From positions 496,001 through 560,000 of the forward strand of contig JAIVFI010000021.1 in assembly GCA_025558095.1 (NCBI GenBank): a stretch of 64,000 nt of DNA, given 5' to 3'. The notes beneath the pieces were generated by a model. The model ran no database searches, was not told where the DNA came from, and saw only the letters and a program-made list of their open reading frames with translations. Made by a program: the position numbers and the translations under genes. This document shows positions 1-64,000 of this stretch, piece after piece (the stretch's first letter is position 1; each line of letters begins with the position of its first letter). The stretch comes from Hyaloraphidium curvatum SAG 235-1 (lineage: Eukaryota > Fungi > Monoblepharomycota).

Positions 1-453
1 TCGGCCCGCTGGTGAGAGGCGAGCTGACCAAGACGAACCTTAGAATGCTCATTGTACTGCAGAGCAAGGGCGTGGGTAGACCTTCTCCGGGATTTTGCCG
101 CCTTTTGCGCCGAAGATCTGATTTTCGCTCTCCTATTCTAGCTCAAGGTCCCTCCGCAATTGCCCGTGGTCTGGCGAGTCTTGGGCAACGTCAGGATCCG
201 TGTCATTCCAATGGGCAAGGGAATCCAGGTCGAGTACATGTTTGATCCGCCCTTCGACCCCGCGGAAGACCTGGGCTCGTTGAAGTACCAGATCGGCTTG
301 CCTCCCCGTGACGGTCGCGAAGAACAGCTCCGCGTCTTTGTGGATTATGGAATGTCGTCAAAAACGTTGTTTCAACGTAACTATCCCAATCATCGTTGGA
401 ACCAATCATCACTTATCATTGACATAGGCACGAACCAGTTACAGGCATGCGGC

Positions 454-3400
454 CTACAGGTCAGCGAACACGTCCTCAAGGGTCAGGCCCTTCACAGCAT
501 CACTGTCCAGGTCAGCAGCATCGACGATGAGCCGGATCTGCCTCAGCATGTTGTCGCGCTGCTTGGTCGAGCCCGCCTTGCTCGTGTGCCAGGAGTTGAG
601 CGCAGCTACAGCATGCAAAGGGGTGGCCTCGAAGAAGATTGCGCAGTGCGTGTGCCTGAGAGAGTTGCACTCCTTTCCCCCAGTGGTGCCGCTGACTGCT
701 CGCCCTGAGCCCCACCTGCCGTGATCGAGCTCCTCCAACTTATCCTTCCTGAAGAACGGCCTTGGGGCACCAAGGGCTGCTTGAAGCTCCTGAATATCGG
801 ACATAAGAGGAAATCAATGAACCTCCAAAGTGCATAGATCATAACTTGCACCCACCGAGCATTTGTGCTCTCTCACTTTCACACCTTGGGCTCCTCCTCG
901 CGGAACAAAGGAACCTTGCTTGAGCACCCTGCAGTGTCTGCACCAAAAGAACTCAGGCTCACTGTCCTCTGCCGAAGCCTCATTGGGGTACGGGCAGACG
1001 ACAAAGGAAGTCCGGGGGAGGTCCGGCAGAGCTCCTCGGATCAAATCTCCAATGAGAGCCTCGACGCCCTTCCACTTGCCACCCTCGGCCTGCGCTTGCT
1101 GTTGTAGCTCTTGATGAGCAGGGTCATCTGCTTTAGGGTTCTGAGCTCCAAAGAAGCCGGTGTCAGCGTTCTTTGCTCCCCCAACGGAAGCGTTCTCGAT
1201 CGTCCGGGCGTCATCCTGCAAGCCGGGTCAGCAAGCACGTAATGCTGTTGTGATGAGCTCTATACCCACCTTCTGGAACTGCGAAGGCGTGTGTTGCCCC
1301 CCCTGGCTCCTCCCTTCGTGGCCTCCAAACATCTGGCTCTTGACCTTGACCACAACCTCCCGCAGTAGGCGGTCCTCCTCCGGATCCGTAAGCTTGTTGG
1401 CACCACTCTCCTCAGGGTCGAGCAGGCGCAGGCCTTGCACAGTTGTGAAGTCCTCTGTAGTGTCCATTTCCATTTCGAACTCGGCAGGCTCCTGGCCCAG
1501 TTGGTCCCCAGCAAGCAACCCGCCCTCAACGTCACGCCCCTCTATCTTCGAAACAACGCGGATCCCAAGAGGAGTTTCGAGAAGTTCAGCCCTGATCTTC
1601 CGGGCTCTAACGGTCAGGGACCCCAGTAGTCCGTTGAGGGATTCGAGCATCGGCTTCCCAGCCTTGGCCTTGTCGAGCTCCTTCTTGAGCAAGGCCGGGT
1701 CATTGGAGGCGAACTCGGCGTACAACACGAGAAGCTCCGCCAGGTCATCCAGTCCAGATTGAACAAGGAGATCCAAAGCCTCCTGGACGGCTGCAGAATC
1801 CGCTACAATAGGGTACCTGGCCGCAAAGACGGGCCCTAGACCCTGAATGAGCTCCATTGCTGCCTGGTATCCGATGTCCATGCGCAGCAGGGCTTTGGTA
1901 ACGAGGAGGTCGCCCGCTAAGGCCTGGCTGCCCGGTATCGCAGGGAACACGTTGGGAGAGGAAAACAGCCTCAGCACACTGGATGTAGAAACACGTTAGA
2001 CTTGGCTTTCGAGTATGGACCAAGCAGCATACCCCAAAGTTCTATCGAAGCCCAACGCAAGGTCAACCGCACCCTTCAGATCGCCATGAACCTGCAAAAA
2101 CTTGACACGGGATAGGTGGGAGCTGTTGACGATACAGAAGAAGGTGCAATCGCCATGGGAGAGCAGCACCGGCTGCAGTTCCTTGGTGTCCGGCCAGATC
2201 TTGATCTTGGCCTCGGTGATGCCAGGCATGCCCCTGCACAGCCGATCGATGGCATCTCTGTTGATGCCGACAACGACCTTGATGCCCAGGGCCTTGAGCA
2301 GCTTAGCGTTGCTCTCGGCCACTTCCTTGGCGTAGGAGGAGCTGGACAGAGGGATTCTAGCTGCAACAATTGCACAAGATTTCAGCTTGGATCAGCAAAT
2401 GCCGATAAGCCGGAGAATTTACCATCTTTTGCGTTCGAATCTGGCTGGCCGGGAGGCACCATGGGTACCGTGGTTCCGTTAAAAGCAAAAAGCTCGTTCC
2501 GCTTTATTCCCAGGCTGGCAGCGATTGCCGAGACACCCTCTCCCGTGTAGGAATCCGGCCTCCTCAGCGTATGGGCGGAGAAAATCTGGGGATGACTTTC
2601 AAGCAGCTTGTACCCTTCATGGTGCTGTATGCGCAGATCGTCCAACAGGTCGTGGTATCCGGCCGAACCAGCAGCAGCGCGCAATGCTTCTAGGACCTTG
2701 CCGCGGCCGAAGAGAACGTCCATAGACCGGGGAAACTGCCCAGCCATAGCAACGAGGGCATCGAACAGCGACTGTACGTCCGAAAGTTGGAAGGGGAGGA
2801 CGCGTGTTTCCCCTACGGGAGGCAACGAAATGCGCAGAAGCAGGTGTGCGGGTCGGGCACCCTGCTTCCCGGCCCAATTCGCATCTTCCTCCTCAAACAC
2901 GCGGGCAACTTCTGGATGGCCCCTGGCCTCCGAGTTGACCAAGGTCAGGTCGACCACGTGGTCCAAGTACGCCAGTGTGCGAGCGACTGCATGCTCGCGG
3001 TCCAGCGACGGAGACACACCGCCAGCCACGCGGGCACGCAGCGGCGCCGTAGCAGCAGCGAGGTTGGCCCAGAGGTCCGACATGGTCCCGGGGGACCGTA
3101 AAATTCAGCGAAGAATAATGCGGTTGCTGGACCGGGTTCATCACAGATCGAAAAACGCTAAGGTCGGCACACTGTTGGAGGAGAGGACGTGCACTCGACG
3201 AAGTTGTTTGATGAAAAGTCGAGTCGTGACATTGGCATGCTTCAACCCTTGGTCCGCTTAGCGTCCGGCGGTGCCTCTTCGTGACCGCTTCTCTTGGACG
3301 GGAGCACCTCCGCCACAAACCTCTGCTGGCTCCAAACAAGCACTCCCTTTGGTAATTTGGTAACATAGTTAGGAAAGCCAAGCTTGAACAAACGGGACCC

Positions 3401-4479
3401 AACTCACGGTACTAGCAGCCTCTACCAACAGAGGGGTATGAATAGGTGGATCCAGGTTGCCTGTGCCAACCCTGCCCGCCAAATCAGCCACGTGCACCGA
3501 CGTCATGGCAGAAAGCACTTCACGCGCCCTCGCTGCCACCATCGACTGTCGTGTCAGGGGAATAGGCAAGAGGAAGGTCCGAGTCAGAAATAAAAGGCAT
3601 GCAGAAGGGGAGACTAACGTTAACGCAGCATCTCATCTGTTCGGCTCCGTCGGAGGTCGATTTGGCCTGATCCAACGTAAATGAAGAGAGCTTGTGCATG
3701 AGCTTGGCCAGCAAATCTGTCAGGAAATGACAGCAGTAAGGGTTCCATGATCTGTGTCAACATTGAAGTGTACGCACCAACATCATTCGATCTGGCCGAT
3801 TCCATGTTCTCCTTGACAGAAACGTTGCATGATTCTTCAGACTCCGGGGTTTCCTTGCTGCTGTGCAGGCGGGGAGAGCAGGGGGCCGGGGCGGATGTCA
3901 AAGCCACCGGGGGAAGGCTGGCACTTTGGGCTGATGTCGGCTGCGCAAAGGTCGGCATGTCCACCGCTCAACGGAATAGTCAAAAGGTCAGTCTGTGCAT
4001 GGTGCTGCCAAGCGGCAAAAGAATCCTACCAGTAGGCTTCTCCTGCGACTTTTGCACGACTTCCTGGGTCTGGTCAATCTGCATGGTCCGCGGGCCTTTT
4101 GAGAAGAGCTGCAATAGATCATGCCCAATGAGCGAGGCGAAAGCCTTGGATACTCATTGACCAACTTGCACGAATGAGGCCTTCTGGGCCTTGGTTCGCT
4201 CCAGGGTCTGCCGCTTCTTGACATTCTCGTAACCCTTCTACTTGTGAGACATGATCAGCAGTTGCCTTTCCACTTGAAGAAGTGTCGACTCAGACCCACC
4301 AGGACCTCATGTAGCATGTCAGGTTTGGTCGACTTCGCTATCCTGTTCTTAAGCTTCTGAAGGGTAGCAGACTCTATAATGGCTTTCTCAGGCAATCCGT
4401 TGGCCCTGGCAATGGCCTTGGCCGCCTCTAGTGCCGGCTCCTCGACAATCTCCTTCCAAAGTTTGTCATCGCGGTCCAT
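454..4479 (-). CDS. Multi-exon orphan gene or genes of unknown function in CpG-poor DNA; possibly degenerate or mobile-element cargo
   Basis: Chain of same-strand ORF segments (4255-4479 MDRDDKLWKEIVEEPALEAAK..., 3620-3964, 2382-3083, 1996-2322, 1228-1977, 814-1221 with CRHC, 454-804) separated by short gaps. No recognisable family motif. Confidence 0.35.
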
Positions 4480-5909
4480 AGGTTCTGGGGTTCTGTATCT
4501 TCGTCCGGGGCCAACACAGGTGCGAGAGGGTTGATGAGATCCGCCTCGTCGCAGCGGCCCATGGCCGTACCTGGACCGCGTCGGGACCGCCGGCCCGGGC
4601 GAGTTCCTCCGCAGTCCGCGGCCCCTCGCGCGTCGAGCTGGGGCGCCACGCGAGGGGCGGGCGACTGGCAGGCGTCCCGTAGGATCGTGACGGCCCGGCT
4701 GCAGGGCCGAATGCGAGCGAAGCGGTGCCGCCGGTGCGCTGCAAAGACTTTGATAGGGGCAAGGGAACGCGCTCGTGGTACGCTCCATAGACAAATCGAC
4801 GCGCTGGCCCTTCGCGCGCCGATTCCCGGCGAAGATGGGACAGAAGCAAAACACAGCTTCGGAGATGGTCGTTGTACCGCGGTGTTGCGCGCCGTGGAGG
4901 GCCGGAGTGGGCCTGCCGGGATACTGAAGCGGCGCGAAAGCGATCGGCATGTCGCATTGGCCGTTCCTGGGAAGCCTTCCGTGAGTGCTTCTCCGATTTT
5001 GGAGATCCTGCCTCTCACCTGATAGCACGGCGGTTCGCGTTTTTCGAACGTGCTATTCCTTATGCCTGTGCTAGACAGGGGTCGTGGTCTGCTCCCTCCT
5101 GGCTCTGCCAAGCCCGGGGATGGTCCTCGGACCCAGCAAACACTCCGTGATTCATCGTCGATGGTCGGCGTCCTTCGACAACTAACACCGGTCGGCGTCT
5201 GTTGTCTACCCGATTCCCGGGTTCGGGCCCGGGGGTTGTTCGCCGCCCGACTTCCTCGGTCTTTTTGGCTGATTTCCCCGGGCCGTCCCTCTCTTTTTGG
5301 GCTCCAGGGCCAGGACGTGCCCCCCGACGGCGCGGGACAGCGACGCCATCGACCCGTGGTCGTCGCACCGCTTCGACCCCGCTCAGCTGCCTCCTTGGGT
5401 TGAATTTGTCGCCTACGACGTCGTGAGTCGGTATTCGTCGCTGCAGGGCCGATGGTCTGACGACGCTGTTTGTGCGTTTTGGAACAACGCGTGCGCCTGC
5501 CGGCGGCGCTCCTTGCCTCCCTCCCCAAATCTTCGCTCGATTTGCCGCTCTCTCCCACCTCTGCGGCCAGCGTCGACGGTTGCTGGCATGTGCCGGGCCC
5601 ACATCGTTCTGCTTCGCCCGTTATTCGGTCTGGCGGTGCCTGCCGCGCCGTCCAAAGTTCCCGACTGCGGACCGGACTAAAGCGGCAGGCACCTTCCCGT
5701 CCGATCGCTGTAGTACGGACCATACGCTGTAGCTATCATCCAAATAAATGTGTTGCGATAACTTTTGGTCCAATCCGAGTGGATTTCGGGCCCCTGAATC
5801 ATTTTCCGTGGGCTTGATTGATTGGGTGTCGCGCAAGGTGTCGCGGCGGTGATGACGGACTGCCGCAGCCGGACCTGTTCCTCCTACTACTCCCAGCTTC
5901 ACCCTCCTC

Positions 5910-6852
5910 ATGCCCGCGCTGAAGAACAAGAAGAAGTCGGGGCGGCTGGGAGGGGAAGCCTCCCAGAAGGCGTTCACGGCCGCAAAGAACGCCGCCTGCT
6001 CCGCTGCCGGGGAAAAGCTCTGGCGCTTGGACTCGGACTTCGGTTGTTCTGCGCATCCCGAAGTTCTCTCGGCGCAAGCTTCGGGACATCCGCTCGGCCG
6101 CGATCCGGTACATGAAGGACCGTGCCGTGGGCGACGGCAACAACACGGTCTTCGACGGCGACGTCGGGCGGGGGAAGGACGGGCCGCGGACGGCCTCGCA
6201 CGACGGACGCCGGCACCAGCTGGGCCTGGACGATGCTGTGAGCGGGTTGGAGCCGGACAAGGAGACTATTCTGCGGGAGGCCGTCGAGGCCGTAAAGGCC
6301 GCGGTTAGGTGGAATGTCTCGGCGGCCTACGAAACGACAATCGAAGCCATCCTGGCCTCGGAGGCCGACGGCAAGGTGCAAGCACTCCATGCTGACATGA
6401 GGACCGACGTCGAGGGCTTGCGGAGCATCGTGGAAAAGGCCGACTCGGATGCCAGGAAGGGACGCACCCCGCGCCGGCCGGTCCCCATCGCCGCTCTTGT
6501 CCCTGCTACTGATAACCAGACCACAACGGTCTGGATGTTCCCCAAGAGCCAGGGCTGGGTCTGGGCGAGGCACCTTGCTGGCGGGAAGGTGGTGGATGGC
6601 GACGAAACGCATCCGTTCTGCTTCGGGATTCGCATCCAGATACCCCTCGGCCGCGTGCTCTTGTTTCGGCAGGACCTGGTGCACGCCGGGGACACTTTTG
6701 CTGCCGACAATGTCAGGATTTACTTGTCGATGCTCCCGCGGGGCCTGAAGCAGCCGGAGGACGAGACCCAGCTTGTCTGGGAGCTGGTGGGCGGGAGGGA
6801 CGTCGAGGCGCGCAAGGAGATCGTGAAGAAGATCTTGCCGTTTCCCCGATGA
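5910..6852 (+). CDS. 2-oxoglutarate/Fe(II)-dependent dioxygenase (PhyH-like double-stranded beta-helix); apparent frameshift near 6045
   Basis: HxD motif in QALHADM, followed by IAALVPATD...VWMFPKSQ, the distal His in LLFRQDLVHAG and a downstream Arg (NVRIY). The N-terminal frame (5910, ...LDSDFG) shifts into the frame reading VVLRIP...MKDR. Confidence 0.65.
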
Positions 6853-7220
6853 CTTGAGAAGGGCGGATGCGATGTGATGTGAAGCAATAGATTCGATCGA
6901 ACCTGTACACCAGGAGTGACAGTTGGCTTACGGAATGCCTTGGCGCATTATCCAGAAACAAGTGCAGCGGAACAACTGATCGGTGCGGCGTGGATCAAGT
7001 CCAGCTATTTCCTGAACAATCCGATCGAGCCCAGCTCCAACTTTCTTAAATTCAAGTCCCATCTGATTTCAGGGTCACGGGGATACGGGACACTTGTTCA
7101 CTTGTTCATGATAAGTGATGTGAGCAAGATCGCAATCTATCCGCCGAGCATCTCATCATCTTCAGTGCCACGCTCATCCCAGCTCTGCGCCGTTGCTCCT
7201 CCTGGAACACTCAGCCTGAT

Positions 7221-7264
7221 CACCTCAACTGCAACCTGGACACACCTCAACTGCAACCTGGACA
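7221..7264. repeat. Perfect tandem duplication, 2 x 22 bp (cacctcaactgcaacctggaca)
   Basis: Read directly from the sequence. Confidence 0.9.
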
Positions 7265-7622
7265 CGCAAAGGCTAGGCGGCGTGCGCCAGCGAGGTCACG
7301 CGTTGGGGCGTCCGACAAACTGACACCAACAAAGGCGCCGCGACCTTCCGCACTTGCTCCTCGTCAATGAAGTTCGATCCGGAATCGTGACAGAGGGGGG
7401 ACCGGCGGGTATGAGTGGCGGCAACTGCCGCATTGCGGTGCTCTTCGTAGCTGCGTGGTTCAGAGTGCGTCCATTCATCGCCATGCAATTTATTCCCTGA
7501 TCCTCATATGCGATGCTCTTCGTCGGTTTTCGCTTCTTACCATCTCGTTGTTCAAATGAGTAGGCAAGTGAGGAACGCGCGAACGCGAGGGCGGGAATCG
7601 CCCGACAACCATCGCCGCGGCA

Positions 7623-9384
7623 ATGACCCCGGTCATTTCTACCGCCGCGCGCGTCTTGCGGGCGGGGACGTTCGCCGGACGCCCGATTGTCCTTTCGAGC
7701 CCGCACCGACGCCGATTCCACGCGTCGCTGCCGCACAAGGCGGTTGTCCCGTTCCTGCTCGCAGACATTGGCGAGGGCATCCAGGGTGGGCGATGCATCG
7801 CGCGCTTGCCGCAAATGCACGTGCTGACGGACTGTCATCGGCGGCCGAAGAATGCGAGGTCGTCCAATGGTTCGGTTCGCGGCCCGTACGGCCGCTCGGG
7901 TGACGACGCGCAAACGTGACCTGTGTGAACGCGTCCAGGTTCGTCAAGCCCGGCGACCGGATCAGGCAGTTCGATCGCATCGCCGAGGTGCAATCCGACA
8001 AGGCGACGGTGGAGATTACGAGCAGGTACGATGGGACCGTTCTGAAGCTCCACGCCAACGTGGGTTTCGCTCCTCCGTCGGCGCCCGCTCCCGCAAGTCC
8101 TCACGTCCCGTGGACAGGTGGGGGAGATGGCAAGGGTCGGCAAACCTCTGGTGGACATTGACGTTCCCGAGGAGTCGCCCGACGGGGAAGCTGGGCGCGA
8201 AGGGCCCACGATCGGCCGTGTTTCCGCTCCAGAGGGCCCGGATCCGGCGACGGCCCGCCCCGCCGACACGCCTCCTTCTGCTGCGTTCATTGGAACGACC
8301 GCGGCTGGGGTGCTCGCCACCCCCGCGGTCAGGAGAGTGGCGAGGGAGCACGGGGTGGACGTGGCTCGAGTGTTTCCAGGCACTGGCAAGGACGGGGTGG
8401 GTCGTCCGCCTATTGCGCAGCGCCCGCGATTCATCGCGTAAACCCCCAGAGAGTGCTTAAGGAAGATGTCATCCGCTACGTCGAGCAACGACAAATGGCC
8501 GATGCGACGTGCGGCGCTGGAAACGAAGGCGCTGGAGCGACCGATCGGACGCGCCCGGCGGGTACAGAATCGACGACCCCGCTGAATCCCATACAGCGGG
8601 CCATGTTCCGCAGCATGTCGCGCTCGCTCGCTATTCCCCATTTCCTCTACACGGAGGAAATCGAGATGGACGCGTGCGCCGCGGTCCGGCGGCAGATCAA
8701 CGAGGCTCTCGCTGCCAAGCCGCGGTTGGGTGGCGTGCAGCGCATCACGTACCTGCCTGTCATCTGCAAAGCCCTGGCCCTCGCGTGTGCCGCGCATCCT
8801 TCCATCAATGCGTCGCTTGTCGATCCTAAGGGCGGCGTTCCCGAGCCGAACGCAGATCCAAAGGAGCTGCGCTTGCGGTCGCGCCCGGGACTTGATCTGA
8901 ACTTTGCACTCGACACCCCGCACGGTCTGCTGCTTCCGCTGCTGCGTAATGCCAGCGGTCTTTCCGTTGTCGAAATTGCTGCGGAGATGGACCGGCTGCG
9001 GGCGCAGGGCTTGACCAACAAGCTGTCGCCGGCGGACACGGAAGTCGGAGGAATTGTACTGAGCAACATCGGCAACATCGGAGGCTTTGTCGTTTCGCCG
9101 GTAGGACAGCGACGGACATGCCGGCAGAGTGCCAATGACTAAGTGTCCCTTGCCGCGCGCAGATCATCCCGCTTCCGGCATCGCTAATCATAGGGCTCGG
9201 TCGCATACGGCGCCTTCCCCGTTTCGCATCGTCTGACTCGCTCGAGGTAATGGCCAAGAACATCATGGTAGTCTCGGTGGCCGCCGATCACCGCGTTCAC
9301 GACGGCGCTTCGGTCGCGAGGTTCGCGGCGGACTTCCGATCTTACCTGGAACAACCCGGCAGGCTGCTCGCCGATTTACGGTAG
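7623..9384 (+). CDS. DBT: Dihydrolipoamide branched-chain transacylase E2 (mitochondrial BCKDH complex), multi-exon
   Basis: Lipoyl domain [24 protein letters not shown]...[17 protein letters not shown]; E3-binding [18 protein letters not shown]; catalytic SNIGNIGG and [14 protein letters not shown]; stop TAG at 9382-9384. Confidence 0.93.
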
Positions 9385-9464
9385 TGGGGTATCATGTAGC
9401 GCATTCAACTAAACAATTCGAGACACTGCGCGCTCGCATACTGGTGCCAACAGCCTGAAGGCAA

Positions 9465-11145
9465 CTACAGCGCGAGTCCCAGGATGGACAGGGCCGCCGC
9501 AACGATCCCACCCTGCACGACGCGCTTCCCGGCAGAGCTCGGCCTCGTGGTGGTTGTGCCTGTGGCGGTGGCCGGCGCCAAGGACGTGGTCGAGGCGTGC
9601 TGGGCGGATGTGGTCGGGGTAGCTGTGCTCGTCCCAGGCGCCCTTGTCGCCGTGACGAATCGGAAGGTCGACGAGTAGCCGAAAGTGGTGGCCGGGGCCG
9701 CGCCCTTGCTTTCGATCCATGGCGTCGCCGGCCCCATGGTGGCCGAACCGCAGCTCCCGTAGACGCCGAAGTAATAGGCAAACCTGTTGCAGGAGGTGGC
9801 TCGGTTAACTCCTGATTGACAAGCTAGAGATGGGTGCAATTTACCTGCCGTCAGACCCTGGTCCCCAGAGCGGATCGAAGCGGAGAGTGTGGTTGCCAGC
9901 CGTGGTCACACGTAGGCGGTAACGCGAATGCACCGAGTTCGGGACCGGAGGGCGGAAGAGATCGAACCATTCCACCGAGCCTTCGCCCTCATTGAGGTTC
10001 GGAAAGCTGCAGTTGGTGATCGGGCTGACCGCGGAGGAATTGCCGTACTGGGACACGGGCGTCACGTGAGAAGCCGCGATGACGTGGAAGATCGGACGCA
10101 CGCACCGGAGCGCCATCCAGCTCGACGTTCCACCTGCATTGCAACAAAGGGATAAATCGACTTGTGCTCGCAGGTCTAGAGGAAGCCCACACCGCACCTG
10201 TCTCCACCGCAAACGGCGTCAATAACTGTGAGATCCAAGCACGAGCTGTTGTTCGGAACGTTGACTTTATTCGCGGGTGAGCATGTGCGTCGAGCGTCAA
10301 CATGTCGGCTCCCACCAATCCACTCAGTCGGAGCCGAAGGAAAGAAGACATGCGGCTCGCGGTCGATCAACATGGTCCCCATGTACAGCGGCGTGGAGTT
10401 CGTCGACCTCGGCGAGATCGAGCACTGGTGCTCGAGGGCTGACATCACCAGGGTTCCTCCCGTGCCGTCACCCTGTGAGGGATCGCACCGAGGTTGTCAA
10501 TTCAGGGCAGGGAAGCGTCTCGCGCGGAGTTACCTTGTTGACCATGCGGATTTCGAGAATGTGCTGGCCTGGAACGATGTTGAATCTGCCGCTAGACCAA
10601 GCAGGATTCCACACCAGTCCGGGAAAAAGGAGAGTGGTTGCTTGCGCAGGATCGGTCATATCAATGGTGGTCCCTAGACATCACCTGTCAACAGTGGCAG
10701 CTAGAGACCGTCTCCGAACATCTACCGTTCGCCATCCTGAGCGAGCACGTTTGTGTGCGCGTTAAGCTCGTCCGACCGAGCTCCTCGCCGTCCAGGAAGA
10801 CGGCGTAGGTGTCTCCGGAGCAGCCTCCGTCCGCGATTTGCAGCTGGACCGACTGGCAGGGGTCCAGCTTCGAGGGTGCAATGTCGATCGCAAAGGTGGG
10901 ATTGACGTCTCCGCTGAAGTCAAATTTGTAGATGCGTCCGCTAATACGGGATGTTAGTGCGTGCGGGGAGACAGATGATGTCTCTGGCCCCCACCTGTCG
11001 ATCGCGTAAACAATGCTGCCGGAGTTGACCGCCTGCAGTGGGGCTCGTTTCTGCCTGTACTTCAAAAGGGGTAGGGCATGGGGCTGCGACCAGGATCCTT
11101 GGGTGCCGACAACCATGGCGAGCACGATGACGGCAACAGCTGGAT
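9465..11145 (-). CDS. Putative secreted or GPI-anchored surface protein, multi-exon; start uncertain
   Basis: Signal-like AVAVIVLAMVVGTQG; beta-rich domain LQIADGGCSGDTYAVFLDGEELGRTS...WSSGRFNIVPGQHILEIRM; Ser/Thr-rich stalk and hydrophobic tail TTTTRPSSAG...IVAAALSILGLAL*. Confidence 0.6.
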
Positions 11146-11484
11146 GGCATTACCATCAGGGCGCCCCGCAATGAGGCCAGCGGTGAGTTCTCAATGGAGC
11201 AAACGCACCAGTGACCATCATCCACCGCGAGTTTGTCGGTTTCGCTTTCTCGGCCGACTGGACTGTGTTTGGTCCACCGACCGCAGTTCGGGGCCGACGG
11301 TCCGCTTTTGAAGGCCGTCCCCGCGGTGAATGAGCCTCCGTAGTTGCAAAAACCATCTGGCTCGAGGGTCAAACTCTGCGTTGTATCGTCAGAAGGGCCG
11401 CTCGCGAGAGATTTGAAGTGTGTTTGGGCCCGACGCGCTGGCGCGGCCGGGCGCGCCCCGGGTGACGTTGCGTTGCCAAACAGA

Positions 11485-13277
11485 ATGACGGACGGGGAAG
11501 TCGCGGGTGCCATCAGCGCCGCTGCACAAGCTTCGGCATTGCACGATGCCGCAACGGTCACGATGACGCCCGGTAAGCCGCACGGGTGCGGAGCCGCGCG
11601 GTTCATTACGACGCGTCCCTCGGCAGACGAAAAGTACGCGCTCATCGCCCGCAACCTGCAAGAGGTTCTTGGAGAATCGGAGATCAAGAAGGTGCTGCAG
11701 GACCGCGACTTGCGGATGTATTGGGGGACGGCTCCCACCGGTCGGCCCCACGTCGGCTACTTCGTGCCGATGGCCAAGATTGCCGACTACCTGAAGGCAC
11801 ACTGCGAGGTGCGTCCTTTGCCTTCTCGGATGTCTGGACTCATTGGACCCACGGAGATTCCAGGTCACTATCCTTCTGGCGGATATCCACGCGTACCTGG
11901 ACAACATGAAGGCGCCGTGGGAGCTGTGCCGCCTGCGGGCCGAGTACTACGAGGTCGTCATAAAGGCCATGCTGACTTCCATCGGGGTGCCCGTTGGCAA
12001 GCTCAAGTTTGTGCGCGGGACCGACTTTGAGCTCTCGAAGGAGTACACGTTGGACGTCTATCGCCTTGCCGCCATGGTATCGGTTCACGACTCGCAAAAG
12101 GCGGGCGCCGAGGTCGTGAAGCAGGTCACGTCGCCTCCGTTGAGCGGTCTGCTGTACCCGGGTCTGCAGGCGCTGGACGAGGAGTACCTGCAGGTGGATG
12201 CGCAGTTCGGGGGAGTTGACCAGAGGAAGATCTTTGTCTTTGCCGAAAAGTACCTGCCCCTCTTGGGCTACAAGAAGCGTGCCCACCTCATGAACGTCAT
12301 GCTTGCCGGTCTCACGGGAAGCAAGATGAGCGCATCGGATCCCGACTCCAAGATCGATCTGCTGGACGATGCCGAAGCCGTCAATCGGAAGTTGCGGAAG
12401 GCGTTTTGCGAGGAGGGCAACGTCACGGAGAACCCCGTTCTCGGCTTCGTCAAGATCGTGCTCCTCCCAATCAGTTCGCTCACGCACGGCGGCGAAGGGA
12501 AGTTCGTTGTCCGACGCCCGGAGAAGTTTGGGGGCGATGCGGTCTATACGGATTTCCCCACGCTCGAAGCCGATTTTGCGGCAAAGAAGCTTCACCCGCT
12601 GGATTTGAAGCAGGGTGTGGCGGACGCTCTGAACGGTCTCCTCGAACCTATTCGCAAAGCTTTCGAGGATCCGAAGCTACAGGAGTTGGTCAAGGCTGCG
12701 TATCCACCCGCCAAACCTGCTGTTCAAGGCGACATCTCAAAGCTCGGTGGGTGCCTTTGTTTTTCGCCGGATTTGGCGCTAACGCCCGGTCGTGTTAGAT
12801 GTTCGCGTCGGCCGGATTCTCGAAGCGACGCGCCACCCCGATGCCGAAACCCTTTACGTCGAGAAGATCGACCTTGGCGACGCCACGGGCCCACGGACGG
12901 TGGTTTCCGGGTTGGCAAAGTTCGTTCCGCTGGAAAGCTTGGTCGGGAAGCTCGTTGTGTGCCTTGCGAACCTCAAGCCAAGCAAGCTGAGGGGTGTGGA
13001 ATCCCAGGCCATGGTCTTGGCTGCCTCCAATTCAGATCGGACCATAGTGGAGCTCGTCGAGCCGCCGGAGGATGCTGTCCCGGGCGAGCCCGTCACTTTT
13101 GATGGGTACGAAAGGACGCCGGAACCCGTGCTGAATCCCAAGCACAAGATCTGGGAGAAGACGCAGGCACTGTTCCGGACGGGCGCAGATGGCGTGGCGA
13201 TGTTTGGCGACGTGCCTTTCAGGACGGCACAGGGTGTCTGCAGGGTCGGCTCTGTTTTCAACGGGACGATTTCGTGA
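11485..13277 (+). CDS. TYS1: Cytoplasmic tyrosyl-tRNA synthetase with C-terminal EMAPII-like tRNA-binding domain; 2 introns
   Basis: [14 protein letters not shown] (HIGH-like), [32 protein letters not shown]; C-domain LDVRVGRI...[15 protein letters not shown]...[20 protein letters not shown]. Confidence 0.96.
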
Positions 13278-13348
13278 GCGGAGGCTTCAGAGAGGAATAG
13301 AATAGTGCGCGGCGGGGTATACATCGGAATCTAGAGAAAAACTCTCTA

Positions 13349-13500
13349 GACCGGGCATAGATAGGGTATGGGTATCGAGCCGCGCCTAATTGTTGCCCAG
13401 CAACTCCCTCTTTCCCCTTTCCTCCTTCGGGGCAGAGGCAGCTGGGCGAACGTTAAGGTGTGGAAGGGGACCGAAAGGTCGGGTGGTGGTGCTCGAGGGT
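13349..13500 (-). ncRNA. Candidate Fanzor omega-RNA scaffold
   Basis: Lies immediately 3' of the Fanzor stop. Long nested stem-loop at 13392-13451 (minus strand GCCCAGC/GCTGGGC, CCTCT/AGAGG, CCCC/GGGG). Position matches the known TnpB/Fanzor guide RNA location at the element 3' end. Boundaries are inferred. Confidence 0.6.
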
Positions 13501-16500
13501 CACGGGCGCTCGAGGCCAGCAGGCCTGTCGTTTGGGTCGTAGGTGTGGTTCTGTAGCCAGCGTGCCATGGCATGCTCGAAGATGCGGAGCATGTTGATGG
13601 CAGCGTTCTGGTCTCGACCCACGCACGCCAGGTTGCAAGGCCCGTGGTAGCACCACCTTTCACCCCTGCGACGAGCAAGAGGCATCAGGATACGGCAAGG
13701 GAAGAAGCAGGAGCGCGTCCGACACGTACCACGGTTTGAACGTCGGTATCGACATCGGTGGGTGGAAGGGGGTGGGCTGCCGTCGGCGCTTGCGCTGGCT
13801 GCGGTTGTCGAGGCACCCGCGCGTGTCGAGCATCACCGTCCCGCACTTGTGGTGGGTCTTGGAAGTGCGGAACTCGTTGACCAAGATCGGGAGCACGTTG
13901 TCCCTCCTCTCGAACTCGTTCACGAACCGGCGGAGAGAAGCGCGCATGTGCCCCTTGATGTACTTCATCGATCCCGTCTTGGTCGAGCCCAACGAGATGA
14001 TGACGTGCACGGGCTTCTTGGGCGGTCCCGGGCCGTGCTCGTCGGCCATGCGCTCCCGCCGCTCCTTCCGCTTCCGCTGCTCTTTGCGCTTCCGGTTCTT
14101 GCGCTGCGTCCTCGTTAGGGCGAGCTTCGGCGTCCCGGAGACCTTCATGGCCAGCAGCTCGTCCACCATCCGGATCACGCCGATCTGCGCCCCGCGGTAG
14201 TTCTCCAGCTTGTGCCGGGCAAACTTCCACTCGAACTCGACCATCTCGTCGAGGTGCTCCAGCCGGTACTCGGCCCGCTCGCGCACGCGCTGGTAGTCCG
14301 TCTGCCGCTTCGATCCGATCCCGTTGTAGATGTCTGCCATCGAGCGGCCGGCGGGATCGTACAGCGACGTCGGGTCGCCCGGCGGCTGCTGCGTCGGCAG
14401 GTCCTGGCTGGCCTGCCAATTCCTGTTTGCGTTGCGCTGCGTGACGCCGATCTCCGACATCCAGCGCTTCGGAGAGATCGAAAAGAAACTGTACTCGGGA
14501 GTCCCGTCCGCATGGACACCGCTCGTCCGCTCCGCACAGGTCAATATGGCGCTAATGCCGGGATCGGCGCCAATCTCGCGGACCTCGATCTCGCCCGCGT
14601 CCCGTCGCTGGTAGAGCACCTCGGCCTCCTTGAGCGCGTCCACAATCATCTTGCGGTTCGCTTCGGCGGCCCTTGCCCGTCTCGCAACGTCCTCGTCCTC
14701 GTCGCTCATCCCGTCGACGGCCCGCACCTGGCTCGCGTCGTAGACGACCTTCGGCACAGCCTTCTCGAACTTTACCGAGACGGCCACGCTGTCGCTCGCG
14801 ATCGAGAAGGCAAAGGATCGAGGCACGTTCTTGTACTTGCTCTTGTCGCCGTCAGAAATGAGGTCGTTGATTTTGAACAGCCTCGGCCACGCTTCCCTCA
14901 GATGCGGCGAGGTTCGCTGGTTGACAAAGTTGCCGTGGAAGAAGGTGATCTCGAAGTCGCTGTACCGCTGCGGAAACAGCCGCTTCCACCGCTTCAGCAG
15001 CTCCCCGATGCACTGGTCGCCAGCAATGTCGATGTGCTTGGGGGTTGTCGAGTACAGGGGGAGGATCGGCGAGGTGGGCGGCTCCGGATCGTTCCAGTTT
15101 GCCGGCCGCGGATCGGGCGGCGGCCGAGGCACAAAGGAGGCCGCGATCATGTCGTTCGTCCGCCGAATGAACCGCAGAAGGCGGTTCCAGTCATCGGGCG
15201 CGCCGACCATCCCGTTGTGGACGATCTGCATGTGTCTCCGGATGGCATCAAGGATGAATGCTAGGAGCCGAGCCGTCCGCGCCGGATCCAAGGCCATCTG
15301 CGTGATGCCGCCCATCGATTGGAACTCCCACGTGCAGGCGCCGTTCGTGTTGACGAGGTTCCGGAGGCGTGCGACCGTCAGCAGTTGAGGAGAGCCCGCG
15401 ATGCCAATCTGGACCGAGTTCTCGATCTGGTGCGCCTGATTGTAGGTCCCCGTAATGTGGCGCATCAGCTTCTCCACCTCCCCCTTCCTGTCGTTCCGGA
15501 ACTGCTTTTGGACGGTCGGCAGAATATCCGTTAGCGTCTCCTCGAACCAGAGCTTGTACTCTCCCTCTTTCGCGACGTAGAGGGACCTGTAGCGGGCGAC
15601 GAGTTGGAGAATCTCTCGGATCAGGGGCACGGGCAGCAGAAAACGCCGTCCACGCCGCATTCCTGGCGTCTTGTACTGGTACTCGATCGGCGGGGGCTTT
15701 GGTGATAGCCTCCATCTCCCGCTCCTTCGTTCCCGCCGAACGAGTAGATCCGAAGCTCCTTGCGGCGCGAGTGGGCTGCGGTGTAGCAGCTGTCGCGGAG
15801 GGCTGTGAGCCTCGTCTTCGGCAGCGCGACCGGTTGTCCATGCCCGTCTTCCGCCACTTCATCGTCGTCCAGGTCGAGGTCAGCGCCCGCCGCCGGAGCG
15901 CCTCCTTCCGCCTGCGCCGGTTGTCCCTGCGCGGCCTGTGACTGCGCGTTCCCCGGGTCCTCCTGCCCCTGTTGGGCCTCCGGCTGCTGTGCGGGCGCGG
16001 GAAGCCTCGGAAGCTCCGTCACCGTCTGCCACTGCAGTAGCGCAAAGTCCTGCTCGAAAGCGGTCTTGAAGTTGCGGTTGCACGCGCCCTTGAGGTACAG
16101 GTCGATGTTGTTCTCGTACTGTTTGTACGAGGAGTTGAAGATCTGCGAGCACTCTCCCGAAAAAAAGCTAGGGACCATGCGGTAGGGCAGATTCTCTCCA
16201 TCCTCGGCCTCGTTGACCGGGGCCGCGTAAAAGACGGGATACGAGAACCTGAGGCCGTCCTCGTAGGCGTCTTCGTGCTCCTCGTCCGTCGCAATCAGCA
16301 GCTCCTTGACGGCCGTGTTCCGAACGATCGACGCGTCCGCCCGCTGCTTGCCGAGCCAGATCCTGATCGAGTGCACGAGGAAGGGCAACTGGGCCGCCAG
16401 TGAGGGCGAGCGGATCACGCGGAGCTCGCCCGTGACGACGAGCATCAGGATGCGGAACAGCAGCGTCTGGTCGAGCGCGGGAAGCCTCTTGTCCCAGTCC

Positions 16501-17778
16501 AGCCAGAGCGTGACCGCGTTCTCCAACAGCCAGCACGCGGCCGCGCCACACTTGGTGAATTCGTCGGCAAAGGAACGGAAGACGGGAATCAAAGAAAGGT
16601 CGGCGCAGAGTGACTCCATGGAGGTCTTGATCGTGCTCATCAAGGTCTTGACGTTCTCAATTCCCGCGGCCTCGGCCTTCTCCAACGTCTCCTTCTTGCC
16701 GGCTGCACGCGCCGACGGCTTGTGATTGGGGCACAACAGACTGTTGCTTCGCTGGTGATCCGTGCGACCGCACGACGGGCACGGCTTCACCGGAACTGCA
16801 GGCTGTTGAGCGGCGGGCGGCGGCTGCGCGGCAGGGGCAGCGGGCGGCGGACCTGCAGGCTGCGCAAGGCCTTGCGGCGGGGAAGGAGCGCTTTGGTGCT
16901 GCAGGTGGGGGGGGATTGGAAGACCAGGCGGGGGCCCGATGGCCCCACGGGTCGGAGGTTGCCCGAGATGAGCAGGAACAGGTAGTCCTGGGGCATGCCG
17001 TCGAGCGGGAGGGGGTTGCTGCGAATAGGAAGCAGATTCAGGATGATTCGCGGGCTTGCAGTACAGGCCACTTCACCAGAGGCACGTCGTCACTCGGCTC
17101 CCTCTTCCTTCTCGACCGACCTCCGGCGAAGCCTCCTTGCTCGTCATCCATCATCTGCAGACGAAGAACGTGAGAAAATGCGAAAGAAAGGAGAACTTCA
17201 CACGCACCTGGTCCGAGTCGCCACCGTTCAGTCCGTCAAAAGCTTCCCCCATCTCTTCGTCCAGAACCCGTCCGTCCTGCGGCTCGAAATCAGATCGGGG
17301 TGCCAATGCAACCCGACTCCATGTTACTCGCCGGCATCGTCGCTCTGTCCGACGGACTTGCGCCCTCCGGAGCTGCTCCGCGACGAGACGCCAGATCTGG
17401 GACAAAATGAGCAGAGGAAAGCCAGAGTTTGCAGACCAACGCATACTCTGTCCACGACCCCTTGGACCCCGTGTGGTCTGCCGTGCAGGAGGCGATGCGG
17501 CGATGGCAGGCATCGGCGCCGGAGCTCCTTGCTGGGCGACGCGGCCCCGGGTCGCGCCACGACGGGCAGCCCAGCCACCGCGACCCCCGCGGGCGCCTGC
17601 TGAGATCTCTGGATGATTTCCGATGCCCGCCGCATCCGGAGTTGCTTCCGCCGCGGCTTGGGGGGGACCCTGCGCGGCGTCGTCGGCCGCGTCCGCGCCC
17701 TCTGGCTGCTCGGGGCGCTGCCGCACTGCTGTTGCCACCCGCCGGCGTGGCGGCGTCCGCTCGCTTCCGCGGTGGCAT
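13500..17778 (-). CDS. Fanzor1 (eukaryotic TnpB-family RNA-guided endonuclease), intron-containing, with long N-terminal extension; frameshift near 15690-15735
   Basis: RuvC-I EIGADPG; RuvC-II LVNEFRTSKTHHKCG; after splicing intron 13666-13729 (GT..AG), KPWGERWCYHGPC...GRDQNAAINM (RuvC-III). Upstream: SIASDSVAVSVKF, N-terminal knuckle CPSCGRTDHQRSNSLLCPNH, and introns 17019-17076 and 17155-17207. Exons 5' of 17276 are uncertain. Confidence 0.9.
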
Positions 17779-19456
17779 TGTTGTTGCAGTATCGTGACGT
17801 CGGTGATGATTGCGTAGTCCGAGCACCAACCCAGCGCGGGTGATGTGACGCGCAGGCCCTTTCAGCTCCAAACCGGTGCGACGGCGCGCAAAGTGCCGCG
17901 CAACAGCTCCACAACCGCCCGCCGCTAGGCTTGGCCTCCCTGCTCTCCCTAGTTGCCAGGGGTTCACCAGCCCGTGACCGGGGGTCCGCCACGCTCGGAC
18001 CGGCGAGCGGGATCGGACTCCGCGTCCCCGCGAAAGCTCCCTGCACCGCTACATAGAGGCTGGGAGATCGAACGCCAAGGAACTCGCCCTCGATTCCGCT
18101 CTTCTTTCGATTCGGCTGCCAGCTCCGAGGGGATTCCCACCAGACCTTCGCCGCATTGTCCTCGCGCCGGCGGATGCCAGCGCGGCTCCAGATACCCGCG
18201 GGCAAAGTAATTTGTCCTTTGAGCTCCTGAGGAGGATAGCCGCGACCACGGGACCTCCGTTGCTTCCAATGTTTCGGCGAGGCAAGACGGTCAAGCAACC
18301 AACCGATGCGGTGCGGGATCCTCAGCACTGGCCCCTGAACGGCCGAAATCCTCTTGGAATCGTTTTTCATCGCGCCATACTGGGAGCTCGGCCACGTTTC
18401 TGCGGAATGCCTGCGGTGGCAGGTCGCGGAAGGAACTTCCATGGTTCGACGGTGCCGCGGGGCTTCGGCCGTCATATCGGCGGTGATCGGGCGCAAAAAG
18501 GAGCCGCGCCGTCGGCATCGCCTTCCAAGATGCGTTTGGCGCCGTCTAGGTGCCATTTCAACGGAGATGCGTTTGCAGGTTGAGGTGCTTCGTGAGCGTG
18601 TTCGTGGGGGCGGTCGGCGAAGTCAAAATCAAACATCAGAAGTCGCCGGTTTCCGATCTCTTCATGTACGGCCAGGCCAATGCATCTGGAGAAACTAGCA
18701 TGGGCCCATACTTTGGACATATTGTCTTCAGAACCCCCGTGGCCCGAGTCGCGTCGTCTCGTTCCGATCCGACGGTTGGACGCCAACTTCAAGCTATAGC
18801 AGGTCAACGACCGACTGCTGCACCTTCGATTCGCATTCTTGTGACGCCGGGAGCACGTATGGCAAAGAGTCAGTACAGATAAGCAGGGCGCGTGCGTCGA
18901 ACGCTTCGAACGATGCCCGGAGCGGGCAGGAAAAATCCGCAAGCGGCTCAGAAAGACGTGCTTCAGGATACCACCTCAAGCATGCAATGCAGCCATCATT
19001 CCGTCCGCGTTCCAGACTTGTTTGGTCACGATCGTCGCAAGAGTGGGTCGCGGGGCCCGTAGCCTAGTCCGCAGCAGCCCGATGGCCTCCCCCGACGGTG
19101 CCGCCGACGACAAGGAACATCACGGGCACAGTTGTGTTGCAGTCTCGCCACCAACTTCCACGATGCTTCTTACATTGCATGTGAGACCGCCGCAGCAAGA
19201 GGGAACCCTCACAAGGTCCAAATCAGAGGCTGCCATGCAGGCACTGGAAGACAGCTTGGCCAATGGAGACAGAGACAAAGCTGCGGGGCCGCCACCCTTT
19301 GAGATTCAGTCAGCAATGAGACGCTTTGGCACTGGCTCCCGCTGCAATAAGACAGGGCGAATGGTTGTTGCGTGTCCGAGATTCGTCCAAGATTCGGAGG
19401 TAAGGCGGATGGCTGTGGTCCGACTCCACGTTGGGTCCATAACCATACTATGAGGA

Positions 19457-19655
19457 CACTACCACCCGGTCTACGGCCGCTTCTGGTCCACGGCCACTGT
19501 GGAGGGTCTACCGTCGCCGCGAATGGTCCATGGGACCTTGCCATGGTCTACTGCGGACTCCGGTGGTCTGCCAAACCCGCAACGGTTTGCGACTGCGCGA
19601 ACGGTTCACGGATACCCCAAATGGTCTACGGCGATGCGCAGGTGGTCCACGGCCG
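19457..19655 (+). mobile_element. CACTA/EnSpm-like terminus with array of GGTC(T/C)AC-type subterminal motifs at ~20-bp spacing; solo end
   Basis: CACTA at 19457-19461, then motif copies starting at 19468, 19485, 19505, 19525, 19545, 19565, 19584, 19603, 19623 and 19644. Confidence 0.5.
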
Positions 19656-19965
19656 TTTCCGATTCATGCCCGGAATTCAAGAGCACAAACGGGGTTTGTA
19701 CAAACGGAATGCCATCCCACGCCGGCCGCCGCAAGCGCTACATGTTGCCCTCTCTTCCGGAAGGCTTGCAAACAAATCGGCAGCGTCGAGGTCGGCTAAA
19801 GCTCCTGGGTGCGCTATTCGCCTAGGCCAGTTGTAGGCGCGCGGGCGGCTAGACTCCGATTTCTAACGCTAGCCACTAAACGGGGGCAGCAGCGCGCCCG
19901 ATCATGCGTGCGTCGGCAAAACAGCACGTCCTTTCTGCCTCCCCATCTCCGTTTCTGCTTCACCG

Positions 19966-20526
19966 ATGGGTTCCGATCAAACCATAAAGGGTCTTACCCC
20001 TAGAGCGGACCTGCTCGATGGCTCGGAGTTGCGGATACTCATCCGTGGGCTGCTTCGGCCGGACGTTCCGGGCCTCGTCCTGATTTCCGTTCCAGTCCAC
20101 ACGCGCTGGAATCTGCCCATCGTTATGTCTCTGGTGGATGGCGCGGCGGCGGACCTCGTTGGCAAGTTCAAAGTCAAGAAGGAGAACGTGACCGTCGCGG
20201 CGGTTCCCGGAAGCTACGAGCTGCCGTTCGCGTGCAAAGCCCACATCGCGACGGGAAAGTACGACGCCGTCATTGCGGTTGGGGTCCTGATCAAGGGTGG
20301 AACGATGCACTTCGAGTACATCGCAGAGAGCGTGACCCACGGAATCATGCGGGTGCAACTGGACACAGATGTTCCCGTCATCTTCGGGGTCTTGACGTGC
20401 CTGACGGAGGACCAAGCCAAAGTCAGAGCTGGAATCCGGGTCGGCGACGATGAAGGCCACAATCATGGATTGGACTGGGCGGCTGCCGCGGTGGAGATGG
20501 CTCTTCTGAAAAAGAAGGCCGCGTAG
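19966..20526 (+). CDS. RIB4: 6,7-dimethyl-8-ribityllumazine synthase; one in-frame ~51 nt intron
   Basis: HTRWN, VPGSYELP, YDAVIAVGVLIKGGTMHFEYI, VPVIFGVLTCLTEDQA, HNHGLDW. Confidence 0.96.
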   Translation: MGSDQTIKGLTPRADLLDGSELRILIRGLLRPDVPGLVLISVPVHTRWNLPIVMSLVDGAAADLVGKFKVKKENVTVAAVPGSYELPFACKAHIATGKYDAVIAVGVLIKGGTMHFEYIAESVTHGIMRVQLDTDVPVIFGVLTCLTEDQAKVRAGIRVGDDEGHNHGLDWAAAAVEMALLKKKAA

Positions 20527-20605
20527 CAGTTAAATACATCTGCAAATGGCGCGCCGAGTCATGACGTTTCGCAACGCCTCGATTCTTTTCGCGGTTCTCG
20601 AGTCG

Positions 20606-22582
20606 TTACACCGTCACGGCCTGCTCGAGGTGGCTACCTTCACGGTGCGGAAAGCCGTGGAAACCGTCGATCCCGCGAGGATAGGTGGAGATTACGAGAT
20701 CCTCCTCCCTGACGAGGGGAGACACCCTTTCGCCCGTGCCGACGCCGGCCCTTCCGCCCTCCAGCGCCCAGTCGGATTCGTACTTGAGGCCCCGTTCCTT
20801 CCAAATGGTGCTGAGCGCTCCGACCAGGTGATCCATCATCGCTTCCGTGTGTCCCGGCGTCGGTGTGATCCTGAGCCGCTCCTCCCCCACGGGCACCGTC
20901 GGGTAATTGATGGATTGAACGTAGACGTCGTACTTGGACAGGAGCTCGTCGCTGATTTGCTTGCAGATTTCGGCGTTGCCGACCAGCACGGGCACAATAT
21001 GGGAGGGGTTCGGAACCACCGGGATGCCGAGATCGGCAAGCCTGGCCTTGAGGAGCCTGGTGTTGAGCTGCTGCCCGATCCGTTCCTTCTGCGACGTCTT
21101 GAGGTACGTGATCGAAGTGATGGCTCCAGCGACCACTGCGGGTGGCAGGGAGGTGGTGAAGATAAACCCCGGCGCGTCTAGAGAGCCAGTAACGAATTAG
21201 TCAGCTGCGGATTGTGGACGCGCTGCGTTGGTACGCACAAGATCGTATCATGTCGCAGAGCGCTGCCGAGGCTGCAATATAGCCGCCGACGATACCGTAG
21301 CCCTTGGCTAGCGTTCCGGAAATAATGTCGACACGGTGCATCTGATCAATGTACTCGGCGACCCCCGCGCCGGTACGGCCGTACATCCCGACGGCATGGA
21401 CCTCGTCGAGGAACGTGATGGCATTGTACTTGTTCGCGAGGTCGCAGATTTCCTTGATTGGACCGATGGAGCCGCACATGGAGTAGACGGATTCGAATGC
21501 AATGATCTTTGGGGTGGCGATGTCCAGGCTTTTGAGGTGGCGCTCCAGATCCTCCATATCGTTGTGCTGAGAACGGGAACAGTTAGCTCAAGAGAATGGC
21601 AAGTGGATGAGGAATGGGGCGACACCGACCTTGAACACGATCTTCTTGGCGCGCGAATGCACGATGCCCTGAATCATCGAGGCATGGTTCTTTGCGTCCG
21701 AGAGAATGACGCATCCAGGCATCTTGGAGCCCAGTGTAGCCAGAGTCGCGTCGTTGGCTACGTAGCACGACGAGAAAACGAGAGCACCGCTCTTCCCGTG
21801 CAAGTCGGCCAACTCGCGTTCCAGGTTCAGGTGCAGCTGTGCGTTGCCGGCGATGTTGCGCGTGCCTCCGGCGCCGGCACCGTACTGGTCGAGCGTAGCT
21901 TTCATCGATTCAATGACTTGGGGGTGTCTACCCATCCCCAAATAGTCGTTGCTGCACCAGACGGTGACGTGATGGTCTGGAGTCGAAGTGTGCGCCATTG
22001 GAAAGCGCGACGCCAGGCGATTGATGTTGTTGAAGTAGCGGTAGCTCTTGTCCTGGTGCTTCTTCTCCAGCTCGGCCTGGTAGAAAGCGTGGTAGTCGAA
22101 GCCGGCCGATCCGATTCCCGTCCTCGACTCCGTGCTGGGCGCTGGGAGACGGCTGAGCATCCGCATCGCGGAACGCTGAAAACCGACCCACCGACAAACT
22201 CGGAAGGAGGCGCATACTTGGTACCGGCCCGCTCGACATGAGCGGCCAATGCGCGGGCCGTGTCGTGCGGCATGGGGCACTTGGCAGAGGAGCCGAAGGC
22301 GCGAGCGCCTCTCATCGCTCCCGGGCGAACCCCTCTGTTCCCGCCATGATGGGCGGCCTTGACTTTGGACTGCTCTCTGACGGTGAGAGCCGAGCCCATC
22401 ACGGGGCATTCCTTGGCCTTGGCGTAGAGCAGCGACTTGGCCAGCGGCAGACCGGGAGCCGAGGTCGCACCGCCCTGGCCGTGCACCGCTCCCACCGCGC
22501 TCGTGGACAGCGCACGGAGGCGGGAAGCAGGCGTGCTCTTCAAGAAGGGGCAAAGGGCCCGGCCGAAGCGGAGGTGCTCCAT
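20606..22582 (-). CDS. HEM1: 5-aminolevulinate synthase, mitochondrial, multi-exon
   Basis: CP heme-regulatory motifs (CPFL, CPVM, CPM); KHQDKSYRYFNNINR, VWCSNDYLGM, GAGAGGTRNIAG, AFESVYSMCG, DEVHAVGMYG, SGTLAKGYG, QSINYPTVPVGEERLRITPTPGH. Confidence 0.96.
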
Positions 22583-22790
22583 AGATGCGTGTTCGACAAC
22601 TTTGCCCGGAGGCTCACTCGTAAGCTCACTCATCACCAGGACTGCTTCTTGCTGGGCCAGCAAAGCAAAAGACGGATGCACAGCTGTGGCATTATTCTAT
22701 AACGAAGTTAGAGTTGGCACCTGCGGAAAAGACCCTTTCGTAATATGGGCGGACTACTCCAGGAAGGAGGAGAAAAAGGAGTGATCTAGA

Positions 22791-24392
22791 TTATGAACTG
22801 TCGGCGCTCCTAGAAGGTGGAGCCACTCCTTGTCGCCGGAGCAGTTTGGCCTGAAGTGAAGTCATGAAGTCAGAATGCCTAGCTGAATCTGATGGGCGGT
22901 CGATTCTACTGACCCCGATCCTTCCCATTCGAGCTAGAATACGATCTGACAAGAGCGGGACCGCTTCCCGTTCCCGATCGTTCTCCATTTGGCCCATGGA
23001 ACGAGCAGCAAGATCGATATCCTTGGCGCACTTGGAGTATTCCGCGGGCGTCACCTGGACGTCGAAATTGAGCGCGCCGATGAACCATCTTTCCAGCAGG
23101 TTCCTGGATCCGCGTCATCTCCATGCCCCTTCTTCGGACATTGTTCCCGCACTCACATGTCACTGACGAGCATTTCAGGAAAGATGACGCGGCAAAAGTC
23201 CGTGTTCCAGACCGCGTTGTCATCCCAAACTTTGGATGCAAGAAGAATGCTGCCAAGCAGGAAACGCATCCAGTTGTTACCGGAGAACGGTATCCCCGTC
23301 GCGCTTGTGATACGCCGAATGTAAACCTGAGGCAACGGCATCAATAGAGGCAACGCACCGCAACGTTCTCGCGACGAACCATCATGATAACGGCGCACTC
23401 GCAAGGCAAATCAGCCAGCTGGAAAACCTTGATCAGCGTGGCAAAGATGTCTGCCGACTTTGGAGCACTTGGCACAGCAGGCGGAGGCTGCTCAACGGAA
23501 AGTGAGTTAAGCTGGAGGATCAGATGCGCAACATGTACCATGAGAGGATAGATGTCCTGGCGGAGGGGGTTATCCAAAGATGTGCCGCTGGACGCGGAAT
23601 TGATGCGCATTTCGTCAGCTAGCACTGTTGCTATGCTACGAGGAAAGTCAGAAGAGACGGCCAAACTGTACTCGAGCAGAGCTCACTTGGACAGGATTTT
23701 CCGCAAGTTCGTGACTGGCGCAGATTCAAGGTCTGTGCTGGCACGCAACTCATCGTCGGCCTTCAAAGTTCCATGAACAAGACAGTTTGATTGCATGGCA
23801 GAGCACGGTGACCTCTGGCCTGCCATCGGGGATGTAGGCGGACAACGTGATGCTTCGGTTTCGGCGGTGCTGCCATGCCTCTGCGGAAGGGCAGGGAGGT
23901 CCCGAAACAAGTCATCGGCCCTCGCTGCATGGCTTCCAACGCTTTTGCCTCCCAAAGACACTGCAGCACAGGCACCCAAAGAGCTTCCAGCAGACAACTC
24001 GGAGTCCACCATGTCCCGGGATGCTAGCACCAGGCCATTGCCGTCGGCGGCGCTAGTCAACGAAGCAGTCCCAAAGATGCCATTCTGCCGCCCCAACAAG
24101 CCGTCCATACTTCTGCGAGTCGTCTGTATATGTACGGAGATCCAAAGAACCAACCGCAGGCGGAAAGACGACTGATGCCTAATCTATCAGATTTCAGATT
24201 GGGACACGTCAATAAGCCATAGTGAGAGCAGCAAGATAGGCGGCGTAGAGTTCGGAACACGCCGTTGCTGTTTGCGTGGAAGATCGGGAGGGGTTTGTTT
24301 GGCGGTTCAACGCGCTCGCGCCCACCGCCACTCGGCGCCGGTGTATGTGTTGGCACAACAAGACGTGAACGAAGCGCAGTTGCCGCCGCCAA
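22791..24392 (-). CDS. Cyclin-Y-like protein, multi-exon; start uncertain
   Basis: Cyclin box ...LPCECAVIMM|VYIRRI...NNWMRFLLGSILLASKVWDDNAVWNTDFC, the typical CCNY signature. Confidence 0.8.
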
Positions 24393-24613
24393 GGTGGCAC
24401 AATAGCCATGGGAAAGGGTGTGGTGGCTGGCAAGCGGGAGACCGAACGAGTCGTTGAACGGGATCGATTCTCCCCCTACTCTTCGTCCCCTTGGCCCGCA
24501 CGCCCCGTATCTGGTCGAACCTCATTCGCTGGCTTTCGTCGCTTTTGCGCGGCATGTAATTGGATTCGGCTTCCCTCGCCGTTTGGCCAGCTCTTGTCGA
24601 GACCACCACCTTT

Positions 24614-25887
24614 ATGGGAATCCAACTCAAATGGATCTCGTTGCTGACCTTGGTGGTGCAAAACAGGTACAATTGGTCGCGCTCGGGCGAATGAAAATGG
24701 TTGCTAAGTGCCGGCGGGCCTCTGCCCTCAGCACTCTGGTTCTGGTCATGCGGTACTCGCGGATGATCCCGGGCCCGCGATACCTTGCTTCGACGGCCGT
24801 CGGTGAGTAAGAGTGTCCGCGAGATGCCGCAAGGAAGTAATGCCGTTTCTCAGTGCTCTCGGAAGTCACAAAGTTCCTCATCTCGCTCGCCATCTACGTC
24901 CGTGAAGAGCAGGATCAGCACAGGTTCTCGGTTCGCAAGCTCTACAACGACATCTTCGGGCCAGAGTCGGACTGGTACAAGCTTATGGTGCCCGCGATTC
25001 TCTACTTCATCCAGAACAACTTGCAGTACATAGCGGTGACGCTTCTGGATGCGGCCACTTTCCAGGTCACGTACCAGATGAAGGTGGGCCGGGCCGTTGC
25101 AGCTTGCTTGGACCTTTGGCTCAATCGAATGCTCGCAGATTCTCACAACCGCGCTCTTCACCGTGTTCATCCTCAATCGGAGTCTGTCGCGGCTGAAATG
25201 GATATCTCTCGTGTTCCTCACGGCCGGGATCGCGCTCGTACAGCTCCCCAGTGGCGCAGACGCCAAAGCGTCGGACCTCCAGGTCAGCGAGAAGCTGCTT
25301 GGTCTCCTTGCGGTCACGATCGCGTGCCTTTTGTCGGGTCTGGCCGGCGTTTACTTTGAGAAGATCCTCAAGGGCACATCGGCGTCTTTGTGGGTTCGCA
25401 ACGTCCAGCTAGCGCTGTTCTCTTTTGTGCCGGGATATTTGTTTGGCGTGCTGTGGATGGACGGAGATAGCGTGCGGGAGAACGGTTTCTTCCACGGCTA
25501 CAACGCATGGGCCTACGGCGCCATCGCTTGCCAGGCATTTGGGGGCCTCATTGTTGCTCTCGTAGTCAAGTACGCTGGTGGGTCCATTCGTCGACGCCTG
25601 ATTGGGACGTGCTCAGCAGCGTTCGTTCGGCAGACAACATCCTCAAGGGGTTCGCGACCTCGATCTCCATCATCCTCTCTTCCGTCGCCTCGGTGTTCCT
25701 CTTTGACTTCCACATAACCCTGACGTTCTTGCTCGGCTCATCGCTGGTCATTTATGCCACTTACCTCTACGGGCTGCCCGATCAACCGCAATCGGTGACG
25801 CCGAAAGAACTGCAGTACGTGAGGGTGGAAATGCGCCCAGAAGTAGAGGATCGCGAGGATGTCGAACACAAGGGGCTAAAGCATTAG
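24614..25887 (+). CDS. UDP-galactose / nucleotide-sugar transporter (SLC35A2, Gms1-like), multi-exon
   Basis: [88 protein letters not shown]. Confidence 0.93.
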
Positions 25888-26033
25888 ATTTCTGAAGCGC
25901 TTGGTGCGAGTTTTGACCGCGGTGGGAGATCAATCGGCGCCCGCAGACGACTGCTCCCGCGTGCGTCCATCTGTCAAAGCCTCTACTTCCGAATTCCTGA
26001 CGGCAGGTCCAATTGATCTTTCTCTAATCAAGG

Positions 26034-26627
26034 ATGATGCCGGGCCTGACGTGTGCACGCGCCCTCTCGGTCGCGTCCGCGAGTATTCGGCACTTTCGGA
26101 CATCTGCAGAGTGTCGTCGCCGCATCACGGACGCAGATGCGACACGACATGTCTTCAAACAAGGCTTAAGCCAACCGAAGTGGGATGCGGGTCGCGACCT
26201 GCCACTTCCACCTCGGCAGAGTGCCATCGGACCCGCCTTGCCGGCGAAAGACTCTTGGAGGACCGAAAGCTCTGTAGATGGCAAACGGCTGTGGTACGCC
26301 GTCACTTTGAAGCGCTCGAGCATCGGGATGCCGCAAAAGACAAAGGACCTGTTGCACAGTGACCTTGGCTTCAAACGCCGCTTGCGCACGGTGTTCTATC
26401 CTGCCTCGCCTTCCATCGCGGGGAAGATACTGAAAGTCAAGGAGCTCGTTCAAGTCGAAGTGCTCGAGAAACTCCCGTACGGAGCGCAAAAGACAAGTGG
26501 ACAGAAGCTGGGGCGCCACGAGGTGCCCAGGAAGCTCAGGAACGGCGGATCGCCATTTAGGGGGTTCATCGCTGAGGGATCAGTGCTTCCCTGGAGGGCG
26601 AATCGAATCAATGATGGCGTTGAATGA
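26034..26627 (+). CDS. Mitochondrial ribosomal protein uL30m (yeast MRPL33-like) with presequence
   Basis: YAVTLKRSSIGMPQKTKDLL..LGFKRRLRTVF...SIAGKILKVKELVQVE. Confidence 0.8.
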   Translation: MMPGLTCARALSVASASIRHFRTSAECRRRITDADATRHVFKQGLSQPKWDAGRDLPLPPRQSAIGPALPAKDSWRTESSVDGKRLWYAVTLKRSSIGMPQKTKDLLHSDLGFKRRLRTVFYPASPSIAGKILKVKELVQVEVLEKLPYGAQKTSGQKLGRHEVPRKLRNGGSPFRGFIAEGSVLPWRANRINDGVE

Positions 26628-26665
26628 TTTGAGTGTGTAGTGAAGAAGCAGGTATAGAATCGAGG

Positions 26666-27694
26666 TCAACGGCGCGCAAACTTGGAAGTCAATCTCGGTG
26701 GCGCGCTGAAGCCACCTACGGCCTTCGATGATGGGGATTATGTTAAGAGAAGGTGTAACCGCCGCAGGAGAACAGCGATTCTCACCCTCCGCAGCACGTT
26801 CAAGTCCTCGTGGATCTCGGAATCCTTCAGCAAGTACGGGCACTGGGGACCCTGCTGCTGCTTCCGCCTTCGCTCCTTCCTTTCCTCTCCGACGCCCTTT
26901 GTCATGGGATTCCGCCTCGTCGCACGCGCCTTCTGGTCCATCGCGCCGTCCGCAGTGACTTGGAGGAAACGAGGGGGGCGGGGTCGGGGAAGCAGGTTAA
27001 GCGAGAACGCGGCACAGTTGGCAGCGGAGCGACTGACCAGCCATGACGTCGAAGTTCTCGCGCTCCTCTCGCAACTTTCTCCTCTTGTTTTCCAGGTCCA
27101 ACAGCATCTTCTCCTTGAGGCCCTGCTTCTCGTTCTGGACCCCGTTTTGCCGTGAGCCTGCGAGGTCGCGGGGGTTGCCTCAGGACTCACGTGGTAGTCC
27201 TCCTGTGCGCTTGCTTTCTCGGCCTCATACAGCACCGTAGCGCAGTGAAGTTGGTAATCCCGGAAGAGCTCGGCCTGTCTAATGAGCTCATCGCGTTCTT
27301 CAATGAGCTGCTTCATCTTCTCCCTGAAATCAGGATGCGATCCTGCCAAAGGTGTCAACGGTGGGCGTCGGCAGCTCGCTGCGTATTGCCGAACCATCCT
27401 GAAGGTCCTTGATTTCTCGTTTGAACCCGGCCAGCTTCTCCAGAAAGATCCTACCACGGGCACGACAGCAACGAGCGTGAATGGCGACCGATGAGCGGGG
27501 AAACAGCCTCCTCACTTCTCCTTGTTCTCCGCGAAGTCCCGCTGTAATCGCTCCAGGCGCTCGAGCAGGTCCTGCCGGCGCTTCTCCTTCTTGGAGAGCT
27601 CCACGGGGGCCGAAAACCGGTCCTCTTCTGCAATCGCGTTAGCTTGGCGATGTTGAAACAAAGTAGGCCGCGCACCGAGGTAGCCGTCCTCCAT
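26666..27694 (-). CDS. Sds3-like subunit of the Sin3/Rpd3L HDAC complex, multi-exon
   Basis: KEKRRQDLLERLERLQRDFAENKEK|IFLEKL...LQDG.HPDF...LIEERDELIRQAELFRDYQL; C-terminal YLLKDSEIHEDL. Confidence 0.8.
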
Positions 27695-27783
27695 CTCCGG
27701 GGGCGTTATGGAGGTCCTGTCCTCCGTGATCGGTTATTGGCCTGGTTAATTGGCGCGCCTTGATCGTTCGGCATGCGGCCCCC

Positions 27784-28620
27784 ATGCACAGATTCGACGG
27801 ACGCAGCGATGGCCAGATCAGGGAAATGGCGGCCGAAATCGGCCCATTGCCGTCCTCGGACGGATCAGCACGCTTCAGTTTTGGTGCGCTGGTCTGATGC
27901 CGGGCACTGCGCGAATCCGCCGACCAGACGTCGTTCGAGCAGGGGAGACCTCTGTTGTCTGCGCTTTCTATGGGCCCAAGGAAGCGAGATTGCGGGACGA
28001 GCTTTACGACGAAGCCGTCGTCGAGCTATCCTTGACCCGTCCCAAGGAGGGCACGGGTACGCGTCCGCCACGCGCAAACGGTCTCTTCGCTTACCTCCGT
28101 CTTAGGTCCAAGATACCGCGAGGACGAGATTTCCATCAAAGAGATAGCCCTTTCTTCGATGCTGTCGGAAATGCATCAAGGGGCGGCGTTTAAAATGGCC
28201 ATGAACGTCGCAAGTGACCACGGATCGGTGCGTTCACCAGCGGCCCACGTTGGAATGTTGACGAGCGTCTGTCTTGTCTAGAGCTTTTCGGCGGCCATCA
28301 ATGCGGCATCGCTCGCACTTTTGGACTCCTGTGTTCCGACCCGCAATCTTTGTGTGTCGGCAACGTGCGCCGTGGCTGCCAGCGGCGCACTGATGCTCGA
28401 CCCTACGGACGTGGAGGCGGAAGCAGCCGCCTCTTTGCATTCCTTCGTCTTCCATGGCCCGGACAATGTCGGTTTGGTGGCCAGCCGGTCGACAGGGACG
28501 TTCACGGAGGACGAATTCAACGCCGGCCTGGACCTTTGCCGCGCTGCCGCAGCAAAGATTCACGCATTCATGTCGCTTAGCATCCGGAACGCCGTAGAAC
28601 GCGAGCGGGACGGCTCCTGA
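27784..28620 (+). CDS. RRP46: Exosome RNase PH-like subunit Rrp46, multi-exon
   Basis: RFDGRSDGQIREM...DGSARFSF|GETSVVCAFYGPKEARLRDE; AAINAASLALLDSCVP; LMLDPTDVE. Confidence 0.85.
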
Positions 28621-29023
28621 TCGCCAGTCAGACTTGGTGATCGCTTCCGACCCGGACGCCGTGGAACCAGGCGCGTCAGGCCGCAGGCCATAGATGGCCA
28701 ATACCAAAAGCAGAGCAGGCAACCTCGAGCGTGGATGCAGCTCCGGCCCCGCTTCTAAGGTAATCCGTTCTCTGGTATTGCTTCATATGAGGGTCCGTCA
28801 GCTTAGACACCGTAAACAGGTACAGCGCCTTCGGAGGGTGGAGAATGACGAACAATAGAAACTAATTGACAGCTGTAGTCCTCGTCGATTTGTCCCTCCA
28901 GCGTGTGCGCCCACTGGTTCAGTTCACGCACTTTGTGGGCTAGGTATTAGGTTTGAATAACACTCGGAAACGCGCGCGAACTCCCTTGCACCACCACCAG
29001 GACCACACGCATCGCCTCGCGAA

Positions 29024-29767
29024 ATGGTAGCGTATCTCGGCTGGATTGGGCCTGAGAACGAGCTGGGAGGGAAGCGGTCTGGTTGCGGCTGCTGCTGGGC
29101 GTCGTCTTGCCGGGGGCGGTCCCCGAACTCCGTGGGCTGCTTAGGGAGAGCGACGTCGGGCTCGCCGGTGCCGCAGTTGTGGGGGAGCGCCCCTTGCCGT
29201 GCTCGCGCCGTACCGCCGATGGGGTGCTGGTGGTTCACTGGAGGGTGTTGACGTGGTCTGCGCGTCCCTGGAGCCAACGCGGGCGGATCTCCCTCGGGTG
29301 CGGCGCAGAGTTCCCCGCGCGGGTAGCCCGGGGATCCTGCCATCGAGTGAGCGCCGATGGACCATCTTCATTCGACGACTGGGCCGTTTTGCTGTCGGAG
29401 CGGAGGGTGCGCGGGAGCCGTGGCTCACACTTTGGCTCCCACAACAGGGCAAAGTCCACGGCTCTCTGGCTCGTGCCGGCAAAGTGAAGGGCCAAACGCC
29501 CAAAGTGGAACCGGCGGAGAAGAAGAAGCAACCTCGGGGTGAATCTCTGTGGTGATCGGGCGACAAGGCCGCAGGGTTGCTGACGCAGTGGCGCACAGGG
29601 CGGGCAAAGAAGCGGATGCAGTACAACCGAAGATTCGTGAATGCGGTGGCCGGCTTCGGCAAGCGGAAGATGAACCCGGCACCGATGGTTTGTTTTGCCC
29701 GATAACAAACGGCATCGTGGAACTGACACGGAACTCGTTGCAGGGCAAGACGTCCGCCGCGCCTTGA
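29024..29767 (+). CDS. RPS30: 40S ribosomal protein eS30; first exon probably ATG only
   Basis: [31 protein letters not shown]|[14 protein letters not shown]. The start is inferred at ATG 29024, followed by a GT donor. Confidence 0.9.
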
Positions 29768-29950
29768 GCTTGTAATGATCCAGCACAACTGTACAATACA
29801 GTAGGACTCTGCGCATTCATTGCCATTACAGTACGATGTCGGCGCCAGAGCGACGCTCAAGCCACCTTGCAGCATTCACCTTGCTCAAGATTCTCCCTTC
29901 CCGCGTCCCCGGCGTCCCGTGCGCCGTCCGAAAGAATAGCTGTGTCGTAG

Positions 29951-30639
29951 CTAAACTGGCAGCTTCGCTTTGCCGGCAATTCTGTCGACGATCGGGGCTA
30001 CGAATGGCAGACTGAGGAACGTGCCGATGACGGGTAATCGTCGGCTGCGAGATCAGGTGGTCAGAGCAAACCAGTGCCTGAGCGGGCTTCGATGACCTAC
30101 AGGAAGCTAACAATAACTGGGAAGAAATCGCTGGCCAATTGGGCGTCAGATTTGCACGATCCGACTCATTCCTCGTGACCCACCCAAAGAGGTTCACGAA
30201 TCCGACGGTCTCCACGAGCATGCCGATGAAGGGCCACTTCAGGAAAACCAGAATGATGCCGAGGAAGAAGAAGACGGTCCCGCGAAGCTTCTCTCTTCTT
30301 TGAAAGAAGAAACGGACGGTGCTGGCCACGCCAATGACAAGGGTCACGCCGGCCAGAAACAGAATCTGATAGCGGAAGGCAGCAAGGGGAGGCAAGCCCC
30401 ATTGCAAAAGCTTACTCGTCCGAATGCCGTGGTCTCCCCGAGAACGCTCACGTTGCCGATCCCGAGAAGGCCGCCGTCAAAGAACATTAACATTCCAAGC
30501 AGCATGAAAAAGACCCCAAACGCCGTCAAGCCGACCCCAATCTCTGTGTCGTTGCCGAACGTCAGCGCGCGCTGTCTATCCCCACAGCCGGAGTAGAGCA
30601 CCCGCTTTGCGTTTCTGTAAGCCATGAGGAAGAAGACAT
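29951..30639 (-). CDS. GOT1: Vesicle transport protein Got1, multi-exon
   Basis: WLTETQ|KIGVGLTAFGVFFMLLGMLMFFDGGLLGIGN|ILFLAGVTLVIG...KLRGTVFFFLGI..WPFIGM...NLFG. Confidence 0.93.
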
Positions 30640-30834
30640 CGTGCGCCCTTTGAAACTTCCTCGTACGGCGTCGATGTTCGCAGTGATATGTAGCGGTGCC
30701 TCGGTATGGGTTACGCGCGAGATCCGGGCGGACGGGCAGAGCAGGTTGAGGTGTGACGACGGAGCCGTCGCGCGGCCGCGCGCGTGCGCGCTGCCCGACC
30801 TGTGCCGCGACCTCCTCACACGCGTGGCGGGAAG

Positions 30835-31633
<799 letters not shown>

Positions 31634-32603
31634 TCGCATTCGCTACCGCGTTGCTTCGCTGCCAGCGAGCGAACCCGCCCGTGAACCAAGTTTGACGGCG
31701 AACTGCGGCCCCTAGGCGGAGTTTCGCTGAGGGATGAATGCTGTGAGGAAACATTGAGCACGATATACAGCTGTCTTCTCAACCGAGCCGCTGGCGACAC
31801 ATACCGGTCACCATGAAGACGATGCCGAGCGCACCGGCGAACGAGGCCGTAAGGATGAACAGCCACCAGCTGCTCTCTGCAGTCAGTCCACCCAGAACAA
31901 TATAGCTTATGCCCCTGCCCGCGTTCGTGAACAGGAACTTTGCGTACTGCGGAACAGTCGATCAGTGCTACGGGGGTCGCGTCCGCAGGTTTCCCCACTT
32001 CCTCCACGGCCGAAGGGACATAGAATTCAACAACAAGGAGCAAAAGCGAGAAGCAGCTGCCAGCGAAATCAAATTGGCCGTCATCATCGGCCACGAAGAG
32101 AGCTAAGAGGTCAATTGTCCTGAAGGTCGCCTAGCGTAGACCAACATGACATAAATCCCGGCAATGACGCTGGCTGGCGTCGTATGGAGGTATAGGAGCC
32201 CTCCTCCACCGGCCACGAGCAGGAGGGAGCAAATAATGCTAAGGAGCTTCCAGATGGCCTTCGCAGGATCCATTTCTCGGGGCGAGCGACCTCCAAGGTA
32301 TCGTCCAGTCAGATTTGAGCACCGAAATCAGTTGCTGACTGCGGAGAGGACCTGCGCGGCGCTTCGCGCCGGATTGTCAAGGGCGGCGCGCACAGCGGCT
32401 GCTCCTGCACGCGACAACAACTTCAACCGCACACCGGACCAACCTTCGGAGCACCTTCGGTGAGCCATATGCCTCCATCGCGGTCGTTCCTTGTGCTAAT
32501 AAGATGGCTTTGGCCGTTCGCTGTGACCCGTCGGTCACGATTCCCCCCTCCATGATCGTGCGCCACTCGTGCTTCTGCTCGGACGCGGACCCACCAGAAC
32601 AAG

Positions 32604-32917
32604 ATGGCGCTTCACTGGGGTAAACTGCCCGGCCTGCCGCAGATGGGCATATGGTTAGTTTTGCCCCTATCCGAGAACCCTTGAGCTTGCGAAACAGTCT
32701 TGAACTGATTTCGCCACTGTCTAGGACGTACGCTCTTTCTCCGATGCGCCAGCGCGTTACTGCAGGCCTGTTCAGCAAGTCACTGTTCAATGCCTACCGG
32801 CGCACGCTCTCTGCGGCGCCGTATGTCGTGCCGCCCCTTCTCCTCGGGATGTACGCGCACGATTGGGCCAACGCGAAGTACGAGGAGATAATCCGGGCAG
32901 GCGTGTCGGAGGAGTGA
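32604..32917 (+). CDS. QCR8: Cytochrome bc1 complex subunit 8; one intron
   Basis: MALHWGKLPGLPQMGI|TYALSPMRQR..AGLFSKSLFNAYRRT...YVVPP...DWA. Confidence 0.85.
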
Positions 32918-33040
32918 AGAAGGACATTTTGCTCTGCGGCTCGCAACGAGGGACCAGAAAATGGAGAGGCGACGTCGGCTAACGGACTACATGCCGAACG
33001 CCATTGTATTGACATCCAAAGGACATCCAAAGAACCGTGT

Positions 33041-36000
33041 CTAGAGAGCCTGCGCCTCAGCGCGTTGCAGGGTGTTCAACGTTGAAGGCCACGCGACGCC
33101 CCCTTCTCCGTCGGGATCCCCGCTTTTGTCGAAAGCGTATCCGGAATATTTCTCGGATGTGCGGCTCAGGGTGGAGTAGACGCTCATGCGTCGAGCCAGA
33201 GATGAGCTCGAAGGCTGTCCAGTGTCCGCGGGGCCGGCAGCGTTTGAAGACTCCGCGTACGTGACGTGAGGCGAGGAGGAGCGAAGAATGTCCGCAGATC
33301 TTCGCTCCCCGGTCGTGCCTAGAAGAACGGCATCCGCCTCTCCAATGCCCCCGCCGGCCAGCGCCGAATCCCGGGGCGGGGAAAGATGAAGTACGGAAAT
33401 TTCGCGGGTAATGTCCAAATCCGTCGGGTAGTACGTGCGACGGAAGAGCTTGACAATGGTCCCGGGTCCGAGGCAGCATACGATCGCAAGAAACAAGCCT
33501 GCCCAAAAGCTCAGGTTCCCGAAAATGACTCGCCAGTAACCGTACAAGTCCACCGAGGGTATGGAACCGTACACCATGAGGTACACGTAAACCGAGAGCA
33601 CTTCCAGCGTGATCACGACCCACGCCACCCAGGTCCAATTAAGGATATTGAACGCGACCGTGAGGTTCGAAACTGTGATGGCGTAGCAGGCAATGACAGC
33701 TCCAAGAAAGAGCTTGTCATCCAGGGAATACCCGGTCGGCCAAGCCACATTCTGACCGAACACTGCAAACGTGACAAAGAAGACAAAGACTGACTGAACC
33801 AGGCCGTCGAACACGAACAGCAAGCTGCAACAAGATAAGCGCGTGTAAGCACGAGATCGCGAACCCCTGCAGCAACCTACAATCTCTCCACTGTGAAGAG
33901 TTCTTGGCGAATGCCGGTCAGATATATCTGCGGCACTTCGATGGAAACCTTCGCGCTGACATCCTGTTCGAAGATGCCTGGCAAGAGCGTCAGTGCTGCT
34001 GACATGTACGGCAAGCGTCACCTCACCGATCACAAGGACGGGGAGAGAGGTGAAAATCAAGTTGAAGAACAGGATGAAAGTGTACTCGAAGAGCACGTCG
34101 GTAGAAAACCTGCACAGTTGCATGAGAGGTGGCGCGCGAAAACAATGGGTGATCCCACCCTGTGAAGCACTGGTACCAAAACAGGGAAAAGACCCAGACG
34201 ATGCTCTTGTAAAAGAAGTTGAGAATCATTTCGGCGCATCGCATGTACGACCATCGTCCGTGGACCAGCACAAGTTTGGCGAGGAACCTGAACTGTCCGA
34301 TGACGTAGTCACTTGCCATGGCGGCCTGCAGACCCTCTGCTCCGGCGATTCCGACACCGACGTTGGCCTCCTGGATCATACCGACATCGTTGGCACCGTC
34401 CCCAATCGCAAGGCACATGCATTTCAGATGCTTCTTTGCCAGCCGGACCACCAAGGCTTTCTGCTTCGGCGTCACCCGACAGCAAATCACCGATCGACAT
34501 TGCAGAGCAACCGCCAGCAGCTCCGACGACCCCTCCTCGGTCTCGAACGCGTGCTTCATGGTTTCGCCGTCGATAACGAGGCCAAAATGCGGAGTCAATT
34601 GCGACATGTCCCCCGGAGCTTGCCGACCAGAGGCTTGGCGAGATAACGTCCCTGGTCGATTAGACGGGGTTGTTGTGAGGACATCCGCGCCACGCAAAGC
34701 CGCGACCCGCTGACTGGCTGCAACCAACTGCTGGTGGGCGTCGCTCGCATTTCCGGCGTCGCGCACAACAATGAGCTCCATGTGCGCTTCCAGGAGATTG
34801 CAAGAGTAGCCGATGTTGATCGCCGTCTCCAGCTTGTCCCCGGTCAAAACCCAGATCTTAATCCCCGCTTCCCGCAGCAGACCAATGCATTCGGGCACGG
34901 CATCTTGCAGCCGATCCTCGATGGCGGTCGTGCCCAGCAACGTGAGGTCCCGCTCGATCGAGTCGTAGCACGCTTCCAAAAGCGCCTCCCGCCCACTGAG
35001 CGCGCTCGCCGCCGCGTCGTAGTCTCTTCGCCAAGCTTTGTACTCGGGGTCCGGGATGGCCCTTTGCGCGAGACACAAGGTTCGTAGTCCCTCTTCCGCA
35101 AACGTCTCCAAGTTGTCCTTAGTCTGCTGCTTCAGCACTTCATCACCGGCTTTCAGGCGTGGAAGGATGATCGAATCAGCCCCTTTGGTCAGGAGCAGCA
35201 CCTCGTCCTTGTCACCGTCGCCGCGAACAATGATGCTCATCCTCTTCCGCGCGCTGTTGAATTCCAAGACCTGAAGAAGCGAGTAGACCTCTTCATGCCC
35301 GCGCACCGAAAGGGTTATCGACCTCTGCGTCCGTTCCTTCAACACGTAGCCTGCGTCTCTCGCCGACAATACCAGTGCCTGCTCATCTGGACTCTCGGCG
35401 TTGTAATGCACTTCCCCGGTTTTCGCATCCACCGACGTTGCAACAGTGTGACATAAGGCGAGGCAACGAAAGAACATGTGAGTGGCCTCGACATGCTCTG
35501 TTTCGCCGGACAAATCTTTGCGCAGATCCTGTCCGGGCATCAGCTTTCCGCGATTCTCTCGTTGCGCAGCGACTCACGAATGCGCCATAAACGGTTCCCA
35601 AAATATCACACTTCCGAAACTCCATCTTGTTCATGGTCAGCGTACCCGTCTTGTCGGAGAAGATGTACGCGATCTGGCCCAGATCGTCTGCGATCGACCA
35701 GTTCTTCGGCACACATGGTTGGTCGTTCTCCGGGTAGTAAATGTCGATGTCGACGAAGATGAAATACGCCTGAAGCGGGATGAGTGGCGTCGTTGTAGCG
35801 CGGCCCAAGATCGAGCATACCTGAAGAATCTTGGCAATCTCGATGGTCACATACAGCGATATGGGGATCAGATTCTGGAAAAGGATCATTGATGACCAAA
35901 AAGTGATGAACCCGTATCCGGCACTGGCTTGATAATCCTGGTTGAACCACGGGGCCAGAAAGTCCTCCCAACGCTGACTGTAGATCATGTGTGCGATTGT

Positions 36001-37583
36001 CACGCCCAAGCAGAGCAAAACCAGAATCCCAAAGGTGAGAAGGACCTGGATGTTCATCTTCCGCTCGATGCGCGACCTTTTGTGGGGCGTGGCACCGGCA
36101 TTCAGGAGGATTTTCGTTTCCTTTCCCGTGTAAGCCACAAGGCCGACGACCCATTCCGTGTTGCGCAGAACGGAGCCACGCAACATCAAGTTGCTTATGT
36201 TCAAGGGAATCGGTCGGTGGAGTTCCTCAATCAAGGGAACATCGCGAATGGGAGCGGCCGCCGAAGATTGCCCATGCACGGTCCGCGAGCGTAAGTCCGA
36301 AACAGCTGCTGCGCCAACTCCCTCGGACGCGTGCTCCGGCAGAGGTACGCCGCGCGGAATAGAGCTTGTTTCCGCGCCCTTGGCGCCCGTGTCAACGGCG
36401 GGATCGGCCAAAGGCGACCTATCCAATGAGTTCAATCCGTCGCCTACCGCGGCGGCGGCGGTTGGAATCATTATTACTCCAGAGTAGGTATAGAGATTCA
36501 GGTTCGGTCCCTCGGAGTCAAGCCAGAATCTAGCGCCCCTGCACGAGTAGGCACTGTCGAGAAACCGTAGATCCACAGGCCCGACCTTTGACTTCAAGTT
36601 CGTCTCGCCGTCGAGGTTCTTTGTCTCCACGTAAGCCAGGTTATCCGGATCCGACGTGCTCAGAACCACCACATCGGCCGGGATCAGGTCGTTTTTCCTC
36701 AAAAAGACGAAATCCCCGACACGGAGGTCGGACCAAGTCACGACCGGCCATTCCTCTTCGTACGCTTCAGGTTTCGAAAAGGAACTAGGCGCATCCGCCA
36801 CGGCGTACCCATGGTTCTCCCGTAGCAGCTCATCTTGGCGGGCAAGGACTTTGGCTCTGCGGCGCTGCATGTGGGGCCTCAGGCACGACTCACAGCAAGG
36901 CAGCACCGCCAGCAGGTTGTCGATGGTCTTCCAGAACAAGGTACCATCAAAGCACCGCCGACGGTCGTCCAGCTCCTCGGCGAGGTAGTTCACGTTGTGA
37001 TGCCGGGCCAGACGTCGCGTCAAGCTGTTGTTGAGCTCCTTGTCCGACTTGTGGCGCTTGTAGTCCTCCCATCCGTCCTTCAAGGCCGTCAGCGTGAGCA
37101 CTATGACCAGGGGCACGAAGGGCATGAACGCGTTGGTGACCTGGAAGACTGGGAACACCTGGGACACCGCCATGGCCAGGAAGAACACTGGACGGCGCGT
37201 CAAATCGTCGGCTTTCCGACGGAGAACCGCGAGACTTACCGTTCGCAATGCGATGGAACTGTTCCCAGAGGTTCTTGGGTAGGAAGGTGATGATGGAATA
37301 TCTGCCAGCGAGTTCCCAGTTTAGGCACGTCATTCAGTAGCGGTCCAGGCACTCACTTGGCTGTGGAGACCTCGTTGCTCGGGAATTGCACGGAGGGGAA
37401 GCCAGCAGCATCGAGAAACGAATCAGGCTGAGGGAGATTGACAAAGATCCGACGACGGGGTGGCACAGACACCGGCTGAAGCGAAGACACCGTCGCATGA
37501 AGCCCCGAGGACCCCTTAGTCCCGTTCGCGGCGTTCCCATCCCCAAACGTCCCGGACCACCATGAACGCAGTTTGCCAGACAT
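33041..37583 (-). CDS. P4-type ATPase phospholipid flippase (Dnf1/Dnf2-like), multi-exon
   Basis: YSIITFLPKNLWEQF, ETKNLDGETNLK, PISLYVTIE, IFSDKTGTLTMNKM, LEFNSARKRMS, GLRTL, WVLTGDKLETA, CCRVTPKQK, AIGDGANDV. Confidence 0.96.
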
Positions 37584-39008
37584 GTCAAACGTCAGCTCCC
37601 ATTCGGTGCGGGTGAGGTTGAGGCTGGGAGACGCCGGGGTCCCAGCGCAAGATTCTCCGCGGAAAAGCGGCCCAAGCCACGGGACCCAGCGGAGGCTCAC
37701 GTTCTAGATCGTTTTTACGCCGAGGCGGGGCGGATCAGCCCGCCCGCGGCGCACCTCGCGGCAGTTTTGTTCCGGGCGGAACTAATAGGCCGGCGTGGGT
37801 ATCAGGCCGTCGGCACGCAATGCTCGCGTGTGGAGGCAGGTCCTGACGCGTGGTTCGGCGCGTTCGGCCGCCGCCGAGATGCCTGGCCCGCTGTAGCAGA
37901 GGCGGCCTGTACCGGGCCTGCGTGCGGAGTTGCCGGGCGCGATCGATGGGGGCCAAGGGTCGGAACGATCATCATTCATGGTCATTGGCTCCCTTTATTC
38001 TTTCTCCAACTTTACCCCTCGAACTCGTTCTCCTACACCCTTTCGGAAACCAAAGACTTGTACTACATCTATTGCTTGATTTGTGGAAACAGCGATGAGG
38101 ATAAAACCGTTGGGCCGGCAGTGGTTCCTCGTATCGATCAGCCTCGCTGAGGCGTCTTGTTAGTCCCAGGGGCGAATGATGATACTTTGATCCATTCTGT
38201 CGAGGACACGAAGGTGCTGCCGCAACAGGTTATGCGGTACGGAGTCGCGAGATCAGTCTGCAGTAGTCGCACCCGCTCGACGCTGAATGTCGCCCGTACG
38301 CATGTAACGATCGCACCTCTCGTTAGAGCCACCTTGATCGGCATGTCGATCTTGATCGGGTGTCCTGTCAATGAAGGTTGTTGTGCGAGCAGGCAGGCTC
38401 TTGGCCAGATCTTGGCCGACGAAGGCCTGGCCGGCCCCCCTGACCGCGTTGGAACGCTCATTCGATTTCATCTTTCTTCTATTGCTTTCCAGTGGTGATT
38501 CGCTGGCCAGCGCGACGTTGTCCGGAAATGGAGGTTGGCGAGCAGCTTTTCAAACCAAGCCCGTGGAAGTTCCAGATCTAGTCCCCAGTGCGCCGCTGCC
38601 CCTCAGGTTGCTGACTCCGAGGTAGCCGTCCGCGCGAAAGGTTCAGGCGGGGCATGGGTGCGACGAACACGCGACTCGACACGGTGCTTGAGGTGGTGCT
38701 TTGTGGCGATAGCTTCGCCTCATTCTCCCTCCTCCTCGGCGCATGCTTGGCGTTTGGAGGTCTTCAGATCTTTGAAAGGCAAGGTTCTGAACGACGGAGG
38801 CGGTTGGGGAGGGCAGAAGCGCCGGGCGCCCGACAGCTTGAGGTCCGCGTCGAGCCGATGTCCCTGCTGCCTCCTCTTCCTGCATCGCACCTCCTAGCGT
38901 TCGGGAGGTTTCGTAACCTCCCGAACTCTGATTCTGAGCTCTGAGGAGGGGCTGAAGAGGACAGGAAGAGCCCGGAGAACGGTTTTGTTTGGTTACTAGT
39001 CAGAGCTA

Positions 39009-41642
39009 CAGTACTGAATTACAAAGATGAGCGGGAGCTTCAACTCGCCACCCCACACACAATTTTAATGCTATGGATTTGCCGTTTCGTGAGCTACAAG
39101 ATGTAGGCAGCGCCCTGCTTTTCCGGGATTTTTGGCCCTTATCTGTGGTGGGAAGCGTTTCGGCGTGGGGCGCCAAGTTGAAGTTAGATTCGGGGTTAAA
39201 GAAATTTAACCACAGCTAAGGCCTGAAAATCGGCCAGGATCCAGTTCTCCTAACAAATAGTCTAACCCGTGGGGTCCCGGGCCTTCGCTCACGCGTGCCC
39301 GGCCCCAAATCGGCCGCAATTGGAGGCACTCCACCGCCGCGATGGCCGAAGGTCGCGGCTGGATAGCTGCCGCCGTGGCCGGCGGGATCGTTTTGGCCGT
39401 CTTCGTGGTGCTCTTTGGCATGGTCGCCGGTGTCGGCCGTGGTCGGGATGGCCGCGGAAGGTTCTCCCTGGGGGACACCTCGACGAGCACCACGACCGCC
39501 CTCCGCCAATCACCGGTCACGAAACGGCGCAAGACCGCTGATGGGCTTGCACTGGAAGATGGAGCAGCTTTTGTTGAGCAGCGGCGCGCTCGAGCCGCGG
39601 AGAACACCCCCGGCGGGGAGAACGAGGCCGAGGGCCGCGGGACGCGACGTGCGGCATCCCAGCTCAATGTGGACGGCTACAAGGACGTTTCTGGCTCTGG
39701 AGAGCGTCTGTGCACCCACTGTAAGGAGAAAGGACATTACATCACGACGTGCCCAAAGCGGCAGAGGTGCAGACAGTGCCAGGGCAAAGGCCACGCGAAG
39801 AACTACTGTCCCGAGCTGTACCCCGGTCTTCTCAGGTTCGGGAGGCTTCTGACCGTCGAGGAGAATATCAGAATGCTCGGCATCCCCGAAGTGCTAAACA
39901 GGAAGCCCGGAGAACCGCTGTCATACGACCTCCGGAAAGCATACCTCCGGATTCTATACCACCAGAAGGCCATGGGAGTCGGTGATCCAGTCAAAAAGGT
40001 TGCGCAGATGGTTGGGGCCTCGGAAGGGACCATCAGGCAGCTGTACAACGAGTTTGAAAGGAGCGGCAAGGTGGCCTTGTGGGCGGACCGCAGATCTGAT
40101 CGAACCTTCAACACGACGACGGAATGGAACGCATTTGTCATCGACTACGTCAGCAAACAGCACAGGGCAATGTGCCGTGTCCGTACCAAGAAGCTACAGA
40201 AGGAAATGGTGCGGGAATTCAACCGATTCTTCAGTCTTCGATACGTGCGTGCCCTCTGCAAGCGCCTGGGCTTCGGATACAAGGAGATTGGAGGCCACAA
40301 GATCGTTGTCATGACTCCAAACATCCATGTGCGGCGGTATGAGTACCTGCGAGAGCGGTACCGGATTCGCAAAGCGGAGAAGGAGCCCGACAAGAAAGTC
40401 GTCTCGGTAAGTCCCTCCCTCGCTGCTGTTCTGAGCTCCCGCTGACTCTTCACCCCAGTACTGGCTCGATGAATCGTACGTCCATCAAAATCACGTCAGC
40501 AACTTTACCTGGTATCGTCCCGGCGATGAGGTTCCCCACCCGGACGGGTACGGAAAGCGGTGGTGCATCATCGGCTGTGGATCGAGATACGGATGGCTCG
40601 AGCCTCCCAAAGTGTTCCAGGGCGATCATAAGCTGGCGGATTACCACGGATCCATGAATGCGAGGCACTTTGAAGAGTGGGCTCGGGGTGCATTTCGGAA
40701 GATGCGCGAAAAGGACCCGGAGGGCGAGATCCACGTACACATGGACAATGCTGCGTACCACATTGCACCTGTGGAGGGTCAGAAACGGATCTCGCAGCTG
40801 ACCAAGAAGGCAGATCTCGCCAAGGCCATCATGGACATGGGCACGACTCCGTACACAATGGAGCAGCTCACGGCGCGCAAAACGAAGACTGGAGGCGGCT
40901 TTACCGTCAAGGACCTTCGCAAGCTGCTGCAGGAGCTCGGATACCAGCCGGAACGCTTCATTGACAAGCTGGCACTCGAGTTCGACATCTACCTCCACTT
41001 CCTTCCCCCGTACCACCCCAAACTGAACCCCATCGAGCTTGCGTGGGCCCGCGCAAAGAACCGCGTTGCTGAGAACAACGAGTCGCGCAAGTTTGCCGAC
41101 GTCAAGGTCCTTCTGGAGGAGGGGTTTGCGCTGGTGGATGCTGCCGCATGGGAGAGGCTCGTCATTCATGCTGAGAAGGAAGAGGACGAGTACCGCCGCC
41201 AGGATGCAACCATGGTCATTCACATTGACGATGACGATGAGGAGGAGGCAGCTCTGGTGCCGCCGGAGCCTCGCAGTCGCTCTTTTCGGACCGCAGAGAT
41301 GGTCGTCGACAACGAGCTCGAGAGCGATGCGGACGATTCTGGGGACGCCGTCCAGCCCATTCCCGACGAGGACGATGAAGATGAAAGCGACGGATTGGCT
41401 GTGACGGTCCAGGAAGCGCTGGACGAGGAGTTTGACGCGGAGGTCGCTCTAGCGCTGGCAATGAACGCCGACGCCTGGGCCGAAATCCAAGCCGGGCGAA
41501 ACCCCAGCCCCACTGCCGTGCAGGCGGCTCTATTGGACGCGTCTCTGTAGATTTTCTAGGCGAAAACGATGTAATTGGTGTGTGGGGAACGAGACGAAGT
41601 TGTGTTTGGAAGTTTGCCGCTCAAGTACCCCGCACCGGACTG
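39009..41642 (+). mobile_element. IS630/Tc1/mariner DNA transposon, Sailor-like (DD96E), apparently full length
   Basis: TA|CAGT at 39007-39012 and ACTG|TA at 41639-41644. Both ends read CAGT-N16-GAGCGG...CTTC...CCCCACACAC..AATT inward (imperfect TIRs) and enclose a transposase gene. Confidence 0.85.
39342..41550 (+). CDS. DDE transposase (~718 aa) with two CCHC zinc knuckles and an HTH; one intron at 40407-40458
   Basis: CTHCKEKGHYITTC, CRQCQGKGHAKNYC; WLDESY (D1), DYHGSMN, MDNAAYH (D2), LPPYHPKLNPIE (E). Splicing the GT..AG intron gives an uninterrupted frame. Confidence 0.92.
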
Positions 41643-41664
41643 TAGTGGGCTTTGGCCCCGACTG

Positions 41665-41712
41665 TACACCTTTCGATTCCGAAAGGGTACACATTTCGAT
41701 TCCGAAAGGTAA
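41665..41712. repeat. Two tandem ~23-bp units, each a hairpin (tacac[c/a]tttcgattccgaaagg)
   Basis: Read directly; located just outside the right TIR and 3' of MDM31. Confidence 0.8.
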
Positions 41713-41727
41713 ACGCGGGACAGTTCG

Positions 41728-44060
41728 CTAAAGAAGCGCCTCGAACGGATCTCCGGAGTAACCGCGGATCCCCTTTGCGTGGCATTAGATGCTCGTCGTT
41801 CGGCAACGACCACCTTCACAATCACCTTCAAGTGCTCGTAAAGGGTCCGCGCTCCGCGTGCCATGCTTCGGATGCTCCACAGACCGACCCGCTTCAACCG
41901 GCGTGCGCGCTCGCGTTCGTCCTGAACCAGCTTCGTCAAGGCCTCGCCGACGCCGTCGGAAAACTCTTCGATGAGCTGGCAATCGTAGATCGTCCATGAG
42001 CCTCTCAATTGGCCCTGATTTGAACACATCAGGAGCACGCGAGACCAGCGTACGAAGTACACGTACCATGGGAATGAAGCTTGTGAACCGCAACGGTATG
42101 GAGGTCCGGTTTGCGTTCATGTAGGCTACTAGCGGTCGGATCATGGCATTGGCCAGATAAGACATGTGCTCCGTTGCAATCGGTACGTTGGCCTTCAGGT
42201 TGTTGAGGCGCACGTCCACCATCATGCCAACTCCATCCGTGGGACCCGGCACCTGTGCCGGCTCGTGCTGACCGCTGTCGTCCGGGGCTGCCACGGGCGT
42301 GCCAGGTCGCGGCCTGGTCGGTGCGTGCTGCTTCCGATGCAATTCCTCCGCAAATGTTCTCTCATACGACCTCATTGAAACGACCTCCGCAACCTTGTCG
42401 ATGCCGCTGCTCCTCACCGCGCCCAACTGGGCAGCAACCCTCGCGACAACGTCGTCCCCTCCTGTGAATCTCGCGGCGACGCGAGGCATCTGAATCTTGA
42501 CGTCCATATCCAAAGTACCGGACGTGATCCATCCAAACGGTCCCACTGCGCCGTGGTTGAAGAAATCGATGGGCACACCGTCCACCCGCAGACGGGATAT
42601 CTTGCTGGATTTCCAGTCGATCGGAACGTGCAGCGAAGAAAGAATTGTCGAGCCATCCTCGTCGGCAGTGTCGGCCCCCGTTGGCAAATCCCTCCACGGT
42701 CCATTGGGGGGTAGAAGCCATCGGGCCGTCGCGGCTTCCATCGGGTCGCTGATTTTGTGAATGCTGAACAGGCAGTTGTCAAACATGCCAACAACGCTGT
42801 CCGCAGCTAAAATGTCGTAGAGCATCCACTCTTGCCGAAACACGGGGAGGTCGGCGGAGAACACGCTAATGGTGTAGGGCCGGAACGAAGGAGACAGCAC
42901 TGTCACGGCCAAATCCTCGACAGTGAAATTCTGTAGCTCGAAAATGCCGGGAATGTGGGACTCGCGTGAGCTCACGGGATCCCACGAAAACTGGCTCCAG
43001 TCAACGGTTCGACGATCCACGACACCCCGAACGCCCTTCATGGCGCAGTTCTTCACGATGCCCTTGCCTAACAACGCACAAAAGCGGTTAACTTTCAGGT
43101 TTGTTTTGTCTTTGACGCCGCGCATACCTTCGAGCGCTCTCCAGAAGCTGAGCGTCACGTCCACTTCGGAAGCGTTGAATTCGTACATCGTGAAGTTGCT
43201 GTCGACTTCATCGTCCATGAGGCTCGATACCGCAAGCTCCCGCATCATTTCCTCTTTGCGGACGTCACGGTTTCGGATCACGTTGACGTTTCTCAGCCTA
43301 ATAACTCCCTCCCGCCATCGCGGGACGATGGCGGATTCGAAAGTTATGTTGGCCCCGACAAGACCCTTAATGTACGTGGAAAGAGCACGAGCAAAGTACT
43401 CTGGCACGCGACAGGGATCAGCGGGAACACGCCGGCAGAAAAGGCTTGCACACCTTGGAACTGCAGGCTGTTCGCCAACCAGACGACGATACTGACAAAG
43501 GTGGTGGTGCCGGCCAAAATGAGGAAAGCGTTCCCCACAAAAATCCAGCTGAATAAAGCCAGGAGATCATCGAACTTCCATTTGCGATTGAAGTTGGAAC
43601 CCTTGAGGAACATTTGCGTTCTGTGCTTGAGTCGCTCCCAGAACATTGGTGCAACGGAACCCCCAACAGATGAGGCCGGTGCATCTTTCCCCGATGCCCC
43701 GGGTCCTTGCGCGGAGGAGAAACATCGCCGTCCTCGATGCGCGAGCGGTCGATGCGGCAGCGGAGTACGATCCAGCGCTGGGCCAAGGCCGTGGAGACAG
43801 CGATACTCTGCCACAAGGATATCGGTCTGCCTGGAGGCACCGCTCCAGGGCCGACAAGGAGATCCGCGACCATTCAAGTTCCGAGTGAAAAAGGAGGCCA
43901 ACCGCGGACAGGTGCGCGAGAAGCTGCGCGACTGGAAACCGCATCCCCGCCAAGTTCCTGCGCCGGCGGAGGGCACAATGTCGAAGCAAGAGCGCCACAG
44001 CGAGTTCACTAGAACTCTTAAGTAGCGCCGCGTAGCGATATGGGGACGCTCCAAGGACAT
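41728..44060 (-). CDS. MDM31: Mitochondrial distribution and morphology protein Mdm31/Mdm32, multi-exon
   Basis: DDLLALFSWIFVGN..ILAGTTTFVS..NSLQFQ|EY; FESAIVPRW; MKGVRGVVDRR; GMFDNCLFSIH; PFGWITSG; RRLKRVGLWS. Confidence 0.92.
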
Positions 44061-44201
44061 CGCGGCGGGAGTGATAACTCAGGTAAGCACGCTGCTCGTC
44101 GCGCGCGTCTTATCGCACATGGAACCCGTGGGGAACACACGCTCCGCCTAATGGCGTGACTAAATCATTGGGCGAATGGAATTTGGAGCCGGACGCGCGC
44201 G

Positions 44202-47200
44202 ATGGAAGCAGTGCAGGCCGCATTCCTGGGATTGAACGAGAGGCCGGAACCTCCGCGGCCGCTTAAGCGCGATGCGACCGAAACGCAGGTAAAGATAGCC
44301 GCTGCACAAGACTGGTCTCTCTAATGGCTCGTGTTAGCTCTCGTACGGCCTAGAAATCTTTGGCGAGGCTATTCGACACCAGAGCCGCGGGGAACTGGCC
44401 CAAGCCCGGGAGCTGTACGAGCAGCTGGTGGATCTGAGCTTCGTGCGACGCCTTCAGTCTGATCAAGTGAGTGAATGATTGCTTTTCGTGCTTTAGTCAG
44501 TCTAGAACGATCGTGGACAAGCAGTCTCCTGCGGGAGATGAGGACTCGCCGTCGACCGGCCCAAGGCATGACGGAAGGCTTCTCGTGCACTCGGTTTACA
44601 GAAGCTACGGAGCTCTGCTCGATGCGCTGGGAGATCATGAGGCTGCACGGGACATGCGGGAACGTGCGCTGCATATTGACCCGAATCACGCTGCTCTCTG
44701 GAATGAGCTTGGCAATGTTGCTTCAGCCACCGAGGCGTACCTTGACGCCTCGCGGGCGTATGAGAATTGCATACGGCAGTCTACTATGATGCGGCACAAG
44801 CTCATCGCTTTGGAGGGCCTGGTTGCTGCCACGGAGAAACTGGGAGATGTGGAATCCGCGCTCCAGTATGCTTCCGAGCGATTAGTTTTGGACCCGAAGT
44901 GGCACGCTGGAAACGAGCTTGCGTCAAATGTCGTGGAACTACCTGTGGCACATCATCCTTTGGGCTTCCGCGGCTTTCACTCTTCCGGCGCGTTGCCTGA
45001 CCCAAGCCTTGGCCCCGCAAACTCGGACCATACCAGGATGACACCAATTGCGACGGACGTGTCTATGCAGACACAAGCCTTGGGAGACGCAAGCTTCGCC
45101 GCACTTGGAAGACTGCTCGCACAGCTCTCGCGTGCAGAGCTCGATTCTCCCCACGACGAACTGGAGGATGAGCGGGTTTCGTTCATTCGACCTCTACGAG
45201 TTACTCTTGAGGTCATGGAGAAAGCCTCTTTCGAAGGAAGCGAAGTTCGCAGAACAGTGGATCCCTTCCCATCCCCTTCTCGCAAACGGAAAGCTGCAAA
45301 CGACTCGGATACCGGGGACGGGGAGGATTGCCCGCCTTTGCTTGTAGCTCCGCCAAGCCAATTGGATCGTATCGATGGCGAGGGTGAAAATTCGCACGAT
45401 GGCACCGCGGAACAGCATGCAGCGGAGGATCGCGATGTCACGGACGATAGACCACGCCGTTCGCTTCGCGGTGCTCGTCGACAAGAAGATGCACAGGATG
45501 AAGATGCCACTTTGCTGTCGAAGCGGCCTTTAGGATCCGAAACGGTCTTCGATGGCACATCAGAGGCGAAGTTGATTGCATTGATGGATCAAGTCCTCCC
45601 AGCGAGTTTCCACGATTGCTTGGCCCACTTGGAGGGCGGCCCGCCGGACAACCTTGTCGCTCAGCATATGGAACGCATCATGGACATCTCCCACGGAGGT
45701 TGGCGAAGGCGATTCAAGAAGCGAAAGCCGGACTCGGAAGCCGAGGCAGGCGTCGGCAGGTTCCTGGGGTCTGTGAAGGCCCAATTTGCTGGAGAGGCGG
45801 CTTCGTTCCTCACGGATTCGTCGGCGGTGCTCGACTTTGTTGAAGCTTGTGACGGGCTTCCGCTTGCCGCTTGGATCGATCGTTTTGTCAATGACTGCTG
45901 CTTCGCTGCACATTCCCCTGATTGTGGACGGTCTAGATGGCTTGCTACGCCGTTTCCCCCTTCGCTGGTGTCTGTGATTTGCGAATTGTTGCTTACGTCA
46001 GACATCTGTGGTGTGGGTTTCCAAAGATATGCCACCCGCGTTCTTTGCAAACCTTGCGAGGAACCACAAACACCTATCGGAGTTGTCAGGTCGGACTGCC
46101 AGCAGTCTGACCCGTTGACGGTTATCTCGCAGCGCCTGGTGACCGCCGCGGAGATTGTGCTTGATCAATTTGTTGATCAGTGCATGGAGCGCGGCACCGG
46201 TCACATGGACGACAACCATTGCAAGACGTTGGGCTCCTACCTCGGCATCGTCGGTTCGATTCTTGGTGATGCCGCCGCCGTGGAAACCAAGATACGGTAA
46301 GCGGGCTCTCCAAAGCGTGCGTTGTAGAAGTCTCCTGAAGTGTCCTGTAGATTCTACTGGCTCTTGGGACGGTACAAACTCGTGGAGGGGTTGGCCGATG
46401 AAGCCGACGTTGCCTTTGAGAAGTGTGCCAATTTCTGCCAACGGCTTGGTGAGGCTGTTGTTCTTGCAAATGCGTGAGTCCTTCGCCGCTATGCTAGCTG
46501 GGCCGCCTAATCGCGTCAAAAGGCGGTGGGACGGCGTGATCAGCAGCGACGCCGTTGCAGAAAAGCTTCGCGCCATCAAGGCTCGACGTTTCGTGGAAAT
46601 GATCAGCGCGACGTTCAAGGCGGGGGATTACCAAGTGGTGTTCGGGGCGCTCGAACCTTTGCTAATCCGAGAAGCGGCAACGTTGCCAGCATCTGTGGAT
46701 GCGGATGCGGAGGTTTCTCGCGAGTCAATTCTTGGCCTTCCGGCATCCGACAGTGTCCTTCTGCTGGAGTTGATGATGAAGGTACTGTGTGAGAACGGCA
46801 TCAATGTGTTGTCTTCTCACGTAACCCGTCTGCAGTCAGCAGAGGCCGCGAACAAGCCACCCCACATCGTTTCTGAGATTGGTGCGAAAGAATTTGAGGC
46901 ACTGGTTCTGCATCTCGCGGCGTCGTCGTCGACGCTGGATGTATTGGAGAAGGTAAGCGGACTGGTAGCTTCCCCTTGGACCCAGAGCCCTCATTGTCCT
47001 CCGCCAAGCTGGACTCTCTGCTACACCGCTTGAAGCTCGCATGGCAGCGCGGTGACCCGTCTCATTGGGGACGTGCATCGATAACGGCCTTTTTCCGCGC
47101 TACATTTCAGGCGACCATGTTGGCGCATGAGATGCTCGTGCGTTGGTCGGAGTTTGTGCCCCTTGCCCAAAGGCCGTCCCCTGAAAGAGAACGGCTGCGA

Positions 47201-50143
47201 AACCTATGCCACCTTTTCGTCGTTCGGACCATGCAGTTGGTTACACAGGCAGGGCTCTACCACAGGGGTTCCAATTCGCACGAAGTTGCCGAGTTCCTGT
47301 TGTTCACCCATCAGTTGCTCGGTGCCCGGGACCTTTGTGGAGCTGACAATGGCAAGTCTTCCGCAGCCTGAAAAAGCTCTTAACGGCTCACGAACTGTTC
47401 CAAAGGCTCCTTTCTTGAGCAGTGTCGGGAGATATTCTCGAATGCTGGTCCCAGTTACAAGCATGCCAAAATTCAAATCTACAACTGTCTCTACGACGTT
47501 GTCCTGGACGTGAGGCGCTCTGGGACCGATTGGTTGCACGTGATTGACCTTCTGGGTTTAGCCCGAAGTCCCGTTTCAAAGGCATGCGACGCAAGCCAGG
47601 TCTTTGGACAAACATGTCTCCGAAATCGCTCTGGCCATTGCTCCTCGATGGGCAAGCAACCTGCAACGGGACCGTCCGAACGAAAGAGTGCGTCACACAA
47701 TGTCGGCAACGCTAGACAGGCTTATTTCGGCCGTCGGGGACCATTGGGAACGAAATGGTGAGACACGACAGGATGCCCGAGGCGAGGTGTCACTTCAATT
47801 ACTTCATCCATCCTCAGGGCACGTGCAGCGCAATCGCAACCTGCTGGAGCGTGTCCTGTCGTCCGACTGTAAGATTGAGCCTGCATCTGCGCGCCATTCG
47901 TTTCCTTGGCACGATGCCAGCACGCTCGCCGCAGCGTGCGATTCGATTCCTGGTAGGCACACCCTCCGTCCGACATGATTGTGGTTTCTCCATGAACCCC
48001 TTCAGCCGCTTGCTTCCACGTGTTTTATCTCAAGGGCACTCTCATGTTCCCCCAGTACGATGCTACAAAAAGCCAGTACACAGAACATGCAGTCGTTTTG
48101 GAGGACGTGGTGCTACCTTGCTTTCTGGTGAACTGGACTCATGGCCCGTTGAACCAACTCCGCTCATCCGCTGTCTTAGAAAAATCTCGAACTTAATTGT
48201 GACTCTTTGGAAGCATGGTGGTGCCTTGGATTGTGCTACGCGCACCTCGCTTGGAACGCCCTGGGTCAGGAAAGTGGATCGGTCCTGCGATCGAGGAGGA
48301 AAGATGTAGCCAGCTGGCAAAGGGTTGGTTCTGCCCTGCGCTCTCCTGCACCGGGCGTCTGAGCTCTGTTTTGATGCCAGCGAGCCTTCCACTGTTTGAC
48401 TCACGCCCTATACGGCATCAAAGATTCGCCGCAGGCGCTGATTTTCCGTGCTCCTTCTTTCCCTTTCCATCCCAAGTCGAGCTCAGCTGCGTCGGATTTG
48501 CTGTCGAGCTTGGGATGTCTCATCATGTCAATGATCTGCAGTCCCATGGAGGGTTTGGCGCTTCAACCTGCTTGCACGAGCGTCATGCCTTGCGCGGATC
48601 AGCAAGAAGAGGACGTTCAGGGCATCTCGCTCGCCAAGGAGGAAACGCTCCGGCAACGCTTCCTTACTTTTGCCGTGGCTTTGCTTCGGCAGTGCGCATC
48701 CCGGCAGAGAGAGGAATGGCAGCTTCCGTACATGATCGCGCAGTCGCTTCGGAAACTTGATGCGGCTCCTGCCTTGGTAAGCTTCTCTACGTTTGGTTGC
48801 GGCCTTGCCCGACGTTCCTCTCCGTAGATTTTGGGCTTTTTCCGGGAAGGGTTGGCATTGCAGCCACCTATGACATTGACTCGCGGCAAAGCTCCCCTGC
48901 TGGACTGCCGCCTCGAGATCCTGTCCTATCTTGGCAAAGACTCGGATCGCGGTCGCATTTCAAAGGCCGAAGCCTTGTCGGCTATCACTGCCCTCCCTGG
49001 CGAGCATGCCCACGTTGATGACTCCCAGCCCTCCCTGGTTAATGTCGTTTTGCAAGAGCTTTACCAGCTAAAGCGGCTGGATCCAGAAGGCTGGCATGTC
49101 AAGATACCTTACAACGTAACATCGCGTGCGCGGCTGATGACATCGTTGTCTCTAAATGCTGTTCATTCGCGCCGCAGATCGCGTGGCTGCAGTGGCATAA
49201 ATTGGCGGATCCTGAGGCTGCCAAAGCCACCTTGAACTCCATCTTCGGTGCCAATCATCGCCTCAAAGTTTGGAAATCTGGTGCTGCCAGACCGGGCGAT
49301 GTCCTGGCGACACGCCAGGCGATATATGCATTGCTTTTGGACGTGCTACAGGGCGCGAACGACATGGACGGAATCCGCTCCTTGCTTTCAAGAATCGGCA
49401 GGGACAGGAGCTCAAAGGACCTTTTCATGGAGGAGACCACGGACCCCGATTCGATATGGCGGACCGCCTTTGCCGCTGTCTTCGAGGTAGGTCTTTCCAG
49501 CGCACAATGCGCGACCGACCAAGTGACCTTGATTTGACAGCATGTGCGGGCGCAAGATGTCCTGGGGAAAGAACTTGTCCCCGTGAACCCCGGCATGTCC
49601 ACTGCATTGGGCGCAAAGCTGTCGCGCGCAGAGTTTGACCGGCTGGCACCCCGCGTGGAGGACCGAATGCTTGTGCTCGCGAGGAGGTCCGGCCAGGACT
49701 TGGCGTCCCGTCGGCTGAATCTGTTGCAGAAGCTCGAGGAACTGCGCAAATGGAGGGACGCGTGGCAATGGGGACGCAGTGTCTTGATCGTGGACACCGA
49801 CGAGGATTCGGATCTGGAGAGAATGGCCGTGGGAATCTACGGGTGGCTTTGGAGAACGGCGATCGTGGATGGGGAAATGAGCGTGTTCTCCAATGACGGC
49901 TCGGGACAGGCGAAGGAGGAGCAGAGGACCAACGACCCAAAGCTGCGATTCAAGCATGTTTCGCGCCGGGTACAGCTCTTTGTGCGAGGATTACCGCATG
50001 CCAGGACGATTGCACCATCCAAAGACAAGCAGGACCAGGACGCCGCTCAAGGCCCTCTATCATCTGGCGATGGGCCCCGCGAGCCCTCCATGTTCGGCGT
50101 CACCCCGAGCCACGGGCCCCGGTCCCCCACCGCGGCTCTCTGA
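44202..50143 (+). CDS. HIR3: Histone transcription regulator Hir3 / Cabin1-like TPR protein (HIRA complex), multi-exon
   Basis: N-terminal AFLGLN...ETQ, TPRs (YRSYGALL..ALHIDPNHAALWNELG), QIYNCLYDV, WWCLGLCY, WQLPYMIAQSLRK, WHVKIPYN, VWKSGAARPG. Size and motif order fit Hir3. Confidence 0.7.
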
Positions 50144-50915
50144 TGTAGCGCCCGAGGCGCTTTGCAAAACGACGGCAATTGCAGCGTCACTCCATCCCCG
50201 TCCCTTCATGGCTGCCTCGAGGTGCGACCTCTCGTCCGCCAGCGCTCGCCGCCTGGTTGACTTTTCGTCCATCCTTGATTTCCAGGCAAGCCAGAGTCCC
50301 AGCACTGAGCCACCGACGATGAGAGCAAGGGCCTTGGCCAGGATACGCGACGGGGCAACCGTGTCCGACTGCGGCATGGAATACACGAAGACGCCCCGCC
50401 CGATGCCCGGTGTCCGGGACGGCAAATCATTACCGCTTGGGAACAAGCCCGCGACCGTCGATTCAACATCCAGGGTCCCGCCCGTGGCGATTGTTTCGGG
50501 AATACGCTGCCCAAAACGCCTCTGGTTCTGGCCAGCGATGGCCCGGGCGGGCGACGCCCCGTGTCCCCGAGATTCCATTGACTCGTAGCCTGCTTCTTCT
50601 CCGGAGAAGGCCGCGTTCGATTCGTTCCAAAGAACCTGTTGCGCGTTGAAGCAGGGAGGCGTGCGGGACCGAGGACGATGCGGGATCACGCGGCGGGCCG
50701 GGGGGGGCGCGGGTGCCGGGCCGGCCCGCCGCCCCGCCAGGTCGCGCGGCCAAACACAAACAGTTCCGAAGCTGGCGGCAACAGGGTTTCGGAGAACGGC
50801 GAGGCCCCTTTCAAACTTCCCGTACGACTGTATAATTGCTTTTGGCAACGCATCGGACGGTAGTGGCGGCACTGGTCGAGAGTGCCGGCCACCCCGCGCG
50901 GTTGTTCTGCGGCAC
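50060..50915 (-). CDS. Hypothetical small single-pass membrane protein
   Basis: Open frame with TM segment ILAKALALIVGGSVLGLWLAW and a probable in-frame intron near 50640-50760. No family recognised. Confidence 0.35.
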
Positions 50916-50966
50916 GACCCAACGCCAGGCAACCTTGCCGAAGTGCTCCGCTGAACGATCGGACCA

Positions 50967-52908
50967 TTGATGGAGTCTGCGGCAGCAACAGTGGCGCAGG
51001 CTTTGTCCGGGAGCGCCGCAAAGAGGGTTACTCGCACCTCCACCGTCTTCGTCGACTCCTCCGGCACGGTGGAGCCCACGGCACCGGACGTCGGAACGGG
51101 CTCCGCACCGACGCAAGTAGTAACAGTCATTTATGTGACTCGCACCAGAACGACGGAGGAGACGGCGGATTCGGGGACCTCCCTGCCTGCATCGCCGACT
51201 CCGTGCACAAACTATGTTTGCCCAAACGACTGCGATGATTGGTCCTGCTACGAGGACAATTTGGCACAAGCCGGGTCGGCGACCACCGGACCGGATGGAA
51301 CGAGGACGCGGATTGCCGCCGAAACCATCACACCCGCGCAGTGCACGGGATACGTCCGTTGCGTGGACTACAAGTGCAGTCACAACGAAACGTTTTCGTA
51401 CGACCTTGCCCGTAAGTGACCGTTGTTGCGATGTGGTGGCGGACGTTGAGGGTCGACCGTATGCAGTTCTTTGGAGAGATGTTTGCGGCCAGCCTCTTGA
51501 TGCAGCGCGCGTGCGGCAGTACCCGCGCCCGTTGCCGCCGGTCGTGATCAAGGCGACGACCAGTTCCCGCATGCCCACCACCTCGAGCATTCCGGCGTCC
51601 ACCACGACAGTCGCACCTGTGCAGACTACCACCAAGCGGACCACAACAAGCCTGACAACGTCTGCTCCCGGCGAGACCACGTCCCGCCCTGCGACGACAG
51701 GATTGCCTCCGCCTCCAGCTGCAGCTGCGCAAGAGGGACTCGGTGCGGCCGTCATCGTGCCTATAGTCGTCGCCCTGATTGTCACCTGCGTGGCTGCGGT
51801 CATCGGTGGTATCCTTGCGTGCCGCAAGTGGAAAGCGCGGGTGTACAAGACGGCCGCCGCCATGGCCAACTCCAAGGAGCTGCCACCGATGTCGCCCAAC
51901 GAGAACGGTTATCCGGTTGCGCCTGCCGCAGCGTTCGCCGTCCCGGAGTACAGGGAGTATGCTTTTCCAGACCACGTGTCGGTGTCGTCAGCGCGGAGCC
52001 CGACCACGGCCCAGACGGGAACGACCGTGCCGCTTCCGCACGGCCGCGATATCACCTCGGAAGACGTTCGCATGGCCATGGAGGCGGCCAAGGCAACGCC
52101 GCGAGCCGTGCGGGCCCCAAGTTCGGTCGCCTCTTCGAAGAGATCTTCGGTCGCGGGGTCCCTGCGAGAGTCCCTGCACCACCCGCAGGCAATGCATTAC
52201 GCCGCGGGCTTTCCTGCGAGCCCTTCGGCCGCGTGGGGCCTCGACGGGGAGTCGAGGAGGCCGAGGGGAAGGAGCAGGGCACCTTCGCTTGCCGGATCGA
52301 GCGAGAGCGGATTCACGGCCGACTACCCCGCCAGCCCTGCCGTAGGTTTCGCCTGCATGGCTTGCGTGCATGCACCCCGACGAATCTGACGCGGCTGCCG
52401 ACAGTCCACCCGAGTTCGGTCCCCTGCGGTCTACTCGCCGGTACCCGCCGAGCACGCATACATCTCCCCGAAGGCCGACCGATCGTCTCGCGCCGACCTC
52501 TACTACGCAACTCCGAGGGATAGGAGGTCCCGCGCGGACGGCATGGCAAGCCCCAGGGGCGATCGCGGCGGGAGCGGATACAGCTCGCCGCGCCTGCCCG
52601 AAGGCTTCCTCCCCCAGGAGGCGATGGACGCGAGGGCGGCGCAGCTCGCGGCGGAGGCGCTCCAAGGGTACTACTCGCCAGCGCCGCGGCTTCCGACCAG
52701 CCGCCGCGCGCATGCTTCCGGCTACGCCAGCCCGCGGCCCGACGAGCGGAGCTCGGACAGCGATCTCGAGCGCGAGAGGCCGAGGGACCGGGAGCGGCGC
52801 AAGCGGCGGAGCCGGGCGGACCTCCTTTCCGACACGGACTTGATCGGGAGCTACAGCATGCCGCTGGGCGGCCGGGGAACCGATGGGAGCACGGGGGGCT
52901 ACTATTGA
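50967..52908 (+). CDS. Type I membrane protein: Cys-rich and Thr-rich ectodomain, one TM, Ser/Arg-rich cytoplasmic tail (Mid2/Wsc-like architecture)
   Basis: CTNYVCPNDCDDWSC...CVDYKC; Thr-rich stalk; TM AAVIVPIVVALIVTCVAAVIGGILAC followed by RKWKAR; three exons. Confidence 0.6.
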
Positions 52909-52976
52909 CGGGCGCGAACGAAGCCCGCGTGATTGCTTGAACAATAGATTGCATGTCAAAACCCCATCACCACCAT

Positions 52977-54834
52977 CTACTCCTCCTCCGGCGGTATCAG
53001 GCCCATGCGCTTGAGCACCGAGTACCTGATGCGCCTCGCCAGCTGGTGCGATAAGCGCCGGATCAGCGCGGACCCTGCGCGTGCCTCGAATCACCCACCC
53101 TCGTCTGAGGGTCCAGGTCCTCGTCTTCCTCGTCGCGCCTGCGGCCGGCCAGCTTGCGCTTCCTCGCGAGCGCGCCGGGAACCTCGTCCTCGTCCGTCTC
53201 GTCGCCCCTCTTTTCCGCGGCGGCCGCGCCCGGGTTGAGCCGCATCTGCGCCATGCGCTCGCGCTCCTGCTGGTTGACCCAGGGCGCGCAGGAGGGGCAC
53301 GGGCACAGCCGGTAGTCCGGGAGCCGCTTGGCCTTGCCCGGCGCGGGCTCGGGGTTGGCGCCCGGCGTGGCCGGCGCGCCGGGAGTGCCCGGTCTTCCGG
53401 GGGTGCCGGGATCGGCCGGCGTGCCTGGGTCGGCGGGCTTTGCAGGGACCTTGAAGGGCGAGTCGTTCGGGGTCGGGGTGCCGGGCCCGGTGGCACCTGC
53501 GTCGGCTGCGGCTGCCTCGGGTGCGGGGAGTTCCGGCGCTTCTTCTTCGTCGGGGCTGTCGAAGGCCGGGGGCCCGGTGGTCTCGCGCGGCGTCTCGCCC
53601 CTGGCGACCTTCATGTCGTAGTCGGTGACGTAGAGGAACATGGCGTGCACGAGGAACTCTGCGGCGGACTTGAACTTGCGGCCCGAGGGGTGCTGGGAAG
53701 GGGAAGAGCGATCTGTCAGCGTCGGCATCGCGGTCGGGGCTGCGCAGGAACACTTGCCCCGACGAGGACCGTGTCGCTGCGCCACGAGACGATGCGCTGG
53801 CCCGGGGGCGGACCCTGGCGCTGGCCCGGCGCGGGCGTCTGTGCCGGCGAGCCTTGTGCCGACGGAACCTGGGCCGGGGAGCCCTGGGCCGAAGACGGGG
53901 GCCCCGCGGGGTCTGCGCCGTCGAGCGACGCATTGTCTGCGCCGGCATCGCCCTCGCCGCCTTCGCCGCCATCCGCCGGCTCGCCGCCGTCCGCGCCCTC
54001 GCCGCCGGCGACCGAGTCCGTCTCGGTCCTGTTTTCGTCGCCCTCGTCCGCCGCGGCCGGGAACGCGGCGGCCGGGAACGCGGCGGCCGGGAACGCGGCG
54101 GCCGGGAACGCGGCGCCCGCTCCCGCGTGCCCGGCTCCAACGCCAGCGGCCCCCCCGCGCCCCGCCGGCCTGCGGCCGCGCACGGCTGCGTACTGCGGCC
54201 GCCTGTGCAGGTACAGTGTGTAGCCCTCGGGAAAGTCTGGCAGCGCGGGCGCCAGCAGCGGGTTGAGCGACGGCCCAGCGGCGACGGCCGACGGCTGCGG
54301 CGGGGCGAACGCGCCGATGCCGCCCGAGTTGCGCGACGAGCGGCCGGAGCGCAGGCCGAGGTCGCGGGCGTCGGGCACGGCGGCGGGGCGTGCGGCTGCG
54401 CCGGGCAGCCTGCGCGCCGACTCCCTGCGCAGCGTGTGCAGCTGGGCGCGCAGCTGCGCGACGGTCTTGGGCGCGCCGTCGCGGCAGCGCAGGTTCTCGC
54501 TGACGGTGCGCAGCCAGCGCTGGTGGATGGGGCTGTCCCGCCCGAGCCGTACGTACTCGACCCCGCCCTGTCCCACCGGGACAACCCCGTTGCCGTCCGA
54601 CCAGCCGGGCGCGTCGAGCGGGGGAAACGCCCTCAGGCCGGTCGACCCGGCCGGCCCGCCGCGCCGCAGCGAGAGCTCCCTCGGCGGCGGCAGATTGTGC
54701 GCCGAGATGCGCGGGGCGCGCGTCTTCTGCGGGGGCTGCGCGGCGGGCGCCGCCTGCCCCGCCTGCCCCGCCTGCCCCGCCTCGCCCGCGGGCAGCTGTT
54801 CGCCCCCTGTGTCCTGCTCGCCCTGCGCGTCCAT
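52977..54834 (-). CDS. Cryptic loci regulator 2 (Clr2) N-terminal-domain protein
   Basis: HQRWLRTVSE; LPDFPEGYTLYLHRR; RSDTVLVG|HPSGRKFKSAAEFLVHAMFL; CPCPSC. Matches the Clr2 transcription-silencing N-domain motif series. Confidence 0.75.
54056..54115. repeat. Coding minisatellite, 4 x 15 bp (gccgggaacgcggcg), encoding AAFPA repeats in the Clr2-like gene
   Basis: Read directly from the sequence. Confidence 0.9.
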
Positions 54835-54928
54835 GGAAATGGGGGGGGGCGCGTCCATTCCTTTCGTTGTCCAAAATGCGGCGCGCGCGGCCCGTGGGAC
54901 ACTTGTACCACCCCGCGCTATTTGCGAA

Positions 54929-56239
54929 ATGCGTCTGCCCGGCGTGAGCGCGTCGGTTGCGGCGCCGGCGGCCGTGGCGCTGCTGGTCGCCGCGGCACTG
55001 ATGCTGCCGCACGCCGGGCCGGACCTCCCCGGCCCCGCATCGCCGCCGCGGCCAAACTGCCCCGCGTGCCCGCCCCCGGCATGCGCGCCCCCGGCATGCG
55101 CGCCCCCGGCATGCCCGCCCCGTCGCTGCCCCGCCGTCCAGCGGCATCCGTGGGGTGCGCAGCTCGACGGCGATCTGGACCCCTTCGTCGACGGCATCAC
55201 GCGCGGCATGCTGGACGGCATCGCGGCAATGAACCTGCCCGCGGTGACACGCTACGTGATCGTCAACGACACCGTGTACACCGATCCGCCCACGGCGGGC
55301 CTCGAGTGGACGCCGTGGACGCCGCTCCTGCTCCTGCGCGCCTTCTGCTCGCACCCGCTGCCGGACGCCGAGCTTTTCGTCTCGTCGCACGACTCGCCCC
55401 TGATTGCCCGCGACGGCCCCAGGCTGCCGCTCGTCTCCTTCACCAAGACGGCCGCGCACTGGGACATCCTGCGCCCCTACGACTCGCTGCTGTGGTGGCC
55501 CGAGGACCAGCCGCGCCGGGCCTGGGACGCCAAGGCGCCCCGGGCGTACTGGCGCGGCTCCACCACCGGGGGACCCTACGTGGCCGGCGCGTGGCGCTCC
55601 ATTCCGCGGGCGAGACTTGTCCTGGCCTGCCGCGCGCTGAAGGACCTGTGCGACGCCGAGTTCACTGGCATCGTCCAGGCGGACGCGGCGGCCGCGCTCG
55701 AGATGCACGCCGAGCTCGGGAACGTTTCCGAAACAGCGCCGCCGTTCGGCCACCTTGCGTACAAGTACGCCGTCATCGTGGACGGCAACACGGGTGTGGC
55801 CAGCCGCTCCGCACGCTTCCTCGCCGGAGGTTCCGCCCTCCTTTGGCAGCAGACCCCGTACGCGGAATTCTTCTATTCTCTTCTGCGCCCCTGGGTGCAC
55901 TACATCCCGCTCGAGCACAACCTCACGGACCTTGAGGACAAGATACTGTGGGCCAGGGCCAACGACGGCTACGCAAGGCAGGTCGCCGAGCAGGGGCGGG
56001 CGCACGCGGAGCGATACCTCGCCCCGCGGGTCGTGGATGCGTACTGGGCCGACCTGCTGCAGCGCTACGCCCGCCTGCAGCGGTTTGACGTGCGGCTGCC
56101 GGGCAACTGGACGGGCAACCGGCTCGTGCTCGGGAAGCTGCTGCCCACGTTTGTCAGTAGGTTCCCGCGGTGCAGGAAGCGCGCGCGGGCGCAGGACCCG
56201 GACAACCCGCTCTGGGAGAAGCTCGGGCGGGACGAATGA
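54929..56239 (+). CDS. Glycosyltransferase family 90 (CAP10/POGLUT-like), type II membrane, intronless
   Basis: N-terminal TM and Cys/Pro stem; AYWRGSTTGG, YKYAVIVDGN, EFFYSLLRPWVHYIP, DLEDKILWARAND. Confidence 0.9.
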   Translation: MRLPGVSASVAAPAAVALLVAAALMLPHAGPDLPGPASPPRPNCPACPPPACAPPACAPPACPPRRCPAVQRHPWGAQLDGDLDPFVDGITRGMLDGIAAMNLPAVTRYVIVNDTVYTDPPTAGLEWTPWTPLLLLRAFCSHPLPDAELFVSSHDSPLIARDGPRLPLVSFTKTAAHWDILRPYDSLLWWPEDQPRRAWDAKAPRAYWRGSTTGGPYVAGAWRSIPRARLVLACRALKDLCDAEFTGIVQADAAAALEMHAELGNVSETAPPFGHLAYKYAVIVDGNTGVASRSARFLAGGSALLWQQTPYAEFFYSLLRPWVHYIPLEHNLTDLEDKILWARANDGYARQVAEQGRAHAERYLAPRVVDAYWADLLQRYARLQRFDVRLPGNWTGNRLVLGKLLPTFVSRFPRCRKRARAQDPDNPLWEKLGRDE

Positions 56240-56403
56240 ATGGCGGCTCTCGCGGGGTGAGTAGCTTTCGGTCACTTTGCGGCTAGGGCGGAGGGCGACG
56301 TCGCACTGGCCGGAAGGAATAATTTCTATAGCCCAAATAAGTTTACACCGAATCAAAACCATGGACCAGTCCAATGCACGGAGCTGGCAAGCAATGACGC
56401 TTC

Positions 56404-58043
56404 TTAGACGCCGTTCAAGTGCTTGATCGAGCTGCTGCGGCGTAGCATCGTGGCCGAGTACTTCGGCACAACGCGGGCCGGGTGCGGCACGAGGACGTGC
56501 TCGATGTCGCCCCACCACTTGTCCGAGTGCTTCTTGTACCAAGCGACTGAGGCGGGTCGATTAGGAAAGGGCGGTCCGGACGCGTGTACGCCAACTTACT
56601 GGTTCGCTCCAGCCCCTCTTCCCACTCGATCCTCGGCTTCCACCCGAGCTGCTCCAGCTTGTTCGAGTCCACGGCATAACGGCGGTCGTTGAAGGCGCGG
56701 TCCTCGACGTACTCGAGGTACTGCTCCTCCTTGTCGGCGAACCCGAACTTGGACACCAGGGTCTTGGCGAGCTCGAGGTTCGTGATCTCAAAGTCGGTGC
56801 CAATGTTGTAGATCTCGCCGACCTCGCCCTTGTGGAGGATGGTGTCGATCGCGTCCGCAACATCCGAGGCAAAGATGTAGCGGCGCGAGTTGCTGCCGTT
56901 GCCGTGCAGGCAGCTGTCCGCAGAAAAGGCGTTAGCCAGCATCGCACTGAGCCCCGCGGGGTCACACGCACACTTTCTTGCCGCGCTTGAGCAGGCAGAC
57001 GAACTTCGGGATGACCTTCTCCGGGTACTGGTACGGCCCGTAGACGTTGTTGCTGCGGGTGATGATGACCGGGAGGTTGAACGACTTGGAGTAGGCCTTA
57101 ACGAGCATCTCGGCGGCCGCCTTGGAGGCCGAGTAGGGGTTGGTGGGCTGCAGGACGGCCTCCTCGAGCAGGTTGCTGTCGGCCTCGCCGTACACCTCGT
57201 CCGTGCTGATGTGGATCATCTTCTTGATGTTCTGCAGGCGCGCCGCTTCCAAGAGGACGTGCGTCCCCACGACGTTGTTCTTGGTGAACTCGAACGAGTC
57301 GCCGAAGGAGTTGTCTGGTCGCACGGGCGTCAAGCAAGGGCGGGACGAGGAATGAACCGGTCCTGCTCACCGACGTGGCTCTGAGCGGCAAAGTGGATGA
57401 TAGTGTCGATGTTTTTCTGCTGCAGAACGTAGAGCACGAGGTCGACCGACGTGATATCGCCCTTGGGACCGCGGGAGTCCCGTCAATGCTGCTAGGGTGC
57501 CGTCGAGCGGCCCGCGGCGCACCTTGACGAACGAAAAGTTCGGCAGCGATTCCAGGCTGCGGCAGTTGTTGAGCGACGCGCAGTAGTCGAGCTTGTCGAA
57601 GCTTGTGATATTGTACTCTGGGTAGAGGAGCGCGAACTTGCGCACGGCGTACGAGGCACTGGCGGGGGACAGCAGGGCAGTTTAGCGACACCATCGCATT
57701 TAGATCCAGCGGCCAGAAGCCTTGGAAGGCACGCCCGCGACGCGGGGCAGACTGTCGGCGACACCCGCATTGTTTGGCCAACGTCGCTCTGCGCCACGCG
57801 GGAGCCTGTGCGCGCCTCCGCGCGCCGCGACAAACGCCGCAACCTGCATGCCACTCACATGAAGCCCGCCCCGCCGGTAATGAGCACGTTCTTGACGTTT
57901 GGGTCCGCGGGGTAGCGGCGCAGGCCGACGTTTCGTGCCTCTGGGTCGAACTCCCACTCCTGGTTGAGCTCCTCGCTGTGGGGCAGACGCGGCGTGTGGC
58001 CGGGCTCCCAGTGGCTGTCGCCGAACGTCTTGACGGCGGCCAT
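56404..58043 (-). CDS. NDP(UDP/dTDP)-glucose 4,6-dehydratase (RmlB/TGDS-like), multi-exon
   Basis: VLITGGAGF, DKLDYCASL, HFAAQSHVDNSFGDS, HISTDEVYGE, PTNPYSASKAAAEM, NNVYGPYQYPEKVIPKF, DRAFNDRRY. Confidence 0.95.
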
Positions 58044-58154
58044 GGTGTGAGTTTGGATTCAACACTGGTGGCTGGGCGCGGGACGCGCGTGCGGCCGTCA
58101 ATCACTCGGGGACGGGTGTCCCCGTGTCCCAGCCTTAACCCTTCTCGTCGAACG

Positions 58155-61108
58155 ATGGCCCGGCTGCGGCTGCGGACGGCGGCGTGTGCGCTGGTTGCGT
58201 GTGTGTGCATTTTTCTAGTGCTGGTTGGCTCAGGCGGGCGCACGGGCGGGCCGGGGGCGGCGGACGTGCCGGCCCCCTCTGTGCGGCCGCTGCCCGCCGA
58301 CGCCGGCCGCGCCCGCCCAGCCGCCCCGCGCGTCGCGATCGTGACGTACGACGTCGCGGGCCCGCTGCTCAACGGCGGCATCGGCACGGCGTACGCGGCG
58401 CTCGCGTGCGCGCTGGGCGGCGCGGGCATGGACGTCACGCTCGCGCTCGCGCTCGGCCCGCGCGCCGCGCCCGCGTCGGGCCGCACGTGGGCGCAGTGGG
58501 TCGCGCACTTCCGCGCCAGCTGCAATGTCGCGCTAGACGCCCTGCCCGCGCCGCCCGCGCTCCCGCCGCCCGGCGCACTCGCCGAGGCAGAGCGCGCACA
58601 CGCCGCGCTGCTGTGGCTGCGCGACCGCGAGGCCGCATTCGACGTCGTGCACTTCCACGAGTGGCGCGGCATCGGCGCAATGGTCGCCGCTGCAAAGCGC
58701 CAGGGCATGCTGTTCGCTCGCACGCTGCTCGTCGTCGGCGCACACAGCCCGTCGGTGTGGGCAGCCTGGGGCAACCTCGGCCCGCCCACAGTCGCCGAGC
58801 TGCAGGTCGACCACCTGGAGCGCGAGTCGGTGCGCCTCGCCGACGTGCTCGTCAGCCCGTCGCGCTACATGGTCGACTGGATGCTGGAGCGGCGCTGGCG
58901 CCTCCCGGCCCGCACGCTCGTGCACCCCAACATAGCGGACGCGCAGGCCGTGCGCGATGCAGCCGCACCGGGGCCGCCCACGCCGGCGGCCGAGTTTGTC
59001 TTTTTCGGGCGTCTCGAGGTGCGCAAGGGCTTCGACCTGCTCGTCGACGCCGTGCTGCACCTGCAGCGCCAACACGGCTTCCGCCCAAACGTGACGCTGC
59101 TGGGCAAGGTGTCGGACCGCGGCGGCACGCGCGTCCAGGCCGCCCTCCGGATGTTCCCGGACTGGCGCCTGCTCTCGAACCGCTCGGTGGACGAGGCCGC
59201 CGAGTACCTCGCGGCGGAGGGCCGCGTGGCCCTCATGCCCTCCCTGAGCGACAACTCGCCCTACACTATCCTCGAGTGCATGGCCCGGGGGATCCCCTTC
59301 TTGGCCTCGGACGTGGGCGGCAACGGCGAGCTCGTGCTTGCGGAGGACAGGCCGCGGGTCCTGTTCCGGCCGGATCACCGCGGCCTCGCAGAGGCGATGC
59401 TGGCGGCAAAGCAGCGCGGCGTGCCGCGCGCACGCCCCGCGCTGCCGTTTGCCGGCGTCCGCGAGGCTTGGGTCTCGTGGCACGCGCGCTTGCCGGCGCC
59501 ACCTCCGGCCCCGCCGCCCCCGCCGCTGCCACGCGTCTCGGTCGTCCTCGCCGTCTTTTCCACCGCCCACGTCGGCGACATTGTCCGATCCATCGCCTCG
59601 CAGGCCTACCCCTCGGTCGAACTCGTGGCCGTCTGCGTCGGCCTCGGCGACGGCGACCTCGCCGCCGCACGGACAGCGATCGGCACAGGGATCCCCGGAA
59701 TCCAGCGGATTGTGACCGAAGTCCTGCCCCGCACCACGGCCGCCGCCTCGTGGAACCGGGGCAGGCAGATCGCCGCGGGCTCCCTGCTCGTGTTTATGGA
59801 GAACGACGCACTCCGTGGGTTGCGCGCATGGTTGCCGGCTGTCATCCATCTCGACTCGCTGACCGCCCGCCCGCTTCTCTCCTCTCGCAGTCACGGACGG
59901 CTACTTTCGCAGCATCGCGACCGCGTTTGCTCGCACCGGCGCCGCGGCGCTCACGTCCGTCATGGACGGTGTTCCCCCCTCTTCGTCCTCGCTTGCCGAC
60001 GCACCCCCCAAACGCCGGTGGTACCCGATCGGGGCATCCCTCCCCACGGCAGGTTTCCGCAACCCGTTTGGCGACCCGCCATTTGCCATCACCGCGCACG
60101 CCTTTGACGCAGCAAAGGGCTTCCGCGAGGAGCTTGCCATGTGCTCGCACCTGGACCTCCTTTCGAGGGTGTCCCTCATGGGCCTGGACGTGCAGGTCGC
60201 TGCGCTCCCCGTGCTCCGCAAGAGCGAGGCATATCCGGTGCGCCTGCAGGAGCTCTCGTGGACCGAGCTGGCCGCCGAAAAAGAGCTCGCGTTCCGGCCC
60301 TTCGAGGACAACGGGGCCGCCGACGCGCTGCCCGCGGTGCGCGACTGGGACCCGGACAGGCCGCCGTCGATGCCCGAGTACTGCCTGGCCGTGGTGCCGG
60401 AGCGTAGCGCCGCCGTGGTCGCCCGCCAGGTCGACCGCTCCGAATCGGGCGGGGCGAGCGCAAGGCGGCTGGTCGTGTGGCGCTCCGACAAGCAGTTTTC
60501 AAAGCACCAGGTGCGCAGGGCCCAAGACATCACGTTGTCGAGCTCCTTCCGCAGCTCACGCCTTTCTCTCCCCATTCCAGGGCTCGCTGGGGTGGTCTTA
60601 CGGCTACCGCCGCAGGGCATACGGCAACGAGACGGACGAGGGCTTCGTGCCATTCGCAGACACTCGGCAGGTCGATTCTGCCGAGGGCGAACCGCAGCTC
60701 GAACACTGGACGCAGGCGCACCGGTTTCCCAAGCAGCTCGCTGCATCTGCGACCGCGCAACATCCGGCCGTCGCGCTGCGCCTCACCGGCCGGACCTCCA
60801 AGCACGTGTTTGTCGCCGTGCGGCGCTGGCAGGGCTTCTTTGCAGGCAGCTTGTCGGTCAAGGGCACGGTGAGCCGCGCGGCAGCCTGCGGGGACGGGGT
60901 GCGGTTCCGCCTGGTGGCCGATGGGCGAGTGGAGGCCGAGCACACCCTTCTTCCGGGGGCGGGGCCGGGGGCAGCCGAGGTAGCGCTCGAGATGGAGGTC
61001 TCGGTGGGCTCGGTGCTCGAATTCCAGGTCGATCCGCTCGCTGACGACGAGTGCGACTCGACGGGCATCGAGTTCCAGCTGCGGGGTCTCCCCGATCAGG
61101 GGCTCTAG
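58155..61108 (+). CDS. Multidomain glycosyltransferase: TM anchor, GT4 (GT-B), GT2-like domain and C-terminal beta-sandwich; ~2 introns
   Basis: NGGIGTAY, FDVVHFHEWRG, ERESVRLADVLVSPSRYM, FVFFGRLEVRKGF, PSLSDNSPYTILECMARGIPFLASDVGG; PRVSVV..ASWNRG..LLVFM; C-terminal GWSYGY..QHP..AVRRW..GDGVRFRL. Confidence 0.85.
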
Positions 61109-61394
61109 AGGTGGATTTGGCTGAAGATGATACCCCAATGAAATTTCTCTCCCTAGCCGTTGCCACATCAGCGGCTCGTCGCTATGCGGAAATGAAGAGG
61201 GAGCCCGGGTGGTTCGCGGTCCGAAGTTGCGAACCACGAATCTCATCCTTCTACCAACCCTTCGAATCTCCCCGCGGATTCGACGCCGCCCCCTGCAACG
61301 CCGTGACGTTTGGCAGGTGCTTCCTACGGACAGTCCGCAGCCGCCCGCCGCAGGCCCGCACGCGCGAGCCCGCCGCCCACCGCGCCGCCAAACA

Positions 61395-64000
61395 ATGACG
61401 GGCCGCAGGCGCGCCCCGGCCGAGCCCGCCGCGCCACCCGCGGACGCCGCGAAACCTGCCTCTGTGCGGGGCCGCAGCGGGCGCGCAAGGGCCCAGGATC
61501 CGCAGGCAGAGCCCGCGCAGCCCGCGGCCGTCGCTCCGCCGAAGAGGGGCCGGTCTCGCGCCGCGGCGGCTCCTGCCGACGACGGCGAAGATCCCCTGAC
61601 GCAACCGGCTGCTACGGTACAGGCTCCGGTAGATTCCGAAAATGCGCCCAAGCAGACCGCTCGCGCTTCGAAGGGCGCCAGGTCGGGCAGTGCCAGGAGC
61701 AAGACTCGCCCCCGGGGCGCGGCACCAGAAGCGGCCCCAGCCGAGGAGGAGACCGCTGTGCCCTCCCAGCCGGGTGAGGAGCCATCTGGATCCGGAGCAG
61801 TGCATGGAAAGGAGCAGGACGCCGGGACCGAGGAGTCCAAAAGTCAGGAAAACCTCGAAGACCTCAAGATGAATGACCTCAAGGCTATCGCCGCAAGGTA
61901 CGGTCTCAAGGCTCCCAAGAAGGTAAAGGTTTTCTTTTGTGGTTGCCTAAGCGCTTGCTGACCTTGCATTGCGCAGAAATCGGACCTCATTGACATGATC
62001 CGCGCCCGCCTCTCGAACCCAGCAAACATCGAAAGCACTGCCGTCAGCGACAAGGAGGCCGACGAAGCACCAATCACGATGGACTTGGAACGCGGTCCAG
62101 TCGAAGAAGACGTCGTCGGACCCCGGGCCAAGGAGCTCTTCTGCTGCGTGCATTACGGACTGATCGGAGACGGGCGCGGGCACGGGCAAATCGTCCTGCG
62201 GCGCGGCCAGGCTTTTATTGCATCTGACAGCCTTGTTGAGTCCTTTGCGCTCCGCGCGATGCACTTTGTGCAGCCAAGCCTCCAAACCGTGCCAGAAACC
62301 TATGCCGACAACGTGATTTGCGACGACTGCATTTCAGTCAATCGTGCAGCGCAAGTTCCGGCCCAGAGCAATGAAGAGCACGATTCGTCTGCGATTCAGG
62401 CCGTTCTCGACTCGACGGTGCAGGATGTACGCATGTACGAGACGGATCCGGGCGCTACCCACGACGGACACGTCTCTCAAGCCGAAGCGGTGACATTCAG
62501 CGAGGAACCCATTGCAGAGGACAGCGCCGAGCAAGACCTTGGTGATGCTGTCGGAGAAGGCACGGTCGAGATCGGCGACGATGCTCCCACCTCCAGCGCT
62601 GAGAAAGAAAGCCCCTTGGAAATGAACGGCTTTGATGCTGACTTGGTTCTTGCCGCCGATGAGAACTGCACCACAGACGGCTGTTCGTCGCTCGACAATG
62701 CGGAGATCAATATGCAAACACAGGAGCCTTCGGAGTTCTCTGCGGTCGACGTGTCGTCGGAACCATGCTTGCCCGTCCAGAGCGCTTCACGGCAAGCCGA
62801 AGAAGCGATGCCCGAAGACCAGACGGTCTCTGCGATTGTTTCTGAGTTCCCTGAGGCTGCCGAGATGCCCGAGCGCCCGCTGGAGCCGGTGGCCTCGATT
62901 GCGCGAGATGAAGCCGTCGCTGACAGCGGATCGCCGGAAATCGAATCTGCCTCGGCAGAGGAGCACCGGCGACAGGCATCACCAGCTCCAGAAGGGAGAC
63001 CTCTCAGTACGACCGAGTTCGGACAGCCAGAGTACCAGGACGAGCACGAAAGCATGGCCAAAGCCGACCTGCCTCACGAGGACGCCGACCTGGCTCACGA
63101 GGAAGCCGGGTCCGTGGTGGCGCCTGATGCCCATCTCCTGGAGCTTGCATTTGAGCGCAATCTGACGGAGCTGGCCCATGGGCCCCTGGTGGCATCGCTT
63201 GGCGCCGAGCCTGAGGCTTCTGAAACTGGCGAAGTCGAGATCGAGAGCGGCCCGAATGAACCGTTGCAAGCGGATGGCCACATGACAGTTTTGGTCGCGG
63301 AAGGAATGGAGGGCACTCAAGCCCACGATGACAACGAGGCGGTCGAAGGTCGTGGTGATGCAAGCGCCGACAGCCAGTATTCCGGCAGCCATGAGATGGC
63401 AGATTCGCAGGGTGAGCCCGATTTGCTGCGACCCCGCCGGTTTTCCATGACACGAAGTACAACTCTCGGCAGACGAAGCTGCCTGGACCTCGCAGCCGTC
63501 GAGCCAGACGCAGAGCTCCAGCCAGTCCTCCCAGCCTTTCCCCGGAGACCTCGACCCCCACTCTTTCGTACTTCCCAACTTCTTCTCCCCTTCGCACGCG
63601 GGGAACGATCGTGCGACCTCGCTCCACGTCACCAAACCCGAGCCCCGCGTCCCGATCAAGCCCTCGACTGAGCGCCTCCGGGAGGCACTCCGGGGCAAGC
63701 GCTTCCAAGGCGAAGGCGTCGCTGGCTACGAAGCCGAAGATGCCGCGACAAGCTTGGGCGTCGGAGGTGTTCGCCGCAAGGATACGGGCAAGGCTGCCAG
63801 GAAGCGCGGTGCCAAGACAGCCCCCGCAACTCCGTGGAGGGGCCTCGCCGAGGACGACGAAGAGCCCACGCGGGCGCTGACTCCCGGCCCGGCCATGAGG
63901 AAGCTCCCGGGAGGCATGCGAGGCGCCATGACGCCGCAGGCTGATGCCGCAGGCCACAAGCGCGCCCGGCGGGACAGTCGTCTGAACGGAGAGGAGGTCG
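61395..64000 (+). CDS. Large low-complexity acidic protein with SAP/HeH-like motif; runs off the window
   Basis: LEDLKMNDLKAIAARYGLKAPKK|KSDLIDMIRARL across an intron near 61923-61977, then a long Glu/Ala/Ser-rich frame at 61995-63671. Confidence 0.5.

Follow-up and report, generated by a model that had tools for sequence, protein, structure and literature searches.

A long-form Fanzor1-type gene in a probable non-autonomous transposon of the zoosporic fungus Hyaloraphidium curvatum

Fanzors are eukaryotic RNA-guided nucleases related to Cas12 and under development for genome editing; expansion of the recognition (REC) lobe was the route that led from TnpB to Cas12. Characterised Fanzors have a mean length of ~620 aa and a small REC lobe, a feature that for Fanzor1 has been tied to heteroduplexes no longer than 15 bp (PMC10530073; Xu et al., PMC11423790). 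In a 64,000-nt stretch of DNA from Hyaloraphidium curvatum (hereafter the window, whose coordinates are used throughout), an earlier note had seen a giant Fanzor1 hidden across several open reading frames (ORFs). The locus raises the question of whether these fragments form one real gene, whether that gene encodes a Fanzor1 and what makes up its extra length.

The gene lies on the minus strand and comprises at least six exons and five introns, four of them small introns at the 5′ end. Its features are as follows:

13500–13502, minus strand: stop codon
13503–13665, minus strand: last exon, encoding the latter part of the zinc ribbon (ligands C649 and C654), RuvC-III and the C-terminus
13666–13729, minus strand: 64-nt GT-AG intron, phase 2 in a Trp codon (NCBI model and contig joint)
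13730–17018, minus strand: main exon, encoding a Pro-rich tract, CCHC knuckle, REC, WED, RuvC-I, basic helix, RuvC-II and the opening part of the zinc ribbon (ligands H603 and C606)
15621–15707, minus strand: lesion of the window copy, with 8 and 26 nt missing at ~15707 and ~15691, compared with the copies on contigs C7 and C15
17019–17076, minus strand: 58-nt GT-AG intron (GTGAAG..GCAG; contig joint)
17077–17154, minus strand: small exon encoding MMDDEQGGFAGGRSRRKREPSDDVPL
17155–17207, minus strand: 53-nt GT-AG intron (contig joint)
17208–17276, minus strand: small exon encoding DGRVLDEEMGEAFDGLNGGDSDQ
17277–17331, minus strand: 55-nt intron, best read as GC-AG (GCGAGT..GCAG; contig joint 17275 to 17331, with two ambiguous letters)
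17332–17396, minus strand: small exon, open in frame, with a candidate ATG at 17335–17337
17397–17446, minus strand: 50-nt GT-AG intron (contig joint)
17447–17513, minus strand: most upstream in-frame exon part, with a candidate ATG at 17511–17513

Removal of the 64-nt intron, which runs from 13729 to 13666 and reads GTACGT...GCAG, joins ...TFKPW to GERWCYHGPC... in frame and so brings the three RuvC motifs together, just as the earlier note had read them. Exactly this splice is used by the NCBI gene model P0001 (698 aa, H. curvatum), and a spliced contig from a public run skips the same 64 nt. The corresponding Trp codon is likewise split by an intron, of 60–61 nt, in a paralog family of this genome with 33% identity (family 2; the window copy belongs to family 1), and the position is also kept in the metagenomic relative L021. 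Further introns had been suspected upstream: contig joints bear out the four small 5′ introns, whereas the break between the 389-aa and 666-aa ORFs proved to be a frameshift. Depth of the public-run contigs drops upstream of ~17430. The run (X1) is only presumed to be RNA, and its contigs were placed at ≥90% likeness and may derive from any of three copies; on that understanding, the spliced contigs suggest that the H. curvatum family is expressed.

An intron between the 389-aa and 666-aa ORFs was considered and rejected, because the window copy lacks 8 + 26 nt that both paralogs on C7 and C15 possess, so that the break reflects a copy-specific deletion of 34 nt. The N-terminal frame of the window copy stops at 15621–15623 and P0001 restarts at the ATG at 15660. 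As the deletion shifts the frame, the window copy is unable to encode the giant protein and yields truncated products at best; the NCBI model represents one such product of this broken copy. A search of the genome for intact copies located them on C7 (~330–334 kb) and C15 (~535–539 kb), where the main exon is continuous over ~1,116 codons; once the small exons upstream and the final exon are added, the protein comes to ~1,200–1,265 aa. The proposed giant size therefore holds for the family, not for the window copy. In these two intact copies (L002 and L003), the uninterrupted ORFs measure 1162 and 1148 aa, respectively. Substitutions between family 1 copies are biased towards the third codon position and dN/dS is 0.22–0.30, which together indicate purifying selection. 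The full-length C7 and C15 genes had no match in the protein database search and may therefore be unannotated.

The protein reads, in order, as an N-terminal CCHC knuckle, an enlarged REC lobe, WED, RuvC and an H/C-C-C-C zinc ribbon. All three acidic catalytic residues that had been claimed for it were located, in P0001 numbering, on the minus strand: D366 (14563–14565) in the RuvC-I motif GADPG (14557–14571), E596 (13873–13875) in the RuvC-II motif VNEFRTSK and D662 (13611–13613) in the RuvC-III motif GRDQNAAIN (13593–13619). Upstream, the CCHC knuckle CPSCGRTDHQRSNSLLCPNH (16722–16781, minus strand) and Pro/Gln-rich tracts are likewise where the note had placed them, and a basic helix is encoded at ~14047–14112 on the minus strand. 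The basic tract that the note took for a likely NLS is present as well, as a putative signal of that kind. The Fanzor1 motif D-X(125,275)-[TS]-[TS]-X-X-[C4 zinc finger]-X(5,50)-RD (Bao & Jurka 2013, PMC3627910) is found in P0001, where T599-S600 follow D366 after 232 residues and are succeeded by the zinc ligands H603/C606 and C649/C654 and then by R661-D662; the one deviation concerns the first zinc ligand, for which family 1 and the relative P0004 have His and family 2 has Cys. In the rearranged RuvC site of Fanzor1, Gly or Pro replaces the canonical RuvC-II Glu and the catalytic Glu lies ~45 residues downstream (PMC10530073). Here, E596 in VNEFRTS is the glutamate of the Fanzor-type xEFxTS motif, aligning with the E of DEYKTS in SpuFz1, and an IISLGST strand ~40 residues upstream aligns with FGD of the profile consensus; ISDra2 TnpB and Cas12f, in contrast, have their glutamate at the canonical position, where the H. 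curvatum protein has Gly. Both families, like distant relatives, retain the full catalytic triad together with the zinc ligands.

Profile searches connect the family with Fanzor1 step by step. In a search of 1.84 billion proteins, A2, a profile of the family, gave 263 matches at E ≤ 1e-3, among them canonical-length Fanzor-like proteins (E 1e-16 to 1e-5); PF07282 is carried by 49 of the 58 matches selected. When long and ordinary-length relatives were compared using hhalign, the probability was 100 (E 2.8e-68). The joint profile A3 matched SpuFz1 (4.9e-65), GtFz1 (1.4e-55) and PpFz1 (1.4e-47), then TnpB and Cas12f, with mimivirus Fanzor2 at 6e-14 and TnpB at 3e-6; in the A3 alignment the triad columns fall on the DP, DEYKTS and NRD motifs of SpuFz1, that is, on its triad D383/E541/D606 (PMC11423790). 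The Pfam PF07282 score on P0001 itself (17.9 bits) lies under the 26.3-bit threshold, and direct searches with the family-only profile and with a single sequence reached no PDB Fanzor, so the sequence link to characterised Fanzor1 is transitive.

Structure comparison with TnpB, Cas12 and SpuFz1, which the earlier note had proposed as a check, also put Fanzor1 first. The best seven Foldseek matches to an AlphaFold2 model of P0001 (pLDDT 81.7) were all Fanzor1 (E 6e-10 to 8e-7), and VIA-align gave Z scores of 16.2 for SpuFz, 13.6 for PpFz, 10.6 for GtFz and 10.7 for TnpB. SpuFz1, from Spizellomyces punctatus—likewise a zoosporic fungus—was the best match (PDB 8GKH, 9CEU–9CEZ; 382 residues aligned, Foldseek E 6e-10) and has the same order of WED, RuvC and zinc ribbon. 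When a model of the N-terminal 600 aa (pLDDT 84.5) was compared with 48,161 chains, the sole standout was the N-terminal lobe of GtFz1 from Guillardia theta (PDB 9CER), with Z 9.1 against 5.3 for the next best (rmsd 3.6 Å, 204 residues aligned). ISDra2 TnpB and Cas12f share the RuvC and zinc-ribbon core (Z 10.7–11.7 over model residues ~350–698; profile matches E 3e-6 and weaker) but are prokaryotic, intron-free proteins of 400–500 aa with a much smaller REC lobe. The genomic context is also that of Fanzor1, in that the gene has a eukaryotic host, five introns and a place in a multi-copy element with terminal inverted repeats (TIRs) and TA flanks. Judged by sequence and modelled structure, this is a real spliced gene of Fanzor1 type, presumably RNA-guided.

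The extra length consists mainly of an insertion of ~280–290 aa in the REC lobe, together with low-complexity tracts. SpuFz1, by comparison, has ~640 aa against ~1,200–1,265 aa in the H. curvatum family (about twice the Fanzor mean), shows just 13–18% identity and lacks this insertion; the N-terminal knuckle of the H. curvatum protein is unaligned, with the profile alignment starting after it, a long basic helix lies ahead of the strand after RuvC-I, and the first zinc ligand of family 1 is His. In GtFz1, the 243 residues of the aligned span correspond to 525 residues in the H. curvatum protein. The insertion is common to a well-supported clade of six long proteins (940–1,265 aa), and no recognisable known fold appeared in the predicted structure of the inserted part. 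The note's suggestion of a Fanzor1 subfamily with added parts is thus upheld as to a distinct long clade and its REC insertion and fails as to new N-terminal domains; the CCHC knuckle is also found in relatives of 600–750 aa. It is conceivable, if rather doubtful, that insertion, knuckle and basic helix represent an independent Cas12-like enlargement of the recognition lobe within Fanzor1. Were this so, the enlargement might permit a longer guide-target heteroduplex than that of an ordinary ~620-aa Fanzor1, or might add a new activity, such as engagement of chromatin or RNA.

The gene is the only one in a 6.57-kb element (13305–19876) that contains no transposase and that is delimited as follows:

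13303–13304, no strand: TA flank on the gene's 3′ side, putative TA target-site duplication
13305–13336, minus strand: TIR at the gene's 3′ end (plus strand reads GTGCGCGGCGGGGTATACATCGGAATCTAGAG)
13305–13502, minus strand: candidate omega-RNA scaffold, 198 nt from the stop codon to the element end (putative role)
17514–19844, minus strand: 5′ non-coding part (promoter and leader), with no codon-position bias
19845–19876, minus strand: TIR at the gene's 5′ end (reverse complement GTGGCTAGCGTTAGAAATCGGAGTCTAGCC)
19877–19878, no strand: TA flank on the gene's 5′ side

Three copies of family 1 and four of family 2 are present in the genome. Those of family 1 share 94–95% DNA identity and sharp common ends, with likeness beginning at TAGTGCGCGG on the gene's 3′ side; in the 2.3-kb 5′ non-coding part, which carries a subterminal cluster of GGTCYACGG-like motifs (~19450–19660) and whose ORFs have no Pfam match, identity is lower (86–93%) and substitutions show no codon-position bias. 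The family 1 ends align as imperfect inverted repeats (~19/26 positions), a score reached by one of 2000 shuffles; the family 2 ends, with TIR motif pairs in inverted orientation, match at 20/24 positions, which none of 2000 shuffles equalled, and the 3′ TIR of family 1 resembles a family 2 terminus. Copies with common sharp ends, inverted repeats and TA flanks occupy unrelated loci. Both ends of the window copy carry TA, as do most ends in family 2; with the C15 copy cut short on its 5′ side and the C7 terminus there off by 2 nt (CCACAC|TA), the TA target-site duplication is only putative. None of the genome's 38 DDE_3 matches provides an autonomous partner with matching TIRs or coincides with a TIR-motif match, and the DDE_3 gene within the window has no similar TIR. 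Since no cognate transposase with matching TIRs was found, the Tc1/mariner superfamily is assigned from TIRs and TA flanks only. Elements with Fanzor1 as sole gene, Mariner TIRs and TA target-site duplications have already been described (Bao & Jurka 2013, PMC3627910); the H. curvatum element is like those of the PUl-4 type in its sole gene, its TIRs and its TA flanks and differs in its imperfect TIRs, in the lack of a matching autonomous Mariner in the genome and in its long 5′ non-coding region with the motif cluster. The stretch 13305–19876 is probably a copy of a non-autonomous Tc1/mariner-style transposon, the only gene of which is a long-form Fanzor1, inferred to be RNA-guided.

A guide RNA would be expected from the element's 3′ end. 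The region 13305–13502 is 98% identical across the three copies, its TIR holds part of a hairpin with an 8-bp stem (TCTAGAGA/TCTCTAGA), and the ATTAGGCGCG box, the hairpin, GTATAC and the GCACTA terminus recur in relatives with 25–38% protein identity. Its fold z-score is −2.3 in family 1 and −0.2 in family 2, the consensus fold from four relatives is weak and an Rfam search of the region found no family. By analogy with characterised Fanzor1, the protein would bind an omega-RNA transcribed from this 3′ end and reading across the terminal repeat into flanking DNA, and the RNA would guide RuvC cleavage of matching DNA beside a short TAM. That TAM would probably be TA- or TTA-like. The TAM of GtFz1 is TTAA (PMC11423790), which the TTA-like 5′ flanks in H. 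curvatum resemble. Some Fanzor1 proteins, such as CrFNuc, bound RNA without cleaving in vitro (PMC10530073).

Several other explanations deserve consideration. The knuckle and REC part might belong to one gene and the RuvC part to another, with no giant protein at all, as would suit ORFs in different frames within the window and an NCBI annotation of just the 698-aa C-terminal part. Yet one continuous ORF spans the junction in C7 and C15, family 2 is continuous too (989 aa), as are relatives from other organisms (P0004, 1079 aa; P0007, 984 aa; P0010, 1082 aa), the frame break is a deletion peculiar to one copy and the upstream part matches the GtFz1 N-terminal lobe, a part of the same enzyme; this highly improbable reading is already contradicted by the intact copies and relatives. 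It is very improbable, too, that the gene falls outside Fanzor1 and encodes a RuvC protein resembling TnpB or Cas12, whether as a Fanzor2, as a gene derived from giant viruses or as a RuvC fold of unrelated kind. Similarity to solved Fanzor1 is just 12–18% and several Cas12 and TnpB structures reach Z 10–12.7 over the RuvC half; but Fanzor1 ranks top in both structure searches, which cover the N-terminal lobe as well, profile matches to Fanzor1 (E 1e-47 to 5e-65) far exceed those to mimivirus Fanzor2 and TnpB, and the xEFxTS glutamate, spliceosomal introns and a eukaryotic TIR element all speak for Fanzor1.

A third possibility, which we regard as unlikely, is that of a domesticated or degenerating Fanzor1 derivative. 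It would no longer be an RNA-guided nuclease and might be a regulator that binds RNA or DNA, and segmental duplication, not transposition, would account for the spread of its copies. The low copy numbers, an element with neither transposase nor a partner with matching TIRs, an omega-RNA candidate with a weak fold signal and no Rfam match, a dN/dS (~0.25) that also fits host-level selection and the lack of in vitro cleavage by one tested intron-containing Fanzor1 (PMC10530073) would all agree with it. Against it stand the retention of all three catalytic residues and the zinc ligands in the two families and their distant relatives, the sharp ends that copies at unrelated loci share, with their inverted repeats and TA flanks, and the conservation of 3′-terminal motifs across relatives of low protein identity.

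The element with its long-form Fanzor1 does not amount to a novel type of system: both its enzyme class and the arrangement of a lone Fanzor1 in a TIR/TA element had been described before. What this analysis defines is a clade of Fanzor1 proteins of 940–1,265 aa, under purifying selection and with a REC lobe larger by ~280–290 aa, which makes it testable whether REC expansion happened in eukaryotes too and what such expansion alters, be it guide length, specificity or TAM.

The Fanzor1 gene of the window lies on the minus strand, and its parts were placed as follows:

16790-15621, minus strand: 389-aa open reading frame (ORF)
15660-13660, minus strand: 666-aa ORF containing GADPG and VNEFRTSK
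13685-13500, minus strand: 61-aa ORF containing GRDQNAAIN
13729-13666, minus strand: 64-nt intron, GTACGT...GCAG, in phase 2 of a Trp codon (prediction, gene model P0001 and contig skip)
17019-17076, minus strand: 58-nt skip with minus-strand splice ends (contigs of one public run)
17155-17207, minus strand: 53-nt skip with minus-strand splice ends (contigs of one public run)
17277-17331, minus strand: 55-nt skip, best read as GC-AG (contigs of one public run)
17397-17446, minus strand: 50-nt skip with minus-strand splice ends (contigs of one public run)
17513, 17337 and 17154, minus strand: candidate start codons of the Fanzor gene

With the 64-nt intron taken out, ...TFKPW runs in frame into GERWCYHGPC.... 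A homolog search returned the window’s own public model, P0001 (‘hypothetical protein DFJ74DRAFT_225113 [Hyaloraphidium curvatum]’, 698 aa), which is spliced at exactly the 64-nt GT-AG intron (13666-13729) predicted in the earlier note, and contigs from a public run, whose RNA status is only guessed, skip the same 64 nt. The further upstream introns that had been proposed are borne out by four more skips (58, 53, 55 and 50 nt) in contigs of that run, and translation exon by exon found one frame open throughout each of the small 5′ exons. All of these skips come from this single run, available as contigs, which were placed at ≥90% likeness and so may originate from any of three genomic copies of the gene.

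These copies emerged from a search of the 31.9-Mb assembly of this monoblepharid (zoosporic) fungus (55 contigs, the window being C21:496001-560000) and are designated family 1: the window gene and genes on contigs C7 and C15, with 96–97% protein and 94–95% DNA identity. A paralogous family 2, with 33% identity to family 1, has four copies and comprises a 989-aa ORF plus last exon, with a 60–61-nt intron in the same Trp codon as family 1; one fragment was also found in the genome. The genome-wide search for intact copies suggested in the earlier note thus yielded two, on C7 and C15, where ORFs of 1162 and 1148 aa take in the Pro-rich N-terminus and the CCHC knuckle and reach the KPW splice site in an unbroken frame. 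The window copy is without 8 nt and 26 nt, near 15707 and 15691, that are present in both C7 and C15, and its N-terminal frame ends at a stop codon at 15621-15623. An intron at the 15.6-kb ORF junction was ruled out, as the 8 + 26 nt are missing from the window copy only; the gap between the two large window ORFs is therefore a copy-specific frameshift, and P0001 is the portion of the gene downstream of this lesion. The proposal of a giant protein accordingly holds for C7 and C15, which would encode ~1,197–1,264 aa (exons counted separately, the range reflecting choice of start codon), but not for the frameshifted window copy. Substitutions between copies are concentrated at third codon positions (dN/dS 0.22–0.30, dS 0.06–0.09). 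A lone fragment (L008, G000:C21:577333-577515) that matches residues 384-444 of the window protein at 82% identity sits ~64 kb past the Fanzor locus on the same contig.

Searches and folds used individual exons and, as the sole spliced sequence, P0001. Direct comparisons were largely silent: phmmer with the 666-aa ORF and P0001 found no matches among PDB sequences; the profile of both families found only chance matches there (phiX capsid, E 0.13); Pfam and NCBIfam gave nothing beyond sub-threshold PF07282 (17.9 bits, cut-off 26.3); and a word-based homolog search returned H. curvatum’s own models and one relative, with no others. The same two-family profile, searched in 1.84 billion representative proteins, gave 263 matches at E ≤ 1e-3, including full-length long relatives of 941–1082 aa and many proteins of 600–750 aa. 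PF07282 is present in 49 of 58 selected matches, and a joint profile of these 58 proteins ranked SpuFz1 (4.9e-65), GtFz1 (1.4e-55) and PpFz1 (1.4e-47) ahead of mimivirus Fanzor2 (5.7e-14), followed by TnpB and Cas12f. Long and ordinary-length relatives aligned in hhalign with probability 100 and E 2.8e-68.

The three RuvC motifs and acidic triad read from the sequence were upheld by the 58-protein alignment, in which the columns of D366, E596 and D662 (P0001 numbering) fall on the DP, DEYKTS and NRD motifs of SpuFz1, whose catalytic residues there are D383, E541 and D606 (PMC11423790). The glutamate lies beside the TS motif, the Fanzor-type position, with Gly at the canonical RuvC-II position, which is the same arrangement as the rearranged RuvC site described in PMC10530073. 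The family also agrees with the motif of Bao and Jurka (PMC3627910), with one departure: family 1 has His as its first zinc ligand.

Structure prediction agrees with Fanzor1 identity. For the AlphaFold2 model of P0001 (pLDDT 81.7, pTM 0.73), the seven top Foldseek matches are all Fanzor1 structures (E 6e-10 to 8e-7), and VIA-align gave Z-scores of 16.2 for SpuFz, 13.6 for PpFz and 10.7 for TnpB; those for Cas12j and Cas12o (12–12.7) are confined to the RuvC half of the model. The profile and structure comparisons with TnpB, Cas12 and SpuFz1 advised in the earlier note therefore both place Fanzor1 first (profile E 4.9e-65 and VIA-align Z 16.2, each to SpuFz1).

When residues 100-700 of the C7 protein were modelled (pLDDT 84.5), Foldseek found nothing significant in the PDB. 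Among 48,161 chains compared by VIA-align, the sole standout was the N-terminal lobe of GtFz1 (Z 9.1; next best 5.3), with 204 aligned residues spread over 525 residues of the model and 243 of the chain. Extra N-terminal domains and insertions had been put forward as the source of the protein’s size; hhalign places the main insertion, in the REC lobe, at ~residues 360-650 of the C7 protein, and the CCHC knuckle is not peculiar to the long form, because relatives of 600–750 aa have it too. The insertion is kept in every long relative and is predicted to comprise a disordered Gln/Pro-rich stretch and, after it, an alpha/beta-plus-helical module that is modelled well but has no recognised fold. 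Beyond its low-complexity tract (residues 425-660 of the C7 protein, L002), the insertion gave only a sub-0.9 lead to DUF8286 in an ESM-Atlas feature search, and Pfam did not confirm it.

In a phylogeny of the shared columns, built with FastTree only, six long proteins form one group (support 99) that adjoins a group of 640–740-aa proteins with moderate support (86); other long proteins are placed elsewhere. Relatives in eukaryotic metagenome contigs are single ORFs, with one case of two genes in tandem. The two genes of this pair (ENA contigs, L019 and L021) belong to the long clade and lie ~750 nt apart, the first encoding 1079 aa and the second 963 aa together with a last exon. The second gene has an intron in the same KPW codon as the H. 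curvatum gene; the first has none at that position and reads through with 27 extra in-frame residues.

Likeness among the three family 1 copies begins at TAGTGCGCGG (13303) and, between the window and C7, extends to ~19876; truncation has removed the 5′ end of C15, and ~380 bp are missing from the interior of C7. A generic inverted-repeat scan missed the imperfect terminal inverted repeats (TIRs), which were found by comparison of family 2 ends, similar to those of family 1, and then confirmed by shuffle statistics. The window element’s ends were equalled by 1 of 2000 shuffles and have TA at both flanks; in the ~6.9-kb family 2 element 20 of 24 terminal positions match, a score that none of 2000 shuffles equalled, and the flanks are mostly TA. 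Fanzor1-only elements bounded by Mariner TIRs and TA duplications have been described before (PMC3627910).

No transposase was found in the element. The 2.3 kb upstream of the Fanzor gene have no coding signature, and a transposase or second gene at 17.5–19.8 kb was ruled out by the lack of codon-position bias and of any Pfam match. None of 38 DDE_3 matches in the genome is linked to the element’s TIRs; PF01359 (mariner) had no matches in the genome, which is uninformative because control genomes also had none. One DDE_3 (Tc1/mariner-type) transposase gene lies in the window at 39342-41550 (plus strand), with two CCHC knuckles in its N-terminal part (CTHCKEKGHYITTC and CRQCQGKGHAKNYC) and further copies on C22, C41 and C28; no TIR like the Fanzor element’s was seen there.

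Within the element, GGTCYACGG-like motifs cluster at 19450-19660, spaced ~17–21 nt apart and set 230–410 bp inward from the 5′ TIR. The 64-kb window has five exact matches, four of them in this cluster, which Tandem Repeats Finder did not call and which also occurs in C15 and, partly deleted, in C7; the motifs may be protein-binding sites. In the non-coding 5′ region, a contig joint at 18771-18822 leaves out 50 nt whose ends, AC..GC, are non-canonical; it may stem from another copy with a deletion there and not from splicing. In the family 2 element on C2 (L013), the Fanzor gene is preceded by an ORF of 496 aa (7411-8901) with hydrophobic, membrane-like segments; among four copies it has a third-codon-position excess in only one 250-nt stretch (18/7/4), and it may be a passenger gene.

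On the other side, the plus-strand neighbour at 11843-13277, which from its translation we take to be tyrosyl-tRNA synthetase-like with an EMAP-II-like C-terminus, ends in a stop codon that lies 25 nt short of the element. A plus-strand contig of 1885 nt extends from this gene to 13544, inside the element (the 13250-13544 stretch), so that the 3′ UTR of a host mRNA would overlap the last Fanzor exon in antisense. Within that exon, a joint at 13540-13630 leaves out 89 nt bounded by GT..AG on the plus strand, at low depth (29.5 against ~1,900 locally), and may be a splice of an antisense read-through transcript. Elsewhere in the window, G+C rises to 0.72–0.75 at 52000-60000, against ~0.58 in the rest.

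Between the Fanzor stop codon and the element terminus lie 198 nt that are 98% identical among copies, and relatives at 25–38% protein identity have in common a ATTAGGCGCG box, a hairpin, GTATAC and a GCACTA terminus. This conserved region could encode an omega-RNA overlapping the terminal repeat, an arrangement described in PMC10530073; the shared motifs would equally fit transposase-binding sites. The stem sequence of the hairpin varies from relative to relative, the fold signal is weak or absent in single folds, the consensus fold of four relatives reaches only −1.95 kcal/mol, and Rfam had no match across the window. Since TTA closes four of the five 5′ flanks, a TA- or TTA-like target-adjacent motif is a reasonable guess.

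Our literature search found no paper naming Fanzor together with Hyaloraphidium. The window gene is a real Fanzor1 of the long-form clade, within a known type of element and broken in this copy; the enzyme class is already known, and what is new is the size and the REC architecture.
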